DNA of 64,000 bases from an uncultured Piscirickettsiaceae bacterium. Its GTDB lineage: Bacteria > Pseudomonadota > Gammaproteobacteria > GCF-002020875. The notes under the pieces are model-generated. The model was given only the letters and a program-made list of their open reading frames with translations. It had not been told where the DNA came from and did no database searches. Both the position numbers and the translations under genes were made by a program. Location of the stretch: the NCBI GenBank assembly GCA_964344325.1, contig CAYFMX010000005.1, positions 9,013 to 73,012 on the forward strand, read 5' to 3'. Shown piece by piece: positions 1 to 64,000 of this stretch. Each line of letters opens with the position of its first letter. The first letter of the stretch is position 1.

Positions 1-3
1 TTA

Positions 4-1044
4 TTGCAAGCAATGGCAAAAATTTCTGCGCAACAACCCGTTTTATATGTGACGGGTGAGGAGTCGATCCGGCAAATTTCATTGCGGGCAAAACGGTTGG
101 AGGTCGATCAAGCTGCGCTGGATTTACTCACTGAAACGCAGGTTGAGGCGGTCATTGCCACTGCGCAAAATCGCAAGCCACAGGTGATGGTAGTCGATTC
201 AATCCAGACGATTTATACGGAGTCGTTGCAGTCTGCACCAGGTTCGGTGGCGCAGGTGCGCGAGAGTACGGCGCGGCTGGTGCGGTTTGCGAAACAAGCA
301 GGAATCACTATTTTTCTGGTCGGACATGTCACGAAAGAGGGTTCGCTGGCAGGGCCTCGGGTACTGGAGCATATGGTCGATACGGTGCTCTATTTTGAAG
401 GCGAGGGCGGCAACCGTTTTCGGGTGATTCGGGCGATCAAAAACCGTTTTGGCGCAGTCAATGAAATTGGCGTGTTTGCAATGACCGAGACTGGGTTGAA
501 AGAGGTGTCCAATCCATCAGCGATTTTCTTGTCGCGGCATGAGCAGCCGGTTTCAGGCAGTGTAACGATGGTGACGCGGGAGGGGACTCGCCCGATGCTA
601 GTGGAGGTGCAGGCGTTGGTCGATCAGAGTCATCTCGGTAATCCGCGCCGGGTGACGGTAGGACTGGAGCAGAACCGGCTCGCAATGTTGCTGGCGGTAT
701 TGCATCGGCATGGTGGCATTGCGGTGCATGACCAAGATATTTTCGTCAATGTAGTCGGCGGCGTGCGTGTGACCGAGCCCGCGGCCGATTTGGCGGTGAT
801 GTTGGCGGTGCTCTCCAGTTTGCGCAACCAGCCCGTTCCAGTCGGCACTATCGTGTTTGGTGAGGTGGGGTTAGTCGGCGAAGTGCGTCCCGTTCCCGGC
901 GGCGAAGAACGGCTTCAGGAAGCGGCGAAACATGGCTTTACGCGTGCGATTTTGCCGAAGGCGAATCAGCCAAAGCGCGCGGTTTCTGGTGTGGAAGTGA
1001 TTGCAGCGTCAAGGTTGTCGGAAGTGTTGGATGCGTTGCGGTAA
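4..1044 (+). CDS. radA: DNA repair protein RadA/Sms, C-terminal part (5' end cut by window edge)
   Basis: Translation has RadA hallmarks (KNRFGAVNEIGVFAMTETGL, Lon-like C-terminal domain). ORF runs to the window start. Confidence 0.9.
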   Translation: MQAMAKISAQQPVLYVTGEESIRQISLRAKRLEVDQAALDLLTETQVEAVIATAQNRKPQVMVVDSIQTIYTESLQSAPGSVAQVRESTARLVRFAKQAGITIFLVGHVTKEGSLAGPRVLEHMVDTVLYFEGEGGNRFRVIRAIKNRFGAVNEIGVFAMTETGLKEVSNPSAIFLSRHEQPVSGSVTMVTREGTRPMLVEVQALVDQSHLGNPRRVTVGLEQNRLAMLLAVLHRHGGIAVHDQDIFVNVVGGVRVTEPAADLAVMLAVLSSLRNQPVPVGTIVFGEVGLVGEVRPVPGGEERLQEAAKHGFTRAILPKANQPKRAVSGVEVIAASRLSEVLDALR

Positions 1045-1089
1045 TATTATTCTAGATTCTGTTGTTGGAATGATGAGATGGAGTTGTAG

Positions 1090-1869
1090 ATGGTGAACCG
1101 GGAAAAGATCGAACGTCTAAAAGGACGGCGTCAAGAACAGCTTCGGGAACTACGAGAGAATCAAGTACCAGAAGTGGAGATGCAGGAACGGTATAACGGC
1201 CTAGATAGGAGTATGGCTCATGCGCGGAATCGGCTGATCTTTTTTGTGTTATTTGCGATTTATTGCCTGTTAGCGATCTTCGGTACTACAGACAAGATGA
1301 TCTTTATGGAATCTCCGCTCAGTATGCCGCTGCTAGGGATTGAATTGCCGCTTAAAACATTCTACATTTTTATGCCTATATTGTTATTGGCATTGCATTT
1401 TAATTTGCTTTATACCTACGAAGCACATAAGCAACTTTTACTGGAAGAATATCGTAGCGACAGGATGATATTATTTAGAAAGTTGCATTTTGGATTTTAT
1501 GAAAGCATTTTGCTAGGAGCCAAGCGGTCAGAGTCTAGTAAGGTGTTAGTAGCATTCCTATGTGGCGTGATGATGCTATTGCTTTACTGGCTTGCGCCGT
1601 TCACATTGATAGCATTTTGGTTTCGATTTGCTGATTATCAAGATTGGTGGATTACAACGTTCCATTTTACAATGATATGGATATCTGTTTTTATTCCATT
1701 TTTTTTGTTTCGGAAAATACTTCGTTTTGGCTCTAATAAAAAATTATCTCTTTTAAAATTTTATATATACATATTGGTTTTTTTTATTGTCGGATATCAC
1801 TTTTTTGTTTTCACTCCTATTGCAAAGCAGTTGCCGGATAATTGGACAAAAGCGGAGGAAGCACGTTGA
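1090..1869 (+). CDS. hypothetical polytopic membrane protein (charged N-terminus, about 6 TM helices), AT-rich
   Basis: 259-aa ORF with a charged coiled N-terminus followed by multiple hydrophobic segments. Sharp GC drop relative to radA. Confidence 0.5.
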   Translation: MVNREKIERLKGRRQEQLRELRENQVPEVEMQERYNGLDRSMAHARNRLIFFVLFAIYCLLAIFGTTDKMIFMESPLSMPLLGIELPLKTFYIFMPILLLALHFNLLYTYEAHKQLLLEEYRSDRMILFRKLHFGFYESILLGAKRSESSKVLVAFLCGVMMLLLYWLAPFTLIAFWFRFADYQDWWITTFHFTMIWISVFIPFFLFRKILRFGSNKKLSLLKFYIYILVFFIVGYHFFVFTPIAKQLPDNWTKAEEAR

Positions 1870-1878
1870 TTCGATGAT

Positions 1879-2979
1879 TTGGATGATTTGAAAGATTTGG
1901 AAGATAAAATAAATTATGGTTTTTTTTGGATTTTTAATGGTGAGTGGTTTTTGCCGAGATTGGTATTGAGAAGCGAGACATGGCTTTCAATAGATAAGGA
2001 TGATTTGTATGTTTTGAAAGAAACGAGAAAACTTCCAATAAATGATATAATAGAAACCGGATATCCGATTTCTAAGCTTCATATAGGTAGAAAATTTCGT
2101 TTGACAGTAATTTCTAACTGTAATATTCCATGGATGGGGTTTTCCCGATCAGAATTTCAACAGGCATCCATATATGGTACAGACATGCAGGGTGCAATAT
2201 TGATAAAATCAAAAATGCAGCAAGCTAGTTTGATAAAGGTGGATTTTCGAGATGCAAAATTACATATGGCAGATTTACGAGAAACAGATCTTAAAATGTC
2301 AAATTTACAGGGCGCAGATTTGTATCATGCGGATCTAAGTGATGCACTTTTGATAAGGACGAAAATGCAGAAAACTAATTTAAAGCATGCGAAATTACAG
2401 GGGGCGAATCTTTCTGGAGCGAATCTTTATAAGGCAAATTTACAAGAAGCAGATTTAGCGAAAGCAAATTTACAGAAAGCAGATTTATTAGGTGCAAATT
2501 TACAAGGCGCAGATTTGCAGGACACAGAGATGCAGGATGTAAATTTATGGCGTGTAGACTTGCGAGGTGCAAATTTATCTCGGGCGAATTTACAGGATGC
2601 AGATTTGTGGGGGGCAAGTTTACAAAGTGCAAATTTATGGAATACAAGATTGATAGGAGCCTCTTTGGAAGAGGTACAATTACAAGGGGCTATTTTAGAA
2701 AAGACAATATTTAGGAAAGAAGATATAGATAAATTATCTCGTTTAGGATTAAGTAATAAAAAATTAGATAAGCGCACTATGTTAGAAATTGAGAAAATAT
2801 TAGTGTCAAGAATTAAAAAAATTGAGCAAAGATTGAAGAAAGATAAAATTAGACATAACATAATTATAGTTCTAGAAGAAGAAAAAGAAATGATACAAGA
2901 GTCGGTCAGAATCTTAAGAAAGGCGTTGGGTAAAACTTCTAAGGAATGGATTGCTGATGAGCATAAAATATATCAATGA
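1879..2979 (+). CDS. pentapeptide-repeat protein with C-terminal coiled-coil tail
   Basis: Long run of A(N/D)LxxA(D/N)L pentapeptide repeats (ANLQGADLYHADLSDALL...), then a K/E-rich helical tail. Start is TTG at 1879 and uncertain. Confidence 0.8.
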   Translation: MDDLKDLEDKINYGFFWIFNGEWFLPRLVLRSETWLSIDKDDLYVLKETRKLPINDIIETGYPISKLHIGRKFRLTVISNCNIPWMGFSRSEFQQASIYGTDMQGAILIKSKMQQASLIKVDFRDAKLHMADLRETDLKMSNLQGADLYHADLSDALLIRTKMQKTNLKHAKLQGANLSGANLYKANLQEADLAKANLQKADLLGANLQGADLQDTEMQDVNLWRVDLRGANLSRANLQDADLWGASLQSANLWNTRLIGASLEEVQLQGAILEKTIFRKEDIDKLSRLGLSNKKLDKRTMLEIEKILVSRIKKIEQRLKKDKIRHNIIIVLEEEKEMIQESVRILRKALGKTSKEWIADEHKIYQ

Positions 2980-3898
2980 GATTAATTTTATTTTGACGGG
3001 TATGTTGATGACTGTTGTACCAGCGGTAATGGCGGAAGCAACTGTATATGGTCAGGCTGGAGCGTGGTTAGAAAATAGCGACCGTACAGGTAACTCTGGT
3101 GGTACTTCCGGTGTAGATGTTAAACAAGATAACCGTCTTGGTTTTAAAAGAGCTGAAGATTTAGGCGGTGGGTTGACTGCGATTTATAAATCTGAATTCC
3201 AGACTCAGTCTGAAAAAGAAGACACTAGCGATGAAGTTACTTTACGTGATCAATATGTCGGTGTTTCTGGTAATTTTGGTAAAGTACTTCTAGGTCGAAT
3301 GGAATTACCAACTGCTGTAGATGAAAGCAGTTACACTGATGATGCAGCTGCGTATGTTTCTCCAAAGAATAGTGGCTTGCAGGCAATAGTTTCGACATTG
3401 AAAGGTAGTCATATTAATAGTGCGCTAAATGATGAGAGTGTTGTAAAACTGACTTATAAAAATGGTCCGTTAGATCTTTCTATAGGTATGCATGATCAGA
3501 AAACAAATTCTAGTGACAGAGTTCATGTAGGAACAGGGGATACTTTCGGTAGCGTTCAGTTAGGTTCACAGTCTATTGGTTATGGTTCAGCACAGGCTGG
3601 TATTTATACTAGTGCTAATGAGGGGAAATATGATAGTACTGTTGCTCAAGATAATGCGGTTGATTTAGCTGCTTCCTATAAATTAGGGAACAATGTATTG
3701 AAAGTAGTGCATTCGCGTACAGAAGCAGAAGATTCCGATGCGTATAAAGATATTGATAATGAAATTACACAAACTGCAATTGAATTAGAGCATAAACTTT
3801 CCAAGCGCACATCTGCCTATGTAAATTTTAATGATCATAATGGTAGAGTATATGATGAAGAGCAATTAGATATAATTGGCTTGATTCACGGATTCTAA
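2951..3898 (+). CDS. secreted outer-membrane porin-like protein (Gram-negative porin superfamily, tentative)
   Basis: Signal peptide (…VVPAVMA/EA). Mature N-terminus AEATVYGQAGAWLEN resembles general porins. Alternating beta-strand pattern and C-terminal …IGLIHGF ending in Phe, typical of OMP barrels. Confidence 0.5.
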   Translation: MLMSIKYINEINFILTGMLMTVVPAVMAEATVYGQAGAWLENSDRTGNSGGTSGVDVKQDNRLGFKRAEDLGGGLTAIYKSEFQTQSEKEDTSDEVTLRDQYVGVSGNFGKVLLGRMELPTAVDESSYTDDAAAYVSPKNSGLQAIVSTLKGSHINSALNDESVVKLTYKNGPLDLSIGMHDQKTNSSDRVHVGTGDTFGSVQLGSQSIGYGSAQAGIYTSANEGKYDSTVAQDNAVDLAASYKLGNNVLKVVHSRTEAEDSDAYKDIDNEITQTAIELEHKLSKRTSAYVNFNDHNGRVYDEEQLDIIGLIHGF

Positions 3899-3920
3899 TA
3901 TGTTCTAGGTTTGTGCTGTG

Positions 3921-3949
3921 AAAAACCGTCCTTCGGGACGGTTTTTTTG
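3921..3949 (+). terminator. rho-independent terminator after porin-like gene
   Basis: aaaaaccgtccttcgggacggttttttt: GC stem, ttcg loop, T-run. Confidence 0.8.
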
Positions 3950-4062
3950 TTACAGATTGAGCAAGTCTTCCGGTGCAATGTACTATTCCTTGTGATCAGT
4001 GATACCAGTCATGCCTATTTCAGACTTGTGAAACCATTGGTATAGATTGAGTAAATCAGAAC

Positions 4063-4311
4063 ATGGAAGAATGTGTCTATTTGCAGGATGCAAAATATGT
4101 GGATGGATTTCGGATATTTTTGACATTTAATACCGGTGAATCCGGCGAGGTGGATTTACAAGATATTGTTCAACAATATGAAATTGCTGCGCCATTGCGT
4201 GAACCAGAACAATTTTCCAAATTCTATTTAGATTCGTGGCCTACATTGGCTTGGAAGTGCGGGTTTGATGTTGCGCCAGAGAAGCTATACCGTAGAGCTA
4301 TACGGGGATAG
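4063..4311 (+). CDS. DUF2442-domain protein (orphan)
   Basis: YVDGFRIFLTFNTGESGEVDL … DVAPEKLY matches the DUF2442 pattern. Paralogous to 8851..9093. Confidence 0.7.
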   Translation: MEECVYLQDAKYVDGFRIFLTFNTGESGEVDLQDIVQQYEIAAPLREPEQFSKFYLDSWPTLAWKCGFDVAPEKLYRRAIRG

Positions 4312-4364
4312 AAAAAGTGATTTGCACGGAGTGGAAAAAACAGCAAAAGGAAGAGGGATAAGGG

Positions 4365-4988
4365 ATGGCACGCCTAAAACTGGAGGAAGGGAAAAAATAC
4401 ACCTTCACGGATTATTTCAATTTCAATTGTGAGCCGAAAGAGATTGCAGCGGCGTTGGAATACGATTTTCAGGTGCGCAAATTGACATTGCCGCATGTCG
4501 ATTATCCAGAGCCAGAGGAAATCGCACGGCTGCGGCAGGTGCTGAACGAAGGACTGCCAAAAATCGGGATGGGATCGGAGATGGCAAAGCGGGAATTTCT
4601 GATTGCGCCAGTGCTTTTTGCAGTAATCCGATACGCCGATGTGGAGATGGATGTCGAATATCCAATTCAGGTAGATGACCGGCTGTCCGGTTCACTAGAT
4701 TATCTGTTGCGTGCAGCGCGGGAAATGGTGGTGATTGAAGCGAAACGGGGTGATCCGGATCATGGCTTCAACCAGTTAATCGCAGAGATGGTGGCGTTGG
4801 ATCAAGCCGAGGATGAAGAGATTCGCTCAGACCAGATTTATGGCGCGGTCAGTATTGGCAGTTTGTGGCAATTCGGCATTCTGCATCGGGCAAAAAAGAA
4901 AATTGAGCGTGATGTACAAATTTATTCTGTGCCAAACGACTTGGAATCGTTATTCGGTGTTTTATTGGGTATTTTACAGTCGAAATGA
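4365..4988 (+). CDS. hypothetical protein with PD-(D/E)xK nuclease-like motif
   Basis: …SLDYLL…VVIEAKRGD gives a D…(E)xK arrangement typical of restriction-endonuclease-fold proteins. No closer family assignment possible by eye. Confidence 0.45.
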   Translation: MARLKLEEGKKYTFTDYFNFNCEPKEIAAALEYDFQVRKLTLPHVDYPEPEEIARLRQVLNEGLPKIGMGSEMAKREFLIAPVLFAVIRYADVEMDVEYPIQVDDRLSGSLDYLLRAAREMVVIEAKRGDPDHGFNQLIAEMVALDQAEDEEIRSDQIYGAVSIGSLWQFGILHRAKKKIERDVQIYSVPNDLESLFGVLLGILQSK

Positions 4989-5122
4989 ATGAATATGCGT
5001 TGTTTGACTGTTTAATAGACTTGTTTCTTCAAACTAAATCATATGTTTAAGCACATGGTTTAGAAGGTGGAAACAACCCTGATGTATAATCCACCAAGTT
5101 TTAGAAACTTATATTTCCCAAT

Positions 5123-6043
5123 ATGGCACTCAACATCACCTTCCGGCAACTGCGCGTTTTTGAATCAGTTGCCAAACACTCCAGCTTCACCCGCGCTGCC
5201 GAGGCGTTACACCTGACGCAACCAGCAGTTTCGATGCAGATCAAGCAACTGGAAGAGCACGTTGGTCTGCCACTATTCGACAATATCGGTAAAAAAGTAT
5301 TCCTGACAGAAGCGGGCAAGGCATTTTTTGAATACAGCAAATCGATCAGCCAACAACTTGACGAGGCGGAAAAATATATTGAGAGCGTGCAGGGCGTGCA
5401 TCGCGGCCATCTCAATTTAATGGTGGCGAGTACCGCCAACTATTTTGCGACCAACCTGCTGGCGACCTTCATCCGCCGCCATCCGGAAATCACCTTTTCG
5501 CTCAGCGTTACCAACCGCAAGCGCATTTTGCAGAGCCTTGCCGACAACGAGCCGGATCTAGTCATCATGGGGCAGCCACCGTTCAATCTCGACGTGGTAG
5601 CCGAGGCGTTTCTGGAAAATCCGTTGGTGGTAATCGCGGAAAAAAACCATCCGCTGACGAAGCGCAAACGAAAAATTTCACCCGTGGAATTGTTGGAAGA
5701 GTCATTCGTGATGCGTGAGCCGGGTTCCGGAACCCGCACTGCGATGGAGCGGTTTTTCTCGGATCGCGGTCTCAGTGTTGAGCAGCGGATGCAGTTCGGC
5801 AGCAACGAGGCAATCAAACAGGCGGTGCAAGCGGGACTAGGGTTAGCAGTCGTTTCGGCGCACACGATCCAGTTGGAGCAACAAGCGAATATGCTGAAAG
5901 TGCTGGATGTGGCGGAATTTCCAATCCGCCGCCAGTGGCATCTCGTTTATCGCAAAGGGAAATATTTATCACCCGTGGTCGATGCGTTCCGCCAGTTCGT
6001 GCTGGAAGAAGGCACTTCGCTGTCATTGAACACATCACCTTAA
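5123..6043 (+). CDS. LysR-family transcriptional regulator, CbbR-like
   Basis: N-terminus MALNITFRQLRVFESVAKHSSFTRAAEALHLTQPAVSMQIKQLEE is nearly the CbbR HTH signature. 306 aa. No cbb genes are adjacent. Confidence 0.85.
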   Translation: MALNITFRQLRVFESVAKHSSFTRAAEALHLTQPAVSMQIKQLEEHVGLPLFDNIGKKVFLTEAGKAFFEYSKSISQQLDEAEKYIESVQGVHRGHLNLMVASTANYFATNLLATFIRRHPEITFSLSVTNRKRILQSLADNEPDLVIMGQPPFNLDVVAEAFLENPLVVIAEKNHPLTKRKRKISPVELLEESFVMREPGSGTRTAMERFFSDRGLSVEQRMQFGSNEAIKQAVQAGLGLAVVSAHTIQLEQQANMLKVLDVAEFPIRRQWHLVYRKGKYLSPVVDAFRQFVLEEGTSLSLNTSP

Positions 6044-6080
6044 AAAAACACATCGCTTTCAGAAGTATGTTGCTGACATA

Positions 6081-6114
6081 AAAAAACCACATCAAACGAT
6101 GTGGTTTTTTTATT
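6081..6114. terminator. bidirectional rho-independent terminator between convergent genes
   Basis: aaaaaaccacatc-aaac-gatgtggttttttt: A-run, perfect 9-bp stem, T-run. Confidence 0.8.
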
Positions 6115-6154
6115 TTCAAACTGACGTTTAAACGCCAGTTTGATACCGGCAAAC

Positions 6155-6778
6155 TTAGTAGTACATGCCGTACATACCACCGCCGTACATGCCGTAACCC
6201 TGCATACCACCGCCGTACATGCCGTTGCCATACATACCGCCGCCATACATGCCATAGCCCTGCATACCGCCGTACATGCCTGGATTCATGCTGCCATACA
6301 TACCGCCACCGTACATACCATAGCCCTGCATACCGCCATACATGCCTGGATTCATGCTGCCATACATACCGCCACCGTACATGCCGTAGCCCTGCATACC
6401 ACCATTGCCATACATACCGCCGTCGCCGTACATACCACCACCATACATGCCGTAGCCCTGCATGCCGCCGTTGCCGTACATGCTGCCACCTTGCATACCG
6501 CCGTACATGCTACCACCCTGCATGCTACCGCCCATGCTTGGATGGATCATCTGGTTTTCAATTGGTTTCTTCTTCTTTGCGTCCATAGAATTCATGGAGT
6601 TCATAGAAGCCATAGAGTTCATGGAACCCATAGAAGACATGGAATTCATAGATGCCATAGAGTTCATGGAATTCATGGAGTCCATACCCTTGGAAGCATC
6701 CGCCCCTTCGCCTGCAACGCCGGACATGGAGAACAATGCTGCAGCTACAGCAACGAACATCTGGTTTTTACGGATCAT
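6155..6778 (-). CDS. secreted low-complexity Met/Gly/Tyr-rich repeat protein
   Basis: Sec signal peptide (MIRKNQMFVAVAAALFSMSGVAG/EG). Then (SMN/SMA/SMG)n Met-rich block, KKKK linker, and about 12 GGMYG/MQGYGMYG repeats ending …MYY. The DNA carries matching tandem repeats. The antisense His-rich ORF 6140..6805 is treated as artefact. Confidence 0.6.
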   Translation of the reverse strand: MIRKNQMFVAVAAALFSMSGVAGEGADASKGMDSMNSMNSMASMNSMSSMGSMNSMASMNSMNSMDAKKKKPIENQMIHPSMGGSMQGGSMYGGMQGGSMYGNGGMQGYGMYGGGMYGDGGMYGNGGMQGYGMYGGGMYGSMNPGMYGGMQGYGMYGGGMYGSMNPGMYGGMQGYGMYGGGMYGNGMYGGGMQGYGMYGGGMYGMYY

Positions 6779-7110
6779 ATTGATTTATCTACCTTTTGTT
6801 GTTGAGGTTGATTTGTGGTTAAACCAGCCTGTAGCGCAGGCCGGATACACTCTCAAAGAAAGCCTTTTGAGGGTATCACAAAATCTCATGCAGATTTACA
6901 GATTCTTGCAAATTCTTGAAAATCCCGTGCAAATTTCCCCGGCTTTCTCAATGGTTTTCTGATTTTCTCGCAGATATTTCGTGGATTTTTTTACGAATTT
7001 TCGCCCACCAGCCTGATCCCAAAACAACTGGATAGCGTTCGCCAAATGACTTGTCTATAATGAATCCCTTTTTTCTCGGGAATTCTTCCCAACCGAATCT
7101 GGAGCAGCCT

Positions 7111-8574
7111 ATGTCCATCCGCCTTGTCGAACAAGCGCTTACCTTTGATGATGTCCTGTTGATCCCTGCCCGTTCTTCCGTGATGCCCCGCGATGTTTCG
7201 CTCAAGACCAAGTTGACCCGCGATATTGAATTGAATATCCCGATGGTCTCCGCCGCAATGGACACGGTAACAGAATCCCGGCTAGCCATCGCACTGGCGC
7301 AGGAAGGCGGCATCGGCATCATCCATAAAAATATGAGTCCGGCAGAACAGGCGGCAGAAGTCTCCAAGGTCAAACGCTTCGAGAGCGGCACAGTCACTGA
7401 TCCGATCACTGTCACTCCAAATACTACGGTGCGTGAGGCAATTGATTTGACCCGGCAACTCGGCTTTTCCGGTTTTCCGGTTGTGGATGGGGACAATCTG
7501 GTCGGTATCGTCACCAACCGCGATTTGCGCTTCGAAATTGCTCTGGACGAGAAAGTTTCCAAAGTGATGACACCGAAAGAAAAGCTGATCACGGTCAAAG
7601 AAGGCGTAAAGAAAGAAGAAGTACAAACCTTGCTCCACCAGCACCGCATTGAAAAAGTGCTAGTCGTAAATGACGATTTTCACCTGCGTGGCATGATTAC
7701 TGTGAAAGATATGATCAAGGCAACCGACAAACCGGATGCTTGCAAGGATGAGCAAGAACGGTTGCGGGCAGGTGCGGCGGTTGGTACAGGCGCGGATACG
7801 GAAGAGCGCGTGGAATTGCTCGCCAATGCAGGCGTGGATGTCATTGTAGTTGATACAGCGCACGGTCATTCGCAAGGCGTATTGGATCGCGTACGTTGGG
7901 TGAAGCAGAATTTCCCACAAGTACAGGTCATTGGTGGCAATATCGCCACAGGTGCAGCAGCACGGGATCTGGTCGAGATGGGTGCAGATGCGGTGAAAGT
8001 AGGCATTGGCCCTGGCTCCATTTGCACAACGCGTATTGTCGCGGGTGTCGGTGTACCGCAAATCACAGCTGTCGCGAATGTAGTGGAAGCCCTAAAAGGG
8101 ACGGGCGTTCCAGCAATTGCAGACGGCGGTATCCGCTATTCTGGTGATATGTCCAAAGCGATTGTTGCAGGTGCGCATTCGATTATGGTTGGTGGGATGT
8201 TCGCAGGAACGGAAGAGGCGCCGGGCGAAGTAGAACTGTTCCAGGGGCGTTCATACAAATCCTATCGCGGTATGGGTTCACTTGGTGCGATGCAGAAAGG
8301 CTCTAGCGACCGTTATTTTCAGGATAGCGACTCCAATGTTGAAAAACTGGTTCCGGAAGGGATTGAAGGGCGCGTCCCTTATAAGGGTGCAATGAGTGCG
8401 ATTGTCCACCAGATGATGGGCGGGTTGCGTTCCAGTATGGGCTATACCGGCTGCGCTAATCTGGAAGAGATGCGCACCAAACCGGAGTTTGTGCAAGTGA
8501 CGGGTGCGGGCATGAAAGAGAGTCATGTGCATGATGTGACCATCACTAAGGAAGCGCCGAATTATCGGGTGTAA
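7111..8574 (+). CDS. guaB: inosine-5'-monophosphate dehydrogenase
   Basis: [20 protein letters not shown] start, CBS pair, catalytic [11 protein letters not shown] loop. Track ORF 7051 trimmed to the conserved start. Confidence 0.95.
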
Positions 8575-8576
8575 CG

Positions 8577-8840
8577 ATGCCTGAAATTTGCCGCTTTTAT
8601 GGGATTATCATTTCGATTTTCTACGATGAGCATAATCCACCTCATTTTCATGCGCGTTACGGGAAAAGCAAGGTATCAATCAGCATCAAAACCTTGGAAA
8701 TTCTGGATGGAAATATCCCTCCTCGTGCATTGAAAATGGTCAAAGAATGGGCATCTGATCATCAGAAAGAATTAATGCAAGGCTGGGATTTGGCTCAATC
8801 CAATCAACCACCGTTAAAAATCAAGCCATTGGACGAATAG
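8577..8840 (+). CDS. DUF4160-domain protein
   Basis: FYGIIISIFYDEHNPPHFHARYG is the DUF4160 signature. Starts 3 nt after the guaB stop. Confidence 0.75.
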   Translation: MPEICRFYGIIISIFYDEHNPPHFHARYGKSKVSISIKTLEILDGNIPPRALKMVKEWASDHQKELMQGWDLAQSNQPPLKIKPLDE

Positions 8841-8850
8841 AGAAAAAATC

Positions 8851-9093
8851 ATGTTGCATGATGTAATTTCAGCTTCTCATATAGATGGATACAGAATCAA
8901 TCTTACATTTGATGATGGAAAAAGTGGAATTGTTGATTTTTCAGAATATCCTGCAAAAGGCGGTGTTTTTAGGCAATTTGAAGATATTGATTTTTTCAAG
9001 GATTTTTCGGTAAGCAATGATTTGGGAACGTTAGTTTGGAAAAATGAAATTGATGTTGCGCCGGAAACGCTTTATATAAAAGCAATAAGTTAA
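8851..9093 (+). CDS. DUF2442-domain protein (partner of DUF4160)
   Basis: IDGYRINLTFDDGKSGIVDFSEY … DVAPETLYIKAIS. Canonical DUF4160/DUF2442 pair arrangement. Confidence 0.75.
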   Translation: MLHDVISASHIDGYRINLTFDDGKSGIVDFSEYPAKGGVFRQFEDIDFFKDFSVSNDLGTLVWKNEIDVAPETLYIKAIS

Positions 9094-9111
9094 ATTATAG
9101 AAATTCTGGAT

Positions 9112-9438
9112 ATGGAAAACGCCGAACAGAAATGGGAAAGTTTTTTAAATCCGGACATTCTAAAGAAAAATCTAGTCTCTGCATCATTGTATATTGCCGC
9201 ATTTGAATCACTTAAAAATTCGATTATAGATAATTTACAATGTTTCTATTGTATCGAAATATATGAAAAAAACGAGTTATGTAAAGAATACAGGAAAAAG
9301 ATTCTTGCCAGAAATAAAAGCGCAGTATACGCATCACTTGATTGGTTCAAGGAAAATGGAGCAATTGAACAAAAGGATATTGAAAAATTTAACCAGATCA
9401 AAAATCTTCGCAATGATCTAAGTCATCTATCTATATGA
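9112..9438 (+). CDS. hypothetical protein, possibly the 5' part of a frameshifted gene continuing to about 9707
   Basis: 108-aa ORF. A +1-frame continuation (DLLGSYGLPSDFSGIFQELVDLQYKIDHWWIV… about 90 aa) begins within the last codons. Confidence 0.35.
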   Translation: MENAEQKWESFLNPDILKKNLVSASLYIAAFESLKNSIIDNLQCFYCIEIYEKNELCKEYRKKILARNKSAVYASLDWFKENGAIEQKDIEKFNQIKNLRNDLSHLSI

Positions 9439-9668
9439 TCTGCTTGGATCATATGGATTACCATCTGATTTTTCTGGAATTTTTCAAGAGCTAGTCGATC
9501 TCCAGTATAAAATTGACCATTGGTGGATAGTAAATATTGAAATCCCAACAAATCCGAATCTATCAAGTAAGAAAATTGATAAAAATAAAATAACTCCCGG
9601 CTCCATACTTGCCATTCAGATGATGCAAGATATTGCATTAGGTGAAGAAAAAGAATCAAAATACTATT

Positions 9669-9926
9669 ATGAGCACTGGAAAGATTATCAAAGCAATCCC
9701 GCTAGATAATTACAGAATTGAAATCCAAACCAGCATCGGAATTTCAGGCATTTTCGATGTAAAACCCTATTTAAATGGAAGCGCATTTCAAGAATTGACT
9801 GATCAATCCTATTTCAAACTTGTCCGCCCTGCATACCATGGAATCGCATGGCCACACGAACAAGATTTCAGCGCAGATACGATTATTTGGGACATACAAA
9901 ACAACAAAAATATCCAGCAATGCTAA
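9669..9926 (+). CDS. DUF2442-like protein
   Basis: IIKAIPLDNYRIEIQTSIGISGIFDVKPYLNG…YFKLVRPAYHGIAWPHEQDFSADTI follows the DUF2442 pattern. Start taken at MSTGK; track ORF begins 9642. Confidence 0.55.
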   Translation: MSTGKIIKAIPLDNYRIEIQTSIGISGIFDVKPYLNGSAFQELTDQSYFKLVRPAYHGIAWPHEQDFSADTIIWDIQNNKNIQQC

Positions 9927-9930
9927 GCCT

Positions 9931-10509
9931 ATGACTGTAACAACCCTTAAGAAAAACCTTAAAACACTTTCAAACGATGATCTAGTCCAATATATTGTAG
10001 ACCTCTACAAGAAAGACAAGTTCGTCAAAGACTATTTTGATATAGAATTCAGTAAAAATAACCAAAATGATTTAGAGATATTTAATAAATACAAAAATAC
10101 TATAGAACATGAATTTTTCCCCACCAGGGGACATGGGAAGGCAAGGATTTCCAAACCCAAAAAGGCAATTTCAGAATACAAAAAAATATCAAACAACCAA
10201 ACTCATATTGCAGAACTGATGATTTTCTATGTAGAAAATGGTGTACAATTCACGTTTGAGTACGGCGATATTAACGACCAATTTTATACAAGCATGGGAA
10301 AAATGTATGAAGATGCATTAAAACATATAAAAGAACATGGGCTAAAAGATGCATTCCGTTTCAGATGCAAAAAGATCGTAACTGATACTGTTAACATGGG
10401 CTGGGGATTTCACGATATGCTTGAAAGGTTGCACAATACTTATTGCAGAGAATCATTACTTTCCGAAAACAAATTAAAAACAGATGAATCTTATAAAAAT
10501 AAAAAATAA
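9931..10509 (+). CDS. hypothetical protein (AT-rich island gene)
   Basis: 192-aa ORF from ATG 9931 (MTVTTLKKNLK…). The track ORF 9820.. is a 5' extension overlapping the previous gene. No recognisable family. Confidence 0.45.
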   Translation: MTVTTLKKNLKTLSNDDLVQYIVDLYKKDKFVKDYFDIEFSKNNQNDLEIFNKYKNTIEHEFFPTRGHGKARISKPKKAISEYKKISNNQTHIAELMIFYVENGVQFTFEYGDINDQFYTSMGKMYEDALKHIKEHGLKDAFRFRCKKIVTDTVNMGWGFHDMLERLHNTYCRESLLSENKLKTDESYKNKK

Positions 10510-10608
10510 TCCCTATTTAATAAAAAATATTAATAAAAATTACTTTTTTAAATTTAGATTTCATTCAATTTTAAGCTAAACAGTAAACCCGCAACTTAGC
10601 AGGAATTT

Positions 10609-12186
10609 ATGACCACAGACATCCACGCAGACCGCATTCTCATCCTTGATTTTGGCTCCCAATACACTCAACTGATCGCCCGCCGCGTACGCGAAGCTGG
10701 CGTTTATTGCGAACTCTACCCATGGGACATGGAAGAAGCCGAAATCCGCACTTTTGCGCCGAAAGGAATTATCCTTTCCGGTGGCCCGGAAACCACAACC
10801 GGTGATGACGCGCCTATCGCGCAACAAATCGTCTTCGATCTCGGCGTGCCGGTACTCGGCATCTGCTATGGGATGCAAACGATGGCAGCGCAACTTGGTG
10901 GCGAAGTAGAAACCGCCGAACATCATGAATATGGCTACGCGCAAGTGCGGGCGCGGGGACACTCCAAGCTGCTCAACAAAATTGAGGATGAAGTTTCACC
11001 GGAAGGTTACGGTCTGCTGGATGTCTGGATGAGCCACGGCGACCGCGTGATCCAGTTGCCGGATGGCTTCTCTGTTATGGCCTCCACCGATAACGCGCCG
11101 TTAGCCGGGATGATGGACGAATCACGCCACTTTTACGGTGTGCAATTCCACCCGGAAGTGACCCACACCAAACAGGGTGAACGCATTATCAACCGTTTCG
11201 TGCATGAAATTTGCGGTTGTGCCTCCGACTGGAATCCCGCTAGCATTATTGAAGAGAGCATTGAAACGATCCGCAAACAGGTCGGCGATGATGAAGTGTT
11301 GCTGGGACTTTCCGGTGGTGTTGATTCTTCGGTCGTTGCTGCCTTGCTCCACAAGGCAATTGGCGACCAGCTTACTTGCGTATTTGTCGATAATGGCCTA
11401 CTTCGACTGCACGAAGGCGATCAGGTGATGGCGATGTTTGCGGAACACATGGGTATCCGCGTTATCCGCGCCGATGCGGAACAGCGTTTTCTGGATAAGC
11501 TGAAAGGTGAAACTGATCCGGAGAAAAAACGCAAAATCATTGGTCACACCTTTATTGAAGTGTTCGACGAAGAGGCAGGCAAACTCGAAAATGTGAAATG
11601 GCTTGCACAAGGGACAATTTATCCCGATGTGATTGAATCGGCAGGCGCAAAATCGGGCAAGGCGAAAGTGATTAAATCGCACCACAATGTTGGTGGTTTA
11701 CCAGAAGAGATGAAACTCGATTTGCTGGAGCCGTTGCGCGAATTGTTCAAGGATGAAGTACGCAAAATCGGTATTGAACTTGGCTTGCCATCTGAAATGG
11801 TCTATCGCCATCCATTCCCCGGCCCTGGCTTGGGTGTGCGTATCCTCGGTGAAGTGAAAAAAGAATATGCCGATTTGCTGCGCAAAGCGGACGATATTTT
11901 TATCTCCGAACTGCGCAAAAATGATCTCTACGACAAAACCAGTCAGGCGTTTGCGGTCTTTTTGCCGGTGCGCTCTGTTGGTGTGATGGGTGATAATCGC
12001 CAGTACGATTACGTCGTTGCGCTTCGCGCCGTCGAAACGATTGATTTCATGACCGCCCGCTGGGCACAATTGCCGTATGATTTTCTGGGGCATGTTTCCA
12101 CGCGTATTATCAATGAGATCAACGGGATTTCGCGTGTCGCCTACGATATTTCTGGAAAACCCCCGGCGACGATTGAGTGGGAATAA
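10609..12186 (+). CDS. guaA: GMP synthase (glutamine-hydrolysing)
   Basis: GATase domain ([20 protein letters not shown], catalytic GICYGMQ), ATP-PPase SGGVDSSV motif, C-terminal dimerisation domain ending …IEWE. Confidence 0.95.
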
Positions 12187-12345
12187 TGAACGTATCTATC
12201 TTTCAGGAAGTGGTTGAGAAATAAAGATTCCGCCGCTACACTTGCCAACTTTTTTCGACAGGCTTTGCAATTTGGTTCGCAAAACCTGTTTTCATCGTAA
12301 ACACGTCCCCTCTTTCATGACGGGGGGAGACGCTTGGAGAAAACC

Positions 12346-12615
12346 ATGTCAGTGACTACAGAACAAAAAGTAGAAATCGTCAAAAAATATCAGCGCGGTG
12401 ACAATGATACCGGCTCTCCGGAAGTACAGGTTGCCTTGTTGACTGCTCGAATTCAGGATTTGACGGAGCATTTCAAGACACATAAGAAAGACCACCACTC
12501 CCGTCGCGGGTTGTTAAAGATGGTTAACCAGCGCCGTAAATTGCTCGACTACCTCAAGCGCAAAGACGCAAGCCGCTACTCCACTTTGATCTCTTCATTG
12601 GGGCTGCGCCGCTAA
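12346..12615 (+). CDS. rpsO: 30S ribosomal protein S15
   Basis: [74 protein letters not shown] is near-canonical S15. Confidence 0.95.
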
Positions 12616-12631
12616 AGGCAAAAATTATCCC

Positions 12632-12670
12632 GATTTTCCGGTGGCTCATTTTTGAGCTGCCGGTTTTTTT
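12632..12670 (+). terminator. rpsO terminator, partial read-through into pnp leader
   Basis: ccggtggctcatttttgagctgccggttttttt: imperfect stem plus T-run. Confidence 0.6.
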
Positions 12671-12972
12671 AGGCTACCGGTTTTTCGTTTTTCAGGATAA
12701 TAATTTAGGCAATCAAAAACAGTACGTTTTTCTATTGCTCACCTTCAATTAATCATCATCAAAACCAACCATTTTCAGACGCAGTCTTTCAACATTGTTT
12801 TCGTGAAAAACTGCATCTCGGCTCTGTAAACGCTGTAAAAAATAGAAAAACCAAAAAACTGAGGCGATTCGTAATACATGAGACGAATTGCTGTTTTTTA
12901 TTTCAGAAAACGCAGCATTCAGACGCACAAAATTTCAGACAAAATCCAAGACAGAAAAAGTAGGAAAAAGAC
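12671..12972 (+). promoter_or_regulatory. pnp 5' leader (autoregulatory / RNase III-processed region expected here)
   Basis: About 300-nt untranslated spacer between rpsO and pnp, as in other gammaproteobacteria. Structure not verified. Confidence 0.4.
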
Positions 12973-15063
12973 GTGACACCAATCAAGAAAAGCTTTCAAT
13001 ATGGAAATCAGACCGTAACGATAGAAACGGGCGAAATTGCCCGTCAGGCAACCGGCGCGGTCAAGATCAGCATGGGCGAGACTGAACTGCTGGTCACCGT
13101 TGTGGCGGAAAAAGAAGCGCAGGAAGGCCGTGATTTCTTCCCGCTTACCGTCAACTATCAGGAAAAGTTCTACGCGACAGGCACCATTCCAGGCGGTTTC
13201 TTCCGTCGTGAAGGCCGCCCAACCGAAAAAGAGACGCTTACTTCGCGTCTGATCGATCGTCCGATCCGACCGCTCTTTCCAAAAGGGTTCGCACACGAAG
13301 TACAGGTGATCGCAACCGTCATCTCTTCTGATAAGAAGACTGATCCGGAAATTCCAGCCATGTTGGGTACATCTGCTGCACTGGCTATCTCTGGTGTGCC
13401 ATTCCAGGGACCAATTGGCGCAGCACGGGTTGGCTATAGTCACGGCGAATATATTTTGAATCCGCCATTAAGCATGAAAAACAGTTCTGATCTGGAATTG
13501 ACCGTTGCGGGTACCGAAGAAGCGGTACTGATGGTGGAATCAGAAGCGAATGTACTCTCCGAAGAAGTGATGCTTGGTGCAGTGTTGTTTGGTCATGAGC
13601 AGATGCAGGTGGCAATTCAGGCGATTCGCGAACTGGCGCAGGAAGTGGGCACGACACCGTGGGATTGGCAGCCGCCGGCAGAAGACACTGCGCTGGCGGA
13701 TGCGGTCGCAGGCGCGGCAGCGGATGCCGTAACTGAGGTCTATCAGATCGCTGACAAGATGGCGCGTTACAACCGTATGGATGAGGTGCGTGCGGATGTA
13801 GTCAGCAAGCTGGTTACTGAAGATAGCGAATGGGATGAAGATCAAGTCAAAGCTGCGGTCAGCAAACTGGAGAAGAAAACGGTGCGCAGCCGTATTCTGG
13901 AAGGCCATCCGCGCATCGACGGGCGTGACAACAGCACAGTACGTCCGATCCATATCCGCACTGGCGTGATACCGCGTGCGCATGGTTCCTCCCTCTTTAC
14001 CCGTGGCGAAACACAGGCATTGGTTGTCACCACATTGGGCACAGAACGCGACGCGCAAATCATCGACGCACTGGAAGGCTCCTACAAAGAACCATTCATG
14101 TTGCAGTACAACTTTCCGCCATTCTCCGTTGGGGAAACTGGTCGTGTCGGCAACCCAGGCCGCCGTGAAGTTGGGCATGGAAAACTGGCGAAACGAGGCG
14201 TGATGGCGGTTGTACCAAGTGTGGAAAAATTCCCGTACACCATGCGTGTCGTTTCCGAAATTACTGAATCGAATGGTTCCAGTTCAATGGCTTCCGTCTG
14301 CGGCAGCAGTTTGTCGATGATGGATGCGGGCGTGCCACTTTCTGCACCGGTTGCAGGCATCGCAATGGGGTTGATCAAGGAAGAGGACAAATTCTCGGTG
14401 TTGACCGATATCCTCGGCGATGAAGATCATCTCGGCGATATGGATTTCAAGGTGGCTGGTACTGAGGAAGGTGTCACTGCATTGCAGATGGACATCAAAA
14501 TCACCGGCATCACCCGCGAAATCATGGAGATTGCGTTGGATCAGGCACGGGATGCGCGGCTCCACATTTTGCGTGAAATGCAGGCAGCGATTTCTGCGCC
14601 GCGTGAGGAACTTTCCGAGCATGCACCGCGCTACGAGACGCTCAAAATCAAACCGGACAAAGTTCGTGACGTGATCGGCAAGGGTGGCGTGACGATCCGT
14701 TCTATTCAGGAGGAGACTGGTGTAACGATTGATCTTGACGACAATGGTACAGTCAAGATTGCAGCGACTGATGGTGCAGCTGCCGCGGAGGCGAAACGTC
14801 GTATTGAAGAGATCACTGCCGATGTCGAAGTAGAGAAAATCTACGACGGTAAGGTTGTAAAAGTGGTTGATTTTGGTGCATTCGTGAACATCCTGCCGGG
14901 CAAAGACGGTTTGGTGCATATTTCGCAAATTGCCAACGAGCGCGTCGAAAAGGTTAGCGACAAGCTCAGCGAAGGTGAAACTGTGCGCGTTAAAGTGCTG
15001 GAAGTGGATCGCCAAGGGCGTATCCGCCTCAGTATGAAGGCAGTGACTGCAGAAGAGTCGTAA
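12973..15063 (+). CDS. pnp: polyribonucleotide nucleotidyltransferase (PNPase)
   Basis: GTG start. [31 protein letters not shown]-terminus, two RNase PH domains, KH and S1 domains. Confidence 0.95.
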
Positions 15064-15105
15064 ACCGGTTTTCCTGCTTTTTTGGGAAAGCTGGAAGATA
15101 GAGAA

Positions 15106-15131
15106 AGAGCCCACAGGATGGGCTCTTTTTT
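15106..15131 (+). terminator. pnp rho-independent terminator
   Basis: agagcccacaggatgggctcttttttat. Confidence 0.85.
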
Positions 15132-15427
15132 ATGATGATTTACTGAATCAACCAAGCAAATATTTGTGTCTCCGTCAATCAACAGCAAACACCGAAAAAC
15201 CTTGCGCCTGATCTTTTCCAATCCGGTCAATGGAAATATAGAATGACGCAAAATTGAATCGTTGTTTCTTGCGCTGGGCGCGGAAAAAGAAGAAGGGAAT
15301 GGCTCGGCAGTCACTTTTTTCATAAATGGCTTTCGAACTGATTTTCATCGACCTCATCCCAACAAGGAAGCATTCGGTATCGTGTGCGTGCAGCGCGTGA
15401 ATTTCTCGAAAATATAGGAGCCACACC

Positions 15428-15724
15428 ATGAATCTTATGAATTACCGAGGATACGATGCCCGGATTGAATATGATGCGGAAGACCATATTTTCACAGGTC
15501 GTCTCGCAGGAATTACAGACATCGTTGTTTTTCACGGAGAAACGGTGGATGAGTTGGAAACTGCATTCCACGAAATTGTGGATCACTATTTGGCAGTCAG
15601 CCATAAAACCGGACATGCTGTCCAACAACCCCATGCCGAAGATTTGATGTTGCAAATCCCGCCTAACCTCTACAAAGATATTTCCAACGCCGCAGCTACA
15701 GCAGGAAAAAACATCAACGAATAG
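15428..15724 (+). CDS. hicB: HicB-family antitoxin (apparently orphan)
   Basis: YDARIEYDAEDHIFTGRLAGITDIVVFHGETVDELETAFHEIVDHYL is the HicB RNase-H-like fold signature, with a C-terminal RHH-like tail. Confidence 0.7.
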   Translation: MNLMNYRGYDARIEYDAEDHIFTGRLAGITDIVVFHGETVDELETAFHEIVDHYLAVSHKTGHAVQQPHAEDLMLQIPPNLYKDISNAAATAGKNINE

Positions 15725-15802
15725 ACCTCTGAAACTTCGGCATACGCAGCGCACGCGTAGAAAAAACGGCAAAAAAAACGATAGAAAAAATATATAGAAA
15801 AG

Positions 15803-16570
15803 ATGAAACCACTCAAAATATTGCTGAGCAACGACGATGGCATCCACGCACCAGGACTACGAATTTTGCGGGAAAAAATGCAAACCTTGGGTGATGTGAC
15901 TGTTGTCGCGCCCGACCGCAACCGCAGTGGCGCAAGCAATTCGCTGACGCTGGACAACCCGTTGCATCTTTTCCCACAAGAGACTGGAGAAAACTGCAAA
16001 AATTTCGCGGTCGATGGCACGCCGACCGATTGCGTCCATCTTGCGCTGACTGGACTGCTGACGGAAGACCCCGATATTGTTATCTCTGGCATCAATTGGG
16101 GTGCAAATCTGGCGGACGATACGCTCTACTCTGGCACGGTTGCGGCGGCGATGGAGGGACGATTTCTGGGACTACCTGCCATTGCCGTATCACTGGTTTG
16201 CGATGGCGACTCATTCCAACATTTTGAGACGGCAGCAATTGCGGTGGAGAAAATTCTGGAGCGGCTGGAAGGCCATCCGCTGGAACCGGACACCATCCTC
16301 AACATCAACGTGCCCAACGTGCCGTGGAACGAGATCAGAGGATTCCGTGCGACACGGCTCGGTCGCCGCCACAAATCTGAACCGATCATCCGCATGCAAG
16401 ATCCGCGTGGCAAAGAGATTTTCTGGGTCGGCCCTGCCGGACAAATGGAAGATGATGAAACCGACACTGATTATTATGCCGTACAGCAGGGTTGGGTCTC
16501 GGTAACGCCGATCCACACCGATTTAACCCAGCATCGTCTAGTCAAAGAGATGGGAAACTGGTTGGCATGA
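15803..16570 (+). CDS. surE: 5'/3'-nucleotidase SurE
   Basis: MKPLKILLSNDDGIHAPGL… SurE N-terminal metal-binding motif, full length. Confidence 0.95.
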   Translation: MKPLKILLSNDDGIHAPGLRILREKMQTLGDVTVVAPDRNRSGASNSLTLDNPLHLFPQETGENCKNFAVDGTPTDCVHLALTGLLTEDPDIVISGINWGANLADDTLYSGTVAAAMEGRFLGLPAIAVSLVCDGDSFQHFETAAIAVEKILERLEGHPLEPDTILNINVPNVPWNEIRGFRATRLGRRHKSEPIIRMQDPRGKEIFWVGPAGQMEDDETDTDYYAVQQGWVSVTPIHTDLTQHRLVKEMGNWLA

Positions 16571-17148
16571 ATGCTCTCTTTCAGAATTTGGCGCGGCAAG
16601 TCGCATCGTGGTCACGGCATCGTCATGCGGAGCCGACACTCGCTGGATTGAGCTTTATCGAATCCAGTTTTTTCCCGATTCCACCAGAAGCAATGTTGAT
16701 GCCGATGGCATTGTCCAATCCGCAACGGACATGGCGATATGCGTTTCTGGTGACGGTTTTTTCGGTACTGGGCGGGATGGTTGGCTATACCATCGGTCTC
16801 TTCGCGTTCAACTGGGTCGCACCGATCATTCAGGATTGGGGCTATTGGGATGCTTATCTGCAAGCACAAAACTGGTTTGATGAATGGGGCTTCTGGGCAA
16901 TTTTCATCGCCGGATTTTCGCCGATCCCCTACAAAGTTTTCACGATTACTGCCGGTTCGATGTCGATGGCATTTTTGCCGTTTGTCATTGCATCGCTGAT
17001 TGGGCGCGGGCTGCGGTTTTATCTGGTCGCTGCGCTGTGCAAATGGGGCGGCAGCTATGCGCGTAGCCCGGAGGGCATTCGCCGCTTGAAATGGATCGGC
17101 TGGGGGAGTGTAATAGCCGCCATTTTGATCTACCTGTTTATTGCCTGA
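16567..17148 (+). CDS. YqaA/DedA-family inner-membrane protein
   Basis: Start ATG overlaps the surE stop (ATGA). …GLSFIESSFFPIPPEAMLMPMAL… is the DedA/YqaA signature. 4-5 TM segments. Confidence 0.75.
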   Translation: MNALFQNLARQVASWSRHRHAEPTLAGLSFIESSFFPIPPEAMLMPMALSNPQRTWRYAFLVTVFSVLGGMVGYTIGLFAFNWVAPIIQDWGYWDAYLQAQNWFDEWGFWAIFIAGFSPIPYKVFTITAGSMSMAFLPFVIASLIGRGLRFYLVAALCKWGGSYARSPEGIRRLKWIGWGSVIAAILIYLFIA

Positions 17149-17159
17149 TCTGCTGAGGC

Positions 17160-18218
17160 TTGATACGCACTATGTTGAAATTTTCTGCTCCCAAACTGCT
17201 TGCGCCATTTCTTGCGTCATTTTTTGCACCAGCCGCGCTGGTTTTTTCCCTGTTTGCCATCACAACAACCTCACTCGTTGGCTTGACGGGCTGCTCTGCT
17301 TCACAAATTCCGGTGGAGAATCGAACATCGCACATCACGGATCTTCCCCGAACTTACAAAGTACGTCGCGGCGATACTCTCTATATGATCGCGATGGAAT
17401 TTGATCTCGATTATCGCAAGCTTGGCAAATGGAACAAATTGAAACGTCCTTATCGTCTCCATCGTAGCCAAGTGTTGAAACTGCATCCGCCCGGTGGAAA
17501 AGCGAAACGCAACATCGCAATGATGGATGACCGGGAGGCGATCAACGGCATTTACACCGTGCGACGTGGTGATACGCTCGGCGAAATCGCCAACTCGTTC
17601 CATGTGATGATGACGCAACTGGTGGATTGGAACCGCTTGCGTGCGCCCTACGCCATTCATCCGGGACAAAAATTGCGCGTGGTTCAGCCAAACCGTTATC
17701 AAGCGTCGCAGCCGCAGACCCGAGTCGCATCGAAACCGATTACTCGACAACCGCAGTCGCGCAAACAACAGGATAGCACACAACAAAATAGACAAATTAA
17801 GCCAACAAATCAGCCGAAAACCACAAGGCAGGCTACGCGTAACACGCAAATCGCTTCCAGCTCTGGAAAATGGCAACGCCCGACCACTGGAAAAATAACG
17901 GGACGTTTCTCTGCGCAGTCGGATGGCTTGACCTTCAGCGGCAGCAAAGGCGATCCGGTCTACGCGGCGGCGGATGGCGAGGTGGTCTATAGTGGCACAG
18001 GATTGGTGCGCTATGGCAAGCTACTGATTGTCCATCATGAAAATGACCTGTTGAGCGCATACGCCCACAATGATGCCTTGCTGGTAAAAGAAGGCGATGC
18101 GGTCAAAGTAGGACAACAGATTGCGAAGATGGGCAATAGCGGCACCGACAGCGTAAAACTTCACTTTGAAATCCGCAAGGATGGGCAACCAGTTGATCCA
18201 TTGAAGTATCTAAAATAG
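17160..18218 (+). CDS. nlpD: NlpD-like lipoprotein: two LysM domains plus M23 peptidase domain
   Basis: Lipobox LTGC. LysM motifs YKVRRGDTLYMIA and YTVRRGDTLGEIA. C-terminal M23 (…LLIVHHENDLLSAYAHNDALLVKEGDAVKVGQQIAKMGNSG…LHFEIRKDGQPVDP). Confidence 0.85.
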   Translation: MIRTMLKFSAPKLLAPFLASFFAPAALVFSLFAITTTSLVGLTGCSASQIPVENRTSHITDLPRTYKVRRGDTLYMIAMEFDLDYRKLGKWNKLKRPYRLHRSQVLKLHPPGGKAKRNIAMMDDREAINGIYTVRRGDTLGEIANSFHVMMTQLVDWNRLRAPYAIHPGQKLRVVQPNRYQASQPQTRVASKPITRQPQSRKQQDSTQQNRQIKPTNQPKTTRQATRNTQIASSSGKWQRPTTGKITGRFSAQSDGLTFSGSKGDPVYAAADGEVVYSGTGLVRYGKLLIVHHENDLLSAYAHNDALLVKEGDAVKVGQQIAKMGNSGTDSVKLHFEIRKDGQPVDPLKYLK

Positions 18219-18226
18219 CAGCACCA

Positions 18227-19075
18227 CTAAATTTGCACGCGGCAATTATCAATTAGCCGCGTTTTACCAAGACAGGAAGCAGTTAAAATCACCAACTCTT
18301 TTTCGTTTGATTTTGGTTTCTGCAACTGCCGCACATCGCGGATTGACAAATAATCGACGGAAAAACCGGATTCTTTCAGCTTATGTGCTGCTTTTTTCTC
18401 CAGCTTGGCTAAATCTGTTTCACCCTTTTCAATTTTTTGCTTCATCCATAGCAAAGTCTGGCGCAAAAATGGCGCATACTTACGCTCCTCTTTTGAGAGG
18501 TAATTATTGCGCGAACTCATCGCCAAACCGTCTTTCTCGCGCACAGTCGGCGAGCCGATAATACGGATCGGAAAGTTGAGGTCTTCGACCATCTTTTTGA
18601 CCATCAACAATTGCTGGAAATCTTTCTCACCAAACACTGCAACATCAGGCTGCACAATATTGAACAGCTTTGTCACCACGGTCGCAATGCCAGTAAAAAA
18701 CGCTGGTCGCGTCACTGCACAAAACCCTTCGGAAATGTGCGGCACTTTGACGAACGCACAATTCTCTTTCCCTTCTGGATAAATCATTTTGTCCGTCGGG
18801 ATAAAAAGATGATGGACACCCAACGCTTCCAGCTTTTCCTGATCTTCTTTCAACGTGCGTGGATAGGTGGAAAAATCTTCATTTTCGCCAAACTGCATCG
18901 GATTGACGTAGATACTAACCACCACGCGGTCGGCTTCCTTCAAGGCGCGTTTGACCAACGCTAAGTGGCCTTCGTGCAAATTGCCCATCGTTGGCACAAA
19001 TGCGACAGTAAAACCGACTTGCCGCTCCTGCCGTAGCCTTTCACGCAAGGGGTTGATTTTTTTGAAGATCAGCAT
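18227..19075 (-). CDS. panC: pantoate--beta-alanine ligase
   Basis: VAFVPTMGNLHEGHLALV HIGH-type motif. Full-length 282 aa. Confidence 0.9.
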   Translation of the reverse strand: MLIFKKINPLRERLRQERQVGFTVAFVPTMGNLHEGHLALVKRALKEADRVVVSIYVNPMQFGENEDFSTYPRTLKEDQEKLEALGVHHLFIPTDKMIYPEGKENCAFVKVPHISEGFCAVTRPAFFTGIATVVTKLFNIVQPDVAVFGEKDFQQLLMVKKMVEDLNFPIRIIGSPTVREKDGLAMSSRNNYLSKEERKYAPFLRQTLLWMKQKIEKGETDLAKLEKKAAHKLKESGFSVDYLSIRDVRQLQKPKSNEKELVILTASCLGKTRLIDNCRVQI

Positions 19076-19084
19076 GGTGATTTT

Positions 19085-19816
19085 TTACCTTTTTCCAGAC
19101 TGTTGTACAGAAGTAAGGATACCACGCAAAATGTTCATTTCGTTGCGGTCAACCTGCGCTCGCTGGTAGAGCCGCCGCAGCCGCCGCATCATCTGTCCTG
19201 GATTGTCTGGATCGAAAAAGCCGGTTTTGGTAATGACTTGCTCCAGATGCGCATAAAACCCTTCCATCTCATCCTGCGTGGCAAGTGGGTTTTCGCGGAC
19301 AATTTCCGCCGCTGGCTGATCCGCTTCGCACTGCAACATCATTTCATACGCCATCACTTGCACCGCCGCACCGAGGTTAAGCGACGAATAATCGGGATTG
19401 GTCGGAATACGCATTTGCGCGTTGCAAAAATCCAATTCAGTGTTGCTGAGACCAGAATCTTCGCGCCCAAAGAGAATCGCAACGGGTTGCTCCTGCGACT
19501 CCAACGCCAGTTTTTCCGCACATTCACGCGGCGTATATTCCGGGATGTAGAGATGACGCGGACGTGCGCTTGTCCCCACCACAAATGCGCAATCAGCAAC
19601 AGCGGATTCAATCGAATCGTGTATTTCAGCGCGTTCCAACAGATCGTCTGCACCGGAAGCACGCGCGGTCGCATCAGCATGCGGGAACTGTTTCGGCGTG
19701 ACCAAAGCCAGCCGCGAGAGCGACATATTTTTCATTGCTCGCGCTGCCGCACCGATGTTGCCGGGATGGGAAGTCTCCACCAGCACAAATTTAATGTGAT
19801 TCGGGTCGATATTCAT
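19085..19816 (-). CDS. trmJ: tRNA (cytidine/uridine-2'-O)-methyltransferase TrmJ (SpoU class)
   Basis: IKFVLVETSHPGNIGAAARAMKNM … ILFGREDSGLSNTEL: SPOUT motifs. Confidence 0.85.
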   Translation of the reverse strand: MNIDPNHIKFVLVETSHPGNIGAAARAMKNMSLSRLALVTPKQFPHADATARASGADDLLERAEIHDSIESAVADCAFVVGTSARPRHLYIPEYTPRECAEKLALESQEQPVAILFGREDSGLSNTELDFCNAQMRIPTNPDYSSLNLGAAVQVMAYEMMLQCEADQPAAEIVRENPLATQDEMEGFYAHLEQVITKTGFFDPDNPGQMMRRLRRLYQRAQVDRNEMNILRGILTSVQQSGKR

Positions 19817-20280
19817 TGGCTGATCTCCGCAAATTGTGCGCCGGTTAGTTGTTGTAAGTCGGCGGGCGCGAGTTCGATTTCCAGTCCGCGGCGGCCTGCA
19901 CTGACGAAAATAGTTGGAAAGTTTTGCGCCGATACGTCAATCACTGTCACCAACCGTTTTTTCTGCCCCAATGGGCTAACCCCGCCAAGCACATAGCCGG
20001 TGGCACGTTCCACTTCCGCCGGGTCTGCCATCTCCGCCTTTTTTGCACCGGCTGCTTTGGCGAGGTTTTTCAGGTTTAATTTGCCGGAGACTGGCACAAT
20101 GCCGACTGCCAGTTTTCCGGTATTGAGCTGCGCTACTAGCGTTTTGAATGCTCGCGCCTCTGGAAGGCTGAGTTTTTCAGCAGCTTCGGTGCCATAGGAT
20201 TCGTGCGCTGGATCGTGTTCATATTCGTGGATTTGATGGTCAGTTTTCGATTTTTTGGCGAGTTGGATTGCGGGGGTCAA
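19813..20280 (-). CDS. ybaK: Cys-tRNA(Pro)/Cys-tRNA(Cys) deacylase YbaK
   Basis: YbaK/ProX editing-domain pattern (…KTLVAQLNTGKLAVGIVPVSGKLNLK…YVLGGVSPLG). Overlaps the trmJ start by 4 nt. Confidence 0.85.
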   Translation of the reverse strand: MTPAIQLAKKSKTDHQIHEYEHDPAHESYGTEAAEKLSLPEARAFKTLVAQLNTGKLAVGIVPVSGKLNLKNLAKAAGAKKAEMADPAEVERATGYVLGGVSPLGQKKRLVTVIDVSAQNFPTIFVSAGRRGLEIELAPADLQQLTGAQFAEISQ

Positions 20281-20370
20281 TTTTTGTTACCTCTCCCTGC
20301 CATTGCGGATGGATGATGGTCTATTTATCTTTCCGCTTGATCTGTTTGTATATAATGGCAATATACAGAG

Positions 20371-20670
20371 ATGGTTGATTGGAAACAAGTGACCGGCTTT
20401 GAGTGGGATGCCGGAAATGAACGGAAAAATGCAGAAAAGCATCATGTTAGCCGATTTGAGGCGGAGCAGGTGTTTTTTAATGCGCCATTGCTGATTTTGG
20501 ATGATGCAAAACATAGCCAGCACGAAGAACGCTACCATGCGCTTGGCAAAACGGATAACGCCAGATTGTTGCATACTACATTTACATTGCGTGCTGCTGG
20601 CACTTTGATTCGTGTAATTTCAGCGCGTGATATGCATCGCAAAGAGAAGGTGATTTATGGGCAAACTTAA
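20371..20670 (+). CDS. brnT: BrnT-family (DUF497) ribonuclease toxin
   Basis: FEWDAGNERKNAEKHHVSRFEAEQVF…RVISARDMHRKEK. Confidence 0.8.
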   Translation: MVDWKQVTGFEWDAGNERKNAEKHHVSRFEAEQVFFNAPLLILDDAKHSQHEERYHALGKTDNARLLHTTFTLRAAGTLIRVISARDMHRKEKVIYGQT

Positions 20671-20929
20671 AAAAATACCTGAATTCAAAACTGAAGCGGA
20701 AGAACGTGATTTTTGGGAAAATCATGACTCCACCGAGTATGTGAATTGGAAACAGGCTGAATCGGTTTCAATGCCAAATTTAAAACCCACCACCAAAACA
20801 ATTTCGATCCGGTTACCAGAAAGTTTGTTGAACAGCATTAAAATTGAAGCCAACAAGCGTGATATGCCTTATCAGTCGTTGATCAAAGCGTGGCTGGCTG
20901 ATGATGTGAAACAGAGTCGTGGTATTTAA
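20657..20929 (+). CDS. brnA: BrnA-family antitoxin (RHH/CopG-like)
   Basis: Overlaps brnT by 14 nt. EAEERDFWENHDSTEYVNW…ISIRLPESLLNSIKIEANKRDMPYQSLIKAWL. Confidence 0.8.
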   Translation: MGKLKKIPEFKTEAEERDFWENHDSTEYVNWKQAESVSMPNLKPTTKTISIRLPESLLNSIKIEANKRDMPYQSLIKAWLADDVKQSRGI

Positions 20930-21147
20930 TTAAGGTGGGGCTATACGAAATTTCTTCTGATGAAGAATAAGCTTCTTCTTCGCCAATTTTACTTCTTTAA
21001 CAGAATTTTCCTCAAAAGAAAATTCTGCAAGACCTTCGCTCTCAATATGTTCTAAGAATTCGGATGCAGATTTCATATAATCACTCCATAAAGGTACTTA
21101 GCAACATTCCAAATACTTTTCCTACCAATACCGCTAAAGTTCCAAAA

Positions 21148-21621
21148 TCACCGAATCCGATACCCCGCATGGCAGGTAACACAAGCCGCCGTCACTTCGG
21201 TCAACGCCCGATATGCTGGCACAGGATCACCCTCCTCCGCCCGCATCGCAAAACGGCTCGCCGCCCGGTGCATATTGGTTCCCGCCTGACGCATTCCCGC
21301 TGGCATGAACTGCCCCATATGATGCGCCCCGTGCGATGCCAGAGAACTCATACCTAACCGTTTTTCTGCCACAGCCGCCACCTGATCCATCTCATCATTC
21401 GCCATCAACGTGAGAATTTCATGAATCGCTGCCAAATGGTCACGCATATTGGCCATCATGTGCTGTTGCATCATTTCCGGTAATTGCACCAACTGTCGGG
21501 CATCTTCCTGCGCGGCCACTTGCATCGTAAAAATACTGCTTGAAAATAGGCAAAATGTTGCGGCGATAAAACGGGTTTTCCCTTGCATTTTTTTCATTTC
21601 ATATTCCTTTTCTGTTTTCAA
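21148..21621 (-). CDS. periplasmic class II c-type cytochrome (cytochrome c'/c-556-like)
   Basis: Signal peptide. Helical Met-rich body. Single C-terminal haem motif CVTCHAGYR. Confidence 0.6.
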   Translation of the reverse strand: MKTEKEYEMKKMQGKTRFIAATFCLFSSSIFTMQVAAQEDARQLVQLPEMMQQHMMANMRDHLAAIHEILTLMANDEMDQVAAVAEKRLGMSSLASHGAHHMGQFMPAGMRQAGTNMHRAASRFAMRAEEGDPVPAYRALTEVTAACVTCHAGYRIR

Positions 21622-21657
21622 TTTTTCATTTGATTTTTAAAAATCAGAATGCAATCG

Positions 21658-21996
21658 TTAGTTGTTTTTCTCTTGTAACCATTTCTCTATTCCAATTTCT
21701 TTTCGCCTCAGTAGATCACTTTTTCGCATCGCCAGTGATTTCTCAAATTCATCATCCGACAAATTTGGATCGCGCAGTTCGTTGAATATTTTGCACGGAA
21801 ATTCTTCACATAGCCCACAATGCCCAAGCTGTTTTTTGTTTTTGCAGCAATCATACAGCGGACAAATTCCATTTGGTATTTGCGATGTCCAGAACGGTTT
21901 TCCCGCTACATTGCCGCATCCTGCGCACTGTTTTCCGAGAAATTCACATTCACCACAATACAATCCACATACTGGCGCATAAGTTATTTGGCTCAT
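21658..21996 (-). CDS. Cys-rich DUF3795-like protein
   Basis: CGLYCGECEFLGKQCAGCGN…CPLYDCC…CGLCEEFPC cysteine pattern. Confidence 0.6.
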   Translation of the reverse strand: MSQITYAPVCGLYCGECEFLGKQCAGCGNVAGKPFWTSQIPNGICPLYDCCKNKKQLGHCGLCEEFPCKIFNELRDPNLSDDEFEKSLAMRKSDLLRRKEIGIEKWLQEKNN

Positions 21997-22015
21997 TTGA
22001 TTTTCACTTTTAATT

Positions 22016-22594
22016 TTAGATTGAAATTAGTTCAATATCTGGCAGGTTTTCAGAAACTTCCTGAACCGTTTTATCTTTCGTGAGCAATTCCACAATAATC
22101 GGCAACGGCTCCGCCCAAATTTCGGGTAAATTCGCTTCGCCTTGCGTGCGGATCGGATAAGCCAGTTTTTCTTCCGGTGGACAAAATTCTGCCGCCACAT
22201 CCAGCTTATTTCCCCGCGCATCAATCCGATACCAGCCGAATTTCTCCAAATAAACCGCATTCAATCCATGCAAACAAAACGGCGGCTCATCCGTAACCGT
22301 CAAACGCTGATAACACAAACCGGCTGGAATTTGGTTCGCCCGCAACAACGCCGCCAGCAGATGGCTTTTCGCATAGCAATAGCCCGTGCCATATTGGAGC
22401 ACATCGGATGCCTTGCACGTCACTGGATTCAATTGATAATCCCAACTGTGTTTAATTTCATCGCGTACAAAATTGAAACAATTTCGGGCAATTTCTTCGG
22501 GATTTTTTCTGTTTTCAGCGAGTTCTTTGGCTTTATTGAGAACAGTTGGATTTTCCCAGTCGATAAATTCAGACGGTTTCAGATATTGATTCAT
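22016..22594 (-). CDS. transglutaminase-like cysteine peptidase-fold protein
   Basis: …GTGYCYAKSHLLAALLRANQIPA… (catalytic Cys context) with downstream His/Asp candidates. Confidence 0.7.
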   Translation of the reverse strand: MNQYLKPSEFIDWENPTVLNKAKELAENRKNPEEIARNCFNFVRDEIKHSWDYQLNPVTCKASDVLQYGTGYCYAKSHLLAALLRANQIPAGLCYQRLTVTDEPPFCLHGLNAVYLEKFGWYRIDARGNKLDVAAEFCPPEEKLAYPIRTQGEANLPEIWAEPLPIIVELLTKDKTVQEVSENLPDIELISI

Positions 22595-22620
22595 TGTTGA
22601 TAAACCCGTTGATCAATTCG

Positions 22621-23325
22621 TCATTTCTTTCCACAAATATATTGCGCAATTAAACCGCCAGAAAATTCTTTTGATTCAATCGAAAAACCGGCGCGGGAAA
22701 ACATTTCTTCCAAAACCCAGGAATAGGTTGAATATTCATCCTGAAAATGTTCAATCGCATCGTTACGCAGAAAATCTCCACCTTGTGCAGCTTGCGCATC
22801 TACAAATGCGTTAATATTTTCGATGCAATGCTCTTCTTCAATCACCACATCCTGCATAAACAGTTTTCCGGCAGGCGATAAAATTGCATGCATTTTTTTC
22901 AGCGCAATCAGTTTCCAAAAATCGGGTAGATGATGAAAAGAGAATGAAGTAACAATAAAATCCGGCGCAACAATTTCTGGCGGAAGATTCAAAAATCCGC
23001 CTTTCAGAAAATGGATATTTTCCACGTTCGCTTCTGCGGCTTTGGTTTTCGCAAACGCAAGCATCGCATCCGAAACATCGACTGCAAACACCGTCAAACC
23101 GCGTTTCGCTGCTGCAATTGAGAATGTGCCTGTGCCACATCCAATATCGACTAAGGATTGCCCCGGTTTTACGGCAATGGCATCCAGAATTTTTTCATTT
23201 TCCGCCGCAACATCGCGGAATTTCGCATGGCTGGCATCGTATGCGGCGACCTCTGCTGGTGATGCGTAATCTTTTCCGATTTGGTGAAATTCATTGTATT
23301 GCCAGTCTTTAATATTGGTGTTCAT
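22621..23325 (-). CDS. class I SAM-dependent methyltransferase
   Basis: Motif I LVDIGCGTGTFSIAAAKRGLTVFAVDVSDAML. Rossmann MTase layout. Confidence 0.8.
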   Translation of the reverse strand: MNTNIKDWQYNEFHQIGKDYASPAEVAAYDASHAKFRDVAAENEKILDAIAVKPGQSLVDIGCGTGTFSIAAAKRGLTVFAVDVSDAMLAFAKTKAAEANVENIHFLKGGFLNLPPEIVAPDFIVTSFSFHHLPDFWKLIALKKMHAILSPAGKLFMQDVVIEEEHCIENINAFVDAQAAQGGDFLRNDAIEHFQDEYSTYSWVLEEMFSRAGFSIESKEFSGGLIAQYICGKK

Positions 23326-23425
23326 AGAAAATTTCTTGTTTAATTCTTATCAAAAACAGGAGATTCATGAATATGATATTTTGAAATTTATTATCTTTTT
23401 ATATTTAAAATTATATCAGAAATTA

Positions 23426-24145
23426 TTATTTGAAAAATTTATTTTTACAATGATTGAATATTAAACTTATCAAATCAAACAGGCGTCTTCTTGTTTCATT
23501 AAAATAATCTATATCAATTAACACCTTATTATCCTCTGGAGGATTTATTCCAACTTCTTTCAATTTGCTTAAGTAAATATCATTAGTCTTCCAGGAATTG
23601 TGAATACCTAAATCACGCCTAGCTTTTGCCTCAACATATATTGGCCATACAGAATCTAATGCATCTTCTTCCATAGACAAGAGAGAAATTATTTCTCTTT
23701 TATACTCATTAGGCCTTTTGTACATTATCTTATTAAGATATCCCTCTGCTAAATAACGTATTGCTGTGTCAATACTTCCAAACTCTAATAACTTATTAAG
23801 TTCTATATTGTTTTTTCCAAGCTTATTGGGGTGAAGACATAAAACTTCTATTAATAAATCTTTAATAAACCCCTCTACTTCAGAAATCATCAATATATGT
23901 GATTGTAGATATACGAATCTAACCAGCTTAAACTCCTCAATCTGAAGAGTGTTGTTTTCAAACAAATGATCTGGAAGGTTGCTACACATATCTAATACTC
24001 TTTTATGAAGTTCGGTTCCTTGGTTTTTTAATAAAACTTGATTGATATTTAAAGCAATGGCTCCAAATTCTCCAAGAGCAAGAAGACTTTTTCCTTTTTC
24101 AACATACAATTCATAAATTTTATTCATGATACATCCTCCATACAT
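23426..24145 (-). CDS. hypothetical AT-rich protein with HEPN-like Rx4HN motif (candidate abortive-infection-type effector)
   Basis: All-helical ~235-aa protein. …EAKARRDLGIHNSW… fits the HEPN Rx4-6H motif. GC far below neighbours. Start probably MNKIY at 24127. Confidence 0.4.
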   Translation of the reverse strand: MYGGCIMNKIYELYVEKGKSLLALGEFGAIALNINQVLLKNQGTELHKRVLDMCSNLPDHLFENNTLQIEEFKLVRFVYLQSHILMISEVEGFIKDLLIEVLCLHPNKLGKNNIELNKLLEFGSIDTAIRYLAEGYLNKIMYKRPNEYKREIISLLSMEEDALDSVWPIYVEAKARRDLGIHNSWKTNDIYLSKLKEVGINPPEDNKVLIDIDYFNETRRRLFDLISLIFNHCKNKFFK

Positions 24146-24199
24146 CTATATATCAAATAAATTGAAGACTAAAATATAAAATGAAAAATCTATTTTTTT

Positions 24200-24586
24200 C
24201 TATCCAAAAAACCACCCATACAACAACCGCCCTGGCATAAACGCAAACGCCCCCGCAATGAGAATCCCGCCAACATACAACCCAATCATATGATTCCGGT
24301 GCTTTTTGAACTGATTGTTCTGCACCGCAAAATAAGCAGTAGGCACAGAATAGAAAACCAGCACACTAAACAGATGCAGAAAACCAAAATGATCGAATAA
24401 TCGCGGCCCAACCTCGGCAGGCATAAACAGCGTGATTGTTGCTGTCAGTAGCATCAGTGCCATATACATTTTGCCGAATAACCGATGCATAGGCGTTCCT
24501 TTCCGACTGATCAATAGATACGCACCGATCAAAAATGCAGGAACGACCGTACCCAAATGTAAATAGGCCGATTGAAGATAATTCAT
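24200..24586 (-). CDS. small 4-TM membrane protein (DUF2306-like, tentative)
   Basis: 128 aa, four hydrophobic helices. Start is 4 nt from the upstream MTase stop, suggesting translational coupling. Confidence 0.55.
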   Translation of the reverse strand: MNYLQSAYLHLGTVVPAFLIGAYLLISRKGTPMHRLFGKMYMALMLLTATITLFMPAEVGPRLFDHFGFLHLFSVLVFYSVPTAYFAVQNNQFKKHRNHMIGLYVGGILIAGAFAFMPGRLLYGWFFG

Positions 24587-24590
24587 AGAA

Positions 24591-25340
24591 TCAAGCTGCT
24601 CGCATCATGTAAAACGTATATCCATAATTTTCATGATGCTTTTTGAATAATTCCATCTCGTTTTCTGTATCTTTAATCACTAGTTGCATCATTTCATCGC
24701 CGCTATTTTTCAACGCTGCGATATTTTCATGCAATGGATCGTAATAATTGCCCCACCACGCTTTTGAGGGTAATCGACGCGTTTCCAGAACTTCAAAACC
24801 GGAATTTTGAATCAATTCTATATTTTCCGATTCGGTTTTGATCCCCGGATAAATATTCTGCATCATTTGTGTTACGTTTTCTGATGAGTTCTCCGAGAAA
24901 TAACTCATCTCCGAAATCACCGCGATGCCATTTTTCGCCATCAATGGTCGCCATGCTTTTAACGCACCTTCAAAGGTAATGGTGTAGGCTGCGCCTTCTG
25001 ACCACAATAGATCAATCGATTCCAGTTCCCAATTGAGATTTCCCATATCGCATTCGATGGGTTCGATGAAATCCGCCAGCCCTTCTTCTCTGGCTTGTTG
25101 CATCATTTGATCCAGAAAATCTTTCGAGAAATCGACCGCTTTGACTTTGGTTCGATATTTTTTAGCAAGCATCAACGTGCCTGCTCCTGCACCACAACCG
25201 AGGTCGGCGATTCTGGGATTTGGTGGCAGTTCGGTGAATTGATTCAGAATATCATCCGAAAAATCTGCATCGCCGGGGCCTTGTCTTTTTAGGCCAACAT
25301 GCAGTTGAATCAATGCTTCAATATATTTTTCTTCTTCCAT
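24591..25340 (-). CDS. class I SAM-dependent methyltransferase
   Basis: Motif I IADLGCGAGAGTLMLAKKY. Rossmann MTase. Confidence 0.8.
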   Translation of the reverse strand: MEEEKYIEALIQLHVGLKRQGPGDADFSDDILNQFTELPPNPRIADLGCGAGAGTLMLAKKYRTKVKAVDFSKDFLDQMMQQAREEGLADFIEPIECDMGNLNWELESIDLLWSEGAAYTITFEGALKAWRPLMAKNGIAVISEMSYFSENSSENVTQMMQNIYPGIKTESENIELIQNSGFEVLETRRLPSKAWWGNYYDPLHENIAALKNSGDEMMQLVIKDTENEMELFKKHHENYGYTFYMMRAA

Positions 25341-25820
25341 TAGATATTCTTTTTAGGAAGGTTTTCTTCCAATTTTTCACGAATTCTTAAATGCATATTT
25401 GTTATTTATATCTCTTCTATCGACAAGATTACAATCCGGTCTTTTTTGCATGCTTTTTAATTCAGATACCATTTATGAAAAGTTATGATTGTGTTTGGAG
25501 GTGTAAGAATCCCGGTTTTTCCAAACTTCATTTATGATTTGGTCTTTATACATTTTCATCATTCTTCACATTGCACAGATTTTTGTATCAATTTGTTTTA
25601 CAAATAGAAATAACTTTATGGAAAATAGGCTAGATATTTTTCGAAATAGGTTTTGGCCACTTTTCAGATTTGAAAAATACACAAGATCCTCGCAAGATAA
25701 GTATAATGCCATATTCGCTTGCTATTTGTTATGAAGCTGTTTTGCTAAATAACGAACAAAGTAACTTGTTAAAAAGTATTATGGTAGATAGTCAAGTGTA
25801 GCTAATTGTTATATTTCTTA

Positions 25821-26729
25821 CTATTTATCAGAGTGATACGTTGATAATCCTGGAGCAATTACACGGCTTTCAACATCATAAAGAGTAAGATGATTTCTTA
25901 GCCAAAGCTGGTAATCGTAACCTTCCAAATGATGATCTTCAGTACAATCTACATTCCAATGGTGCAACCAATAACCAACAACTGCTGCTCTAACTGATAG
26001 CTTAAGGCAGCCATTACTCATATTAAAGTCATGTTCAATTGTTTTTGGGTATTTCACATTTTTTTCATTTGGATGAGGTACTAACTCCAAATTAACCATA
26101 CGATTCCATTGGTAATCTGTTGAAGCATTTCCTACAGAAGCGTTAGGATCAAAGCTATTTCCTATTTCAATAGATACAATTCTTGTTAAGGCGTATGAAC
26201 GATATGGGTTTTTAGGCTTAGATTCATCATATGCCCTAACATACCAATGTATACCATTGTCAAACATTGCATGAGGTCTAATTATTTTTTTCGACAATCC
26301 ATTGTTGACTGAGCGATAAGATATATTTAATTGCTTCATCCCCGATATAGCTCTAGTCACTTTTTCTAATAGCTCTATTCTAGGCAATGAAAGTCTTTGA
26401 GGGCATAATATTCCGTCAAACTCAGACATACCAAGAGCCTCACTTACCTTTGCAGTACGAAGCTTAGAAAGAGCGGAGCTTATTGGCAACTCAAAAACTG
26501 GCTTGAAAGTCTCCTCAAGAATTTCGTATTTCTTCGAGCTTTGGTTAAGCATAAGGTTTTGTTCAGAAAGCTCTTTGTATAGCCTTATATCTCTAGTTGC
26601 GGCAGCCTCTCCAATACCAAACCTTAACGTCAAATCTCCCCTTGAGATCCAACCTCGAAATCTAAGCATGAATTCCAGATATTCCAACCTATCATAAACT
26701 ATCTTTGATAACTCGTTGATTTCTTTCAT
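25821..26729 (-). CDS. brxR: BrxR/CapW-family transcriptional regulator (wHTH–WYL–WCX)
   Basis: N-terminus IVYDRLEYLEFMLRFRGWISRGDLTLRFGIGEAAATRDIRLYKEL follows the BrxR wHTH consensus (DRL..LEFIEFRL.W.G.INR.DL…FG.S…DLR.Y.EL). Central …NGIHWYVRAYDESK… is the WYL motif. About 300 aa. Confidence 0.8.
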   Translation of the reverse strand: MKEINELSKIVYDRLEYLEFMLRFRGWISRGDLTLRFGIGEAAATRDIRLYKELSEQNLMLNQSSKKYEILEETFKPVFELPISSALSKLRTAKVSEALGMSEFDGILCPQRLSLPRIELLEKVTRAISGMKQLNISYRSVNNGLSKKIIRPHAMFDNGIHWYVRAYDESKPKNPYRSYALTRIVSIEIGNSFDPNASVGNASTDYQWNRMVNLELVPHPNEKNVKYPKTIEHDFNMSNGCLKLSVRAAVVGYWLHHWNVDCTEDHHLEGYDYQLWLRNHLTLYDVESRVIAPGLSTYHSDK

Positions 26730-26792
26730 AACAATACCTTCGTTGTTTGTTCATACATTGTGGCATAGTATGATATTAATGCAATCTTGACA

Positions 26793-26807
26793 TAATCAAA
26801 TTGATTA
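26793..26807. promoter_or_regulatory. palindromic candidate operator in the brxR promoter region
   Basis: TAATCAAaTTGATTA perfect 7-bp arms. Lies between divergent brxR and the small ORF at 26867. Confidence 0.35.
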
Positions 26808-26866
26808 GATATCATCATCTTTAAGTCATGATTGTGTGGCGAAATTTATATAAAGAGGAGTTGATT

Positions 26867-27040
26867 ATGGCAACTAATGGAGTTTCTGGTGATAATAGAA
26901 GACATGGGGCGATAAAAAATCGTTCGCAAACAAAGCATTCTTCTGGAAAGCACTGGATTAAGAGAAACACTGATACAGGACAATTTATGAATGTCAAAGC
27001 TGATGGGAAAAAATTTAAGGGAGTACGTAAAGAAAAATAA
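26867..27040 (+). CDS. small basic hypothetical protein (57 aa)
   Basis: MATNGVSGDNRRHGAIKNRSQTKHSSGKHWIKRNTDTGQFMNVKADGKKFKGVRKEK. Divergent from brxR. Good RBS (AAGAGGAG). Confidence 0.3.
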   Translation: MATNGVSGDNRRHGAIKNRSQTKHSSGKHWIKRNTDTGQFMNVKADGKKFKGVRKEK

Positions 27041-27182
27041 AATTATTTGAAGTACTAAATTACATTAATCAGGACACTATAATATCCTGATTAATGCGTA
27101 TTCGCTGTCCTCAAACAGGGGCATATGCTGTTCAACAAAATAAAAAATATTCATGAAAAACAGACTGCCTCAAACCACAATC

Positions 27183-27419
27183 TCACCGACTCTCCCACTC
27201 CTCCCGCGTATAGGCCTTCACCGCCAACGCATGCAATTCTCCACTCGCCAACGCTTCCTTAAACGGAGCCATCACCAAACGCTGTTTCGCCAACGGTGTT
27301 TTCCCGGCAAATTCATCACTAATCACCGTCGCGCTGCAATTGCAATCCACACCCTCGACAATCGCCTCCGCACCCGGAATCGCCGCCTCAATTTTCTCTT
27401 TCACTTCTAGAACGTCCAT
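27183..27419 (-). CDS. ibaG: BolA-family protein (IbaG/YrbA-like)
   Basis: …GELHALAVKAYTREEWE C-terminus. 78 aa. Confidence 0.8.
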   Translation of the reverse strand: MDVLEVKEKIEAAIPGAEAIVEGVDCNCSATVISDEFAGKTPLAKQRLVMAPFKEALASGELHALAVKAYTREEWESR

Positions 27420-28939
27420 AAATCTCTCCCTTCAATTTGATCCAAATTCTCCAGCCGTTTACGCGTCATCGACCGGTCAGCATACGGCGCAATTTCCACC
27501 AGAAACTTATCCATCGCATCGCGGATTTTCCGCGTGCCAGAAACAAAATGGTTCGCAATCACCACAAACGTCAGCTCGTGCCCCTGCGGCGTGGTAAGGT
27601 ATCCGACAATCGAGCGGATGCCAGAAAGCGTGCCTGTTTTCGCACGCAATTTCCCTTCCAAATCGGTCTTGCGGAACCGCCATTTCAGCGTGCCATCCTT
27701 GCCCGCTACCGATAACGAATCACGGAACACTTTGGCCTGCGGATGGCTACGCATCGCCCGCAACAACCGCACAAAATCCTGCGGACGCACGAGGTTATAG
27801 CGTGATAGCCCGGAGCCGTCCACCAGCCGGTAATGCGCTTTCGGAATCTTGTGCTGCTTCAAAAACCGGTCGACCGCCTTCATCCCACGCTGCACCGAAC
27901 CCGGCTGCGTTTCCCCTTTTTTTATGCCGAGCCCAACCCGGCGCAACAGATTTTCCGCCACCAGATTAATGCTGCGTTTATTCGCCAGCGATAAAATTTT
28001 CTTTAACGGATGAGATTTGTGAATCCATACTTTGCCGATTTTCGGACGTTTGTAGTTTTTGATCTGATCGCGGTCGAATGCTTTTCCGGTCACTTTAATG
28101 CCAGCGCGTTGCAATGCCTCTTTGAATAGAAACGCGGTATATGCGGTCGGATTTTCCACCGAAATTTTCCCTTGCTTCGCCGGATTGCCTCGCTGCTTTT
28201 TCGGGATACTGACCACCAAACGGTTTTTCGCCCGTTCGCGGGTGATGGAAAATGGCGTTCCGGACGCAGCAGTTTGTACCGTTTTAGAAATGTATTTTGT
28301 ATTCGGAACAAGCTTGATTTGGCTCGCTTTCAAGCGGCTCTTTTTATTTTTCGGAATGCGATAGTCGACCACACCGCCATGTGCGGTTAGCCCAGATGGC
28401 TGCGCAGAAAAAGAAAACGGCTCATCGTCCCACGCCCACCCCTGACCCAGCGGCTCATCGACGAAAATATCATCCACACCGACGATATTGCCCTGCACCT
28501 TAGTCACGCCCTGCTTTTTCAGCGACGCCGCCCATTGCTGGAGCACTCCCTTCCCGCCTGCGCCCTCTTCAGTGCCGAAGGTTGGATCGCCACTCCCAAC
28601 AATCGTCAAATCTCCCTGAATGATGCCCGACTTTTTCCAATTCCCGGCGGGAAATTGCAACCGCGTTTCAAACTGGAAATCTGCACCCAGCCGATCCAGC
28701 GCCACCGCCGTCGAAAAGAGTTTGACCGTCGAGGCTGGAATGAACGGAATTTTCGCGTTGCGCTGGTAGATCAACTGCCCGCTCTTGCTCTCCACCACCA
28801 TAACCCCCCACAGCGCAGACGGCACGCCTTTCGCCTCCAGCACGAGATGCGGTTTTTGCGGGTTTGCGGCCATCGCGGTTTGTGCTGTAATCCACAGCAA
28901 CAACAGCAACCATTGTCCCAGTCGGGCGGTACGTTTCAC
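27407..28939 (-). CDS. dacB: D-alanyl-D-alanine carboxypeptidase/endopeptidase PBP4 (peptidase S13)
   Basis: Signal peptide. SxxK motif in FIPASTVKLFSTAVALDRLG. Size 510 aa. Confidence 0.85.
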   Translation of the reverse strand: MKRTARLGQWLLLLLWITAQTAMAANPQKPHLVLEAKGVPSALWGVMVVESKSGQLIYQRNAKIPFIPASTVKLFSTAVALDRLGADFQFETRLQFPAGNWKKSGIIQGDLTIVGSGDPTFGTEEGAGGKGVLQQWAASLKKQGVTKVQGNIVGVDDIFVDEPLGQGWAWDDEPFSFSAQPSGLTAHGGVVDYRIPKNKKSRLKASQIKLVPNTKYISKTVQTAASGTPFSITRERAKNRLVVSIPKKQRGNPAKQGKISVENPTAYTAFLFKEALQRAGIKVTGKAFDRDQIKNYKRPKIGKVWIHKSHPLKKILSLANKRSINLVAENLLRRVGLGIKKGETQPGSVQRGMKAVDRFLKQHKIPKAHYRLVDGSGLSRYNLVRPQDFVRLLRAMRSHPQAKVFRDSLSVAGKDGTLKWRFRKTDLEGKLRAKTGTLSGIRSIVGYLTTPQGHELTFVVIANHFVSGTRKIRDAMDKFLVEIAPYADRSMTRKRLENLDQIEGRDLWTF

Positions 28940-29043
28940 GGGTTTCCCTACGACGAAAAAAGCGCGAATCGTACCAGATTATGGGACATCTTGAGTTCCC
29001 ACCACCCTCTTTTCAGACTGAAAAATCAGCAAAAACAACACGT

Positions 29044-29373
29044 ATGCAAGAGATCAACACAATAGAAGAAGTACAAACCCTCCTCCAAACCGAATCAGCA
29101 GCTTTGCTCTATTTCACCACACCAGAATGCAACGTTTGCAAAGTGCTGCGCCCCAAACTGGAGGCGTTACTGGAAGAGCATTACCTAACGCTCCAACGCT
29201 ACACCATCAATCTGGAGCAAGCCCCGGAAATCGCCGGACAATATCAGGTATTTACCGCTCCAACGGTGGCAGTGTTCCTCGACGGGCGTGAATTTGTGCG
29301 CAAATCGCGCAATTTCAGCCCGATGGAGTTGATTGAAGAACTACGCCGCCCGTGGGAATTGATGCACAGCTAA
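29044..29373 (+). CDS. thioredoxin-like protein
   Basis: …LLYFTTPECNVCKVLRPKLE… CxxC motif in thioredoxin-fold context. Start taken at MQEINT. Confidence 0.7.
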   Translation: MQEINTIEEVQTLLQTESAALLYFTTPECNVCKVLRPKLEALLEEHYLTLQRYTINLEQAPEIAGQYQVFTAPTVAVFLDGREFVRKSRNFSPMELIEELRRPWELMHS

Positions 29374-29731
29374 AGCCTGCTATTCATCAGATGCGGTAAT
29401 TCACCGCTTCAGATTGAGTTGACCACAACATTGATGATCGTTATCTATACCCCGATCATCTCCACCTGATTACTGACGTTGCTGACGGGGTTAGAAACCG
29501 TTATTTCCGGGCGATAGAATGTCACTCTCACAAAGCAGGAGTCTGGAAAAGCAAAATTGACAGATTTCCGATGACAGTCTTTGGGAATGGCGAACCCTTT
29601 GCGAAAAGACAGCAAGATAAACAACAGCGGGATAAACAATAATGCGTTGATTAGAAAAGTTGATTTCCCTTTCTATCAATAAACCGCTTCCATAACCATT
29701 TCCAAACTGCAACAAAAGCGAGGGAATGATT

Positions 29732-30157
29732 ATGGCAGACCAGCATGTAAAAATTGTGCAACGCACCGTAGATGGCATTCATTCCATCCACGCAAGCCGA
29801 AAAAACAAGGCGGTCGATATCGCCGCCCACGATATGGAGCACAATTACAATGAACGTTCAGGCAACCACCGGCAACCCGGCCACATTTACCTGACACTCA
29901 CCAGCTTTAAAGATACGGATGCAAGAAAAATTGTAAAAATCTGGAAGGCGTTGGATATGTATGTGGGCGGATGCCACAATCTTCCCAAAGGGATGTGCCA
30001 CTACCCCGTATCCGCCGCATGGACAGAAGACGGGGAAACAGTGAAAGTGGCCTATTATTGGGGGAGCAATACGGATGCGCTAAGTGCGTATGACCAAATT
30101 GCAGTCATACGGAAACATTTCAACAATGAAGGGCATACGGTCATCGTCGAAAAATAG
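29732..30157 (+). CDS. hypothetical protein
   Basis: 141-aa ORF, no recognisable motif. Preceded by a 350-bp spacer and followed by a strong terminator. Confidence 0.4.
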   Translation: MADQHVKIVQRTVDGIHSIHASRKNKAVDIAAHDMEHNYNERSGNHRQPGHIYLTLTSFKDTDARKIVKIWKALDMYVGGCHNLPKGMCHYPVSAAWTEDGETVKVAYYWGSNTDALSAYDQIAVIRKHFNNEGHTVIVEK

Positions 30158-30190
30158 AATCGTCAGTCTGATCTCATATTTGATGGAAAC

Positions 30191-30221
30191 AAAAAACCGG
30201 AGAAATCTCTCCGGTTTTTTA
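30191..30221. terminator. bidirectional rho-independent terminator
   Basis: aaaaaaccggagaaatctctccggtttttta. Confidence 0.85.
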
Positions 30222-30352
30222 TGCAACGCCCTTCGGCAATAAAGACAATTCAGCTCAGAAACTTGTTATTTCGAGTGTAGCGAGAAATCTATTTCATTGT
30301 TTTGAAGATTTCTCCGCGTTTCTCGTCGAAATTGACGATACCTTTTGCAATC

Positions 30353-30997
30353 TTATCTACGCCCACGTCTACCACCGCCAAAACCGGAAGAACGCCGTTT
30401 ACTGCCAAACAGTCCAGAACTCGGTTTGGAGCGACTTCCAGAAGTTGCCCTACTTGAAGAAGCTGGCTTACTCTGCATACTCTTGCTTGCGTTGCGCATA
30501 TTGCGTTGTGCACGCTGATTCTGTTGCTGCTGATGCTGCTGGAAGTTGGAATTCCCCGCCATTTTGTTGGCGATCATTCCGCCAATCAGCGAGCCAGCGG
30601 CGGAAGCCAAAATCATCTCGCCCAAGCTTAAACCACCACTCTCCATTGCAGGTTGGTTGAGCGCAGATTCACCTGCCTCAAATTTTGCCGCTTCCGCTTC
30701 TGCAATCTGCGTCAATTCTGCCTCACTGAGCATCCGCTGATTACCATCCAGTTCTGTCAAACTTGCGCTGGTTTTCCCATCATTGGATGGATATTTCCCC
30801 GTCAACTCATACGTATCCGGATTAGCACCCGTCTGCGTAATCATCAGAAACAACCCCTGCTCTGCTGCCTGCGAAATACTGTTCTCCGCATTTTGCGAAC
30901 CTTGCTCGCCACAACCTGAAAGCCCAACTGCCATTGTTACCCCAAGGCTAATAGAAATAGCATACGGGATGATCTTTTTGCTCTTTCGTTGATTCAC
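30353..30997 (-). CDS. lipoprotein with glycine-zipper segment and Q/S/R/G-rich basic tail
   Basis: Lipobox LSGCG. …GEMILASAAGSLIGGMIANKMAG glycine zipper. C-terminus QQHQQQQNQRAQRN…GGGRRGRR. Confidence 0.55.
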   Translation of the reverse strand: MNQRKSKKIIPYAISISLGVTMAVGLSGCGEQGSQNAENSISQAAEQGLFLMITQTGANPDTYELTGKYPSNDGKTSASLTELDGNQRMLSEAELTQIAEAEAAKFEAGESALNQPAMESGGLSLGEMILASAAGSLIGGMIANKMAGNSNFQQHQQQQNQRAQRNMRNASKSMQSKPASSSRATSGSRSKPSSGLFGSKRRSSGFGGGRRGRR

Positions 30998-31174
30998 GCT
31001 TCAAAACTCCTGATTGATTGAATGTAATGAAATACAGCTGTCTAAGACAAGATGTTAAAAAAAATACTTACAAAGGAATTCGCCAAAAAACTGGCAAATC
31101 ATAATATGTTGTTACGGTATTGTCGCGCATCTGTGCATTACTTTTTAGGAGGTGAAATTAAGAGATAGAATTAC

Positions 31175-32065
31175 TTACAGACTCGTTAATTGTTCCAGCA
31201 ACGGCGTAATCTCTTCCGTAAATAGCAGCGTATCGGCGATAAACCGCTCGTTTTTATCTTCCGCCTCAATCTCTTCCTGCGTTTCCGCAATCACCTCCAG
31301 TGGCTTGATGCGCCGCAATCCCAATTCCTGATCCAAAACAAACGAAACACGGTCATTCCACGTCATTGCCAGTTTGGCAACGAAACTTTGCTGCTCCAGT
31401 TGCTTGCGGATATTCGGCTGTGTGATGTCCATATTTTTACAGCGCATGATCCCCGCTTGCTCGCTGTTTTCATGAATTTCACACTCATCATCCAAAGCAA
31501 AATTGGTCGGCAAATTGCCATGAAACAACCAGCGACTCATCGCCTGCGCTGGAGAAATTTCCAAATCATCCAACGGTGATCCAATCTTGAGCGAACCAAT
31601 CGACTCACGCAGCAAAACCGTTAGCTCTTCTGCCTGCTTTGCGCTGGCAGAATCAATCAACAACCACTGTTTTTCCGGATCAATCAATGCATAAATCGTA
31701 CGCGATTTGGTGAAGGCACGCGGTAGCATTTCTAGCGTAATCTCTTCCTTCAACTGACGTTTTTCACGCGCAGCAATTTCGCGGTTTTCGTCTGCTTCCA
31801 GTTGCGCGACTTTCTCATCCAATGCCTCTTTCACCACACTCATCGGCAGAATTTTCTCTTGCCGTTTCGCCGCAATCAGCAGCCGGTTGCCGATTTTGAG
31901 CGTCAGCGCAGAACCTTCTGGCAATGGCGGTTGCCAACCAAAGGTAGACATCTCTAACGCGCCACATTTACGGGCTGTGCGTTCCGCAAGACGCGTTTCC
32001 AGCACCTCATCAGGAATGGTGAACGGTTCCGAAAGCGGAAAAATAGTCAGATTTTTAAACCACAT
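31175..32065 (-). CDS. rdgC: recombination-associated protein RdgC
   Basis: MWFKNLTIFPLSEPF… N-terminus and length match RdgC. Confidence 0.9.
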   Translation of the reverse strand: MWFKNLTIFPLSEPFTIPDEVLETRLAERTARKCGALEMSTFGWQPPLPEGSALTLKIGNRLLIAAKRQEKILPMSVVKEALDEKVAQLEADENREIAAREKRQLKEEITLEMLPRAFTKSRTIYALIDPEKQWLLIDSASAKQAEELTVLLRESIGSLKIGSPLDDLEISPAQAMSRWLFHGNLPTNFALDDECEIHENSEQAGIMRCKNMDITQPNIRKQLEQQSFVAKLAMTWNDRVSFVLDQELGLRRIKPLEVIAETQEEIEAEDKNERFIADTLLFTEEITPLLEQLTSL

Positions 32066-32197
32066 AAAACAGATTCTTTGAGTGAAATTTGGAGTGATGT
32101 TAGATGTACTTCTTGACGTAATTTTTAGCGTAATCTTTGAAAGTCACAGTGTGACTTTGAAGAAATAGCAACGGAAATTGTGTAGAAATGGTTTAGA

Positions 32198-33262
32198 TCA
32201 GCTTTTCCGCATTGCGCTCAGAAATGCCCGATTCTCTTCTGGCGTGCTGACGGTAACCCGCAAACAATCTTTCAACGAACTACCCGCGCCATCCAGATTT
32301 TTGACCAACACCCCATGCGTTTTAAGCCGCTCAAACAACGCTGTCGCTGTGCCTGTGTTCACGCGGAACAGGATAAAATTTGCCCGGCTCGGATAGACAT
32401 GCTCCACGCCATCTATCTCTGACAATCCCAGCATCAGCGCAGTTCGTGCCTCACGGATCAGCCGTGCCTGCTCCTGCAAAACACCCTCATGCTCCAGAAT
32501 AAACGAAGCTGTCGCCTGCGTTAGTACATTAATGTTGTACGGCAGACGCACTTTGTTGATTTCATCAATCCATTTTGCCGCACCTGCTAACAGGCCAAGC
32601 CTTAATCCTGCCAGCCCCATTTTCGAAACGGTGCGCATTACCAGCAAATTAGGAAATTCGTCCAGACGTGGCATAAAACTCTCTTTGGCGAAAACATGAT
32701 ATGCCTCATCCACTACCACAAAACCGGGTGCAACCTGCAAAATCTGCTCAATCGCATTCACATCAAACAAATTACCGGTCGGATTATTCGGATAAGCGAG
32801 AAAAATCACTGCCGGTTGGTGCTGTTCAATGGCATCCAACATTGCAGACAAATCAAGCTGAAAATGCTCATCCAACGGCACGCCAACAAACGGCATATCA
32901 ACAAATTGCGCTGTCATTTTGTACATGACAAAAGTTGGCTCCGGCGCAAGCACAACGCGATCCTTACCTGAAACCGCCATCAGGATCATCTGGATCAGCT
33001 CATCTGAACCGTTGCCCAATACTACATTGGCACTTTCCGGAATTTCCATCGCATTGCGTAATTGCGCAGTGAGCGTTTTTGCTGCTGGATCGGGATAGCG
33101 GTTAATTTCGACTGTTTTCAGCTTTTCCAACCACGCATCGACCAAATCGGCTAGCCAGTGATAGGGGTTTTCCATCGCATCCAGTTTGATGCAATTTTCC
33201 GGATCAGGAACATGGTACGCGGAAAGCGCGCGGATTTCCGGGCGGATTAAATTCGGCAACAT
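32198..33262 (-). CDS. hisC: histidinol-phosphate aminotransferase
   Basis: Class II aminotransferase with PLP-Lys context (…VMRTVSKMGLAGLRLG…). In a his cluster. Confidence 0.9.
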   Translation of the reverse strand: MLPNLIRPEIRALSAYHVPDPENCIKLDAMENPYHWLADLVDAWLEKLKTVEINRYPDPAAKTLTAQLRNAMEIPESANVVLGNGSDELIQMILMAVSGKDRVVLAPEPTFVMYKMTAQFVDMPFVGVPLDEHFQLDLSAMLDAIEQHQPAVIFLAYPNNPTGNLFDVNAIEQILQVAPGFVVVDEAYHVFAKESFMPRLDEFPNLLVMRTVSKMGLAGLRLGLLAGAAKWIDEINKVRLPYNINVLTQATASFILEHEGVLQEQARLIREARTALMLGLSEIDGVEHVYPSRANFILFRVNTGTATALFERLKTHGVLVKNLDGAGSSLKDCLRVTVSTPEENRAFLSAMRKS

Positions 33263-33512
33263 AATGTAAAACCTTGTAGGGGCGTATCGCCATACGCCCC
33301 GTTTACTGAAAATAGGAAAATATTAGCGGACAAAATGCCATTCAGCCCTTCAGGAGGAGTTATTAGAAAAGATTACAGCTATTTTTTTTTGCGGTTTTCC
33401 CACCACACACGAAACGCATATCCAAAGGTCACCGGAGTGGAAATAATAAAAATCCACGTTACCAGCAACTCATATCCGTTCATCTCCCCCATTCTGCTCA
33501 TAATCACATCCA

Positions 33513-33692
33513 TCATGATTTTTGCTCCAAAACGTAAGCCAATACGAGCGTATCCACCGCTACACCTAAATGAATAAACAACGTATCTAGAGCGATTTTA
33601 TCAGCAAAGAAACCAACCACACCCGCTAACAAGAACCCTTTGCTCACATCGGATAAATATTTGCTAAGCAAATCGCGCTGTTTGATATTCAT
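33513..33692 (-). CDS. putative small membrane protein (59 aa) between hisD and hisC
   Basis: MNIKQRDLLSKYLSDVSKGFLLAGVVGFFADKIALDTLFIHLGVAVDTLVLAYVLEQKS. Starts 18 nt after the hisD stop. Below the ORF-track size cutoff. Confidence 0.3.
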   Translation of the reverse strand: MNIKQRDLLSKYLSDVSKGFLLAGVVGFFADKIALDTLFIHLGVAVDTLVLAYVLEQKS

Positions 33693-33710
33693 GAAAACAA
33701 CAATTATGCG

Positions 33711-35003
33711 TTATGACTTGATCCGGAACTCTGCCGAACGCGCATGCGCTGTCAGCCCTTCACCCCGCGCCAAGACAGAAGCTGTTTTACCCAAACCAGA
33801 TGCGCCATTTTCAGAGCAGAAAATCAGACTAGAGCGTTTCTGGAAATCGTAGACACCTAGTGGCGAAGAGAACCGTGCTGTACGTGAGGTCGGCAATACA
33901 TGGTTCGGCCCCGCGCAATAATCTCCCAATGCCTCTGCGGTATACCGTCCCATAAAGATCGCCCCAGCATGGCGGATTTTCGGCAACATCGCTTTCGGGT
34001 CTTCGACCGATAATTCCAGATGCTCTGGTGCAATAATATTGGTCACGGTTGCTGCTTCATCTAGATTATTCACTTGAATCAACGCACCACGATCTTTCAA
34101 TGCAGTTTCGATAATTTCCTTGCGCTCCATCGTTGGCAACAATTTTTCAATACTCGCTTCCACATCTTTCAGGAAATTGGCATCCGGGGAAACCAGAATC
34201 GACTGCGCATCTTCATCATGTTCCGCCTGCGAAAACAAATCCATCGCAATCCAGTCCGGATCAGTTTTACCATCGCATACCACCAAAATTTCTGATGGCC
34301 CGGCGATCATATCGATACCAACATCACCAAACACCATTCCTTTCGCCGTCGCGACATAAATGTTGCCCGGCCCAACAATTTTATCCACCTGTGGAACCGT
34401 CTCCGTACCATAGGCCAATGCAGCAACTGCTTGCGCCCCGCCGACTGCAAATACCTTGTCCACACTGGAAATTGCCGCAGCTGCCAATACCAGTTCGTTG
34501 ACTGTGCCATCCGGTGTTGGCACCACCATAATCAGTTCTTCCACACCTGCCACTTTTGCCGGAATCGCATTCATCAATACAGATGATGGATAGGCCGCTT
34601 TGCCACCTGGCACATACAAGCCGACGCGATCCAGTGGTGTCACTTGCTGACCTAACATCGTGCCATCGTCTTCAGTGTAACTCCACGACTCCATTTTCTG
34701 GCGTTCGTGATAGATGCGGATACGCCCGGCTGCGCGTTCCAATGCTTCGCGCTGATCAGCTGGTAAATCATTCAATGCCTGCTGCAAACGATCTTGGGGT
34801 ATCGTCAATTCCTGCATATCTGCAGCAGAAAGGCGGTCAAATTTATTCGTGTATTCCACCAATGCCGCATCGCCACGCTGGCGGATATTCTGGATCACTT
34901 CTCGAACTGTGCTCTGCACCGATTCGTTGGAGACGCTCTCCCATGCCAACAGCTGATCGAGTTCTGCATGGAAATTAGAATCTGCGTAATTTAATTTTTT
35001 CAT
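33711..35003 (-). CDS. hisD: histidinol dehydrogenase
   Basis: Full-length 430 aa with HisD motifs (…[14 protein letters not shown]…). Confidence 0.95.
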
Positions 35004-35140
35004 GATCTTTGATTTTCAATAACTTTCTTGTAAGAGCATACTCATTATGTGTGCCCTATTAAATTTGTGTCTATCTGATCGTTATGCCCTAAACAAAAAG
35101 GGCAGACACGTTGGTCTACCCCTACAAAACCGCATCAATT

Positions 35141-35827
35141 TTACGATGCATTGCGTTCTGCAACCGCCTTCGCCAACCGCTCAATTAACGGTTTCACTTG
35201 TCGATGTTTGGTTTTCATTGAGGCTTTGTTAACGACCAATCGTGAACTGATCTGTGCAATCTCTTCTAGCGGCTCCAAGCCATTCGCTTCCAACGTACTG
35301 CCTGTTTCGACCAGATCGACAATCCGGTCAGCAAGCCCGACCAACGGCGCCAATTCCATCGCCCCATAAAGCTTGATAATGTCGGCCTGCTCGCCCTTGG
35401 AGGCAAAATAGTGCTTGGCAATATTGGTATATTTGGTCGCGATACGGATACGACCTTGCGGCTCCGGCGCACCGACTACGCCCGCTGTCATCATCCGGCA
35501 TTTGGCAATCTGCAAATCAAGCGGTTCGTAAAGGTCTGCACCGCCTTGCTCCAGCAACACATCTTTTCCAGCGACCCCCAAATCTGCCACACCGCGCTGG
35601 ACAAAGGTCGGCACGTCGGTGGCGCGGATCACCACCACTTTTACACCTTCCAGATTCGTATCAAGAATCAACTTGCGGCTCGTCACCGGATCGTCAACCG
35701 GACGGATGCCCGCGTATTCCAGCAATGGCAAAGTGTCCTTGTAGATGCGCCCTTTGGAAAGCGCAATCACCAGAGAATTGTCTGCCGGGTTACTTGCCAA
35801 ATTATCTGTCTGATCCGAAACATGCAT
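35141..35827 (-). CDS. hisG: ATP phosphoribosyltransferase, short form (HisG-S)
   Basis: …[23 protein letters not shown]… Length of the conserved core about 208 aa, implying short-form HisG. True start is probably downstream of the track ORF start. Confidence 0.9.
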
Positions 35828-35880
35828 GGGATGAAAAACCTGTCAAAAATGATGCAAAAACTTCGAAGTATACCGGAAAC

Positions 35881-37191
<1,311 letters not shown>

Positions 37192-37959
37192 TTACCCACG
37201 CAGTTTATACCCGGAATGGAGCATCAAAAAACTGATTCCGCCCAAAGCCACGAAAAATCCGCCGGCAACCGCAACACTCAGCATTGGCGCGACATCCGAA
37301 ACGCCCAAAAAACCGAAGCGGAAACCATCAATTAGATAAAACAGTGGATTCCAGACCGAAACCTGCTGCCAAAAAGATGGCAAACTGTGGATCGAATAGA
37401 AAACCCCGCTCAGGAAGGTCAGTGGCAACACCACAAAATTTTGGAATGCAGAGATATGATCATATTTTTCTGCCCAAATCCCGCCGATCACGCCCAACGC
37501 CCCCATCACTGCACTGGCCAATAATGCAAACAACAGTACAATCCCCAACGAATGAATTTGCAAATCGACAAACAGCAACGCCCCAAGCAGAACCGTGCCA
37601 CCAACCATAATTCCGCGTGCAATCGCTGCGCCGACAAAGGCAAAAAAGAAACCAGTCGGTGAAATCGGCGACACCAGCACAAACAGGATGTTCCCATTCA
37701 CTTTCGACTGCAAAATGCTGGAAGAACTATTGGCAAATGCGTTTTGCAGCATCGCCATCATCACCAGCCCAGGCACCAAAAACTGCGCATACTGATGGCC
37801 TTCGTAGACCTCAATCGCCTCGTCAAACACCACACCAAACACCAGCAAATAGAGCAACGTGGAAACCATCGGTGCAAGCACCGTCTGGATAAAAACTTTC
37901 AGAAAACGGTAAACCTCTTTTTTGAAGAGCGTCCAGATGCCAAACCAACGGTTACTCAT
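37192..37959 (-). CDS. ABC-2 type transporter permease (YadH-like)
   Basis: 6-TM ABC-2 permease. Overlaps the upstream ATPase gene by 4 nt. Confidence 0.85.
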   Translation of the reverse strand: MSNRWFGIWTLFKKEVYRFLKVFIQTVLAPMVSTLLYLLVFGVVFDEAIEVYEGHQYAQFLVPGLVMMAMLQNAFANSSSSILQSKVNGNILFVLVSPISPTGFFFAFVGAAIARGIMVGGTVLLGALLFVDLQIHSLGIVLLFALLASAVMGALGVIGGIWAEKYDHISAFQNFVVLPLTFLSGVFYSIHSLPSFWQQVSVWNPLFYLIDGFRFGFLGVSDVAPMLSVAVAGGFFVALGGISFLMLHSGYKLRG

Positions 37960-38690
37960 GCATCTTTCCCCTTTTCAGTCAAGGAGACAAAAATATCCTC
38001 CAATGTCCAATCTGGGTACTTCGCCATCAATGCTTCTTTCTGCTCCAATGCGACTAGCTGCCCGTAATTGAGGATTGCAATGCGATCACACATTGCTTCT
38101 GCCTCTTCAAGATAGTGAGTCGTCAGCAAAATTGTGTGCCCCTCCTGATTGAGCCGATCCGCAAACGTCCACAACGCCCGGCGCAATTCCACATCAACGC
38201 CAGCAGTCGGTTCGTCCAGCACCACAACCGGCGGACGGTGTACCAATGCTTGCGCAATCAACACACGGCGTTTCATCCCGCCAGAAAGCTGCTGCATATT
38301 GACGTTGGCCTTGTCGCTGAGATTGAGCGTCTCTAGCAACTCTTCCAACCACGGCTGATTTTCGCGTCCTAACCCGAAATAACCAGACTGGATTTTCAGC
38401 AGTTCAATCACTGAAAAAAACGGATCGTAAATCAGTTCTTGCGGCACAATGCCAATTGATTGGCGTGTCTTGTGATACTGCGCAACCACATCATTGCCCA
38501 GCACCCGCACCTGCCCGGAAGTCGCCCGCACCAACCCAGCCATGATGTTGATCAGCGTCGATTTTCCTGCGCCATTGGGGCCTAGCAGGCCGAAAAACTC
38601 TCCTTGAGTAATCGAAAACTCAATCCCGTTCAACGCATGGAGACTACCGTATTGTTTACGGACATCTATCAGTTCAACCGCAGCCTGCAT
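37956..38690 (-). CDS. ABC transporter ATP-binding protein (YadG-like)
   Basis: Walker A GPNGAGKST, signature LSGGMKRR, Walker B VVVLDEPT. Confidence 0.9.
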   Translation of the reverse strand: MQAAVELIDVRKQYGSLHALNGIEFSITQGEFFGLLGPNGAGKSTLINIMAGLVRATSGQVRVLGNDVVAQYHKTRQSIGIVPQELIYDPFFSVIELLKIQSGYFGLGRENQPWLEELLETLNLSDKANVNMQQLSGGMKRRVLIAQALVHRPPVVVLDEPTAGVDVELRRALWTFADRLNQEGHTILLTTHYLEEAEAMCDRIAILNYGQLVALEQKEALMAKYPDWTLEDIFVSLTEKGKDA

Positions 38691-38825
38691 GCAATACCCA
38701 CAAAATTAACTGATCCAAAACAAAGAACCCCGTAGCATGCTACGGGGTATGTAAACCAAAAGTAAGGAACTCACTTAAAAAAATAGAATACTCTCTTATT
38801 TTTCTATTTTTACTAACACAATATT

Positions 38826-39545
38826 CTACGATTTACTATGATTATGCTCGTGCAAGCGACGGATCAATCCATCTATACCATTGTGATCTATTTCTGTGCG
38901 AAAGCTGGATTGGTAACTTTTGACTAAACTGATTCCCTCCACCACAACATCAAATACTTTCCATTTGCCTGACAACTTCTCCTTACGCAACCGGAAGGCA
39001 ATGGGCATTCCCGGTCCATCTCTATCCTGCAAGTCATAAAAACTGGCATGTACTACTGTGCTTGTCTTGCCTCGTTGTAGAATATGCGGAGAAAATTCTA
39101 CCTGTTTTCCTTGAAACCCGAGCAATGCGGTCGCATAAGTATGGATCAGCATCTGTTTGAATGCATCCTGAAAATCATCTTTCTGTTGTTCTGAAATAGC
39201 CTTCCAATGCTTCCCCAACATCCAGATCGACATCACATCAAAATCCAGAATTGGGAGAATGAGTTCATCCACCAACTCTAGAGCCACTTGATAAACTTCG
39301 CCATCTCCCTCGCGCATCCGCGATTCTTCCTTCTCCAAGCGTTCCAATACCTTTATTGTCACACCGCGGAGCATCTCATCTGGCCGATCTTCAACATCTT
39401 GAAAAGCCTGTGCCTGCGACCCTGCAACATCTTGAAAAGCCTGTGCCTGCGACCCTGCAACATCTTGAAAAGCCTGTGCCTGCGACCCTAGCATTACGAA
39501 AAAAAGGAAAAATAATGAAAACAATACCGGATTTTTTTTAAGCAT
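38826..39545 (-). CDS. mlaC: MlaC/Ttg2D-family periplasmic phospholipid-binding protein with N-terminal triplicated 11-aa repeat
   Basis: Signal peptide, then GSQAQAFQDVA repeated three times (33-bp DNA repeats, 39380..39480), then the MlaC fold region (…LDFDVMSIWMLGKHWKAISEQQKDDF…). Confidence 0.75.
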   Translation of the reverse strand: MLKKNPVLFSLFFLFFVMLGSQAQAFQDVAGSQAQAFQDVAGSQAQAFQDVEDRPDEMLRGVTIKVLERLEKEESRMREGDGEVYQVALELVDELILPILDFDVMSIWMLGKHWKAISEQQKDDFQDAFKQMLIHTYATALLGFQGKQVEFSPHILQRGKTSTVVHASFYDLQDRDGPGMPIAFRLRKEKLSGKWKVFDVVVEGISLVKSYQSSFRTEIDHNGIDGLIRRLHEHNHSKS

Positions 39546-39746
39546 CTTGCGAATATCCTGATCTAAAATTCTATACTGGGTATCCTAGTTTTTTTTAATT
39601 TAATTCTCTGATTTTTCTAAAGCTTGTATCAATCATCCTCCCCCACTCAACATAGCAATGACTATGTCTAAAACAATATTATGTCTAAACGACTGCGTAT
39701 AGCATAGCACGCAATTATAAACAAAGCCGCTCCATCTCTGGAAAAC

Positions 39747-40331
39747 TTATTTTCCGCCAAAAGAACCTCGATTCATCAGGAAGTGACCAATAACTTGCTC
39801 CAAGGCAATGGAGGATTGAGTCATCTGAATTTCCTCGCCTGGCCGCAAGAATTTTTCTGCGCCGCCCCCTGGTTCCAGACCAATGTATTGTTCTCCCAAC
39901 ATCCCGGAGGTAAGGATGGATGCTGAAGCATCCTGATACAAGGCCGTTGTACAATCTGCTGTCGCAGTTTCCAGCTCTTCCACGCTACATAAAGCAGGTC
40001 TGCCTTGCGCATCCAGTTCAACTTCCCCAGAGGACTTAACGCGTTGCAACGGCAGTTTTTCCGCATCCAGTTCGAGTACTACAGTAGCGCGATAATTACT
40101 GCTATCCAGTAAAATCTCTTGTACGCGCCCAACCTGTACTCCGGAAATCCGTACTGGCGCACGTGTTTTTAGCCCACCGATCTCACCAAACTGCGCCGTA
40201 ATCCAATATCCATTTTTATTGTGCAAACCATCTGCTAACCCGCCGACATAAAATGCAACTGCCAGCAGTGCAACGATGCCAAAGCCGACAAACAATCCAA
40301 CCCAAATTTCCAGTATCCGTTTCTGCCTCAT
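39747..40331 (-). CDS. mlaD: MlaD (MCE-domain) protein
   Basis: N-terminal TM, then MCE domain (…YWITAQFGEIGGLKTRAPVRISGVQVGRVQEI…). Confidence 0.85.
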   Translation of the reverse strand: MRQKRILEIWVGLFVGFGIVALLAVAFYVGGLADGLHNKNGYWITAQFGEIGGLKTRAPVRISGVQVGRVQEILLDSSNYRATVVLELDAEKLPLQRVKSSGEVELDAQGRPALCSVEELETATADCTTALYQDASASILTSGMLGEQYIGLEPGGGAEKFLRPGEEIQMTQSSIALEQVIGHFLMNRGSFGGK

Positions 40332-40336
40332 AAAAA

Positions 40337-41104
40337 TTACATTCCTTCAAACATCCATACTGTCAGTAGCAAGTCCAGCCCAAAAACCGCAAAAGCCGAG
40401 AAAACTACTGTACGGGTTGTCGCTTGCCCAACCCCGCCTGCAGTTAGTTCTGTCTCTCGCCCCTCAAATAGCGCGATCCACATCACTGCCCAGCCGAACA
40501 CCAATGCTTTGAGCCAGCCGCCTAATACATCCTCCTCAAAACCGATTCGTCCATCCATTTGTGACCAGAAGGCAGAAGGTTCAACGCCAAACAAAAAGAT
40601 CGACACCAGATAACCGCCACCAATCCCAACCAGCGTAAAAATCGCAACCAGTAACGGTAGCGATACAATCCCAGCCAAAAAACGCGGCGCAACGATCCTT
40701 TCCTGTGGATCTACCGCCATCATTTCCAATGCAGCCCACTGTTCGGTGGTACGCATTAGCCCTATTTCTGCGGTTACTGCTGATCCAGCACGTCCAGCAA
40801 ATAATAATGCTGTCACTACTGGCCCTAATTCCTTTACCAAGGCCAATGCGACGAGCAATCCGATTGTGTCTTCTGCACCAAATTTCGCCAACGTCGGGAA
40901 CATCTGCAATGCCAGCACCATGCCAACGAATAGCCCAGATAGCACCACCAACCATACTGTTTTTACGCCTAGCCCATACATCTGCGGCGCAATCCAATCG
41001 ACACGCCAAAATATCTTTGGTAGTGCTGCCAGAATTTGTCCTAAAAATAGTGTGCCGCGCCCTAGCCATGCCAGAAGTTGCAACGGATTGCGTAAAAAAT
41101 CACG
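40337..41104 (-). CDS. mlaE: MlaE permease
   Basis: …LVALALVKELGPVVTALLFAGRAGSAVTAEIGLMRTTEQWAALEMMAVDP… aligns with E. coli MlaE. Start assigned to the GTG overlapping the mlaF stop rather than the track's extended ORF. Confidence 0.85.
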   Translation of the reverse strand, partial: RDFLRNPLQLLAWLGRGTLFLGQILAALPKIFWRVDWIAPQMYGLGVKTVWLVVLSGLFVGMVLALQMFPTLAKFGAEDTIGLLVALALVKELGPVVTALLFAGRAGSAVTAEIGLMRTTEQWAALEMMAVDPQERIVAPRFLAGIVSLPLLVAIFTLVGIGGGYLVSIFLFGVEPSAFWSQMDGRIGFEEDVLGGWLKALVFGWAVMWIALFEGRETELTAGGVGQATTRTVVFSAFAVFGLDLLLTVWMFEGM

Positions 41105-41939
41105 CACTACACAACTCCTCCAGCAGAGGTTTTGCTGGATAATGAAACGTGACCGGGCCATCTGTTTTTCCATCCAGAAATTGCCGCACCCATGCATCCT
41201 GATTCGTTGCCAATTCTGCAGGTGTGCCTCGCGCCACAATATTTTGATCCGCAATCAAATAGACATAATCTGCAATTGTCATCGTCTCTTCTACATCATG
41301 AGAAACAATGATGCTGGTAATGCCTAATGTACGATTTAGTTTATAAATCAAATCCATCAGAACATTTTTAGAAACAGGGTCTTGCCCGGAGAATGGTTCA
41401 TCATAGAGAATAAGCTGTGGATCACGCACAATTGCACGTGCGAGTGCTACCCGACGTGCCATTCCACCGGAAAGTTGTGCAGGCATCAAACGACGTGCTC
41501 CACGCAAACCAACCAATTCCAGTTTTCTCAACACCAGATCGTGGATCATTGATTCTGGCAGTTTCGTATATTCGCGTAACGGAAAGGCGACATTTTCAAA
41601 CACATCCAGATCAGTCAACAATGCGCCGTTCTGGAACAGCATCCCCATTTCTTGTCGTAGCTGGTTCAGTTCGCCACGTTTTAGATTTGGAACAGATTCC
41701 CCCATTACCTCTATAGTTCCAGACTCTGGCACACGTTGTCCGCTAATTAGCTGTAATAATGTAGTTTTCCCGGTACCGCTTGGCCCCATAATTGCGATAA
41801 TTTTGTTCTGTGGAACATCAAGGCTTACATTCTTCAAAATGGCTCGCGCACCATACGTAAACGACAAATTACGGATACGCACCAACAATGGTTTTGGCTT
41901 ACGCTTTTTAGGAGGGGGATACGTTCGATGCTGCGCCAC
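41100..41939 (-). CDS. mlaF: MlaF ABC ATPase
   Basis: Walker A GPSGTGKTT, LSGGMARR signature, Walker B ILYDEPFSGQD. Confidence 0.9.
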   Translation of the reverse strand: MAQHRTYPPPKKRKPKPLLVRIRNLSFTYGARAILKNVSLDVPQNKIIAIMGPSGTGKTTLLQLISGQRVPESGTIEVMGESVPNLKRGELNQLRQEMGMLFQNGALLTDLDVFENVAFPLREYTKLPESMIHDLVLRKLELVGLRGARRLMPAQLSGGMARRVALARAIVRDPQLILYDEPFSGQDPVSKNVLMDLIYKLNRTLGITSIIVSHDVEETMTIADYVYLIADQNIVARGTPAELATNQDAWVRQFLDGKTDGPVTFHYPAKPLLEELCSA

Positions 41940-42129
41940 GCGCCAAATTCTCAGCAGATTTCCGATTAGGAAGCTAAAAAAGGGAGCAGGATAACATTCT
42001 ACTGATTGATCAGAAAATGTTTTTTATCGCTTAAACTTAATCTTTGTGCTCGTATTAGCGCAACGAGTCCAATATAATGAATCCATTTTGTTAATCGGGC
42101 AGTTCAAAATCTACGGAGAAATGATCCTC

Positions 42130-42711
42130 ATGAAAAAATATCCAACATTCTCGCGCACAGTGCTATTGGCTGGCGCACTGACTCTTTCTGCCAGCTCTGT
42201 ATTTGCGGAAGGTGGCTTTATGAGCACAAAAGGCTCCGGTTTTTATGGTTTTCTTACCTATCAAAACAGTGAAGCCGATTCAGGAGACCTTCCCAAAACG
42301 AACTCAACCGAAGAAGAGAATGATCATTTCACTTTAGGCCTCGGTTACTCTCTAAACAAATATCTTGCTATCGAATCCAGTTATATGGATATGGATACTT
42401 TAATTGATCAACAGGATGCCACCAATTACATAGATATTTCCGGATGGAATCTAGGGACTACTTTGTCTATCCCTGCCACAAATAAACTAACAGCTTTTAT
42501 CAAAGGTGGAGTATATTTATGGGATAGGGAAATGAACGGGCCTAGTTATAGTAATCTAGGAAAGGAAGAAGATGGAAGCGATCCTTATTTGGGTATTGGC
42601 TTAGAATATAGTATTAACAAACGTTTTTCTGTCTTGGGCGATTACACTCAATATAAAGTTGACAATATAGATATTGATACTTATAGCGGGGGTATAAAAG
42701 TAGATTTCTAA
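42130..42711 (+). CDS. small outer-membrane beta-barrel protein, paralog 1
   Basis: Signal peptide MKKYPTFSRTVLLAGALTLSASSVFA. Alternating strand pattern. C-terminal …GGIKVDF. 71-ish% identical to the next gene except in three predicted loops. Confidence 0.6.
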   Translation: MKKYPTFSRTVLLAGALTLSASSVFAEGGFMSTKGSGFYGFLTYQNSEADSGDLPKTNSTEEENDHFTLGLGYSLNKYLAIESSYMDMDTLIDQQDATNYIDISGWNLGTTLSIPATNKLTAFIKGGVYLWDREMNGPSYSNLGKEEDGSDPYLGIGLEYSINKRFSVLGDYTQYKVDNIDIDTYSGGIKVDF

Positions 42712-42737
42712 TACTGAGAATAATCTATCTCCCGACA

Positions 42738-42773
42738 AAAAGGCCCTGTTAAAAATATAGGGCTTTTTTATTG
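42738..42773 (+). terminator. rho-independent terminator
   Basis: aaaaaggccctgttaaaaatatagggcttttttatt. Confidence 0.75.
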
Positions 42774-42878
42774 ATTTCATAATGACTTACTTCATATCAA
42801 TCTGTAACTGTAACGGTCAGCTCAACACGGACACGTTATCAACATGAACTGTTCAAAATCTACAGAGAAACGATTCCT

Positions 42879-43481
42879 ATGAAAAAATATCCAACATTTT
42901 CACACACGGTGCTACTGGCTGGTGTACTGACCCTTTCTTCCGGCTCTGTATTTGCAGAAGGTAGCCTTATAAGCACAAAAGGCTCCGGTTTTTATGGTTT
43001 TCTTACTTATCAAAATAGTGAGGCCAGTTCAGATGAAATTACACCATCTAGTCCTCTTGTACCGATAACAACAGATAATGACCATTTTAGCTTAGGCCTT
43101 GGTTACTCTCTGAATAAATATCTTGCTATCGAATCCAGCTATATGGATATGGATACCTTAGTCGCTAGACATGGTTTAGCTCACGATGAGATGGATATTT
43201 CTGGATGGAATCTCGGTGCTGCTTTGTCTATCCCAACTACAGATAAGCTAATCCCCTTTATCAAAGGTGGAATATATTTATGGGATAGGGAAATGAAAGG
43301 AGGTTTATATAGTTATAGTCATCTGGCAGCTATTAAAATGGATGGAAGTGACCCTTACTTGGGGATCGGCTTAGAATACGGTCTTAACAAACGTTTTTCT
43401 GTGATAGGCGATTATACAAGATATAAGGCTGACGATATTGATGTTGATACCTATAGCGGGGGTATAAAAGTGGATTTCTAA
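42879..43481 (+). CDS. small outer-membrane beta-barrel protein, paralog 2
   Basis: Signal peptide MKKYPTFSHTVLLAGVLTLSSGSVFA. Same barrel core and C-terminus. The duplicated unit includes about 30 nt of leader. Confidence 0.6.
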   Translation: MKKYPTFSHTVLLAGVLTLSSGSVFAEGSLISTKGSGFYGFLTYQNSEASSDEITPSSPLVPITTDNDHFSLGLGYSLNKYLAIESSYMDMDTLVARHGLAHDEMDISGWNLGAALSIPTTDKLIPFIKGGIYLWDREMKGGLYSYSHLAAIKMDGSDPYLGIGLEYGLNKRFSVIGDYTRYKADDIDVDTYSGGIKVDF

Positions 43482-43620
43482 GGTTGGAATTTATCTATCT
43501 CCCTACGAAAAAACTCTACCAAAAAACGATTTTTTATTGATCTCAGATCGCTAATCAAAACTATGCACTTTAAGTGCATAGCGGTTAAAGTAGTAAAGCT
43601 GTCAATTGCAGCTATGATTT

Positions 43621-44204
43621 ATGGATTACATGTCCCACCACGGGACAAAACGCAGCCGTCCGCAAGAGTTGGTTCTCGGCACGCTTTCAGTTTTGTCGTT
43701 GCGGATGGATTATTTCCTGCAGGATGATGCCTTTGATGCGCAAACAATTCTGAACAATCCGGAAAAAGGCTATATCTCCCTCTATACGCTGGGGCGCGAT
43801 TATTACAAGGTATTGCACAAACGACTAGACCAGCTGGCGCAAAAAATCCGCGCTGAAATTGTCGATTTTAATTACCGCGCTTTCACCAATAGCGCATCAG
43901 TGCTGGAAAAAGGAATCGCAGAACAAGCCGATTTGGGCTGGATCGGTAAGCACACTAACCTGATTAACCAAGAAGCAGGATCGTGGTTTTTTCTTGGCGA
44001 AATTTATACCGATTTGCCATTAGACACATTTTCCAATTCCCAAAAATCAGAAAGAGAGTCAATGGGAAAAAAATAATGCAAGCGTTGCAAAAACGTCTCG
44101 CCGATCCCGATTGTACGCCACTAGTCACCGAACATGCCCAGTGTGCATTAGCCAGCAGACCCCCTCGCGATTCCAAAGTGTTACTCAGCGGAGAAATGGC
44201 ATAA
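43621..44204 (+). pseudogene. queG: epoxyqueuosine reductase QueG remnant (5'-truncated, Fe-S domain deleted, frameshifted)
   Basis: 43621..44076 encodes the QueG N-domain from …HGTKRSRPQELVLGTLSVLSLRMDYF… to …GWIGKHTNLINQEAGSWFFLGEIYTDLPL. The 4Fe-4S CxxCxxCxxxCP region is absent. C-terminal HEAT-like part (…LQKRLADPDCTPLVTEHAQCALAS…) is in another frame (43983..44204). Confidence 0.7.
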
Positions 44205-44312
44205 AGCCGGCGGTTTTAAACACTGGCGAAACTTGACTTAACGGAACAGTGTTGGTTGTGTACCCTATCCGGTTTTTTCAGCGTTTCCCCAAATTTTACA
44301 AGGATCAGTTCC

Positions 44313-45380
44313 ATGAGCCAGCCCATCACTCTGGTTACCCGACCGCACGGGGAGGAGAGCGTTAGCCGCACGATGATGCTGGTGATCCTCGCGCTTTCAC
44401 CCGCCACATTATTTGGTCTTTACCAGTTTGGCTGGCCGGCAATTAATCTGTTTCTGATCACCGTTTTCACCGCAGTCGCTGCCGAGGCGGTGATGCTCAA
44501 GTTGCGCAACCGCCCGATCAAACTACATTTGATGGATGGTTCTGCGCTGGTCACTGGATGGCTGCTAGCGATGACACTGCCACCGTGGGCACCGTGGTGG
44601 ATCGGTGTACTCGGCAGCCTGTTTGCGATTGTACTGGCGAAGCAACTCTACGGCGGCTTGGGGCAAAATCTCTTCAACCCGGCGATGGTGGGGCGAGTGA
44701 TTCTGCTAGTGTCATTCCCGCTGGAAATGACGCTCTTCATCACTCCACAATCAATTTTCTCCGCCGATGCCCCCGGTTTTTTGGAAGGGGTGCAAATTAC
44801 TTTCGGCAGTATTACTGACGCGCAACACCATTGGGACCAATTCAGCAGTGCAACCTTGTTAAGCCATTTAAGCATTGAGTTAAATCGAGGTGAAACAATC
44901 CCTACTGCAATGGCACATTATTATCAGCCGTGGGAGTTATTTGCTGGTTTTGTTCCTGGCAGTCTCGCGGAAACTTCCGGGCTACTGATTCTACTGGGTG
45001 GATTGTTCCTGCTCCAAAAGCGCGTAATTTCCTGGCATATTCCGGTTTCAATGCTCGGCACATTGATTGTGCTCGCGACGGTTGGCAATCTGATTGCGCC
45101 CGAAACGCATCCGAATGCGTTGGTACATCTGGTCTCTGGCGCAACGCTAATTGGCGCGTTTTTCATTCTCACCGATCCAGTGGGGAGTCCAGCCTCGCTA
45201 CGTGGGCAGATTATCTTTGGGATTGGTGCCGGAGTTTTGCTCTATGTGGTGCGCACTTGGGCTAGCTATCCGGAAGGGATGGGGTTTATCGTGTTATTGA
45301 TGAATGCAACCACACCGCTCATTGACCATTTCATCAAGCCACGTGTGTATGGTGAGGTCAAAAAAGAAGTATCCAGATGA
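44313..45380 (+). CDS. rnfD: Rnf/Rsx electron-transport complex subunit D (RnfD family), stand-alone
   Basis: …AKQLYGGLGQNLFNPAMVGRVILLVSFP… and overall 355-aa polytopic layout match RnfD rather than NqrB. Start at MSQPITLV (44313). Confidence 0.8.
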   Translation: MSQPITLVTRPHGEESVSRTMMLVILALSPATLFGLYQFGWPAINLFLITVFTAVAAEAVMLKLRNRPIKLHLMDGSALVTGWLLAMTLPPWAPWWIGVLGSLFAIVLAKQLYGGLGQNLFNPAMVGRVILLVSFPLEMTLFITPQSIFSADAPGFLEGVQITFGSITDAQHHWDQFSSATLLSHLSIELNRGETIPTAMAHYYQPWELFAGFVPGSLAETSGLLILLGGLFLLQKRVISWHIPVSMLGTLIVLATVGNLIAPETHPNALVHLVSGATLIGAFFILTDPVGSPASLRGQIIFGIGAGVLLYVVRTWASYPEGMGFIVLLMNATTPLIDHFIKPRVYGEVKKEVSR

Positions 45381-45436
45381 ACTCCGGTTACTATATTTTC
45401 TGTACAAATTTCTGTACAAAACTTCTATACAAATAT

Positions 45437-46123
45437 TCACGACACGACTTTGTTCCGAAGATAAACGAGCTGTACCTCTTCTGGCAGTAACAAATTTCCA
45501 GCTTCTACAGCAGGAATTGCCAACTTCGCGATTTCTGCTGCATGGGGCAGTTCATCTCCCAAGACTTCCCCCAAGTGATTAGAAAAACGTGCTTCCAGAT
45601 TTTCCCGATATGTTTTCCAGCCAGAACCAACTCCGACCCACTGTTCGGAAATCTCTGTTTTTAGCCTCGGAATTGGAACGCTATCTGACGGAAGCACTGC
45701 TTCTTCACCGACTAGTTGCGGAAAACCGGCTTCATCTATTTGATAAGTACCCCAATAAACCTCATTCATCCGCGCATCAATTGCCGATAAAATCAGATTT
45801 GCCCCCGTTTGCTCTGCTGCCCGTAACGCCAATGCCGCCAATGAAGAAACTGGAACTACTGGCAACTCCGCGCCAAATGCCAATCCCTGCACAATTCCGG
45901 CAGTGATCCGCAAACCGGTAAAACTGCCCGGCCCACGGTCAAATGCAATAGTATCCAGTTGTTGCAACGAAATATCTGCTTCCGACAACAGCGCATCCAC
46001 CATAGGTAGAATACGATCCGTATGACCACGTGGTGTTTCCTCAAATTGTTCACGCCAATCACCTTCAATATAAAGCGCTGCCGAACAACCTTCAGTGACC
46101 GTATCAATCGCCAGAATTTTCAT
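45437..46123 (-). CDS. tsaB: tRNA threonylcarbamoyladenosine biosynthesis protein TsaB
   Basis: MKILAIDTVTEGCSAALY… YeaZ/TsaB N-terminus. …FDRGPGSFTGLRI…. Confidence 0.85.
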   Translation of the reverse strand: MKILAIDTVTEGCSAALYIEGDWREQFEETPRGHTDRILPMVDALLSEADISLQQLDTIAFDRGPGSFTGLRITAGIVQGLAFGAELPVVPVSSLAALALRAAEQTGANLILSAIDARMNEVYWGTYQIDEAGFPQLVGEEAVLPSDSVPIPRLKTEISEQWVGVGSGWKTYRENLEARFSNHLGEVLGDELPHAAEIAKLAIPAVEAGNLLLPEEVQLVYLRNKVVS

Positions 46124-46446
46124 TGTCAAATCTCTCTATCCATGAATCCAACTCGCAAGTGCAACCATAGCAAAACGGGAAAAGTGCGGTAAGCTGCGGA
46201 AGCATCTGAATCTGCTGCTCTGGTCAAAATGGGAGGCACATATGGGGAATTACACACAGCTCATCAAGAAACAAAGATACCAGCTTGTGGCGTATTTGGA
46301 AGCCGAGTGCGGAGGCTCAAAAATTCATATTTGACGACAGGCTCCAGGATAGCCTCCAGAGTTTTTTTATGGGATGGCAACTTGGGAAACTTGGATAGAA
46401 TTCGTTTTTCACTCCATTTGCTCATTGGACTGAGAGAGAAAAACAC

Positions 46447-47289
46447 TCAAACAGAAAAATAATGTCCCTGCGGATGATGCACCACAATCGCAGAGGTGGA
46501 CTCTTCTGGCCAAAGCTGCTCGTCCTCACTCATCTGCACACCAATACGCTCCGCGCCAAGTAACTCAATGATTTTATGCTGTTCGGACAAATCGGGACAG
46601 GCCGGATACCCAAATGAAAAACGCGCCCCGCGATATTTCTGCTTGATCATCTCCTGAATTTCCCGCGCATCTTCCATCGCGAAACCCAGTTCGGAGCGGA
46701 TCATGCGGTGGATGTATTCTGCCAGCCCTTCTGCCCCTTCGGCGTTGAGACCATGCCAGTAGAGGTATTCCTGATACTGATCAGTCGTAAACAACTCCCG
46801 CGCAAAATCGGAAGCGGATTGTCCGACCGTCACCAATTGCAGCGGCAACACATCCATTTCGCCCGATTCGACCGTGCAGAAAAAATCGGTGATGCAGCGT
46901 TTTTTGTTTTTGGTTTGACGCGGTAATGGAAATCGGCAGCGCTCTTCTTTACTGTCCGGAGCAGCATAAACGATCAACTCTTCCCCATCTGCCTGCGCCG
47001 GAAAATAACCGTAGACTGCCTGTGGCTGGAGGATATTCTGCGCCACGCTTTCGTGCACCAATCGGTTCAGAATTGGATCAACCTCTGTACGCGCCCACTG
47101 TTTGTACTCCTCTTTGGATTTCCCTTTGGGCTTGAAACCCCACTGTACCTTGTAGAGTGCGGTGCGGTTGATATAAGGAACCAACGCCGTCAGCGGCACT
47201 TGCTCCACCACCCGGCTACCCCAAAACGGCGGCTTCGGGATTGGATTGTCGGTTTGTAATTTTGTTGATGTTGTTTCTGCTTCATTCAT
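46447..47289 (-). CDS. stand-alone methionine synthase (MetH) reactivation/AdoMet-binding domain protein
   Basis: …KYRGARFSFGYPACPDLSEQHKIIELLGAERIGVQMSEDEQLWPEESTSAIVVHHPQGHYFSV matches the C-terminal activation domain of B12-dependent MetH. No other MetH modules adjacent. Confidence 0.7.
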   Translation of the reverse strand: MNEAETTSTKLQTDNPIPKPPFWGSRVVEQVPLTALVPYINRTALYKVQWGFKPKGKSKEEYKQWARTEVDPILNRLVHESVAQNILQPQAVYGYFPAQADGEELIVYAAPDSKEERCRFPLPRQTKNKKRCITDFFCTVESGEMDVLPLQLVTVGQSASDFARELFTTDQYQEYLYWHGLNAEGAEGLAEYIHRMIRSELGFAMEDAREIQEMIKQKYRGARFSFGYPACPDLSEQHKIIELLGAERIGVQMSEDEQLWPEESTSAIVVHHPQGHYFSV

Positions 47290-47306
47290 GCTTCAGATGC
47301 TAACGT

Positions 47307-47357
47307 AAAAGCGGATCAATAAAAATTGATAAATATCAATTTTACTGATCCGCTTTG
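47307..47357. repeat. ~50-bp near-perfect palindrome in the intergenic region
   Basis: aaagcggatcaataaaaattgata | aatatcaattttactgatccgcttt. Confidence 0.7.
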
Positions 47358-47462
47358 ATTATATTGCTACAGATTTCGAATTATTGCTGTCATTAAACAG
47401 ATTTCTCATTACGTTCAAAATGACAAATACTCACAAATATCCCTCACAGATATCCTCAATTG

Positions 47463-48197
47463 TTAAACCTTCTTGCACTGGAGCAGCACATGGAATGGAG
47501 GCATGTTGTTGTGTGGCAAACCTCCACCAACTGCGCCGGTATTAGTTCCACGATTTGCATTACCATATCGGCCTGGCATATGTTCCGTCGCAGGGATCGG
47601 TGCCCCCCGATTGTCAGTCCAGTGAACGCTATGACGGTGAGCAGGCAATTCTGCAGTTGTCAATGTATGGCTTTCTGCACCACCCTGCCGCCCCGGGAAA
47701 CGTGCAGAAAGGCCATTGGAACGATTCAGATTTGCCCCAAGCAAAAAACGTCCACGTGCCTGAACAAACTCTTCCCAACCACTCGGGCAACTCCGCAAGT
47801 CAAAAAATGCGACTGTACCCTTTGGAATTTCCATCTGGTTCACAATCAGCTTTGCTTGACCAGTATCCAGACTTGCGATCTTTTTCTGGATATCAGAAAC
47901 GCTCCCTTGCGTCTGTTTAAGTAGTGCACCTATGTTATCCACTACTTGAATATTTGCTTTTGCGCTCAGCGTTGCAGAAATTTCTGACAACTGCTTACTA
48001 CTGGCAGACTGATCTATCTGATAAGTTTCCAACGGAACGACAGTTTTGGACAGATTCTGCTCCACCTTTGCCAGACGTTCTTCCATTGCTTTACGGTCAT
48101 CGCTATCGTTTGTTTTGATCGTAGTAACAATGGCAGAGATGGCCAGCACAACACTGATCCCTGCGATAATGATAGGTGCGCCTGATTGTTCACTCAT
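47463..48197 (-). CDS. membrane-anchored protein with C-terminal phage tail-collar (Collar/MdpB-like) domain
   Basis: N-terminal TM (PIIIAGISVVLAISAIV), coiled-coil stalk. C-terminal …GTVAFFDLRSCPSGWEEF…RFLLGA…GGAESHTLTTAELPAHRH…LPHNNMPPFHVLLQCKKV is the tail-collar domain pattern. Confidence 0.7.
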   Translation of the reverse strand: MSEQSGAPIIIAGISVVLAISAIVTTIKTNDSDDRKAMEERLAKVEQNLSKTVVPLETYQIDQSASSKQLSEISATLSAKANIQVVDNIGALLKQTQGSVSDIQKKIASLDTGQAKLIVNQMEIPKGTVAFFDLRSCPSGWEEFVQARGRFLLGANLNRSNGLSARFPGRQGGAESHTLTTAELPAHRHSVHWTDNRGAPIPATEHMPGRYGNANRGTNTGAVGGGLPHNNMPPFHVLLQCKKV

Positions 48198-48395
48198 GGT
48201 TAATTCTCCTCCTGATGAAAAACCGCAAATAGAAAATCTTCTGTTTTCTTATTTTTTCTGAGACTTTCATTCACAACAATTAAGTCTGCAATTCCGCTCT
48301 ATTCCAAGTTTACATTTTTATTCTATTCAACCACATCTATTTGGTCTGGAAAAACCAGACCCCATTCCAAAATTTAAGAGCTGGAAAAGCTTTGT

Positions 48396-49229
48396 TTATT
48401 CCTTCTCGGCACGTTTTACTACGCGCCAAAGCCGCTCCATCTCGTCAATCGAAAGCTGATCAAATGGCTGACCAGCATCTACTGCCAATTGTTCGATTTG
48501 CCGGAAACGTCGCTCAAACTTATCGGTAGCACGGCGCAACATTCCTTCTGCATCCAGCTTGAGGAACCGCGCCAAATTGGAGACCGCAAACAACACATCG
48601 CCGAACTCTTCTTCCACTTGCGCCGCATTTTCCCCGGAATCATATTGTGGCGACTCAATTTCTGCACGTAACTCAGAAAACTCTTCTTCCACTTTATCCA
48701 GAATTCCGGCGGAATTTTCCCATTCAAAACCGGTTGCTGCTGCTTTCTTGCCGATTTTTACCGCCCGCACCAAAGCTGGAAAATTACGAGGAACGCTATC
48801 TAATACACTATTCTGCGCATCGTTTTTGGAAGTTTCCGCTTTTTCTTGTGCTTTCAGTTGCTCCCACGCCTGAAGCTGCTCTTCTGCGCTACCAATTTTT
48901 GCATCGGAGAAAACATGCGGATTGCGGCGTTCCAGTTTGGCGCAAATGCCGTCCAGCACTTCATCAAAGGTAAATTGTCCCGCCTGACGCATAATTTCGG
49001 TGTAAAAAACAACCTGATAGAGCAAATCGCCCAATTCTTCGCGTAGATGTTCCCAATCTTCACGCTCAATCGCATCAATGACTTCGTAGGTCTCCTCCAG
49101 CGTGTAGGGAACCACCTGCTGACATTCCTGCGAACGTACCCACGGGCAACCGGTTTCTGGATCACGCAATGCTTGCATGATTTCCAACAGACGCGTCATT
49201 TTTTCGGCTGTTTTGTGTGTGGTTGTCAT
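48396..49229 (-). CDS. mazG: nucleoside triphosphate pyrophosphohydrolase MazG
   Basis: Tandem MazG domains (…EETYEVIDAIEREDWEHLREELGDLLYQVVFY… and …EEEFGDVLFAVSNLARFL…). Confidence 0.9.
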   Translation of the reverse strand: MTTTHKTAEKMTRLLEIMQALRDPETGCPWVRSQECQQVVPYTLEETYEVIDAIEREDWEHLREELGDLLYQVVFYTEIMRQAGQFTFDEVLDGICAKLERRNPHVFSDAKIGSAEEQLQAWEQLKAQEKAETSKNDAQNSVLDSVPRNFPALVRAVKIGKKAAATGFEWENSAGILDKVEEEFSELRAEIESPQYDSGENAAQVEEEFGDVLFAVSNLARFLKLDAEGMLRRATDKFERRFRQIEQLAVDAGQPFDQLSIDEMERLWRVVKRAEKE

Positions 49230-49377
49230 TATCTGAGTTTTTTTGAGGATTCCGGAGAAAAAACACAGAGCATACCCAAAAACGAATGTGGCCGTGGATT
49301 TTTGGATTCATGGTACGATCCGCACCGTTTTCAACTTTCAATTTGAAAGGGAAAGATCAAGGAGCAAAGCGGCGCTT

Positions 49378-50817
49378 ATGGGACAAGAACTCCAGCACGA
49401 ACATTTCCGCAAACGCGACTTTTCCCATTTTCACCGCGCTTTATCTGAGGAGACTGCGCTGCTCCAGTCGTGGTTTGAAGAAGGAAAACTGGATGGTGGC
49501 GCACACGTTGTCGGTTTTGAGCTGGAGGCATGGCTGCTGGATGCGCAACATCACCCGGCTCCACGCAATCAGGAATTTCTGGAAAAACTGAATCATCCAC
49601 TCGTCGTTTCGGAGCTCGCCAGCTTCAACATTGAACTCAACGGAACGCCGCAATTCCTCACGCAAACGCCAGATCCGTTCCGAAAAATCGCGGACGAACT
49701 GGAGCAGACTTGGGACGCATGTACCCAGCAGGCCCAACAAATGGGAATGGATGTGGCGATGGTGGGTATCCCGCCAACATTGCAAGAGATACAAATGCAG
49801 TTGGACAACATGACACCTGTCCACCGCTATTATGCGTTAAATGAGCATATGATCCGCCTGCGCCACGGGCAGCCCACTCATTTCCTGATTGAGGGTGAAG
49901 AGACTTTTCAGGCAGTTCATCAGGATGTGACGATGGAAGGAGCGGCGACTTCGTTGCAAATCCACCTGCAAGTGCCGTTTGAGCAATCGGTCAACGCCTA
50001 TAATGCAGCATTGTTGCTCTCTGCGCCGATGGTTGCGCTTTGCGCAAACTCACCACTGCTGTTTGGCAAACCGATCTGGGCAGAGACGCGCATTCCGCTA
50101 TTTGAACAGGCTTTTTCCATTGACGCATTTGCCCATCGCTTGCATGGCAATGGACGTGTCACTTTCGGCACCGGTTTTGCAAAAGAGAGTTTGTTTGAGC
50201 TATTCGCGGAAAATCTGGAGCACTACCCTATTTTGATTGCTGACCAGCAACTTCAGCCTGCGGAAAAAATGGAAAATGTGCATTTGCATAACGGTGTGAT
50301 TTGGCGCTGGAATCGCCCGCTCATCGGCTTTGAAGAAAATGGAACGCCGCATGTACGGATCGAACATCGACCGGTCGGCGCGGGGCCAAGCTTGCCAGAT
50401 ACGATGGCCAATGTCGTCTTTTTTACAGGCGCGATGCTGGCATTGCTGAAACATGAAGATATTGTGGAAGAAATCGGCATTCCGTTTGAGACAGCAGAAG
50501 AGAATTTCTACACTGCTGCGAAACATGGGCTGGATACGATCATCCACTGGAAAAACGGGAAAACTGTACCTGTGCGGGAACTGTTGCGGATGCATCTGCT
50601 TCCGCTTGCACGCGAAGGGTTAAAAGATTTAGAGCTGGCAGAATCCGATTGGGGGAACTGGCTGGAAATGATCGAAGGCCGTCTGCAGACCGGGCAAAAT
50701 GGCGCAGCATGGCAGCGGAAATTCGCTGCGCAGCATGGACGCGATATGGATGCGCTGATGCAGGCGTATCTGGAAGGTCAGCATTCTGGAAATCCGGTAC
50801 ATCTTTGGAAGAGTTAA
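49378..50817 (+). CDS. glutamate--cysteine ligase family protein (GCS-type carboxylate-amine ligase)
   Basis: 479-aa protein. Family call rests on overall GCS-like glutamine-synthetase-fold pattern. Start placed at MGQELQ (ATG 49378), trimming the track's 5' extension. Confidence 0.5.
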   Translation: MGQELQHEHFRKRDFSHFHRALSEETALLQSWFEEGKLDGGAHVVGFELEAWLLDAQHHPAPRNQEFLEKLNHPLVVSELASFNIELNGTPQFLTQTPDPFRKIADELEQTWDACTQQAQQMGMDVAMVGIPPTLQEIQMQLDNMTPVHRYYALNEHMIRLRHGQPTHFLIEGEETFQAVHQDVTMEGAATSLQIHLQVPFEQSVNAYNAALLLSAPMVALCANSPLLFGKPIWAETRIPLFEQAFSIDAFAHRLHGNGRVTFGTGFAKESLFELFAENLEHYPILIADQQLQPAEKMENVHLHNGVIWRWNRPLIGFEENGTPHVRIEHRPVGAGPSLPDTMANVVFFTGAMLALLKHEDIVEEIGIPFETAEENFYTAAKHGLDTIIHWKNGKTVPVRELLRMHLLPLAREGLKDLELAESDWGNWLEMIEGRLQTGQNGAAWQRKFAAQHGRDMDALMQAYLEGQHSGNPVHLWKS

Positions 50818-50840
50818 TTTCTGTTTCAAAAAACACCCAC

Positions 50841-51359
50841 ATGACCCCCATTTACCTCAGCATCGGCAGCAACATTGACCGCGAACGCAGCATCCGTTTT
50901 ACGGTGGGCGCATTGCAAGAGGCATTTGGTGCACTGGAAATTTCCACTGTGTACGAAAGCGCGGCAGTCGGATTTGCCGGGGAAAATTTCTACAATCTGG
51001 TTGTCGGTTTTGAATCTGCGCTTTCCCGCGAATCGATCCAGGAAATCCTGCACCAAATCGAAGAAGAAGGGGGACGCGAACGCGGCGCACAAAAATTCAC
51101 TTCCCGCACTGTCGATATTGATCTATTGCTTTACGGCGATCTGGATTTGCAAGCGCAGAGTATTGATCTACCCCGCGCAGAAATTTTCCAATATGCGTTT
51201 GTGTTGCGTCCGCTCGCGGAAATCGCCGGAGGACGACACCATCCACAAACCCGCCAAACCTACGCAGAAATTTGGGCGCAATTTGACCAGTCCTCGCAAC
51301 CGCTGTGGGAAGCGGCATTGCAATTTGACCAAAATGGTCAAAACAGTCGAAATCATTGA
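50841..51359 (+). CDS. folK: 2-amino-4-hydroxy-6-hydroxymethyldihydropteridine pyrophosphokinase (HPPK)
   Basis: MTPIYLSIGSNIDRE… plus …RTVDIDLLLYGD… HPPK motifs. Start ATG 50841 inside the track's extended ORF. Confidence 0.85.
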   Translation: MTPIYLSIGSNIDRERSIRFTVGALQEAFGALEISTVYESAAVGFAGENFYNLVVGFESALSRESIQEILHQIEEEGGRERGAQKFTSRTVDIDLLLYGDLDLQAQSIDLPRAEIFQYAFVLRPLAEIAGGRHHPQTRQTYAEIWAQFDQSSQPLWEAALQFDQNGQNSRNH

Positions 51360-51532
51360 AATGATCAAAAAAACCGCTAAAAACTGTTAAAAACTGATTT
51401 GGAAAACTGACTTACGCGAAATAGAACTGCTAAAATCAGTCACTTTTTGATTTTGCAGATGATTTTTGAAAATTTGATTGGTTTGAATCAATTTGAAAAT
51501 CTCAAGAAAATTTTAAGAAATCACCTGCGTTT

Positions 51533-52099
51533 TTGGAGTTGAAAATTTTGGAACAGTATCGGGGAACAACGATCCTTTGCGTCCGCCGCGAAAATGAAGT
51601 GGTGATCGGCGGCGACGGGCAGGTCTCGATGGGGCCAACCGTCATGAAAGGCAATGCACGCAAAGTGCGTCGCCTCTACCACGAAAAAGTGATTGCCGGA
51701 TTTGCCGGTGGTACCGCAGATGCTTTCACGTTGATCGAACGTTTTGAAGGCAATCTGGAAAAATATTCCGGTCATATGGTGCGCTCGGCAGTCGAGCTGG
51801 CAAAAGACTGGCGCACCGACCGCATGTTACGCAAACTCGAAGCGTTACTGCTCGTTGCCAACGAAGAAGAGACGTTGGTGATTACCGGAAACGGCGATGT
51901 GATTGAGCCGGAACATGGCGCAGTGGCGATTGGTTCTGGCGGTCATTACGCGCTCTCTGCAGCGCGGGCATTGCTCGAAAATAGCAATCTAGATGCCAAG
52001 ACGATTGTCGAAAAGAGCATGGCGATTGCAGCGGATGTGTGTGTCTATACCAACCAGAGTTTGGTGTTGGAGATACTCAGTAAAGAGAGCAAAGATTAA
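51533..52099 (+). CDS. hslV: ATP-dependent protease subunit HslV
   Basis: …[24 protein letters not shown]… Catalytic N-terminal Thr region. Start codon uncertain (TTG; short N-terminal extension). Confidence 0.9.
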
Positions 52100-52242
52100 T
52101 TTATTATTTCCCTCACTCCTGCCCTCTCCCCCAAAGGGAGAGAGGAAACAAAGCGTGACTTCACAAAGCCCTCTCCCCTTGGGAGAGGGTTTGGGTGAGG
52201 GGGCAATTGATACGCGATTTTTAAGCAAGGAAAAGAAGAACG
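52100..52242. repeat. two related hairpin repeats in the hslV–hslU spacer
   Basis: ccctctcccccaaagggagagagg and gccctctccccttgggagagggt are two copies of a CCCTCTCCCC/GGGAGAGGG inverted-repeat unit. Confidence 0.6.
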
Positions 52243-53589
52243 ATGGCGGATGTAGGGGTTTTGACACCAAAAGAGATCGTAAACAAGCTGGATCAGCATA
52301 TTATCGGGCAAGATGAGGCGAAACGTGCGGTGGCAATCGCGTTGCGTAACCGCTGGCGGCGGATGCAACTGGATGAATCGTTGCGCTATGAAGTGACGCC
52401 GAAAAATATCCTGATGATTGGCCCAACCGGCGTCGGCAAAACTGAAATTGCCCGCCGCTTAGCGAATTTGGCGAACGCACCGTTTATCAAAATCGAAGCG
52501 ACGAAATTCACCGAAGTGGGCTATGTGGGGCGTGATGTTGAATCTATCGTCCGCGATTTAGCGGATGTCGCAGTCAAAAAAGGGCGCGAAGAGGAAGTCG
52601 AAAAAGTGGAACGTCGCGCCGAGGATGCAGCAGAAGAACGTATTCTCGATATTCTGTTGCCACCAATGCGTTCTGGTGCCGATGCCGCGATTGAAGAATC
52701 GCAGTCGGAAAATCCAACTCGGCAGAAATTCCGCAAAAAGCTGCGTGAAGGTGATCTCGACGATAAAGAGATTGAAATTGATATTGAAGCCCCTTCCTAC
52801 GGCGTGGAAATCATGGGGCCTCCAGGGATGGAGGAGATGACCTCGCAGCTTCAGGATATGTTCCAGAATATGGGGCAAAAGAAGAGCCAGAACCGCAAAA
52901 TGCGCATCAAAGAGGCATTAAGACTACTTACGGAAGAAGAAGCGCATAAGATGGTCGATGCGGAAAAAGTGAAGCAGGCTGCGATTGAGCGTGTGGAACA
53001 AAACGGCATTGTCTTCTTGGACGAAATCGACAAAGTTGCAAAACGCAACGAAGGCGGCGGCAGCGGCGAGGTTTCCCGCGAGGGCGTGCAGCGTGATCTG
53101 CTGCCACTGATTGAAGGCAGCACCGTCAGTACCAAATATGGGATGATCAAAACCGACCATATTTTGTTTATTGCTTCTGGTGCATTCCATTTATCCAAAC
53201 CATCGGATCTGATTCCAGAATTACAGGGACGTCTGCCGATCCGTGTTGAACTGGATGCGTTGAGCGTCGAGGATTTTAAACGCATTCTGAAAGAACCCAA
53301 TGCTTCGTTAACCGAGCAATATTCTGCATTGATGAAAGTCGATGGTGTTGACTTGGAATTTGCTGACGATGGCATTGAGCAAATCGCGCATTTCTCGTGG
53401 CAAGTGAACGAACAGACGGAAAACATCGGGGCGCGTCGTCTTCACACTGTGATGGAGCGGCTGTTGGAAGAGATTTCATTTGAAGCTTCTGACCGTCAGG
53501 GCGAGAAAGTGCTCGTCGATGCAGAATATGTGAAGAAATATCTGGCTGATTTGGCGGAAGATGAAGATTTAAGCCGGTATATTTTGTAG
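52243..53589 (+). CDS. hslU: ATP-dependent protease ATPase subunit HslU
   Basis: [37 protein letters not shown], Walker [16 protein letters not shown], full length. Confidence 0.95.
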
Positions 53590-53701
53590 GAATTATGATT
53601 TTATCACTCCCGCAAAAGCGGGAGTCTGGAAAACAGCTTGGGTAGAGAGATTCCCGATACCAACATTCGGGAATAACAAATTAAACAACTGATTCAATTT
53701 A

Positions 53702-54154
53702 ATGGACAAGACAAACGTAGATGACATCTTAATTGAGATGATCTCCCCTAAAGTGAAAGAGATTGAAGAACGTTTTTCGCGTGGGGAAGGATTGAGCAAT
53801 GACGACATCAACACCTTGTTGCTGAAATCGCAGTACAATCACATCAACCATCTGGATCAACGGTTGGATGAAGTGACCGCTTCCGTTTGCGCGTTAGAGA
53901 ATAGATTCCAAGGATTGGAAGGAAAATTCCAACTATTGGAAGAAAAATTTGAAAGCCTAGAACAGCGTGTAGATAGTCGATTGGATACGATGGAAGCAAA
54001 CATGAAAGCCTTCCAGCAGGAGATCAAACGGGATGTCCAATCCATTGAATTGAAAGTTAGTGACGCAATCAACAAAAACATGAAATGGTCGATTGGATTG
54101 ATTGCATTGATCGTAACGGTTTTGAAACTGGCCGATATGTTTTTGGTGGGTTAA
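53702..54154 (+). CDS. coiled-coil protein with C-terminal membrane anchor (DUF1640-like)
   Basis: Heptad-rich body. C-terminal hydrophobic WSIGLIALIVTVLKLADMFLVG. Confidence 0.5.
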   Translation: MDKTNVDDILIEMISPKVKEIEERFSRGEGLSNDDINTLLLKSQYNHINHLDQRLDEVTASVCALENRFQGLEGKFQLLEEKFESLEQRVDSRLDTMEANMKAFQQEIKRDVQSIELKVSDAINKNMKWSIGLIALIVTVLKLADMFLVG

Positions 54155-54250
54155 TTTCGAGCGATCAACATCGAATTAACATTTTAGCATTGAGAAAAAT
54201 GCGAGATTCAAGCATTGAAGTACTAAAAAATTGAAGAGAAACACAAAACT

Positions 54251-54640
54251 ATGAGTGAAAATAAAAACACAGTCCCTACAGAAATTCTCTATAACAAGGA
54301 AAATCGCGCATTAAAACTTTCGTATGAAAGCGGCGAATCCTGGGAAATGAGTGCAGAATTTTTACGGGTCTATTCTCCATCAGCAGAAGTACGTGGTCAT
54401 GGCCCAGGCGAGGAAGTTTTACAAGTTGGTAAGGAAGATGTCGTGATTGACCGGATTGTGCCGGTCGGTCGTTATGCAGTGCAACTCTGCTTTGATGATG
54501 GGCATGATACCGGAATTTATTCGTGGGACTGGCTCTACACGTTAGGCGAGCGCAAGGACGAATATTGGCAAAAATATCTGGATGATTTGGCGGCAGAAGG
54601 GATCGAACGCAAAACAACTTCGGAACGATTGGCCAGCTAA
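54251..54640 (+). CDS. DUF971-domain protein (commonly precedes ubiE)
   Basis: …GIYSWDWLYTLG… DUF971 hallmark. Conserved DUF971-ubiE synteny. Confidence 0.75.
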   Translation: MSENKNTVPTEILYNKENRALKLSYESGESWEMSAEFLRVYSPSAEVRGHGPGEEVLQVGKEDVVIDRIVPVGRYAVQLCFDDGHDTGIYSWDWLYTLGERKDEYWQKYLDDLAAEGIERKTTSERLAS

Positions 54641-54703
54641 AAACAGGTCATTTCGCTCGAGAGGCTCGAAAAATATTTCAGTAAACTAACACAGGATCAT
54701 TTC

Positions 54704-55504
54704 GTGGACAGCACTTATTCCCAATCCCAACATTCAGCACAAACGGCACATCCTTCGGAAGAACAGACCCACTTTGGTTATCAGGATGTGCCCATCGGCG
54801 AAAAGGCAGATCGGGTGCGCGGCGTGTTTGATTCCGTCGTTGACCAGTACGATTTGATGAATGATTTGATGTCGTTTGGCATCCATCGCCTGTGGAAGAA
54901 ATATGCGATTGAGATGAGTCTGGTTAAAGAAGGTGATCAAATTCTGGATTTAGCAGGCGGAACAGGTGATTTGGCAGCGCAGTTTTCACGCATTGTTGGC
55001 AAAGACGGAAAAGTAGTGCTCTCTGATATCAACGCCGCGATGCTGGAAAAAGGACGCGAGCGAATGATCAACGAGGGCGTACTTGGCAATATGGAATATG
55101 CGCAGGCCAATGCTGAATGCTTGCCATTTGAGGATAACACGTTTGATTGTGTCACCATTTCATTTGGATTGCGCAATGTGACGGATAAAGATGCGGCATT
55201 ACGGTCGATGCATCGGGTGCTCAAACCGGGCGGTCGTTTGTTGGTACTGGAATTCTCCAAACCGAAACATGCGTTGCTGAATCAGGCATATGATCTCTAT
55301 TCTTTCAAATTGTTGCCGCTGATTGGAAAAATTGTGGCGAAAGATTCGGATAGCTACCAATATCTGGCAGAGTCAATCCGTATGCATCCCGATCAGGAAA
55401 CATTGCGCAGTATGATGGAAACTGCCGGTTTTGCGCGCGTTGATTATTTTGACCTAACCGGCGGGATTGTGGCGCTGCATCGGGGTTTGAAAAAACGTGA
55501 TTAA
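54704..55504 (+). CDS. ubiE: ubiquinone/menaquinone biosynthesis C-methyltransferase
   Basis: …[45 protein letters not shown]…[10 protein letters not shown]…[17 protein letters not shown]… nearly collinear with E. coli UbiE. Confidence 0.9.
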
Positions 55505-55592
55505 TTTCTGATTGGCTGATCAAATCTATTTATGATGGGGCGTATTACGATACGCCCCTACTTTTTTCTGCATTGGATAATTTTTTCTATTC

Positions 55593-57251
55593 ATGATCTC
55601 ACCCCTTCAATTTATCCGGCTCTTGGCAATCCAGCGAGTGTTGATTCGTCACCGTCTGGACGAAATTGCCTTTGCCGCTGCCCCACCGTTGCGCCCGCTT
55701 CGGTTTCTCTTTTATCTGCTGCCATTTTTCTGGTTTCGGGGCGATGCAAATGCTTCTGAAGGGCAGCGAATTCGGCTGGCATTGGAAGATTTGGGGCCGG
55801 TTTTCATCAAGCTGGGGCAGATGTTTTCAACGCGCCGTGACCTGCTGCCTGATGAAATTGCTGATGAACTGGCGAAATTACAAGACGCCGTGCCACCTTT
55901 CCCTGGCGCAGAAGCGCGGAAAATTGTTGAACATGCGTTAAAACAGCCAATTTTAGAGGCATTTGAACGTTTTGATGAGGAGCCGTTGGCTTCTGCCTCG
56001 ATTGCGCAAGTGCATACGGCACGGACGAAAGCGACGCGTGAGAAACCTGCGGAAGAGGTTGTTGTCAAGGTGGTGCGCCCGGACATTGAACCGCGCATCC
56101 GCCATGATATGAAGCTAGCAAAACGACTCGCAGTATTGGCAGAACGCTATTTTTCCGAAGCGCGACGACTCCATCTAACGCGCGTGGTCAACGATTATGA
56201 GCGTGTGCTGCTGGATGAGCTGAACATGATGCGCGAGGCCGCAAACCTGTCGCAACTGCGCCACAACTTCTCTTCTGGCGATGTGGAGCTGGTGTTACCG
56301 ACGTTAAATTGGGAGTTGACCCGCGATCGCATTCTGGTGATGGGGCGCGTTGATGGTGTGCCAGCGGCTGATGCAGAAACCTTGCGCCAACAAGGGGTAG
56401 ACCTCAAAAAACTCTCTGCACTGGGGGTAGAGATTTTCTTCACCCAGGTGTTCCGCGATAACTTTTTCCATGCCGATATGCATCCTGGCAATGTCTTTAT
56501 CGAGGCGAAAAATCCGCGTCATCCGCGCTATATGGCGGTCGATTTTGGTGTAATGGGTAGCCTCACCGAAGAAGACCAACGCTATCTGGCGGAAAACTTG
56601 CTCGCTTTTTTCAACCGCAACTACCGGCAAGTGGCGCAGCTGCATATTGATTCTGGCTGGATTTCTGCCGAAGTGCGCATTGATGAACTGGAAGCTGCCT
56701 TCCGCACCGTCTGCGAGCCGATTTTTGAGCGTCCATTCCGTGAGCTTTCGTTTGCAATGTTCCTGCTACGGCTATTCCGCGCCGGACGGCGGTTCGGGAT
56801 GGAAGTGCAACCGCAACTGGTCTTGTTACAGAAAACACTGCTCTATATTGAAGGGCTCGGCAAGCAGCTTGATCCAGATTTGGATTTATGGGCGACGGCA
56901 AAACCGTTTCTCGAGAAATGGATCAAACAACACCGTGGTTTTCAGGGGCTAAAAACGCAAATCGAAAAACATGGGCCGGAACTCTTTGTCCAGTTGCCGG
57001 AAATGCCCGGATTGGCTTTTTCGCTGATGAAGCTGATTCGCAAGGGCGAATTGCCACCGCAAGCGCGCAATCTGCAAACTGAAGAAATTCGCCAAGCCGT
57101 ACAGGAGAACGCCCGTTCTACCCATACGGCGATTGCCGGAGGTAGTTTGCTCATTTCCGGTACAGTGCTTGTGCAGTTTGGAATGTTGGCGGTTGGCGGT
57201 GGGATGGCGGCTGCGGGGTTGGTGGTGCTGTTGCGGTCGTGGTCACATTAA
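55593..57251 (+). CDS. ubiB: ubiquinone biosynthesis regulatory kinase-like protein UbiB
   Basis: …LALEDLGPVFIKLGQMFSTRRDLLPDEIADELAKLQDAVPPF… ABC1/UbiB signature. C-terminal TM helices. Confidence 0.9.
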   Translation: MISPLQFIRLLAIQRVLIRHRLDEIAFAAAPPLRPLRFLFYLLPFFWFRGDANASEGQRIRLALEDLGPVFIKLGQMFSTRRDLLPDEIADELAKLQDAVPPFPGAEARKIVEHALKQPILEAFERFDEEPLASASIAQVHTARTKATREKPAEEVVVKVVRPDIEPRIRHDMKLAKRLAVLAERYFSEARRLHLTRVVNDYERVLLDELNMMREAANLSQLRHNFSSGDVELVLPTLNWELTRDRILVMGRVDGVPAADAETLRQQGVDLKKLSALGVEIFFTQVFRDNFFHADMHPGNVFIEAKNPRHPRYMAVDFGVMGSLTEEDQRYLAENLLAFFNRNYRQVAQLHIDSGWISAEVRIDELEAAFRTVCEPIFERPFRELSFAMFLLRLFRAGRRFGMEVQPQLVLLQKTLLYIEGLGKQLDPDLDLWATAKPFLEKWIKQHRGFQGLKTQIEKHGPELFVQLPEMPGLAFSLMKLIRKGELPPQARNLQTEEIRQAVQENARSTHTAIAGGSLLISGTVLVQFGMLAVGGGMAAAGLVVLLRSWSH

Positions 57252-57289
57252 ATTTACAGCGTAAGCTTCCCCTAAAAATGAACTGTAGT

Positions 57290-57800
57290 GGTCTAATAAT
57301 GGAAATCTCCGATGCTGGTGCATTGGCGGTAACCCGCTGGAAAAAGCAATACCACGAAGAACTAGAAAACAAAACCCCGCAAAGGGAAAGCATTTTCCAA
57401 AACGCCGGATACCAAATTGGCCAAGGCTGCGCTTAAACACGCTATGCAAAAGCATAATCCGGATACTTCGAAACCGATGTTCCATTCTGATCAGGGCGTG
57501 CAATATTCTGCACGCAAATTTGTCGACTATCTGGATACCGGATCCCCTGAGGATCACGCAAAGCATGGGCAAGTGCAGCAATTGTTGGGGCAATGCGACC
57601 ATAGAACGTTTTTTCGGGAGCCTGAAGGCAGAACGCCCGAACCATATGACACCCACATAAACCATAACGCAGTGATTCATGTGCTGGAAAGTCACATCCG
57701 GTTTTACAACTACGGGAGGCTGCATTCTGCGATTGATTACCGAGCACCACATCTGCGGCCACAGCAATTGAAACGGCAAATGAAAAAGGCGGCTTAGTTT
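57290..57800 (+). mobile_element. IS3-family transposase (OrfB, rve domain) C-terminal remnant, frameshifted
   Basis: …HSDQGVQYSARKFVDYL… and …RFYNYGRLHSAIDYRAPH… are IS3 integrase-core C-terminal motifs. No intact N-terminus, no flanking IRs seen. Confidence 0.55.
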
Positions 57801-57821
57801 CTCTCCAAGAAAACTTGACCA

Positions 57822-59009
57822 TTACACCTTCAACGCCTTGGTGATCCGCGCCAACGCTTTTTCGAGGTTTTCCATGCTGGTCGCAAAGGAGAGGCGGATA
57901 TACCCTTCTGCACCAAACGCTGAACCTGGAACCACTGCCACCTCTGCATCGTTCAACAGCATTTGCGCCAGCTCCGTATCGTTGTTGATGTTTGATAACC
58001 GCGCAATCACACCTTCCACATTGGGAAAGGAGTAAAACGCCCCTTCGGAAATCCGGCATGTCACACCATCAATCGCATTTAATTGATCGACGACAAATTT
58101 GTGACGTTCCCGGAACGCTTTGACCATCGGCGTAATACAGCCTTGATCGCCATTCAGTGCCACTTCCGCCGCCACTTGCGAAATGGAAGTCGGATTGGAG
58201 GTGCTTTGCGACTGTACTTTCTTCATTGCCTTAATTAGCTCTTCTGGTCCGCCTGCATAACCAATGCGCCAGCCAGTCATCGAATAGCCTTTAGAAACGC
58301 CATTCATCACTACAGTGCGGTCATACAGATCCGGATTCGCAGTCAACAAATTGTCAAACGGTAAATCGCTGAGCAAAATGTGTTCGTAAATATCGTCACT
58401 AGCGATTAGTACCTGCGGATATTTTTTTAGCACCTCACCTAATGCTTGCAATTCGGCTTTGGAGTACATTGCTCCGGTTGGATTGGAAGGCGTGTTGTGT
58501 ACCAGCAATTTGGTTTTTGGCGTAATCGCTGCTTCCAGTTGCTCCGGCGTCATTTTGAAACCCTGGTCAATTCCAGCAGAGACAATCACCGGTTTTGCAC
58601 CCGCCAGCATCGCCATGTCTGGATACGAAACCCAATACGGTGCAGGGATAATCACCTCGTCGCCCGGATTCAAAACCGCCTGACACAAATTGTAAAAAAC
58701 CTGTTTGCCACCACAGCTTACCATCACCTGATTTAGATCGTATTTGAGGCTATTTTCGCGCTGCAATTTGTCGATTACTGCCTGCTTCAACGAAGGCGTG
58801 CCATCGACTGCCGTATATTTGGTGAAACCGTTTTCAATCGCCGCAATCGCCGCTTTTTTGATGTGCTCTGGCGTATCAAAATCAGGCTCTCCCGCGCCAA
58901 GGCCGATGATGTCTTTTCCTTCGCTACGCAACTGTGCCGCCAATGCGGTCACGGCAAGGGTGGGGGAAGGTTTGATCTGTTGTACCCGGTCAGAAAGTGG
59001 CGAACTCAC
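57822..59009 (-). CDS. class I pyridoxal-phosphate aminotransferase (aspartate/aromatic aminotransferase-like)
   Basis: …GLGAGEPDFDTPEHIKKAA… PLP-Lys context …GVSKGYSMTGWRIGY…. Confidence 0.85.
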   Translation of the reverse strand: MSSPLSDRVQQIKPSPTLAVTALAAQLRSEGKDIIGLGAGEPDFDTPEHIKKAAIAAIENGFTKYTAVDGTPSLKQAVIDKLQRENSLKYDLNQVMVSCGGKQVFYNLCQAVLNPGDEVIIPAPYWVSYPDMAMLAGAKPVIVSAGIDQGFKMTPEQLEAAITPKTKLLVHNTPSNPTGAMYSKAELQALGEVLKKYPQVLIASDDIYEHILLSDLPFDNLLTANPDLYDRTVVMNGVSKGYSMTGWRIGYAGGPEELIKAMKKVQSQSTSNPTSISQVAAEVALNGDQGCITPMVKAFRERHKFVVDQLNAIDGVTCRISEGAFYSFPNVEGVIARLSNINNDTELAQMLLNDAEVAVVPGSAFGAEGYIRLSFATSMENLEKALARITKALKV

Positions 59010-59331
59010 GGCAACGGCTCCTCAAGCAACGGTGGCAATAAAGTAAAAACGAAGGAAATGTGAAAAACGTTTGACTATACCCCTTTCTTTTTCAGGCATC
59101 CATGCCCGAGCTGCTGAAATTCAGCACAATTCACCGTTAAATTGCGAAGATGGATGGCAAAGAAGTGTGTAGAATTAAAAATTTTTTGAAATTATTTTGG
59201 AATAATTTTTGAAGATGCTTTCCCGGCATGTTCTCCAGACGTAGGAAAAGCCAAAAAAAAAACAGCACGTCAAAAAACAAAAAGTCAAAGAAATAAAAAA
59301 GTTAACAATTTTTTTTGGGGGGGGTTGAGTA

Positions 59332-60168
59332 ATGGAATTAACACAAATTTTGCTGATTATTGCAGGGATCGCACTGATCGGGCTGATTTACTGGAAGAGC
59401 CGTCAGCGTCATCAAGAGATGGAAGAGCGCCTCCGCGCACGCCGCAACCAGCAGGAACAACAGTGGAATGACAAACCGATTTCCGATTCCGCTGAACAAT
59501 CTGCAACAGCATCTGCGCCAAAAGTGAAAAGCTATCGTGATACTCTTGCGGAAAGCGGTGAGGAAATCCCGGAATTGAACATCACCGCAACTTCTGCATC
59601 AGATTCGGCATCAGAAGCCCAAACACAAGCCGTTTCAAAACCAGTGCAATCCGAACAACCAAAACCAGCATCAGAACCCATATCAGCACCAACGTCAGCA
59701 CAAAAGACGGATCCAAAATCGACAAAACCAGCAGGCGAACAACTGGTTATCGCATTGCACATCCTGTCCAAAACGGGAAGCAGTTTTCAGGGGCCTGATT
59801 TATTGCGCGAATTTGAAAATCTGTCGCTGGAATTCGGAAAAATGGATATTTTTCACCGTTTTTCGGCACAAAATCGCAAAGAACCGCTTTTTAGCATTGC
59901 CAATGCAATGAAGCCGGGCACATTTGACCACAATGCGATGGATAAATTTGAAACGACCGGCATCGTCCTTTTTTGCCAGTTTCCAAGCAGCCATCCAGGT
60001 GGGCAGGCGTTTGAACAACTGGCTTCTTCTGCCAAAACCCTCTGCACTGCGCTGGATGGCCGTTTGATGGATGAAAAGCGCCGTCCGCTCGGTTCCCAAT
60101 CACTGCAACAGATGCGTGATCAGGTGAACGACTTTATCTACCGGCAGGAGCTGGCGCAGAAAGGCTGA
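59332..60168 (+). CDS. zipA: cell division protein ZipA
   Basis: N-terminal TM (ILLIIAGIALIGLIYW), charged/P-Q-rich linker, C-terminal FtsZ-binding domain (…QLVIALHILSKTGSSFQGPDLL…). Confidence 0.8.
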   Translation: MELTQILLIIAGIALIGLIYWKSRQRHQEMEERLRARRNQQEQQWNDKPISDSAEQSATASAPKVKSYRDTLAESGEEIPELNITATSASDSASEAQTQAVSKPVQSEQPKPASEPISAPTSAQKTDPKSTKPAGEQLVIALHILSKTGSSFQGPDLLREFENLSLEFGKMDIFHRFSAQNRKEPLFSIANAMKPGTFDHNAMDKFETTGIVLFCQFPSSHPGGQAFEQLASSAKTLCTALDGRLMDEKRRPLGSQSLQQMRDQVNDFIYRQELAQKG

Positions 60169-60190
60169 TTATCAATACAATACAAATAAA

Positions 60191-61555
60191 TCAAGCGATC
60201 CAGACCGTCTTGGCATTGACGAATTCGCGGATACCGAGCAGAGATAGTTCGCGCCCATAGCCGGAATTTTTGATCCCCCCAAACGGCAGGCGCGGATCGC
60301 TCTTTACCAATCCATTGACGAAAACACCGCCGGCTTCAATTTGACGGGCGACGCGTTCGCCACGTTTTAGGTTTTGCGTCCAGACACTACCGCCCAGCCC
60401 GAATGCAGAACTATTGGCAATGCGAATTGCTTCTGCTTCATCTCGAACACGAATGACTGCCGCCACTGGCCCGAATAATTCTTCTTCATAGGCTGGCATA
60501 CCGGGTTGCACATGATCCAAAATGGACGATGCATAACTGGCGATTGTCCCTTCTAACGGCTGGCATCCAGTTATATTTTTTGCACCTGCGGTAATGCTTT
60601 GTTCAACTTGACGATGCAATTCTGCACGCAAATCTTCCCGCGCCATTGGCGCAAGCGTTGTGTCAGAATTCATCGGGTCACCCAGCTGCAACTGCTCCAC
60701 TGCTGTTTTGAATTGCACCAAAAATTCGTCTGCAATCGCCTCCACAACGATAAATCGCTTTGCCGCAATACAACTTTGACCGGCATTGAGAAAGCGCGAT
60801 ACTGCTGCAATTTCGACCGTTTTTTCCAAATCACAATCTTCCAGCACGATAAAGGCATCAGAGCCGCCCAATTCGAGCACGCTCTTTTTCAGATTTGCGC
60901 CCGCTGTCGCTGCAACCTTGCGTCCCGCCGCTTCACTACCAGTGAGCGTCACCGCGTGAACACGCGGATCGGCAATGACTGATTCCACCTGCGATGCGCT
61001 GATCATCAATGTAGTGAAAACTCCATCCGGCACGCCAGCTTGATGGAACACCTCTTCAATCAGTTGCGCACATTGCGGCACATTGGAGGCATGCTTGAGC
61101 AGTGCGGTGTTTCCAGCGATTAGCGCGGGTGCGGCAAAACGAAACACCTGCCACAGCGGGAAATTCCACGGCATCACTGCCAGCACAGTACCCAGTGGTT
61201 GATAGGCAACATAGCTTTTTCCTGCATCGGAGGCGATCTCCTCATCTGCCACAAATTGTGCGCCGTTCTCTGCGTAATAATCACAACCAATTGCGCATTT
61301 TTCGACTTCCGCCTCTGATTCGGCAATCAGTTTGCCCATTTCTGCGGTGATGATTTCTGCCAGTTCGCGTTTACGTTCGCGCAGAACCGAAGCAACTTTA
61401 CGCAGAAAATCACAACGTTCTTCAATTAGTTTGTCACGCCATGCTGGAAATGTGGTATGGGATCGGGCAAGTGCTGTTTCGATTTGAGATGCATCCCAAT
61501 ATTCAGTGTGGGCAATTGATTCGCCAGTAAACGGATTGATGGACTGGAATGGCAT
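60191..61555 (-). CDS. NAD(P)-dependent aldehyde dehydrogenase (succinate-semialdehyde DH-like)
   Basis: ALDH family motifs (…LELGGSDAFIV…, catalytic Cys in …AGQSCIAAKR…). Confidence 0.85.
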   Translation of the reverse strand: MPFQSINPFTGESIAHTEYWDASQIETALARSHTTFPAWRDKLIEERCDFLRKVASVLRERKRELAEIITAEMGKLIAESEAEVEKCAIGCDYYAENGAQFVADEEIASDAGKSYVAYQPLGTVLAVMPWNFPLWQVFRFAAPALIAGNTALLKHASNVPQCAQLIEEVFHQAGVPDGVFTTLMISASQVESVIADPRVHAVTLTGSEAAGRKVAATAGANLKKSVLELGGSDAFIVLEDCDLEKTVEIAAVSRFLNAGQSCIAAKRFIVVEAIADEFLVQFKTAVEQLQLGDPMNSDTTLAPMAREDLRAELHRQVEQSITAGAKNITGCQPLEGTIASYASSILDHVQPGMPAYEEELFGPVAAVIRVRDEAEAIRIANSSAFGLGGSVWTQNLKRGERVARQIEAGGVFVNGLVKSDPRLPFGGIKNSGYGRELSLLGIREFVNAKTVWIA

Positions 61556-61663
61556 GACGGGTTCTCCGGAAAAATGCGCTATTTTCCAGCAAGGGATTTT
61601 TTTATGCTACTTTGAAAATCCCTTCTCTCTCCCCTTTTCAAAAAGGGAGAAACAGAAAAAATC

Positions 61664-62248
61664 TTATCCCAGATTCTGGTTCACAAAATCCCAACTGACC
61701 AGTTTCCAGAAGCTTTCCAGATACGACGGACGCGCATTGCGGTGGTCAATGTAGTAGGCGTGTTCCCATACATCGATCGTCAACAACGGCGTTACACTTG
61801 CATCCATCAATGGCGTCGCAGCGTTAGAAGTATTGACAATCTCCAAACTGCCATCCGCAGTTTTCACCAACCACGTCCAGCCGGAACCAAAATTATTGAT
61901 CGCCTTATCGTTAAACTCGCTCTGGAATTGTTCGAAAGAACCCCATTTTTTATTGATGGCATCAGCAATTTTCCCGGTCGGTGTACCACCACCGTTTGGG
62001 CTGAGGCCATTCCAGAAAAAGGTGTGGTTCCAGATTTGCGCCGCATTGTTGAAAATACCGCCATCAGAAGAACGGATAATCTCTTCCAACGACTTGTTTT
62101 CCAGATCAGTTCCCGCAATCAAACCGTTCAGTTTGGTGACGTAGGTTGCATGATGCTTACCGTAGTGGAATTCCAGTGTCTCTTTGGACATGTGTGGTTC
62201 CAGCGCGTCGATTGCATACGGTAATGGAGGAAGTTCAAAAGCCATAAT
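61664..62248 (-). CDS. sodB: Fe/Mn superoxide dismutase
   Basis: [32 protein letters not shown]… …[13 protein letters not shown]…. Start trimmed to MAFEL. Confidence 0.9.
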
Positions 62249-62483
62249 TGTTCTCCTTTTCAAAGTTTTTGATGGCTCTAACCTTATAAATACCAACTAT
62301 TTTAGTCAAGAATTATTCCACACAAGAATACTCTGCCGATGGTTCAAACCACCGGCTTTACGCCATTCCCCGCTGGGGAAACGATTGATCCCAGCGGGAT
62401 TAGGGAAGATAGGCAGTGGTTTTAACCACTGCATCCCGACTATACTGATTGGTTTTTCATCATCAAAACAGAACTAAAAAAAC

Positions 62484-63311
62484 ATGCCCCAGAAAACTCT
62501 CCTGATTACCGGCTGCTCCTCCGGAATCGGCAAACGGTGCGCAGAGATGATGCGCGAACGCGGCTGGCGTGTTTTCGCCACTGCCCGCAAGGCAGAGGAT
62601 GTGCAACAACTGGAAGCAGCAGGATTCGAAAGCACACGGCTGGATTTGAATGATTCTGAATCGATCCGCACCGCCGTGACGTACATTCTGGAGCAGACCG
62701 GTGGTACGCTGGACGCACTCTTCAACAATGGCGCATACGGGCAACCTGCCGCAACAGAAGATTTAAACCGTGATGCGTTACGCAAGATATTTGAGACGAA
62801 CCTCTTCGGCACAGTAGAACTCACTAATCTGATCATCCCTGTGATGCGCAAGCAAGGACATGGACGGATTGTGCAGAACAGTTCTGTGCTGGGATTCGTC
62901 GCCCTGCGCTACCGTGGCGCGTACAACGCCAGTAAATATGCGCTGGAGGGGATCACCGACACCATGCGTCTCGAATTGTGTGGCACGGGCATCCATCTTT
63001 CGCTGATTCAGCCAGGGCCGATTGAGTCGCAGTTCCGCATGAATGCCTACCGCGCTTTCAAGGCCAATATTGATACGACACATAGCGTGCATCGGGAAAA
63101 TTACGCTGCATTGGAAAAGAAACTGCAAACTGAAGGCGCGGTTGTGCCGTTTACCTTGCCTGCTGATGCAGTTGGTAAAAAATTGATTCATGCACTGGAA
63201 AGCCCACGTCCGAAAGTGCGTTATCCGGTTACTTTTCCGACATATTTGTTTGCATTGTTAAAACGCATTTTGCCTGCGCGTTGGTTGGATTTGGTTTTGT
63301 TGAAGATTTGA
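62484..63311 (+). CDS. SDR-family oxidoreductase
   Basis: TGCSSGIG cofactor motif. YxxxK in …GAYNASKYAL…. Confidence 0.85.
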   Translation: MPQKTLLITGCSSGIGKRCAEMMRERGWRVFATARKAEDVQQLEAAGFESTRLDLNDSESIRTAVTYILEQTGGTLDALFNNGAYGQPAATEDLNRDALRKIFETNLFGTVELTNLIIPVMRKQGHGRIVQNSSVLGFVALRYRGAYNASKYALEGITDTMRLELCGTGIHLSLIQPGPIESQFRMNAYRAFKANIDTTHSVHRENYAALEKKLQTEGAVVPFTLPADAVGKKLIHALESPRPKVRYPVTFPTYLFALLKRILPARWLDLVLLKI

Positions 63312-63900
63312 TTTGAATTCACGCAAACACACAATGTATTTTCTATATAAACGATTGCAAAATACGCGGTTTTCAAAATATCGCTGATCTGTCCGTTGAA
63401 CCGCTCCACCATACCGTTGGTCTGCGGGTATTTCGGTTTGATAAACCCGGCGCGTCGCCTGGTCGATAGCGACGAACAGGTAGCCCCGGCTGCTTTCACC
63501 TGCATCTTTGGCAAGTATTTGATGTCCATATGGATAAAGTCCGGCTCATAATCCTTGAGGGTCTTTTTCTTCTCTTCTTCAGATTTGTCTTCCCTTTCTG
63601 AACGTTCACGCTTCATCCGGTTCAGATTGGAACCCCCACATCGTGATAGACAGCGTGCCAAACCAGCGCGTGCGAGGCTTTATCATTGATGAATTCGCGG
63701 TTTACAACCAGGTTAGAAGATTGGATTTCAGCACAGATCGCTGGGGTGGTCCTGGCTTTTGGATGGATGTCCATTGTTTCTGGCCTTGTTGTAGATCAGT
63801 GACAAGCTGTTCCATGCCCCCCCAAGTGCGGAAGAGCGGGTAGCTTTTTTCTGGAATATCATCTTCCGAGACCCAACACCTATTCATTCAATGAAATGAA
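63221..63900 (-). mobile_element. degenerate IS481/IS3-like transposase remnant (internally deleted)
   Basis: …DYEPDFIHMDIKYLP… and …KPKYPQTNGMVERFNGQI… are integrase-core motifs separated by far too little sequence. Very AT-rich flank to the window end. Confidence 0.45.
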
Positions 63901-64000
63901 TAATCATTACATAAATATATAAAACAAGAAAACATATAAATAAACAACATATGCCAATAAAAAAATAATTATTGAAAACAAAAGAAAACACTGATCATAT

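Follow-up and report, generated by a model that had tools for sequence, protein, structure and literature searches.

Sulfur globule proteins are small proteins of 8.5-18.5 kDa (PMC7356093). They are keratin-like or plant-cell-wall-like structural proteins that are targeted to the periplasm (PMC10386293). Cohesive behavior of a Gly/Tyr-rich sequence has been described for PEX13, whose Tyr/Gly (YG) domains, when purified, form hydrogels in a tyrosine-dependent manner (PMC9795577). Methionine-rich segments are known from proteins that handle metals or oxidants. The methionine-only motifs of Ctr1 show selectivity toward Cu(I) and Ag(I) (PMC9117721), and the disordered Met-rich domains of CueO recruit Cu(I) (PMC11494321). 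MrpX is a small periplasmic protein containing 20% Met that is oxidized by reactive chlorine species and recycled by YedY (PMC4436054). The gene described here encodes a predicted secreted protein that invites comparison with each of these systems.

The gene lies in the DNA of an uncultured Piscirickettsiaceae bacterium, a family to which the NCBI taxonomy assigns Thiomicrospira, Hydrogenovibrio, and other genera. The whole stretch analyzed, 64,000 nt in length, is referred to as the window. Some 5-9 kb outside the window, past its low-coordinate end, a form II RuBisCO is encoded together with CbbQ and CbbO, and this RuBisCO is 93% identical to that of an uncultured Piscirickettsiaceae genome. 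The host is an autotrophic, CO2-fixing organism. A search for sulfur-oxidation genes found none in the 64-kb window or in about 10 kb of flank.

The repeat gene is a complete coding sequence in the ORF list (6155..6778, minus strand) that begins with ATG and consists of 207 codons followed by TAA. An earlier note, made from the letters of the DNA, had given exactly this ORF, and our sequence agrees with the one quoted there. A putative Shine-Dalgarno-like element, AAGGT, can be read on the minus strand at 6791..6795, 12 nt 5' of the ATG, which is a rather long spacing. Further into the 5' region of the gene, a repeat search identified an inverted repeat, ACTCTCAAA N8 TTTGAGGGT (6849..6874), whose 9-nt arms display 89% complementarity. 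It may serve as an operator or form a hairpin in the 5' UTR. A consensus scan of the minus strand found no sigma-70 promoter. Two direct repeats of CAAGAAT, 10 nt apart, were noticed by eye at ~6901-6917.

Which strand encodes the protein? Both strands are open across the repeat, and the plus strand carries a His-rich ORF (6140..6805) that the earlier note had considered as the possible expressed product. This possibility fails on codon usage: the log-odds score was +0.26 for the minus frame 6155..6778, the sole positive frame, versus -0.38 for the plus ORF, and all five frames besides the minus one ranged from -0.33 to -0.50. It fails also on the pattern of variation among repeats. Repeat units encoding identical peptides varied at 16 of 39 third codon positions of the minus frame and at none of its 78 first and second positions. 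For example, the five copies of a 14-aa core, GMQGYGMYGGGMYG, encode the same protein sequence and differ at 8 nucleotide sites, all of them at codon position 3. Every inter-repeat difference falls at codon position 1 of the plus frame and would therefore change the amino acid there, whereas the same difference is silent in the minus frame because it falls at position 3. The minus frame 6155..6778 is the coding frame, its repeats are under purifying selection, and the plus-strand ORF is its antisense shadow. In Logan contigs as well, the gene caller placed partial genes on the minus strand at this locus. It is extremely improbable, then, that the locus holds no functional protein gene, be it that the minus ORF is decaying or spurious in a repetitive stretch or that the His/Ala/Thr/Val-rich plus ORF is the true product. 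Such a view could draw on the openness of both strands, on the lack of homologues, and on the absence of the 207-aa product and its variants from the records of the protein collection. However, all 16 variable sites are silent in the minus frame, and the plus ORF has a TTG start and begins just past the terminator hairpin of the neighboring LysR gene. The minus ORF, in contrast, comes with an ATG, a canonical signal-peptide layout, the Shine-Dalgarno-like AAGGT, and a terminator, and raw-read unitigs of run ERR2281803 contain the same sequence.

The translation begins with a signal peptide at residues 1-23 (6710..6778, minus strand). The sequence MIRKNQMFVAVAAALFSMSGVAG|EG displays the n/h/c layout of a Sec signal, with MIRKNQ as the n-region, MFVAVAAALFSM as the h-region, and SGVAG as the c-region; it contains neither a Cys lipobox nor a twin-Arg motif. 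Signal peptidase I is predicted to cleave at VAG|EG. The resulting mature protein would have 184 residues (18.9 kDa) consisting of 32% Gly, 22% Met, 12.5% Tyr, 6% charged residues (D/E/K/R), and 2% Pro, with one His, five Lys, and no Arg, Cys, or Trp. Methionine accounts for 40 of the 184 residues (21.7%) and recurs every 3-6 residues across both modules of the protein, with one longer gap, giving 12 MxxM, 8 MxxxM, and 15 MxxxxM spacings. Each Tyr lies within a few residues of a Met, 17 of the 23 being in MY pairs, and successive Tyr are mostly 3-8 residues apart.

The first module is a Met block at residues 32-67 (6578..6685, minus strand), SMNSMNSMASMNSMSSMGSMNSMASMNSMNSM, which is made up of twelve M-x-S triplets: MDS MNS MNS MAS MNS MSS MGS MNS MAS MNS MNS MDA. 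Every triplet starts with Met, 11 of the 12 end in Ser, and the residue between is small (N/A/S/G/D). Identical triplets differ at synonymous sites only. The MxxM periodicity to which the earlier note had drawn attention is real, with 12 consecutive MxxM. The Met block is followed by a basic, non-repeat linker, KKKKPIENQMIHPS, at residues 68-81 (6536..6577, minus strand), which includes the KKKK stretch pointed out earlier and contributes four of the five Lys and the sole His of the mature protein. The second module is a Gly/Met/Tyr (YG-type) domain of 126 aa at residues 82-207 (6158..6535, minus strand). It is built of MYG/MQG units, and its DNA has a 66-nt period with 85% matches in Tandem Repeats Finder (TRF). 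Besides the five copies of the 14-aa core, the domain contains two copies of a 22-aa unit, SMNPGMYGGMQGYGMYGGGMYG, and only one charged residue. A count of 16 MYG and 7 MQG units with a terminal MYY bears out the Gly-Tyr-Met repeat body proposed from inspection. A single-sequence AlphaFold2 model was of low confidence (pLDDT 52 overall). It depicted residues 6-18 as a helix, the Met block as coil (pLDDT about 40), and the Gly/Met/Tyr domain as weak beta-hairpins with a 22-residue period (pLDDT 55-63).

The DNA is as repetitive as the protein. TRF detected periods of 9, 27, and 45 nt over 6583-6686, that is, in the region of the Met block, and periods of 15, 30, and 66 nt over 6166-6502. An exact repeat of 44 nt, with copies at 6273 and 6339, is the longest. 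In an independent short-read assembly, both flanks are identical to the window and the assembly is broken at the repeat, which happens only because of the 44-nt exact repeat. The repeat structure makes the proposed variation in copy number plausible, but this independent assembly with its identical flanks showed no polymorphism. There is a practical lesson in the absence of the 207-aa product from the very large protein collections searched. Genes of this kind are easily lost because a 44-nt exact repeat breaks k=31 assemblies and the antisense strand is also open.

A search for homologues returned little. Profile searches of Pfam, NCBIfam, and PDB gave no assignment, in line with the earlier statement that the protein belongs to no known family: no Pfam family was matched, the sole NCBIfam match was a fimbrial chaperone at E 0.15, and the sole PDB match had E 5.9, the last two being noise. 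A word-index search of 5.8 billion proteins gave only two matches, both to eukaryotic low-complexity proteins, with PEX13-like proteins at the top, and an exhaustive phmmer search of 1.84 billion representatives gave 7 matches, all to unrelated low-complexity repeat proteins, one of them of the CstF-64 type. When the Met block alone was compared with the 5.8 billion proteins, 37 candidates shared words with it and none reached E <= 10. A metagenome scan for related loci matched 59 stretches and confirmed none, a result in which the tblastn low-complexity filter may have masked the query. A back-translated GMQGYGMY pattern had no match in JGI metagenomes or in IMG/VR, and a generic (ATG N6)x7 pattern was uninformative because simple repeats of viral contigs filled the matches listed. 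The protein collection has no entry for the 207-aa product or for a variant of it. Judged by these searches, the protein is a sequence orphan. Membership in the sulfur globule protein family PF17228 was rejected, since neither the full-length nor the mature protein matched at E <= 10 while three published Beggiatoa/Thioflexithrix controls scored 21-28 bits in the same run; a BLASTP comparison with the B. alba protein gave E = 59, and homology to sulfur globule proteins was set aside. The database sequences nearest to the Gly/Met/Tyr domain are eukaryotic low-complexity regions, chiefly the YG regions of PEX13. Outside the low-complexity region, no PF04088 or SH3 match was found. The resemblance to PEX13 is convergent low complexity and not homology.

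The genes around the repeat gene encode a LysR regulator, a 207-aa protein with no assigned function, DUF2442, a porin, guaB, DUF4160/DUF2442, and guaA. The LysR gene (5123..6043, plus strand) is convergent with the repeat gene. Its description as CbbR-like is reasonable, but its score of 278 bits is below the NCBIfam CbbR cut-off of 450 bits. A bidirectional terminator shared by the two genes had been proposed, and a hairpin between A7 and T7 runs confirms it: A7-CCACATC-GTTT-GATGTGG-T7 (6078..6113) forms an intrinsic terminator that lies downstream of both stops, by 35 nt for LysR and by 42 nt for the repeat gene. The RNA fold has a dG of -21.8 kcal/mol (z = -6.1), and none of 200 shuffled sequences was as stable. 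A consensus terminator scan missed this hairpin. A non-coding RNA or riboswitch was considered and rejected, as Rfam reported nothing at gathering thresholds and all sub-threshold matches corresponded to the terminator hairpin. The upstream neighbor, guaB, is divergently transcribed. With its own strong terminator on one side and the divergent guaB on the other, the repeat gene is a single-gene unit. A Gly/Tyr/Met-rich ORF was present in none of the 80 loci that a genome-collection scan with the neighboring LysR brought up. The relatives have differing downstream genes (a deformylase-like ORF, a 405-439-aa ORF, and an ~850-aa ORF), and synteny is therefore of no help. A RiPP precursor with repeated cores was also considered, but no modifying enzyme is encoded next to the gene and the protein carries a Sec signal instead of a leader peptide, so this reading was dropped. 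Overall, the descriptive part of the earlier note is supported: the minus-strand gene is real and encodes a secreted low-complexity protein of Met/Gly/Tyr repeats that belongs to no known family.

Codon choice in the repeat gene resembles that of highly expressed genes. GGT or GGC accounts for 60 of 61 Gly codons, and all 21 Ser codons are TCT, TCC, or AGC. The fraction of C-ending codons for Y/N/F/H/D is 0.60, versus 0.62 for rpsO and 0.07-0.52 for 20 other genes in the window. The pattern could stem partly from the amplification of a few founder codons. The gene is probably highly expressed and its product abundant.

What might an abundant protein of this composition do? Our best guess, which we hold tentatively and at somewhat less than even confidence, is that it is an abundant, self-associating coat or matrix protein of the cell envelope that possibly coats elemental sulfur. 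After Sec export and cleavage following VAG, an 18.9-kDa, nearly uncharged protein with no predicted fold and two modules would be released. The flexible (M-x-S)12 module would present a brush of thioether side chains. The 126-residue Gly/Met/Tyr domain, whose composition and motifs resemble those of the cohesive YG domains of PEX13, would self-associate via Tyr and Met contacts into a gel-like coat or layer, either periplasmic or at the surface of the cell, and the Met brush would touch a soft or hydrophobic ligand. In a chemolithoautotroph, the material coated may be elemental sulfur or polysulfide. In its most likely concrete role, the protein would be an analogue of the sulfur globule envelope proteins in function without being their homologue. 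Counting against the coat model are the lack of homologues, which deprives it of comparative or contextual support, the failure to match PF17228, the absence of sulfur-oxidation genes from the window and the flanks seen, and the low confidence of the AlphaFold2 model. The spacing of Met through both modules also counts against it, as it points at least as much to thioether chemistry, that is, metal binding or redox, as to structure.

Thioether chemistry underlies two other explanations. The earlier note had offered a periplasmic metal sponge alongside a Tyr-cross-linkable matrix, and a Cu(I)/Ag(I) sponge or chaperone is a possible but fairly unlikely alternative. The twelve MxxM and the Met of the Gly/Tyr domain, spaced 4-5 residues apart, would bind soft ions via their thioethers, and copper would be buffered or handed over in the oxidizing periplasm. 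The abundance and spacing of Met are what such a function would call for, and the frequent MY pairs suggest to us that Tyr could add cation-pi contacts. As in the Mets motifs of Ctr1 and the Met-rich domain of CueO, MxxM is repeated in a flexible extracytoplasmic segment that contains no Cys. However, the Met-rich stretch here forms a protein of its own and is not built into a larger copper transporter or enzyme, and the protein does not have the His and Asp co-ligands of those segments, its only His being in the linker; Cys and Trp are missing altogether. Pfam and NCBIfam detected no CopC, CusF, cupredoxin, HMA, or multicopper-oxidase domain, and none of the database searches, including the one with the Met block, brought up a copper-system protein. 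Linkage to copper genes is lacking as well, there being no cop/cus/cue/pco gene or metal-sensing regulator among the neighbors and flanks examined. Furthermore, a codon bias of the constitutively high type would be unusual for an inducible metal-stress gene, and metal binding leaves the Gly/Tyr module unexplained. A matrix or cross-linkable protein appears to fit the codon bias and the YG-domain resemblance better than a copper protein does.

The other explanation that builds on thioethers is a sacrificial oxidant sink of the MrpX type, in which exposed Met (and Tyr) would scavenge HOCl, H2O2, or radicals at an oxic-anoxic interface and MsrPQ would reduce them again. Tyrosine is readily oxidized. 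The signal peptide and the 21.7% Met would suit this function, and the chain appears disordered and exposed in the AlphaFold2 model. The repeat protein is like MrpX of Azospira suillum in its periplasmic location (predicted here), in its Met content of about 20%, and in having no enzyme domain. We nevertheless regard an oxidant sink as quite improbable. Charged residues make up 44% of MrpX but 6% of the repeat protein, which is instead rich in Gly and Tyr, and mrpX belongs to a yedYZ-mrpX (msrPQ) operon under a SigF promoter, whereas the repeat gene is monocistronic and stands alone. No MsrP/MsrQ-type gene was found among the window ORFs examined, and the protein has no similarity to any database protein, including MrpX. 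If the protein were a Cu(I) binder or an oxidant scavenger, its design would be one that has not been described for bacteria, namely a methionine-only polymer of high capacity that stands alone.

If, on the other hand, the preferred reading of an abundant cohesive coat is right, then unrelated low-complexity sequences would have given rise more than once to envelope or inclusion coats in chemolithoautotrophs. The protein would also be a simple bacterial model of Tyr/Met-driven gelation outside the cytoplasm. A bolder version of this idea, which we consider unlikely, is that the protein represents the first prokaryotic secreted cohesive protein of the YG/FG type. In other words, phase separation or gelation of a Met-Tyr-Gly polymer in the periplasm would create a selective, thioether-rich compartment that sequesters elemental sulfur, polysulfide, or Cu(I). 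It would then belong to a new, non-homologous class of extracytoplasmic condensates or inclusion coats that is independent of the known sulfur globule proteins.

How close, then, is the protein to the two cohesive or structural systems? The Gly/Met/Tyr domain uses the same MYG and GGGMYG units as the YG domain of PEX13 (PF04088 region), and the composition is nearly the same, the YG region of PEX13 sequence P0002 containing 39% Gly, 16% Tyr, and 22% Met versus 32%, 12%, and 22% here. Unlike PEX13, the repeat protein is bacterial, is predicted to be Sec-exported, has host-like codon usage, and possesses the (M-x-S)12 module in addition. It lacks the hydrophobic segment found after the YG region of both P0001 and P0002. 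The sulfur globule proteins (SgpA/SgpB type, PF17228; Beggiatoa ALG67575.1 and EIJ43877.1) differ in being Pro/Ala/Trp-rich, with 2% Met, 15-17% Pro, and 4-6% Trp versus 22% Met, 2% Pro, and no Trp here. Their Trp-rich N-terminus (W..GDFNMSMGGGGRGYG) and regularly spaced prolines have no counterpart in the repeat protein. In plan, however, the two appear alike. Each combines a Sec signal with a small mature protein, about 19 kDa here, whose body is repetitive, rich in Gly and Tyr, low in charge, and free of globular domains; in the sulfur globule proteins it contains 25-27% Gly, 15-17% Tyr, and 6-9% charged residues. Both also come from chemolithotrophs that live on sulfur or CO2.

The minus-strand ORF at 6155..6778 encodes a protein of 207 aa, exactly as transcribed in the earlier note. 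Residues 1-23 (MIRKNQ / MFVAVAAALFSM / SGVAG) have the n/h/c layout of the Sec signal peptide claimed there, and a reading of these residues found neither a lipobox Cys nor a twin-arginine motif. Signal peptidase I cleavage is likely to fall between VAG and EG. The predicted mature protein (184 aa, 18.9 kDa, pI 5.6) consists of G 32.1%, M 21.7%, Y 12.5%, S 10.3%, and N 6.5%, with just 6% charged residues and no Trp or Cys. A Met block (residues 32-67) is made of twelve M-x-S triplets: all begin with Met, 11 carry Ser, and the middle position is taken by N, A, S, G, or D. It is followed by a basic linker (residues 68-81, KKKKPIENQMIHPS) and a Gly/Met/Tyr domain (residues 82-207) with 16 MYG, 7 MQG, and a terminal MYY. 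This domain is built around a 14-aa core, GMQGYGMYGGGMYG, present in five copies, and a 22-aa unit present in two. Across both modules Met recurs every 3-6 residues, with one 12-residue gap. The DNA was said to be repetitive, and Tandem Repeats Finder indeed returned periods of 9/27/45 and 15/30/66 nt that match the protein repeats. An AlphaFold2 model of the single sequence (pLDDT 52) depicted the Met block as coil; in the Gly/Met/Tyr region it showed weak hairpins that recur with a period of 22 residues.

Which strand encodes the product? The region is open on both strands, and the locus might be non-coding or express the His-rich plus-strand ORF at 6140..6805, a finding that the earlier note had set as grounds against its minus-strand gene. 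Codon usage, variation among the repeats, and gene signals all contradict this alternative and make it highly improbable. In codon-usage log-odds, with twelve housekeeping genes of the window as reference, the minus frame was the only positive one (+0.26); the other five ranged from -0.33 to -0.50, and the plus-strand ORF scored -0.38. Among repeat units with identical peptides, the nucleotide varies at 16 sites, and every one of them is a codon position 3 (0 of 78 first and second positions vary). Likewise, the five core copies are identical in protein and differ at 8 sites, all third positions. These sites are position 1 of plus-strand codons, where variation changes the amino acid (A/T, V/I alternation). 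In other words, variation that is silent in the minus frame alters the plus-frame product, indicating that purifying selection acted on the minus-strand protein as the repeats diverged. The minus ORF also starts with ATG behind an SD-like AAGGT and has the signal-peptide layout, and gene calls on independent contigs placed partial genes on the minus strand. The plus-strand ORF is an antisense shadow, and the minus-strand gene is certainly real and unusual.

The gene is solitary, with guaB divergent upstream and a LysR regulator gene (5123..6043, plus strand) convergent downstream. A terminator common to the repeat-protein and LysR genes had been proposed, and a hairpin acting on both strands at 6078-6113 (A7-CCACATC-GTTT-GATGTGG-T7), between the two stop codons, agrees with it. 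The hairpin folds at -21.8 kcal/mol (z = -6.1; as stable in 0 of 200 shuffles) and makes a textbook bidirectional terminator. A simple terminator scan did not detect it; pairing between the A and T runs on either side is the probable cause. A promoter scan upstream of the gene gave no consensus match to a minus-strand sigma-70 promoter, and Rfam returned no element in the gene region. The 5' region carries a 9-nt inverted repeat (6849-6874). In the presumed promoter region, CAAGAAT was seen by eye twice, 10 nt apart (6901-6917, minus strand); such spacing of direct repeats is typical of response-regulator binding sites. Gly is encoded by GGT/GGC in 60 of 61 codons and Ser by TCT/TCC/AGC in 21 of 21. 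The fraction of C-ending codons for Y/N/F/H/D is 0.60, compared with 0.62 for rpsO and 0.07-0.52 for twenty other genes of the window. This extreme codon choice suggests translational optimisation of an abundant protein, and founder-codon amplification could contribute.

The source data are runs ERR2281800 and ERR2281803 of metagenome project PRJEB17505. Unitigs from ERR2281803 matched the window with zero mismatches; they end at 6302 and restart at 6353. No exact repeat in the gene exceeds one of 44 nt (6273-6316 and 6339-6382). It holds the gene's only repeated 31-mers, which accounts for the break of the k=31 assembly into two contigs at 6302 and 6353. The two 66-nt units carry four synonymous differences, so ordinary reads should tell them apart. 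No sign of copy-number polymorphism was seen in the unitigs, which break inside the repeat at 6302-6353. A 15-billion-protein collection contained the neighbouring proteins, recorded on a contig of 85,063 bp (NCBI/ENA), and lacked the 207-aa protein, an alternative-start version, and the plus-strand product. The gene illustrates how repeat genes go missing from databases.

No homologue was found in Pfam, NCBIfam, PDB, 5.8 billion proteins, 1.84 billion representatives, JGI metagenome contigs, or IMG/VR, in line with the claim of no known family; the first three gave no match above noise. A word-index search of the 5.8 billion proteins returned two matches, both eukaryotic YG (Tyr/Gly) regions of the PEX13 kind, one with PF04088. 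Exhaustive phmmer against the 1.84 billion representatives returned seven, led by a CstF-64 GAGMQG repeat at 60 bits, and none resembles a homologue. The Met block alone had words in common with only 37 proteins, none at E <= 10, and the back-translated GMQGYGMY motif had 0 matches in JGI metagenome contigs and IMG/VR. Because repeat-rich matches such as CstF-64 scored well, a true MYG-repeat orthologue would have shown among called proteins. Orthologues in uncalled or fragmented genes, like this gene itself, could be hidden. By sequence, the protein is an orphan.

Past the low-coordinate end of the window, contig logan:ERR2281803_270 (163-5103) encodes form II RuBisCO (459 aa, NF010002, 898 bits), CbbQ, and CbbO. 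RadA follows, and its 3' end opens the window. About 9.8 kb separates the RuBisCO start from a second ORF of 207 aa, downstream at 4365. The LysR regulator, described earlier as convergent and CbbR-like, is both, and its 278 bits fall under the NCBIfam CbbR cut-off of 450. Its closest homologue (73% identity), from an uncultured Piscirickettsiaceae genome, adjoins a RuBisCO 93% identical to that of the host. According to NCBI taxonomy, the Piscirickettsiaceae include Thiomicrospira, Hydrogenovibrio, Thiomicrorhabdus, and others; these genera are sulfur-oxidising autotrophs. Based on the form II RuBisCO and this relationship, the host belongs to the autotrophic Gammaproteobacteria, and it is plausible that it oxidises sulfur. 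The window and its flanks showed no sulfur, copper, or methionine-sulfoxide genes. A Gly/Tyr/Met-rich ORF was absent from all 80 related LysR loci, and synteny was not conserved. The regulator gene lies ~9 kb downstream of cbbM on the same strand, whereas in the closest relatives it is divergent from cbbM. RadA, a pentapeptide-repeat protein, a porin, DUF2442, and a protein of unknown function are encoded in between.

Other features of the window were also observed. Small genes part guaB and guaA (8577-10509: a DUF4160/DUF2442 pair, a 108-aa ORF, a second DUF2442 gene, and a DUF6155 gene), and a further DUF2442 gene lies upstream of LysR (4063-4311). They resemble insertions of small genes, either mobile or in the style of toxin-antitoxin pairs. 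Overlapping genes at 20371-20929 encode a BrnT toxin (PF04365) and a CopG-type antitoxin (PF12441). A stretch at about 21100-27000 is low in GC (0.37-0.38, compared with about 0.47 elsewhere) and is a possible genomic island; it encodes a cytochrome c'-like protein, DUF3795, a transglutaminase-like protein, two SAM methyltransferases, unknown ORFs, and a WYL-domain regulator. An MlaC homologue (38826-39545, minus strand), in an mlaFEDCB-like cluster adjoining murA and hisGDC, has a perfect tandem duplication (GSQAQAFQDVA GSQAQAFQDV) right after its signal sequence. Tandem paralogues at 42046-42711 and 42879-43481 (plus strand), OmpA-like or small beta-barrel outer-membrane protein genes, have near-identical N-termini (MKKYPTFS[R/H]TVL). 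A lone NqrB/RnfD-family gene (PF03116; 44256-45380, plus strand) has no visible partner subunits, and a stand-alone 280-aa protein (46447-47289, minus strand) consists only of a B12-dependent methionine synthase activation domain (PF02965).

What might the protein do? On the evidence, it is probably exported and abundant and has no predicted fold. The earlier note likened the Met block to Cu(I)/Ag(I)-binding motifs. The MxxM run is indeed present. Motifs built of methionine alone select for Cu(I) in Ctr1 and help recruit it in CueO. However, a copper domain, a His/Asp/Trp co-ligand, and nearby copper genes are all absent, and the codon bias is of the constitutive type, so that a Cu(I)/Ag(I) sponge is unlikely. 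An oxidant sink resembling MrpX, which is similar in Met content and periplasmic location, is more doubtful still, as MrpX is 44% charged and encoded in the yedYZ operon. Self-association of the exported protein into a coat or matrix is our tentative preference, held at somewhat less than even confidence; the ideas of a coat and of ligand binding are compatible. We regard the regular spacing of Met in both modules as the strongest argument that thioether chemistry matters beyond cohesion.

The coat reading is favoured on account of YG-domain composition, YG hydrogels, and the style of sulfur globule proteins. In composition the C-terminal domain of the repeat protein (G 32, Y 12, M 22%) nearly equals a YG region from a protist PEX13 (G 39, Y 16, M 22%), and MYG and GGGMYG units are common to both. 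YG domains, once purified, assemble into Tyr-dependent hydrogels and dense meshworks (PMC9795577). One possibility, a rather improbable one, is that the protein is a prokaryotic former of YG-type gels or condensates in the periplasm. The most concrete candidate role is a coating on elemental sulfur, which would take roughly half of the confidence given to a coat. Sulfur globule proteins appear to be the best-known bacterial proteins of this style, being Sec-exported, low in charge, Gly/Tyr-rich, and repetitive (8.5-18.5 kDa). The repeat protein differs from them in having no Trp and 2% Pro, and it did not match their family PF17228 (SgpA/B type), for which three published members score 21-28 bits; BLASTP gave E = 59. 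The link, drawn by analogy, is one of working like a sulfur globule protein rather than being one. We know of no earlier description of a Gly/Tyr-rich and Met-rich combination in a stand-alone exported protein, and in this one two known themes are joined: exported Gly/Tyr-rich structural proteins and exported Met-rich segments.

Follow-up and report, generated by a model that had tools for sequence, protein, structure and literature searches.

A conserved divergent pair of a BrxR/CapW-family repressor gene and a small candidate defence gene, PDC-S38, with a predicted operator inside the promoter of the small gene

Organization of the locus

The analysed window comprises 64,000 nucleotides from an uncultured Piscirickettsiaceae bacterium (assembly GCA_964344325.1, contig CAYFMX010000005.1, positions 9,013 to 73,012). 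A low-GC variable island of about 6.8 kb, located between ybaK and bolA, holds a module formed by a brxR/capW-family gene and a divergent small gene, small57, together with an array of seven genes co-directional with brxR. The ten ORFs and the palindrome that an earlier note had described here are all present at the positions and on the strands that it had assigned. A conserved 57-aa ORF at 26867-27040 (plus strand), small57, was overlooked in that note and begins one base beyond the end of its interval (26866). The features are as follows.

20371-20929, plus strand: BrnT/BrnA toxin-antitoxin pair
21148-21621, minus strand: putative cytochrome c'
21658-21996, minus strand: DUF3795 gene (Pfam)
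22016-22594, minus strand: transglutaminase-like gene, Transglut_core (Pfam)
22621-23325, minus strand: second class I SAM methyltransferase (Pfam)
23426-24145, minus strand: solitary HEPN-fold protein, invariant R-x4-H, GC 0.29
24200-24586, minus strand: DUF2306 membrane protein (Pfam), 4-nt gap after the methyltransferase stop
24591-25340, minus strand: class I SAM methyltransferase (Pfam)
25341-25820: AT-rich spacer between brxR and the array, 480 bp, GC about 0.31
25405-25434, minus strand: possible methyltransferase promoter read by eye, TTGTAA (25434-25429), 18 nt, TATAAA (25410-25405)
25821-26729, minus strand: brxR/capW-family repressor gene, 302 aa, wHTH-WYL-WCX
26770-26799, minus strand: candidate brxR promoter, -35 TTGATT (26799-26794), 18 nt, -10 TATCAT (26775-26770)
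26787-26815, plus strand: predicted promoter into small57, -35 TTGACA (26787-26792), 17-nt spacer, -10 TATCAT (26810-26815)
26793-26807: BrxR-box, perfect 7+7 palindrome (TAATCAA and TTGATTA around a central T), inferred operator
26867-27040, plus strand: small57, 57-aa basic protein gene divergent from brxR, PADLOC candidate PDC-S38
27063-27096: hairpin between the small57 stop and convergent bolA (inverted repeat I6, 17-nt arms, 88% complementary)

The BrxR-type regulator and its predicted operator

The assignment of the 25821-26729 product to BrxR/CapW regulators was upheld. In phmmer searches against solved structures it matches E. fergusonii BrxR (7QFZ) over its full length with E=3e-51, and also CapW (7TB5, 9C5G and 7TB6) and BrxR 7T8K. 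Pfam recognizes a WYL domain, and the database record of an identical protein lists PF26109 WHD_BrxR, PF13280 WYL and PF26107 BrxR_CTD. Because of the full-length matches to solved BrxR/CapW structures and the three family-specific domains, the protein is, as judged from its sequence, a genuine full-length phage-defence repressor of the BrxR/CapW type. Upon alignment, S140, R165 and R183 correspond to the CapW ssDNA-contact residues S144, R168 and R184, with one of the four such residues changed (H161 where CapW has R164).

The palindrome TAATCAATTTGATTA at 26793-26807 occurs as a single copy in the window. Its earlier designation as a likely operator gained support from the presence of the BrxR-box motif TCA-N3-TGA-N2-4-GT[CA]A upstream of brxR in 34 of 90 BrxR loci, versus 14 of 3000 random 300-nt windows (0.5%), and on these comparative data the palindrome is a conserved feature and not a chance occurrence. 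The motif was not observed upstream of small57 in any of 134 loci without BrxR. In the predicted small57 promoter, the palindrome occupies the 17-nt spacer that separates the -35 and -10 elements. This promoter has 11 of 12 consensus matches and is the top-scoring site in a 6.3-kb scan, and its layout with the box in the spacer recurs in all 12 loci having both a BrxR-box and small57. On the opposite strand, the -35 of the candidate brxR promoter (9 of 12 consensus matches, a weak prediction taken alone) overlaps one half-site of the palindrome, consistent with the known autoregulation of BrxR (PMC9122601). The hairpin between small57 and bolA, after which no T-run follows, could possibly serve as a bidirectional terminator.

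The small57 gene and its pairing with brxR

The small57 product matches the PADLOC profile PDLC05010 (PDC-S38) over its full length (positions 1-57 of 57, E=4.8e-28) as well as phrog_12550 (E=1.4e-16), a PHROG without assigned function, with no match in Pfam or NCBIfam profile searches. Its family comprises 1,214 clusters at 50% identity, carries no Pfam or NCBIfam name and retains 25 invariant residues in alignments spanning Gammaproteobacteria and Bacteroidota. Substitutions fall mostly on the third codon position (8/2/30 and 6/1/27), and the codon pattern is that of a gene under purifying selection, preceded by a Shine-Dalgarno AGGAG 7 nt 5' of the ATG. The protein has a net charge of about +11 by direct count and is modelled, with moderate confidence (pLDDT 75), as a three-stranded beta-sheet, for which a structural search returned no match. 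Among the neighbours of its homologues are defence genes encoding TIR, caspase, type I R-M, IrrE-like peptidase/HTH and Bub, and in other genomes there are CBASS (L014), Bub (L087-L093) and DUF1508-HNH operons that start with PDC-S38. No mention of PDC-S38 itself, of its link to BrxR-type repressors or of its lead position in such operons turned up in the searchable literature, and its status is that of a computational candidate.

At the same divergent position, small57 is found in 14 non-self BrxR loci, and in all 20 loci containing both brxR and small57 the two genes are direct neighbours with opposite orientation. Even loci whose BrxR is only 41-47% identical keep the pair, the small protein still showing 52-63% identity. 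In Cocleimonas (L006) and one Oceanospirillum genome (L019), the pair has no other genes with it and is flanked by convergent ones. Both genes have a low GC3 (0.30 for brxR and 0.24 for small57), unlike most of the array. However, the pairing is recurrent and not obligate in the compared loci, as small57 occurs in only about 12-25% of the BrxR loci of this clade, and among small57 loci BrxR is present in just 10 of the 80 from metagenomes and in none of the 63 viral ones. Elsewhere the divergent position beside brxR is taken by Wadjet JetABC, a small57-led CBASS operon or a small57-led DUF1508-HNH operon. These sequence comparisons demonstrate the conservation of the pair and the conservation and placement of the predicted operator, and in their light the conserved cargo of brxR is the divergent small57 (PDC-S38), with the operator inside its core promoter.

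The co-directional array and the island edge

Domain assignments made earlier for the neighbours, namely the two methyltransferases, the membrane protein behind its 4-nt gap (now DUF2306), the transglutaminase-like protein and the DUF3795 protein, are reproduced by Pfam. For the methyltransferase at 24591-25340 the solved structures that come closest are those of uncharacterised putative methyltransferases (3T7R and others, E about 5e-37), and in the three contexts examined for its plasmid homologues (at most 37% identity) both DUF2306 and BrxR are missing from the vicinity. The second methyltransferase is similar to small-molecule methyltransferases. Neither of the two contains a (D/N/S)PP(Y/F/W) motif, and both resemble small-molecule enzymes and not DNA methylases. 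The HEPN-fold gene has a GC3 of 0.24 versus 0.42-0.50 in its neighbours, and its homologues are solitary in unrelated contexts. Transglutaminase-like homologues (62-66% identity) likewise occur singly, on plasmids of Methylomonas, Acinetobacter and Azoarcus. The call of a cytochrome c' at 21148-21621 is only weakly supported: a C-terminal CVTCH is present, but the Pfam score of 22.1 bits lies below the 26.5 cut-off and no PDB match was obtained. This gene may be native to the host, given its host-like composition (GC3 0.56). At the far edge of the island, the BrnT/BrnA pair proposed earlier is recovered with PF04365 (E=6e-23) and PF12441 (E=6e-36), the NCBIfam match of BrnA (51.8 bits) being under the 60-bit cut-off.

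Discussion

The explanation that we favour, and regard as fairly likely, is that brxR and small57, arranged back to back, form a two-gene functional module of CapW-CBASS-like build, with small57 as its sole cargo. The earlier note had instead placed BrxR at the head of an eight-gene array, where it would repress a seven-gene co-directional operon constituting an undescribed defence or stress system. Such an arrangement could be argued from the location of all eight genes on one strand with gaps of only 4-100 bp within the array, the lack of a predicted minus-strand terminator between brxR and the first methyltransferase, the frequent lead position of BrxR homologues in co-directional defence operons (PMC9122601 and the compared loci) and the HEPN fold, common among abortive-infection proteins. 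However, when 83 BrxR-encoding loci of other genomes and metagenomes were compared (BrxR identity 38-78%), none of the seven genes had a homologue at a distance of up to 10 kb from brxR, and the idea that they travel together with it found no support there. In relatives, the gap between brxR and co-directional cargo is mostly no more than about 30 bp, and known defence genes (type I R-M methylase, SNF2 HmaA/DrmD) account for half of this cargo, whereas here a 480-bp spacer devoid of a BrxR-box intervenes. Further arguments against the operon are the GC3 mosaic of the array (0.24-0.56), the small-molecule type of its methyltransferases, the solitary homologues of the HEPN-like and transglutaminase-like genes and the PADLOC result, in which, generic SAM-methyltransferase-domain similarity aside, no known defence model was matched by the seven genes. 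The operon is hence highly unlikely; by this comparison the seven genes show no linkage to the brxR module and look like unrelated accessory cargo. A weak hint of association with one array gene comes from a Methylomonas plasmid, in which a BrxR homologue and a truncated small gene lie about 1 kb from a transglutaminase homologue. An intermediate possibility, in which brxR and small57 form the conserved unit and read-through from the brxR promoter incidentally renders the methyltransferase-DUF2306 genes, and perhaps more, damage-inducible in this strain, would draw on the shared orientation and on the lack of a predicted terminator. It is nonetheless improbable in view of the long untranslated AT-rich stretch, the plausible separate promoter some 65 nt before the start of the methyltransferase gene and the absence of comparative support among the 83 loci.

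Another alternative, the earlier fallback, regards BrxR as an orphan that has lost its original co-directional cargo and regulates only itself, with small57 independent and either constitutive or otherwise controlled. Two observations would fit this: most small57 loci lack BrxR, and the gene also accompanies regulators of other kinds (HTH_3-Peptidase_M78, XRE). The 480-bp spacer could be a deletion scar, although it contains no recognisable remnant, no similarity to any of the compared loci and no Rfam match. Against it are the operator between -35 and -10 of the small57 promoter in every locus with both elements, the invariably adjacent and divergent pairing and the isolated pairs in L006 and L019; this reading is very improbable and not quite right in its premise, as a conserved divergent cargo with the operator in its promoter is present. 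A separate doubt concerns the small protein, which might be no immune effector at all and instead a general damage- or stress-induced nucleic-acid-binding or regulatory peptide of mobile elements, found in defence islands only due to common damage-responsive promoters. Its homologues on 63 viral or prophage contigs, the match to a PHROG without assigned function, the monocistronic state of about half of its loci, its very basic nature and its location behind regulators of two different DNA-damage-sensing types speak for such a peptide. As small57 often leads bona fide defence operons of the CBASS and Bub types and PADLOC lists the family as a phage defence candidate, we consider this possible yet rather unlikely.

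The brxR/small57 module resembles CapW-CBASS (Blankenchip et al. 2022, PMC9122588; 2024, PMC11662680), in which capW precedes the CBASS genes in opposite orientation and its product binds palindromes overlapping the promoter -10 (PMC9122588). Common to both are a wHTH-WYL-WCX repressor encoded upstream of and divergently from its target, a palindromic operator inside the core promoter of the target and three of four ssDNA-contact residues, and the relative L014 has a small57-led CBASS operon in the divergent position. Here, however, the target is a single 57-aa gene without cyclase or effector, the operator occupies the -35/-10 spacer instead of covering the -10, and the regulator is nearer to E. 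fergusonii BrxR than to CapW (E=7e-26 or weaker). With BrxR of the pEFER BREX/BrxU island (Picton et al. 2022, PMC9122601; 7QFZ), its best full-length match, it shares the three domains, an inverted-repeat operator adjoining the brxR promoter and a family that co-localises with diverse defence islands. Unlike the latter, which controls co-directional BREX genes via 11-bp repeats with a 5-bp spacer, the present locus has neither BREX nor any known system downstream, and its box, which also belongs to a divergent promoter, is a palindrome with 7-10-bp arms and a 1-3-bp centre. PDC-S38 as listed by PADLOC is likewise a single small gene enriched beside defence genes. The 23426-24145 protein differs from HEPN toxins and abortive-infection HEPN proteins (SO_3166, 5YEP; HEPN/MNT, 7AE2) by the lack of an adjacent MNT or antitoxin gene, by an extra N-terminal helical region and by being solitary, unlinked to BrxR and without a Pfam or PADLOC model.

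Within the favoured two-gene module, a BrxR dimer would bind the palindrome at 26793-26807, and both promoters would be repressed in uninfected cells, since the palindrome fills the small57 -35/-10 spacer and overlaps the candidate brxR -35. Repression and induction by the brxR product are inferred from homology. As ssDNA releases CapW and BrxR from DNA (PMC11662680; PMC13622015), derepression probably follows the CapW style: by analogy with CapW and V. cholerae BrxR, ssDNA arising from phage attack or DNA damage would enter the WYL pocket, in which S140, R165 and R183 are conserved, and separate the winged helices, releasing the operator. The small basic protein made in the resulting burst would most likely target either nucleic acid or a partner defence system and may have an anti-phage role.

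Identity of the regulator and its neighbours

The gene at 25821-26729 (minus strand) can be assigned securely to the BrxR/CapW family, as the earlier note had recognised, on the basis of its full-length alignment to solved structures and of family-specific Pfam domains, and its product adds one more member to a family that is already well described. The best PDB match of this 302-aa protein, hereafter BrxR, is E. fergusonii BrxR 7QFZ (E=3e-51, query residues 4-296), with full-length sequence homology to the CapW structures 7TB5 (E=7e-26), 9C5G (E=7e-22) and 7TB6 (E=2e-18) and a further match to Acinetobacter BrxR 7T8K (E=8e-19). The three-domain wHTH-WYL-WCX architecture is present: direct Pfam search retrieved WYL alone, and the database record of an identical protein lists PF26109 (WHD_BrxR), PF13280 (WYL) and PF26107 (BrxR_CTD). 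In Rl CapW, ssDNA is contacted in the WYL pocket by S144, R164, R168 and R184, with the motif RWHVR (PMC11662680). Mapped onto the numbering of this CapW-ssDNA structure, S140, R165 and R183 of BrxR correspond to S144, R168 and R184, while CapW R164 is replaced by H161 both in BrxR and in the clade consensus, the motif being HWYVR (clade consensus IHWYVRAY).

PADLOC revealed no known phage-defence system among the genes co-directional with brxR, whose sole defence-related neighbour is the opposite-strand candidate PDC-S38. The genes concerned are the following.

Genes of the locus
26867-27040, plus: small gene, 57-aa product (PDC-S38)
25821-26729, minus: brxR
24591-25340, minus: MT1, class I SAM methyltransferase (Pfam)
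24200-24586, minus: DUF2306 protein (Pfam), starting 4 nt past the methyltransferase stop
23426-24145, minus: HEPN-like protein (R-x4-H motif and AlphaFold model)
22621-23325, minus: MT2, class I SAM methyltransferase (Pfam)
22016-22594, minus: Transglut_core protein (Pfam)
21658-21996, minus: DUF3795 protein (Pfam)
21148-21621, minus: putative cytochrome c' (Pfam 22.1 bits, under the 26.5 cut-off; C-terminal CVTCH)
20371-20929, plus: BrnT_toxin/CopG_antitoxin (BrnA) pair (PF04365 E=6e-23, PF12441 E=6e-36)

All coordinates and strands named in the earlier note were borne out, with the seven-gene array on the minus strand and BrnT/BrnA on the plus strand. Its domain calls stood in Pfam for WYL, the SAM methyltransferases, DUF2306, Transglut_core, DUF3795 and BrnT_toxin/CopG_antitoxin, but that of cytochrome c' proved weak.

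A conserved small gene divergent from brxR

The small gene starts one base past the end of the 21148-26866 locus delimited in the earlier note and has an AGGAG Shine-Dalgarno sequence. It is the only gene common to the window and the first three BrxR contexts examined, lying divergent from brxR, and an iterated profile search located it at the same divergent position in 14 non-self BrxR loci, including those of BrxR homologues at merely 41-47% identity. Wherever brxR and the small gene are both present among all fetched loci, they are adjacent and on opposite strands (20/20). From Gammaproteobacteria to Bacteroidota 25 residues of the small protein are invariant, and nucleotide differences from two homologues are distributed over codon positions 1/2/3 as 8/2/30 and 6/1/27, a concentration at third positions that places the protein under purifying selection. 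Judged by this conservation, the small gene is a real gene paired with brxR.

The small protein has no Pfam or NCBIfam family and matches phrog_12550, a PHROG of unknown function. Against the PADLOC profile PDC-S38 it aligns with E=4.8e-28, residues 1-57 covering profile positions 1-57 of 57, and three of its distant homologues match PDC-S38 too. The small gene is thus already catalogued as candidate PDC-S38, a single-gene "phage defence candidate" of PADLOC, whose PDC entries are untested candidates. Neither PDC-S38 by name, nor a functional description of it or of DUF1508 with 'defense', was found in the literature searched. An exhaustive profile search returned 1,214 clusters of the family at 50% identity; the best 150 of its matches are all 43-134 aa long and contain no domain fusions, and hence give no fusion-based clue to function. 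The structure model (pLDDT 75) predicts a sheet of three strands plus basic tails, for which Foldseek found no PDB match with E<=0.001, and by direct count the net charge of the protein is about +11.

The putative operator within the small-gene promoter

The palindrome TAATCAATTTGATTA, reported in the earlier note at 26793-26807, is present there, once in the window, and alignment of the brxR/small-gene intergenic regions identified it as a conserved motif: TCA-N3-TGA, then N2-4, then GT(C/A)A. The consensus of this BrxR-box, the putative operator, is roughly GATCA-N3-TGAT-N-ATGTCAA.

Occurrence of the motif in different sets of loci
5' of brxR, BrxR loci: 34/90
BrxR loci with the small gene: 11/22
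BrxR loci without the small gene: 23/68
Small-gene loci without BrxR: 0/134
Random 300-nt windows: 14/3000 (0.5%)

These counts indicate that the motif follows the regulator and not the small gene. The palindrome of the window fills the 17 nt that separate a -35 element TTGACA (26787-26792) from a -10 element TATCAT (26810-26815); the two elements together agree with the consensus at 11/12 positions, and this best promoter match of the region points at the small gene. In 12/12 loci having both the box and the small gene, the palindrome lies in a 16-18-nt spacer, flanked by a -35 element with at least 5/6 matches and a -10 element with at least 4/6. A weaker promoter is predicted for brxR on the minus strand, its -35 overlying one half-site. 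At the sequence level, a putative palindromic operator thus lies in the adjacent promoter, as in BrxR/CapW systems. The capW gene is located on the opposite strand, 5' of its target, and CapW binds a palindrome within the core promoter of that target (PMC9122588); the window has the same divergent layout, with the palindrome inside the target's core promoter. The literature searched contained no report of such a regulator being paired with one tiny gene, of the box consensus or of the position of the box in the promoter.

Between the stop codon of the small gene and the convergent bolA gene lies a hairpin (27063-27096, 17-nt arms), which is probably a terminator. Its arms contain TAATCA...TGATTA, equivalent to BrxR-box half-sites but 18 nt apart.

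The seven genes downstream of brxR

The earlier note had proposed that brxR heads a co-directional eight-gene defence or stress system, and had called for a comparison of orthologous loci. The comparison set comprised 80 genome loci encoding BrxR relatives and several metagenome contexts, and it was searched with every island protein (tblastn E<=1e-4, 10-kb flanks of brxR). Apart from three same-strain contigs, homologues of the seven array genes were found within 10 kb of brxR in 0 of 83 other loci. In 40 of the relatives' loci a co-directional gene does lie within 150 bp of brxR, with gaps mostly of -4 to +30 bp, including 10 type I R-M methylases and 10 SNF2 HmaA/DrmD-type helicases; therefore the BrxR clade does head defence operons, but tightly. 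In the window, the spacer 3' of brxR spans 480 bp at 31% GC, within which neither a second operator nor an Rfam element was detected, and tblastx/blastn of this and other island spacers yielded no match to any fetched locus that could represent a relic of cargo. From brxR to the cytochrome gene, GC3 runs 0.30, 0.42, 0.50, 0.24 (HEPN), 0.37, 0.45, 0.36 and 0.56, as compared to 0.53-0.62 in flanking housekeeping genes, a mosaic which argues that the array was assembled piecemeal. The absence of co-occurrence, the 480-bp gap and the mosaic GC3 together speak against the proposed system. The seven downstream genes form no recognisable system, and the eight-gene set is most likely a chance juxtaposition. 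From sequence alone, transcription reading through from brxR into the array is conceivable, as the terminator scan predicted no minus-strand terminator after brxR.

The only hint of BrxR recurring with any array gene comes from the Methylomonas sp. DH-1 plasmid (NZ_CP014361.1, 2898-5609), where a BrxR homologue (38% identity) adjoins a PDC-S38 ORF (3916-4041) that lacks annotation, is truncated at its C-terminus and is accompanied by a BrxR-box-like site. Roughly 1 kb beyond lies an NAD(P)H-oxidoreductase/transglutaminase fusion, 66% identical to the transglutaminase-like protein of the window, all three genes being inside 2 kb. As this arrangement is absent from the 83 other BrxR loci, the case probably reflects a shared gene pool and not functional linkage. 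A conserved operon of array genes was rejected likewise: a plasmid search for MT1 homologues gave at most 37% identity in unrelated contexts, and transglutaminase-like homologues (62-66% identity) occur on plasmids of Methylomonas, Acinetobacter and Azoarcus, each of them alone.

Taken individually, MT1 and MT2 were rejected as R-M-like DNA methylases on motif and homology grounds. Direct reading of their sequences revealed no (D/N/S)PP(Y/F/W) or PCQ motif, the proteins that they match best are class I methyltransferases that either act on small molecules or are uncharacterised, and their PADLOC matches are to the generic SAM-binding part of Mad2, those to MTase_II being marginal (E of 8e-4 or weaker). 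For the protein encoded at 23426-24145 no match was obtained in Pfam, NCBIfam, PADLOC or PHROGs; an indexed search gave 27 homologues, in which the block VEAKARRDLGVHN with its R-x4-H is invariant. Its confident AlphaFold model (pLDDT 92.8) has the four-helix fold which, with the R-x4-6-H motif, characterises the HEPN superfamily. The gene has the lowest GC of the island (0.29) and its homologues are solitary in unrelated settings; it could encode an as yet undescribed protein acting on its own, as a HEPN RNase or as a candidate for abortive infection. One homologue (L237) is located at a prophage edge, where its neighbours are an Exo_endo_phos protein and a TIR protein of 774 aa. The putative cytochrome c', for which no PDB relative was found and which starts 8 codons later (149 aa) in other gene callers, has a host-like GC3 (0.56), unlike the remaining array, and its gene may be native and not island cargo.

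The island and its edges

The low-GC island extends over about 20.3-27.15 kb, between ybaK/trmJ/panC and bolA/PBP4. No integrase or transposase is encoded in it, its proteins are all singletons at 90% identity, and exact look-up of BolA retrieved the same strain's contigs only. No Rfam family matched, either in the locus at E<=1 or in the entire window at the gathering threshold, and no tRNAs were found, hence no riboswitch, sRNA or tRNA-linked integration site. At one edge, the BrnT/BrnA toxin-antitoxin pair described in the earlier note was confirmed by Pfam as adjacent toxin and antitoxin genes, overlapping by 14 nt, with the BrnA match to its NCBIfam model being under cut-off. A sister metagenome contig (L002, 7181-7724) has an island 99-100% identical, with BrnT at 57% and BrnA at 99%, which suggests that a recombination breakpoint falls within this gene pair, at the edge of the island.

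Nearly the whole island is bracketed by a perfect 15-nt inverted repeat, at 20824-20838 (TTTGTTGAACAGCAT) and 27125-27139 (ATGCTGTTCAACAAA), 6,286 nt apart, for which a rough estimate of chance expectation is 0.03-0.1 such pairs. The first arm falls within brnA, the second in the interval separating the small gene from bolA. An interpretation of the repeat as the ends of a mobile element was not adopted, given the location of one arm in brnA and the lack of a transposase or integrase.

Cargo at the divergent position and the small gene elsewhere

In other genomes, the position divergent from brxR can be occupied by Wadjet jetABC (DUF3375, DUF4194, SbcC-like). A four-gene operon is divergent from brxR in L027, L028, L030, L034, L038, L041-L044 and L047, its first three genes being annotated in L034 as Wadjet jetA, jetB and jetC, with shared gene lengths in the other listed loci. 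Most of these loci carry the same BrxR-box, which suggests a possible control of Wadjet by a WYL repressor. Elsewhere the divergent operon is led by the small gene itself, as in a type II-like CBASS operon (L014, 6532-9858) in the order small gene, YdjM-like, SMODS cyclase, ThiF/Cap2, and in a small gene-DUF1508-HNH operon (L010, 8651-9878). Convergent genes flank the BrxR/small-gene pair, with no other cargo between them, in Cocleimonas (L006) and in one Oceanospirillum genome (L019); the pair hence constitutes a self-contained module.

The small gene is not tied to BrxR. Among loci seeded with the small gene, a BrxR-like gene was present in 10/80 metagenome and 0/63 viral/prophage loci, and three regulator types precede it: BrxR, XRE and HTH_3-Peptidase_M78. 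It comes first in Multi_ubiq-ThiF(DUF6791)-BubE operons (L087-L091 and L093, about 6001-8300); in Labilibaculum it and the leading gene of a Multi_ubiq-ThiF-BubE operon overlap, with an XRE regulator opposite, and in Alteromonas such an operon lies on one side of it and a type I R-M system, accompanied by an HTH_3-Peptidase_M78 regulator, on the other. A DUF1508 protein is encoded directly 3' of it in 12 loci. Its recurrent neighbours are TIR (TIR_2), caspase, YgjP, DUF1508, IrrE-like peptidases, the type I R-M S subunit and Peptidase_M78/HTH, a recurrent location among defence genes as is expected of a PDC entry. Over distinct contexts, about 36% have a co-directional gene within 300 bp and about half are convergent, suggesting that in the latter the small gene is monocistronic. 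In Flavihumibacter sp. (Bacteroidota; L092, 6001-7097) it is followed after 9 nt by a co-directional gene whose 302-aa product equals BrxR in length and has no Pfam match.

Proposed regulation and significance

As ssDNA frees CapW and BrxR from their DNA (PMC11662680, PMC13622015), a BrxR dimer would sit on the box and block both divergent promoters until ssDNA, arising from restricted phage infection or DNA damage, enters the WYL pocket. The repressor would then be released and the small basic protein produced. As a working guess, this protein binds nucleic acid and hampers phage replication or aids neighbouring systems. In such a role PDC-S38, whose family spans Proteobacteria, Bacteroidota and prophages and numbers at least 1,214 clusters at 50% identity, would be a genuine uncharacterised immunity player, induced through repressors that sense ssDNA or DNA damage (BrxR/CapW in the window, regulators of the HTH-IrrE-like type in other genomes), either as a stand-alone anti-phage effector of the smallest class or as a generic accessory priming CBASS, Bub and DUF1508-HNH systems. 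We regard this assignment of PDC-S38 to immunity as tentative and rather doubtful. The recurrent leading position in unrelated defence operons is consistent with it, and the occurrence in viral and prophage loci is consistent with the main alternative, in which the small protein is a non-immune, damage-induced peptide of mobile elements.

Practically, recognising that the eight-gene system is unsupported spares cloning and phage-challenge work on the wrong genes. The BrxR-box in its portable divergent promoter can be used to predict which genes BrxR regulates in the clade, among them Wadjet, CBASS and type I R-M loci, and the response of WYL repressors to infection could be probed simply with the roughly 1.2-kb module (25821-27040). 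The analysis also opens a regulatory route to PDC-S38, an unnamed 57-aa protein of very wide distribution that leads several unrelated defence operons. Were the immune role true, the window would hold the minimal regulated form of PDC-S38, with repressor and effector only, and a functional PDC-S38 would constitute a tiny damage-inducible component common to several immune systems.

Follow-up and report, generated by a model that had tools for sequence, protein, structure and literature searches.

Conserved barrels and divergent surface loops in a tandem pair of predicted OmpA-like outer-membrane proteins

Introduction

Two neighboring genes of an uncultured Piscirickettsiaceae bacterium encode small secreted proteins that agree over most of their length and differ mainly in three short segments. 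This raises the question whether the segments were driven apart by diversifying selection on surface epitopes, as the original prediction for this locus proposed, or drifted apart under weak constraint. Here, the pair was analyzed within the whole stretch of DNA that contains it, 64,000 nucleotides in length and termed the window in the following. The pair probably represents an old, lineage-specific tandem duplication of a stand-alone outer-membrane barrel resembling the N-terminal part of OmpA, with loops that are unconstrained.

Results and discussion

Two intact paralogues with the signals of outer-membrane proteins

Both genes are encoded on the + strand as tandem paralogues, omp1 at 42130-42711 (a precursor of 193 aa) and omp2 at 42879-43481 (200 aa, of the same architecture). 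The two ORFs are intact, and their products are identical at 142 of 200 positions (71%; BLASTP E 1e-99). These data back the description of two tandem outer-membrane proteins of about 195 aa that share leader, signal peptide, strands and C-terminus. The start given for the first gene, position 42046, had to be corrected, as the ORF finder had extended the frame to an upstream GTG; the start common to both copies is the ATG at 42130 and 42879, respectively. As read from the sequence, both proteins carry an N-terminal Sec signal that proceeds from MKK through a hydrophobic core (helix 8-18 by AlphaFold2 (AF2)) to SVFA and EG, and in omp1 the signal peptide comprises residues 1-26 with cleavage between SVFA and EG. 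Common to omp1 and omp2 are this signal peptide (MKKYPTFS...SVFA, followed by EG) and the C-terminal GGIKVDF, which contains a beta-signal, G-I-K-V-D-F, with Phe as the aromatic last residue. The region is AT-rich, as had been noted: the GC content of the pair is 0.385-0.39 in comparison to 0.465 for the window, and its GC3 is 0.30-0.33 in comparison to 0.51 +/- 0.10 for the window's long ORFs.

Both proteins matched the Pfam families PF13505 (OMP_b-brl; 58.2 bits for omp1 and 51.9 bits for omp2, gathering cut-off 28.7) and PF01389 (OmpA_membrane; 43.2 and 37.4 bits, gathering cut-off 21). AF2 predicted eight strands for each copy at pLDDT values of 85.6 (omp1) and 85.3 (omp2), so that the eight-stranded barrel anticipated for these genes is recovered at the level of the models. 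Top matches in Foldseek were the OmpA transmembrane (TM) domain, Ail, OmpX and NspA, with TM-scores of 0.75-0.87 at ~2.6-3.4 Å against the OmpA TM domain, and of 0.82-0.87 for omp1. A family profile of 94 sequences matched the OmpA TM domain across the whole barrel (E 2e-29 to 3e-25), and the same profile reached E values of 5e-11 for Ail and 6e-5 for OmpX. By Pfam match, predicted strand number and signals, omp1 and omp2 would thus be OmpA-like / OMP_b-brl eight-stranded barrels. Neither appears to be OmpA proper: both are single-domain proteins that end at the last barrel strand, without the C-terminal periplasmic OmpA_C domain, and the OmpA equivalog NF008071 scored only 29.1 (omp1) and 22.7 bits (omp2) against a cut-off of 277, covering model positions 32-177 of 358.

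The closest structural reference, the N-terminal TM domain of E. coli OmpA (PDB 1BXW, 1QJP, 9FZC/9FZD; PF01389), is likewise an antiparallel barrel of eight strands. In comparison to OmpA, however, identity is only 18-21%, the C-terminal domain that binds peptidoglycan in the periplasm is absent, L4 is cut to ~2 residues, and the genes form a tandem paralogue pair. Proteins of the OmpX / Ail / NspA class, which act as adhesins or serum-resistance factors via their loops, share the barrel-only build with ~150-175 mature residues and protruding loops, and matched the omp proteins in Foldseek at E 3e-10 to 3e-7. In sequence and profile, though, the omp proteins clearly resemble the OmpA TM domain more, and the Pfam Ail/Lom/OmpX family PF06316 gave no match in omp1 or omp2 at E <= 1. 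The resemblance to Ail and OmpX is one at fold level only. A phage Lom-like origin of the pair was considered and rejected, as no PHROG family matched at E <= 0.01.

Differences between the copies cluster in predicted extracellular loops

In both AF2 models the three variable segments coincide with L1, L2 and L3, located at the end of the barrel opposite the termini. By the universal topology of outer-membrane proteins, this end, and with it L1-L3 of the models, is taken to be extracellular. The segments also align with stretches of OmpA that we take to be its surface loops L1-L3, i.e., HDTGFI...HENQ (L1), GRMPYKG... and RADTK.... Thus, the models agree with the prediction that the divergent segments map to extracellular loops, and do not place them in periplasmic turns.

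In omp1, L1 (42277-42321, +; residues 50-64, DSGDLPKTNSTEEEN) connects strands 37-51 and 64-74, has a net charge of -4 and shows a local dN of 0.82. L2 (42403-42432, +; residues 92-101, IDQQDATNYI; local dN 0.75) forms the tip of the beta3-beta4 hairpin, and L3 (42535-42570, +; residues 136-147, NGPSYSNLGKEE; local dN 0.52) lies between strands 120-136 and 145-161. The corresponding segments of omp2 are L1 (43026-43079, +; residues 50-67, SSDEITPSSPLVPITTDN), which is longer than L1 of omp1 by 3 residues and lies between strands 37-51 and 67-77, L2 (43161-43193, +; residues 95-105, VARHGLAHDEM) at the distal end of the beta3-beta4 hairpin with strands 82-98 and 101-117, and L3 (43296-43340, +; residues 140-154, KGGLYSYSHLAAIKM) between strands 124-141 and 151-168, with a net charge of +2. 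The modelled loops of omp1 span 7-12 residues for L1-L3; those of omp2 span 15 residues for L1 and 9 for L3, and only 2 for L2, because its beta3-beta4 hairpin runs on through the variable segment. Turns in the models comprise 4-6 residues overall and 4 in omp1.

Within the three segments as originally delimited, 29 of 37 aligned positions differ between the copies, whereas the rest of the mature protein differs at 18 of 130 (Fisher p = 2e-13). Defining the loops independently from the AF2 model gave the same picture (21/27 vs. 26/140 positions; p = 5e-9). All four indels between omp1 and omp2 fall inside the variable segments, and the length of each is a multiple of 3 nt. The variation is clustered and not spread over the whole sequence. 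The loops of omp1 carry a total net charge of about -7 and those of omp2 one of about -2, a difference of ~5 units, and the outer faces of the two proteins are chemically different.

Purifying selection on the barrel and near-neutral divergence of the loops

For the barrel, comparison of omp1 with omp2 yielded a dN of 0.064-0.066 and a dS of 0.54-0.58, resulting in an omega of 0.11, and relative-rate counts with four outgroups showed no imbalance between omp1 and omp2. Purifying selection on the barrel is strong and symmetric in both, and the idea that one copy decays faster was rejected on the symmetric relative-rate test. In the loops, dN was 0.69 and dS 0.79 (omega 0.87), and the ratio of loop dN to barrel dS (0.54) was 1.27. 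The loop omega of ~0.9-1.3 is indistinguishable from 1; similarly, loop pN (0.451) and barrel pS (0.387) were not different (z = 0.9). As only two sequences are compared and their loops align poorly, a value close to 1 may conceal positively selected sites mixed with constrained ones.

These values do not demonstrate the diversifying selection on surface epitopes that the original prediction invoked. According to this proposal, phage-receptor escape, host immune or host recognition would keep two antigenically distinct isoforms, a scenario that is possible for the omp loops and that agrees with the concentration of differences in the predicted outward loops, with their charge difference and with a loop dN slightly above barrel dS. 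At the nucleotide level, divergence is 0.46 in the loops, at all three codon positions, roughly double the values of the adjoining non-coding DNA (0.24 in the 3' flank, 0.18 in the leader), which would fit an acceleration of the loops if the flanks were neutral; however, the terminator and the ribosome-binding site lie within these flanks. Both copies have moreover stayed intact in a neighborhood with remnants of other genes, i.e., queG, possibly metH, and an orphan rnfD. There are precedents in OmpA, whose loops L1-L3 are well-known receptor sites for phages and colicins. In E. coli, OmpA loops carry allelic variation and the loop alleles affect surface properties (PMC9560509), and diversification of the loops was reported for OmpA of Yersinia ruckeri (PMC7876001). 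Conserved strands together with varied loops are, however, no proof of positive selection by themselves, and the homologue and population data speak against it. No homologue above ~38% identity was returned when 5.8 and 1.84 billion sequences, which stand for ~15 billion proteins, were searched, and none was close enough for a site test. Across 92 distant homologues L1-L3 correspond to high-entropy, indel-bearing columns; in the nearest homologue clusters, the loops are conserved between near-identical variants and not hypervariable. Two independent metagenome contigs carry the omp locus, both 100% identical to the window, and no population variation was visible across the window and these contigs. 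The surroundings of the omp genes contained no repeats of the phase-variation type, no invertible segments, no silent cassettes and no significant inverted repeats. Taken together, we regard diversifying selection as an unlikely explanation for the pair.

The lineage-specific duplication with unconstrained loops that we favor can be outlined as follows, based on the sequence and on established biogenesis of outer-membrane proteins. Sec would export each precursor, with cleavage following SVFA, and periplasmic chaperones would ferry the proteins across the periplasm. BAM would then recognize the C-terminal beta-signal and insert the barrel into the outer membrane, with both termini and three turns of 4 residues facing the periplasm and L1-L3 facing outward. 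Under little structural constraint, the loops would have gathered substitutions and in-frame indels at an approximately neutral rate, so that positive selection is not needed to explain their divergence, and some adaptive contribution is conceivable. By analogy with other small barrels, the likeliest role of omp1 and omp2 would be that of an abundant surface or structural protein, or of an adhesin or receptor.

Relation to other duplicated barrels

The three nearest homologues are found on environmental contigs, are single-copy and none of them occurs in tandem; L2 and L3 of the nearest homologues are ~13-30 residues longer than those of omp1 and omp2. Scanning the GTDB representative genomes with patterns of the omp pair revealed no relative, and the window contains no further omp copies. 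The Opa proteins of Neisseria are also eight-stranded barrels with a conserved framework and variation in the surface loops (SV, HV1, HV2), and their genes are dispersed, phase-variable via CTCTT leader repeats and shuffled by recombination. Compared with this general description of the Opa system, the omp locus lacks such repeats, as no short tandem repeats were found in the leader/signal-peptide region, and has only two copies in the window. OmpA1 and OmpA2 of Porphyromonas gingivalis, a member of another phylum, are likewise adjacent OmpA-like paralogues; they represent full-length OmpA with a periplasmic domain. Distinct host-interaction roles are described for their surface regions, and the two are treated as subunits of a predicted heterotrimer (PMC5300881). 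In contrast, the omp pair shows no sign of oligomerisation.

Divergence concentrated in the loops of these twin barrels is a real but ordinary pattern. Conserved strands with variable loops are textbook behavior for outer-membrane barrels, of which the pair is a further example, and the wider significance of the pair is small. As two probably abundant surface proteins with no close relative among ~15 billion public proteins, omp1 and omp2 could serve as lineage-specific markers; should a culture become available or the host be identified, they could also be considered as candidate points of contact with phages or the host.

The duplicated unit and its terminators

At the DNA level, the repeat unit extends over 42102-42779 and again over 42851-43545; its period is 749-770 nt. 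Each unit starts with a shared 28-nt leader on the + strand that includes a Shine-Dalgarno sequence (42102-42129, GGAGAAA; twin at 42851-42878, AGAGAAA; 23 of 28 positions identical). This leader is the sole significant similarity upstream of both start codons (local score 39; highest shuffle score 26). Beyond the leader and a T-run motif, the spacers on either side of the pair and the one separating the copies share no detectable similarity (p = 0.39-0.81).

The claim that each copy has its own terminator holds for omp1 only. A terminator scan located a Rho-independent terminator downstream of omp1 (42737-42769, +), in which a 13-bp stem is followed by a T-run; it folds at -18 kcal/mol (z -4.7), and 0 of 200 shuffles were as good. 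The stretch downstream of omp2 (43496-43545, +) is a decayed homologue that has kept the T-run motif and lost the stem (divergence from the omp1 3' flank, p = 0.24), and folds at -1.1 kcal/mol only (z 0.15). A unit-boundary motif, TTTTTTATYGMTY, occurs at 42764-42776 and 43530-43542, and as a third copy at 42020-42032 (+), 110 nt upstream of omp1. These are exactly three matches in 64 kb, where 0.05 were expected, spaced by 744 and 766 nt. A unit of ~750 bp consisting of the 28-nt leader, gene and terminator was thus copied long ago, with a synonymous divergence of ~0.55.

Given the strong terminator of omp1, transcription of omp2 would start mainly from a promoter of its own, and omp1 and omp2 could therefore be separately regulated. 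A consensus scan found no promoter for omp2.

The queG remnant and alternative histories of the locus

Directly downstream of the pair lies a 151-codon remnant of queG, the gene for tRNA epoxyqueuosine reductase (43621-44076, +), which matches TIGR00276 with 165 bits (cut-off 200) at model positions 40-175 of 337. Its sole domain is Pfam QueG_DUF1730; the C-terminal half that binds Fe-S and cobalamin is absent. The omp pair had been proposed to sit where the 5' part of queG should be. The 5' end is indeed missing, and no QueG N-terminus was found in any frame upstream of the remnant, but the 3' end is missing too.

These data bear on the idea that the pair arrived as an islet by horizontal transfer, destroying queG on insertion, and that one copy is redundant and heading to decay. 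Such a history would account for a queG whose first ~40 codons are missing right where the array ends downstream, for the lost omp2 terminator and for a GC3 ~2 SD below that of the window's long ORFs. Moreover, 0 of 160 mlaF loci from other proteobacteria have an OMP homologue or queG nearby; a scan of genomes and JGI metagenomes with the neighboring MlaF gave best matches of 60-64% identity. However, an AT content as high is also seen in other surface or accessory genes of the window, and since the 3' half of queG was lost as well, its decay needs no insertion of the omp pair. Both ORFs being intact with every indel in frame, the barrel omega and the symmetric relative rates argue against decay of one copy. 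Signatures of an integrase, transposase, tRNA or flanking repeats were not found, and the missing PHROG match points in the same direction. We therefore consider an acquired islet quite improbable.

Similarly doubtful, in our view, is a scenario of an eroding locus in an unsampled, possibly host-restricted proteobacterial lineage, in which the barrels serve as alternative surface isoforms under frequency-dependent selection by phage or host. The third terminator-tail motif upstream of omp1 would then reflect a once longer array, and the pair a small decaying surface-variation locus with loops unusually short in comparison to all near homologues.

Concerted evolution, in which the duplication is far older than dS suggests and gene conversion homogenizes the barrel while the loops escape, is very improbable: synonymous divergence of barrel segments does range from 0 to >1, the 5' third is more alike than the rest (87% vs. 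80% DNA identity), and leader and 3' flank are more alike than synonymous sites, but barrel synonymous divergence is substantial (pS 0.39) and statistically homogeneous, both over 14 segments (chi-square p = 0.13) and in a comparison of the 5' with the 3' part (Fisher p = 0.18), by which a gene-conversion mosaic was rejected, the longest identical runs coincide with invariant amino-acid motifs, and the low barrel omega explains the similarity without conversion.

Rfam and tRNA scans of the window returned nothing. An ORF of 42 codons at 44076-44204 was considered as a C-terminal tail of QueG and rejected, as it had no NCBIfam or PDB sequence-search support.

Two tandem genes encode OmpA-like barrels

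The paralogues omp1 (42130-42711, + strand, 193 aa) and omp2 (42879-43481, + strand, 200 aa) adjoin each other and lie within two copies (42102-42779 and 42851-43545) of a DNA unit that repeats every 749-770 nt. The GTG at 42046 merely opens an upstream extension of the omp1 reading frame; the start common to both copies is an ATG, directly preceded in each by a conserved 28-nt leader containing a Shine-Dalgarno sequence. The proteins share 142 of 200 positions (71% identity, E 1e-99), and no third copy was found within the 64-kb window. The tandem duplication with a shared barrel and divergent loops, as described in the original prediction, is real and statistically solid.

Both proteins score above the Pfam gathering thresholds for OMP_b-brl (PF13505) and OmpA_membrane (PF01389). 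A profile built from 94 family members matched the transmembrane domain of E. coli OmpA along the entire barrel (E 2e-29 to 3e-25), and Ail (5e-11) and OmpX (6e-5) more weakly. AlphaFold2 models built with the same family alignment gave a confident 8-stranded barrel for both copies (pLDDT 85.6 for omp1 and 85.3 for omp2, pTM 0.76), for which the best Foldseek match in the PDB was the OmpA transmembrane domain (TM up to 0.87), ahead of Ail, OmpX, NspA and OprF-N. Each sequence carries a Sec signal peptide, with cleavage after SVFA, and the canonical C-terminal beta-signal G-I-K-V-D-F. Because of the Pfam, profile and fold matches, and because the proteins stop at the last strand and lack the periplasmic OmpA_C domain, they are predicted to be stand-alone OmpA-N-terminal-like barrels. 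OmpA orthology was rejected, since OmpA_C is missing and the scores fall far under the cut-off of the OmpA equivalog model; Pfam and PHROG searches spoke against membership of the Ail/Lom family and identity with phage Lom, respectively.

Only the pair itself and a single match at 25% identity came back from a search across 5.8 billion clustered proteins. Exhaustive HMMER against 1.84 billion cluster representatives yielded 798 relatives, with a top score of 99 bits and 31-38% identity. The pair adds a new, lineage-specific member to a kind of protein that is very well known.

Sequence differences cluster in the predicted extracellular loops

In the omp1 model, strands span residues 37-51, 64-74, 79-92, 100-115, 120-136, 145-161, 166-177 and 180-192. 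The three variable segments (residues 50-64, 92-101 and 136-147) connect beta1-beta2, beta3-beta4 and beta5-beta6, and the periplasmic turns (75-78, 116-119 and 162-165) are conserved and of four residues each. Since both termini of all such barrels are periplasmic, the variable segments correspond to the outward loops L1, L2 and L3. The omp2 model agrees on this placement. In a direct HMMER alignment to OmpA the segments face HDTGFI...HENQ, GRMPYKG... and RADTK..., which we take, from the OmpA structure and the phage-resistance literature, to be its surface loops L1-L3. Both models and the alignment thus support the predicted extracellular position.

Differences were found at 21 of 27 positions in the AlphaFold2-defined loops versus 26 of the 140 other positions (Fisher p = 5e-9; p = 2e-13 with the segments originally delimited), a clustering far beyond chance. 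All indels between the copies (9, 3, 6 and 3 nt) are in frame and lie in loops. Judged from sequence, the loops of omp1 carry a net charge of about -7 and those of omp2 about -2, the latter also being more hydrophobic and richer in proline and histidine. This is the usual pattern of conserved barrel and variable loops, as known for OmpA alleles of E. coli (PMC9560509), for Yersinia ruckeri OmpA (PMC7876001) and for the adjacent genes OmpA1/OmpA2 of P. gingivalis (PMC5300881).

Neutral divergence suffices to explain the loops

The original prediction attributed the loop differences to diversifying selection. In a two-sequence Nei-Gojobori comparison, the 156 non-loop codons gave dN 0.066, dS 0.54 and a dN/dS (omega) of 0.12 (0.11 if only the mature protein is counted), and the 37 codons of L1-L3 gave dN 0.69, dS 0.79 and omega 0.87 (1.27 against barrel dS). 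Loop pN (0.451) did not differ from barrel pS (0.387; z = 0.9), and the loops therefore diverged at about the silent-site rate. Given the age of the duplication, unconstrained sequence would diverge as the loops did, and neutral divergence suffices.

Loop divergence was 0.46 at each codon position, roughly double the values for the leader (0.18) and the 3' flank (0.24). This excess points toward selection, but the flanks are not neutral yardsticks because the ribosome-binding site and the terminator lie within them. Among 92 distant homologues, L1-L3 coincide with high-entropy columns and with the sites of insertions, and in the nearest homologues L2 and L3 are about 13-30 residues longer than in the pair. 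Within the clusters of these nearest homologues at ≥90% identity (12, 3 and 2 members), L2 and L3 are almost invariant, and two ENA metagenome contigs carrying the locus, from two runs, are 100% identical to the window. The homologues are too distant for a site-wise test, and positive selection on the loops is unproven, being neither shown nor excluded. A gene-conversion mosaic is not indicated, as synonymous divergence along the barrel is homogeneous (chi-square p = 0.13), and neither copy is decaying, since relative-rate counts with four outgroups revealed no asymmetry.

Transcription signals and unit boundaries

Each copy had been thought to possess its own terminator. This holds for omp1, which has a strong intrinsic terminator downstream (42737-42769, + strand, -18 kcal/mol, z -4.7), but not for omp2, where the homologous stretch has kept the T-run but no longer has the stem (-1.1 kcal/mol). 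A separate hairpin (43560-43582) lies between omp2 and the downstream queG remnant; it is a 9-10-bp perfect palindrome ACTATGCACTT-TAA-AGTGCATAGC of -11.6 kcal/mol and lacks a U-tract on the + strand. Given the strong terminator after omp1, omp2 needs its own promoter within the 74-nt omp1-omp2 spacer; a consensus promoter scan found none, and the spacer is not homologous to the sequence preceding omp1.

Exactly three copies of the 13-nt motif TTTTTTATYGMTY are present in the 64 kb, versus 0.05 expected, at 42020-42032, 42764-42776 and 43530-43542 (spacing 744 and 766 nt). Copies 2 and 3 form the tails of the omp1 and omp2 terminators; copy 1 is located 110 nt upstream of omp1 and is preceded by no gene. 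The upstream copy may be what remains of a third array unit, since lost, or a short repeat that mediated the duplication.

Genomic neighbourhood and composition

The pair is flanked on one side by the divergently transcribed mlaFEDC operon and on the other by the queG remnant (43621-44076). The latter covers TIGR00276 positions 40-175 of 337 with 165 bits, under the 200-bit cut-off. That the pair occupies the place of the 5' part of queG is literally true; no QueG N-terminus was found upstream in any frame, and the Fe-S half is absent downstream. A 42-codon ORF without detectable similarity to QueG or anything else overlaps the remnant's stop codon (TAATG), the two spanning 43621-44204. The queG gene has suffered more than one deletion, so that the cause and order of its loss cannot be inferred. 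Further downstream lie an intact-looking rnfD (44313-45380, 376 bits to TIGR01946) without rnfABC upstream or rnfGE downstream, tsaB, and a lone MetH C-terminal activation domain (46447-47289, a 280-aa ORF matching model positions 899-1182). Together, the lone rnfD, the MetH fragment and the queG remnant suggest a rearranged or eroding region.

About 4 kb from the pair, an isolated 244-aa ORF (47463-48197, - strand) has a phage tail-fibre/baseplate Gp10_C-like C-terminal domain (PHROG 24267, E 1e-12; tail-fibre phrogs, 1e-8; Pfam Gp10_C under cut-off). On the other side, mlaC (38826-39545, - strand) contains a 33-nt tandem repeat in three copies (39392-39489, 100% matches) encoding AGSQAQAFQDV x 3 just past the MlaC signal peptide, apparently a recent expansion that kept the reading frame of this periplasmic lipid-binding protein.

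The best MlaF matches among GTDB representatives and JGI metagenomes reach only 60-64% identity; these collections therefore include no close relative of the source lineage. None of 160 MlaF-matched loci had an OMP homologue or queG nearby. No mobile-element signatures were found beside the pair, and scans of the 64-kb window revealed no tRNA genes and no Rfam families at gathering score.

The pair is AT-rich, as first noted, with a GC3 of 0.30-0.33 versus 0.51 +/- 0.10 for long ORFs of the window. Several more accessory or surface genes there, including a porin, are likewise AT-rich, and this composition is weak evidence of foreign origin. A second AT-rich surface-related islet (2134-3898, GC3 0.24-0.28) comprises a pentapeptide-repeat gene (2134-2979) and a Porin_4 general porin (2957-3898), whose start it overlaps. 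Low GC3 is also seen in the genes for DUF6155 (9838-10509) and a WYL-domain protein (25821-26729) and in an unassigned ORF (23426-24145).
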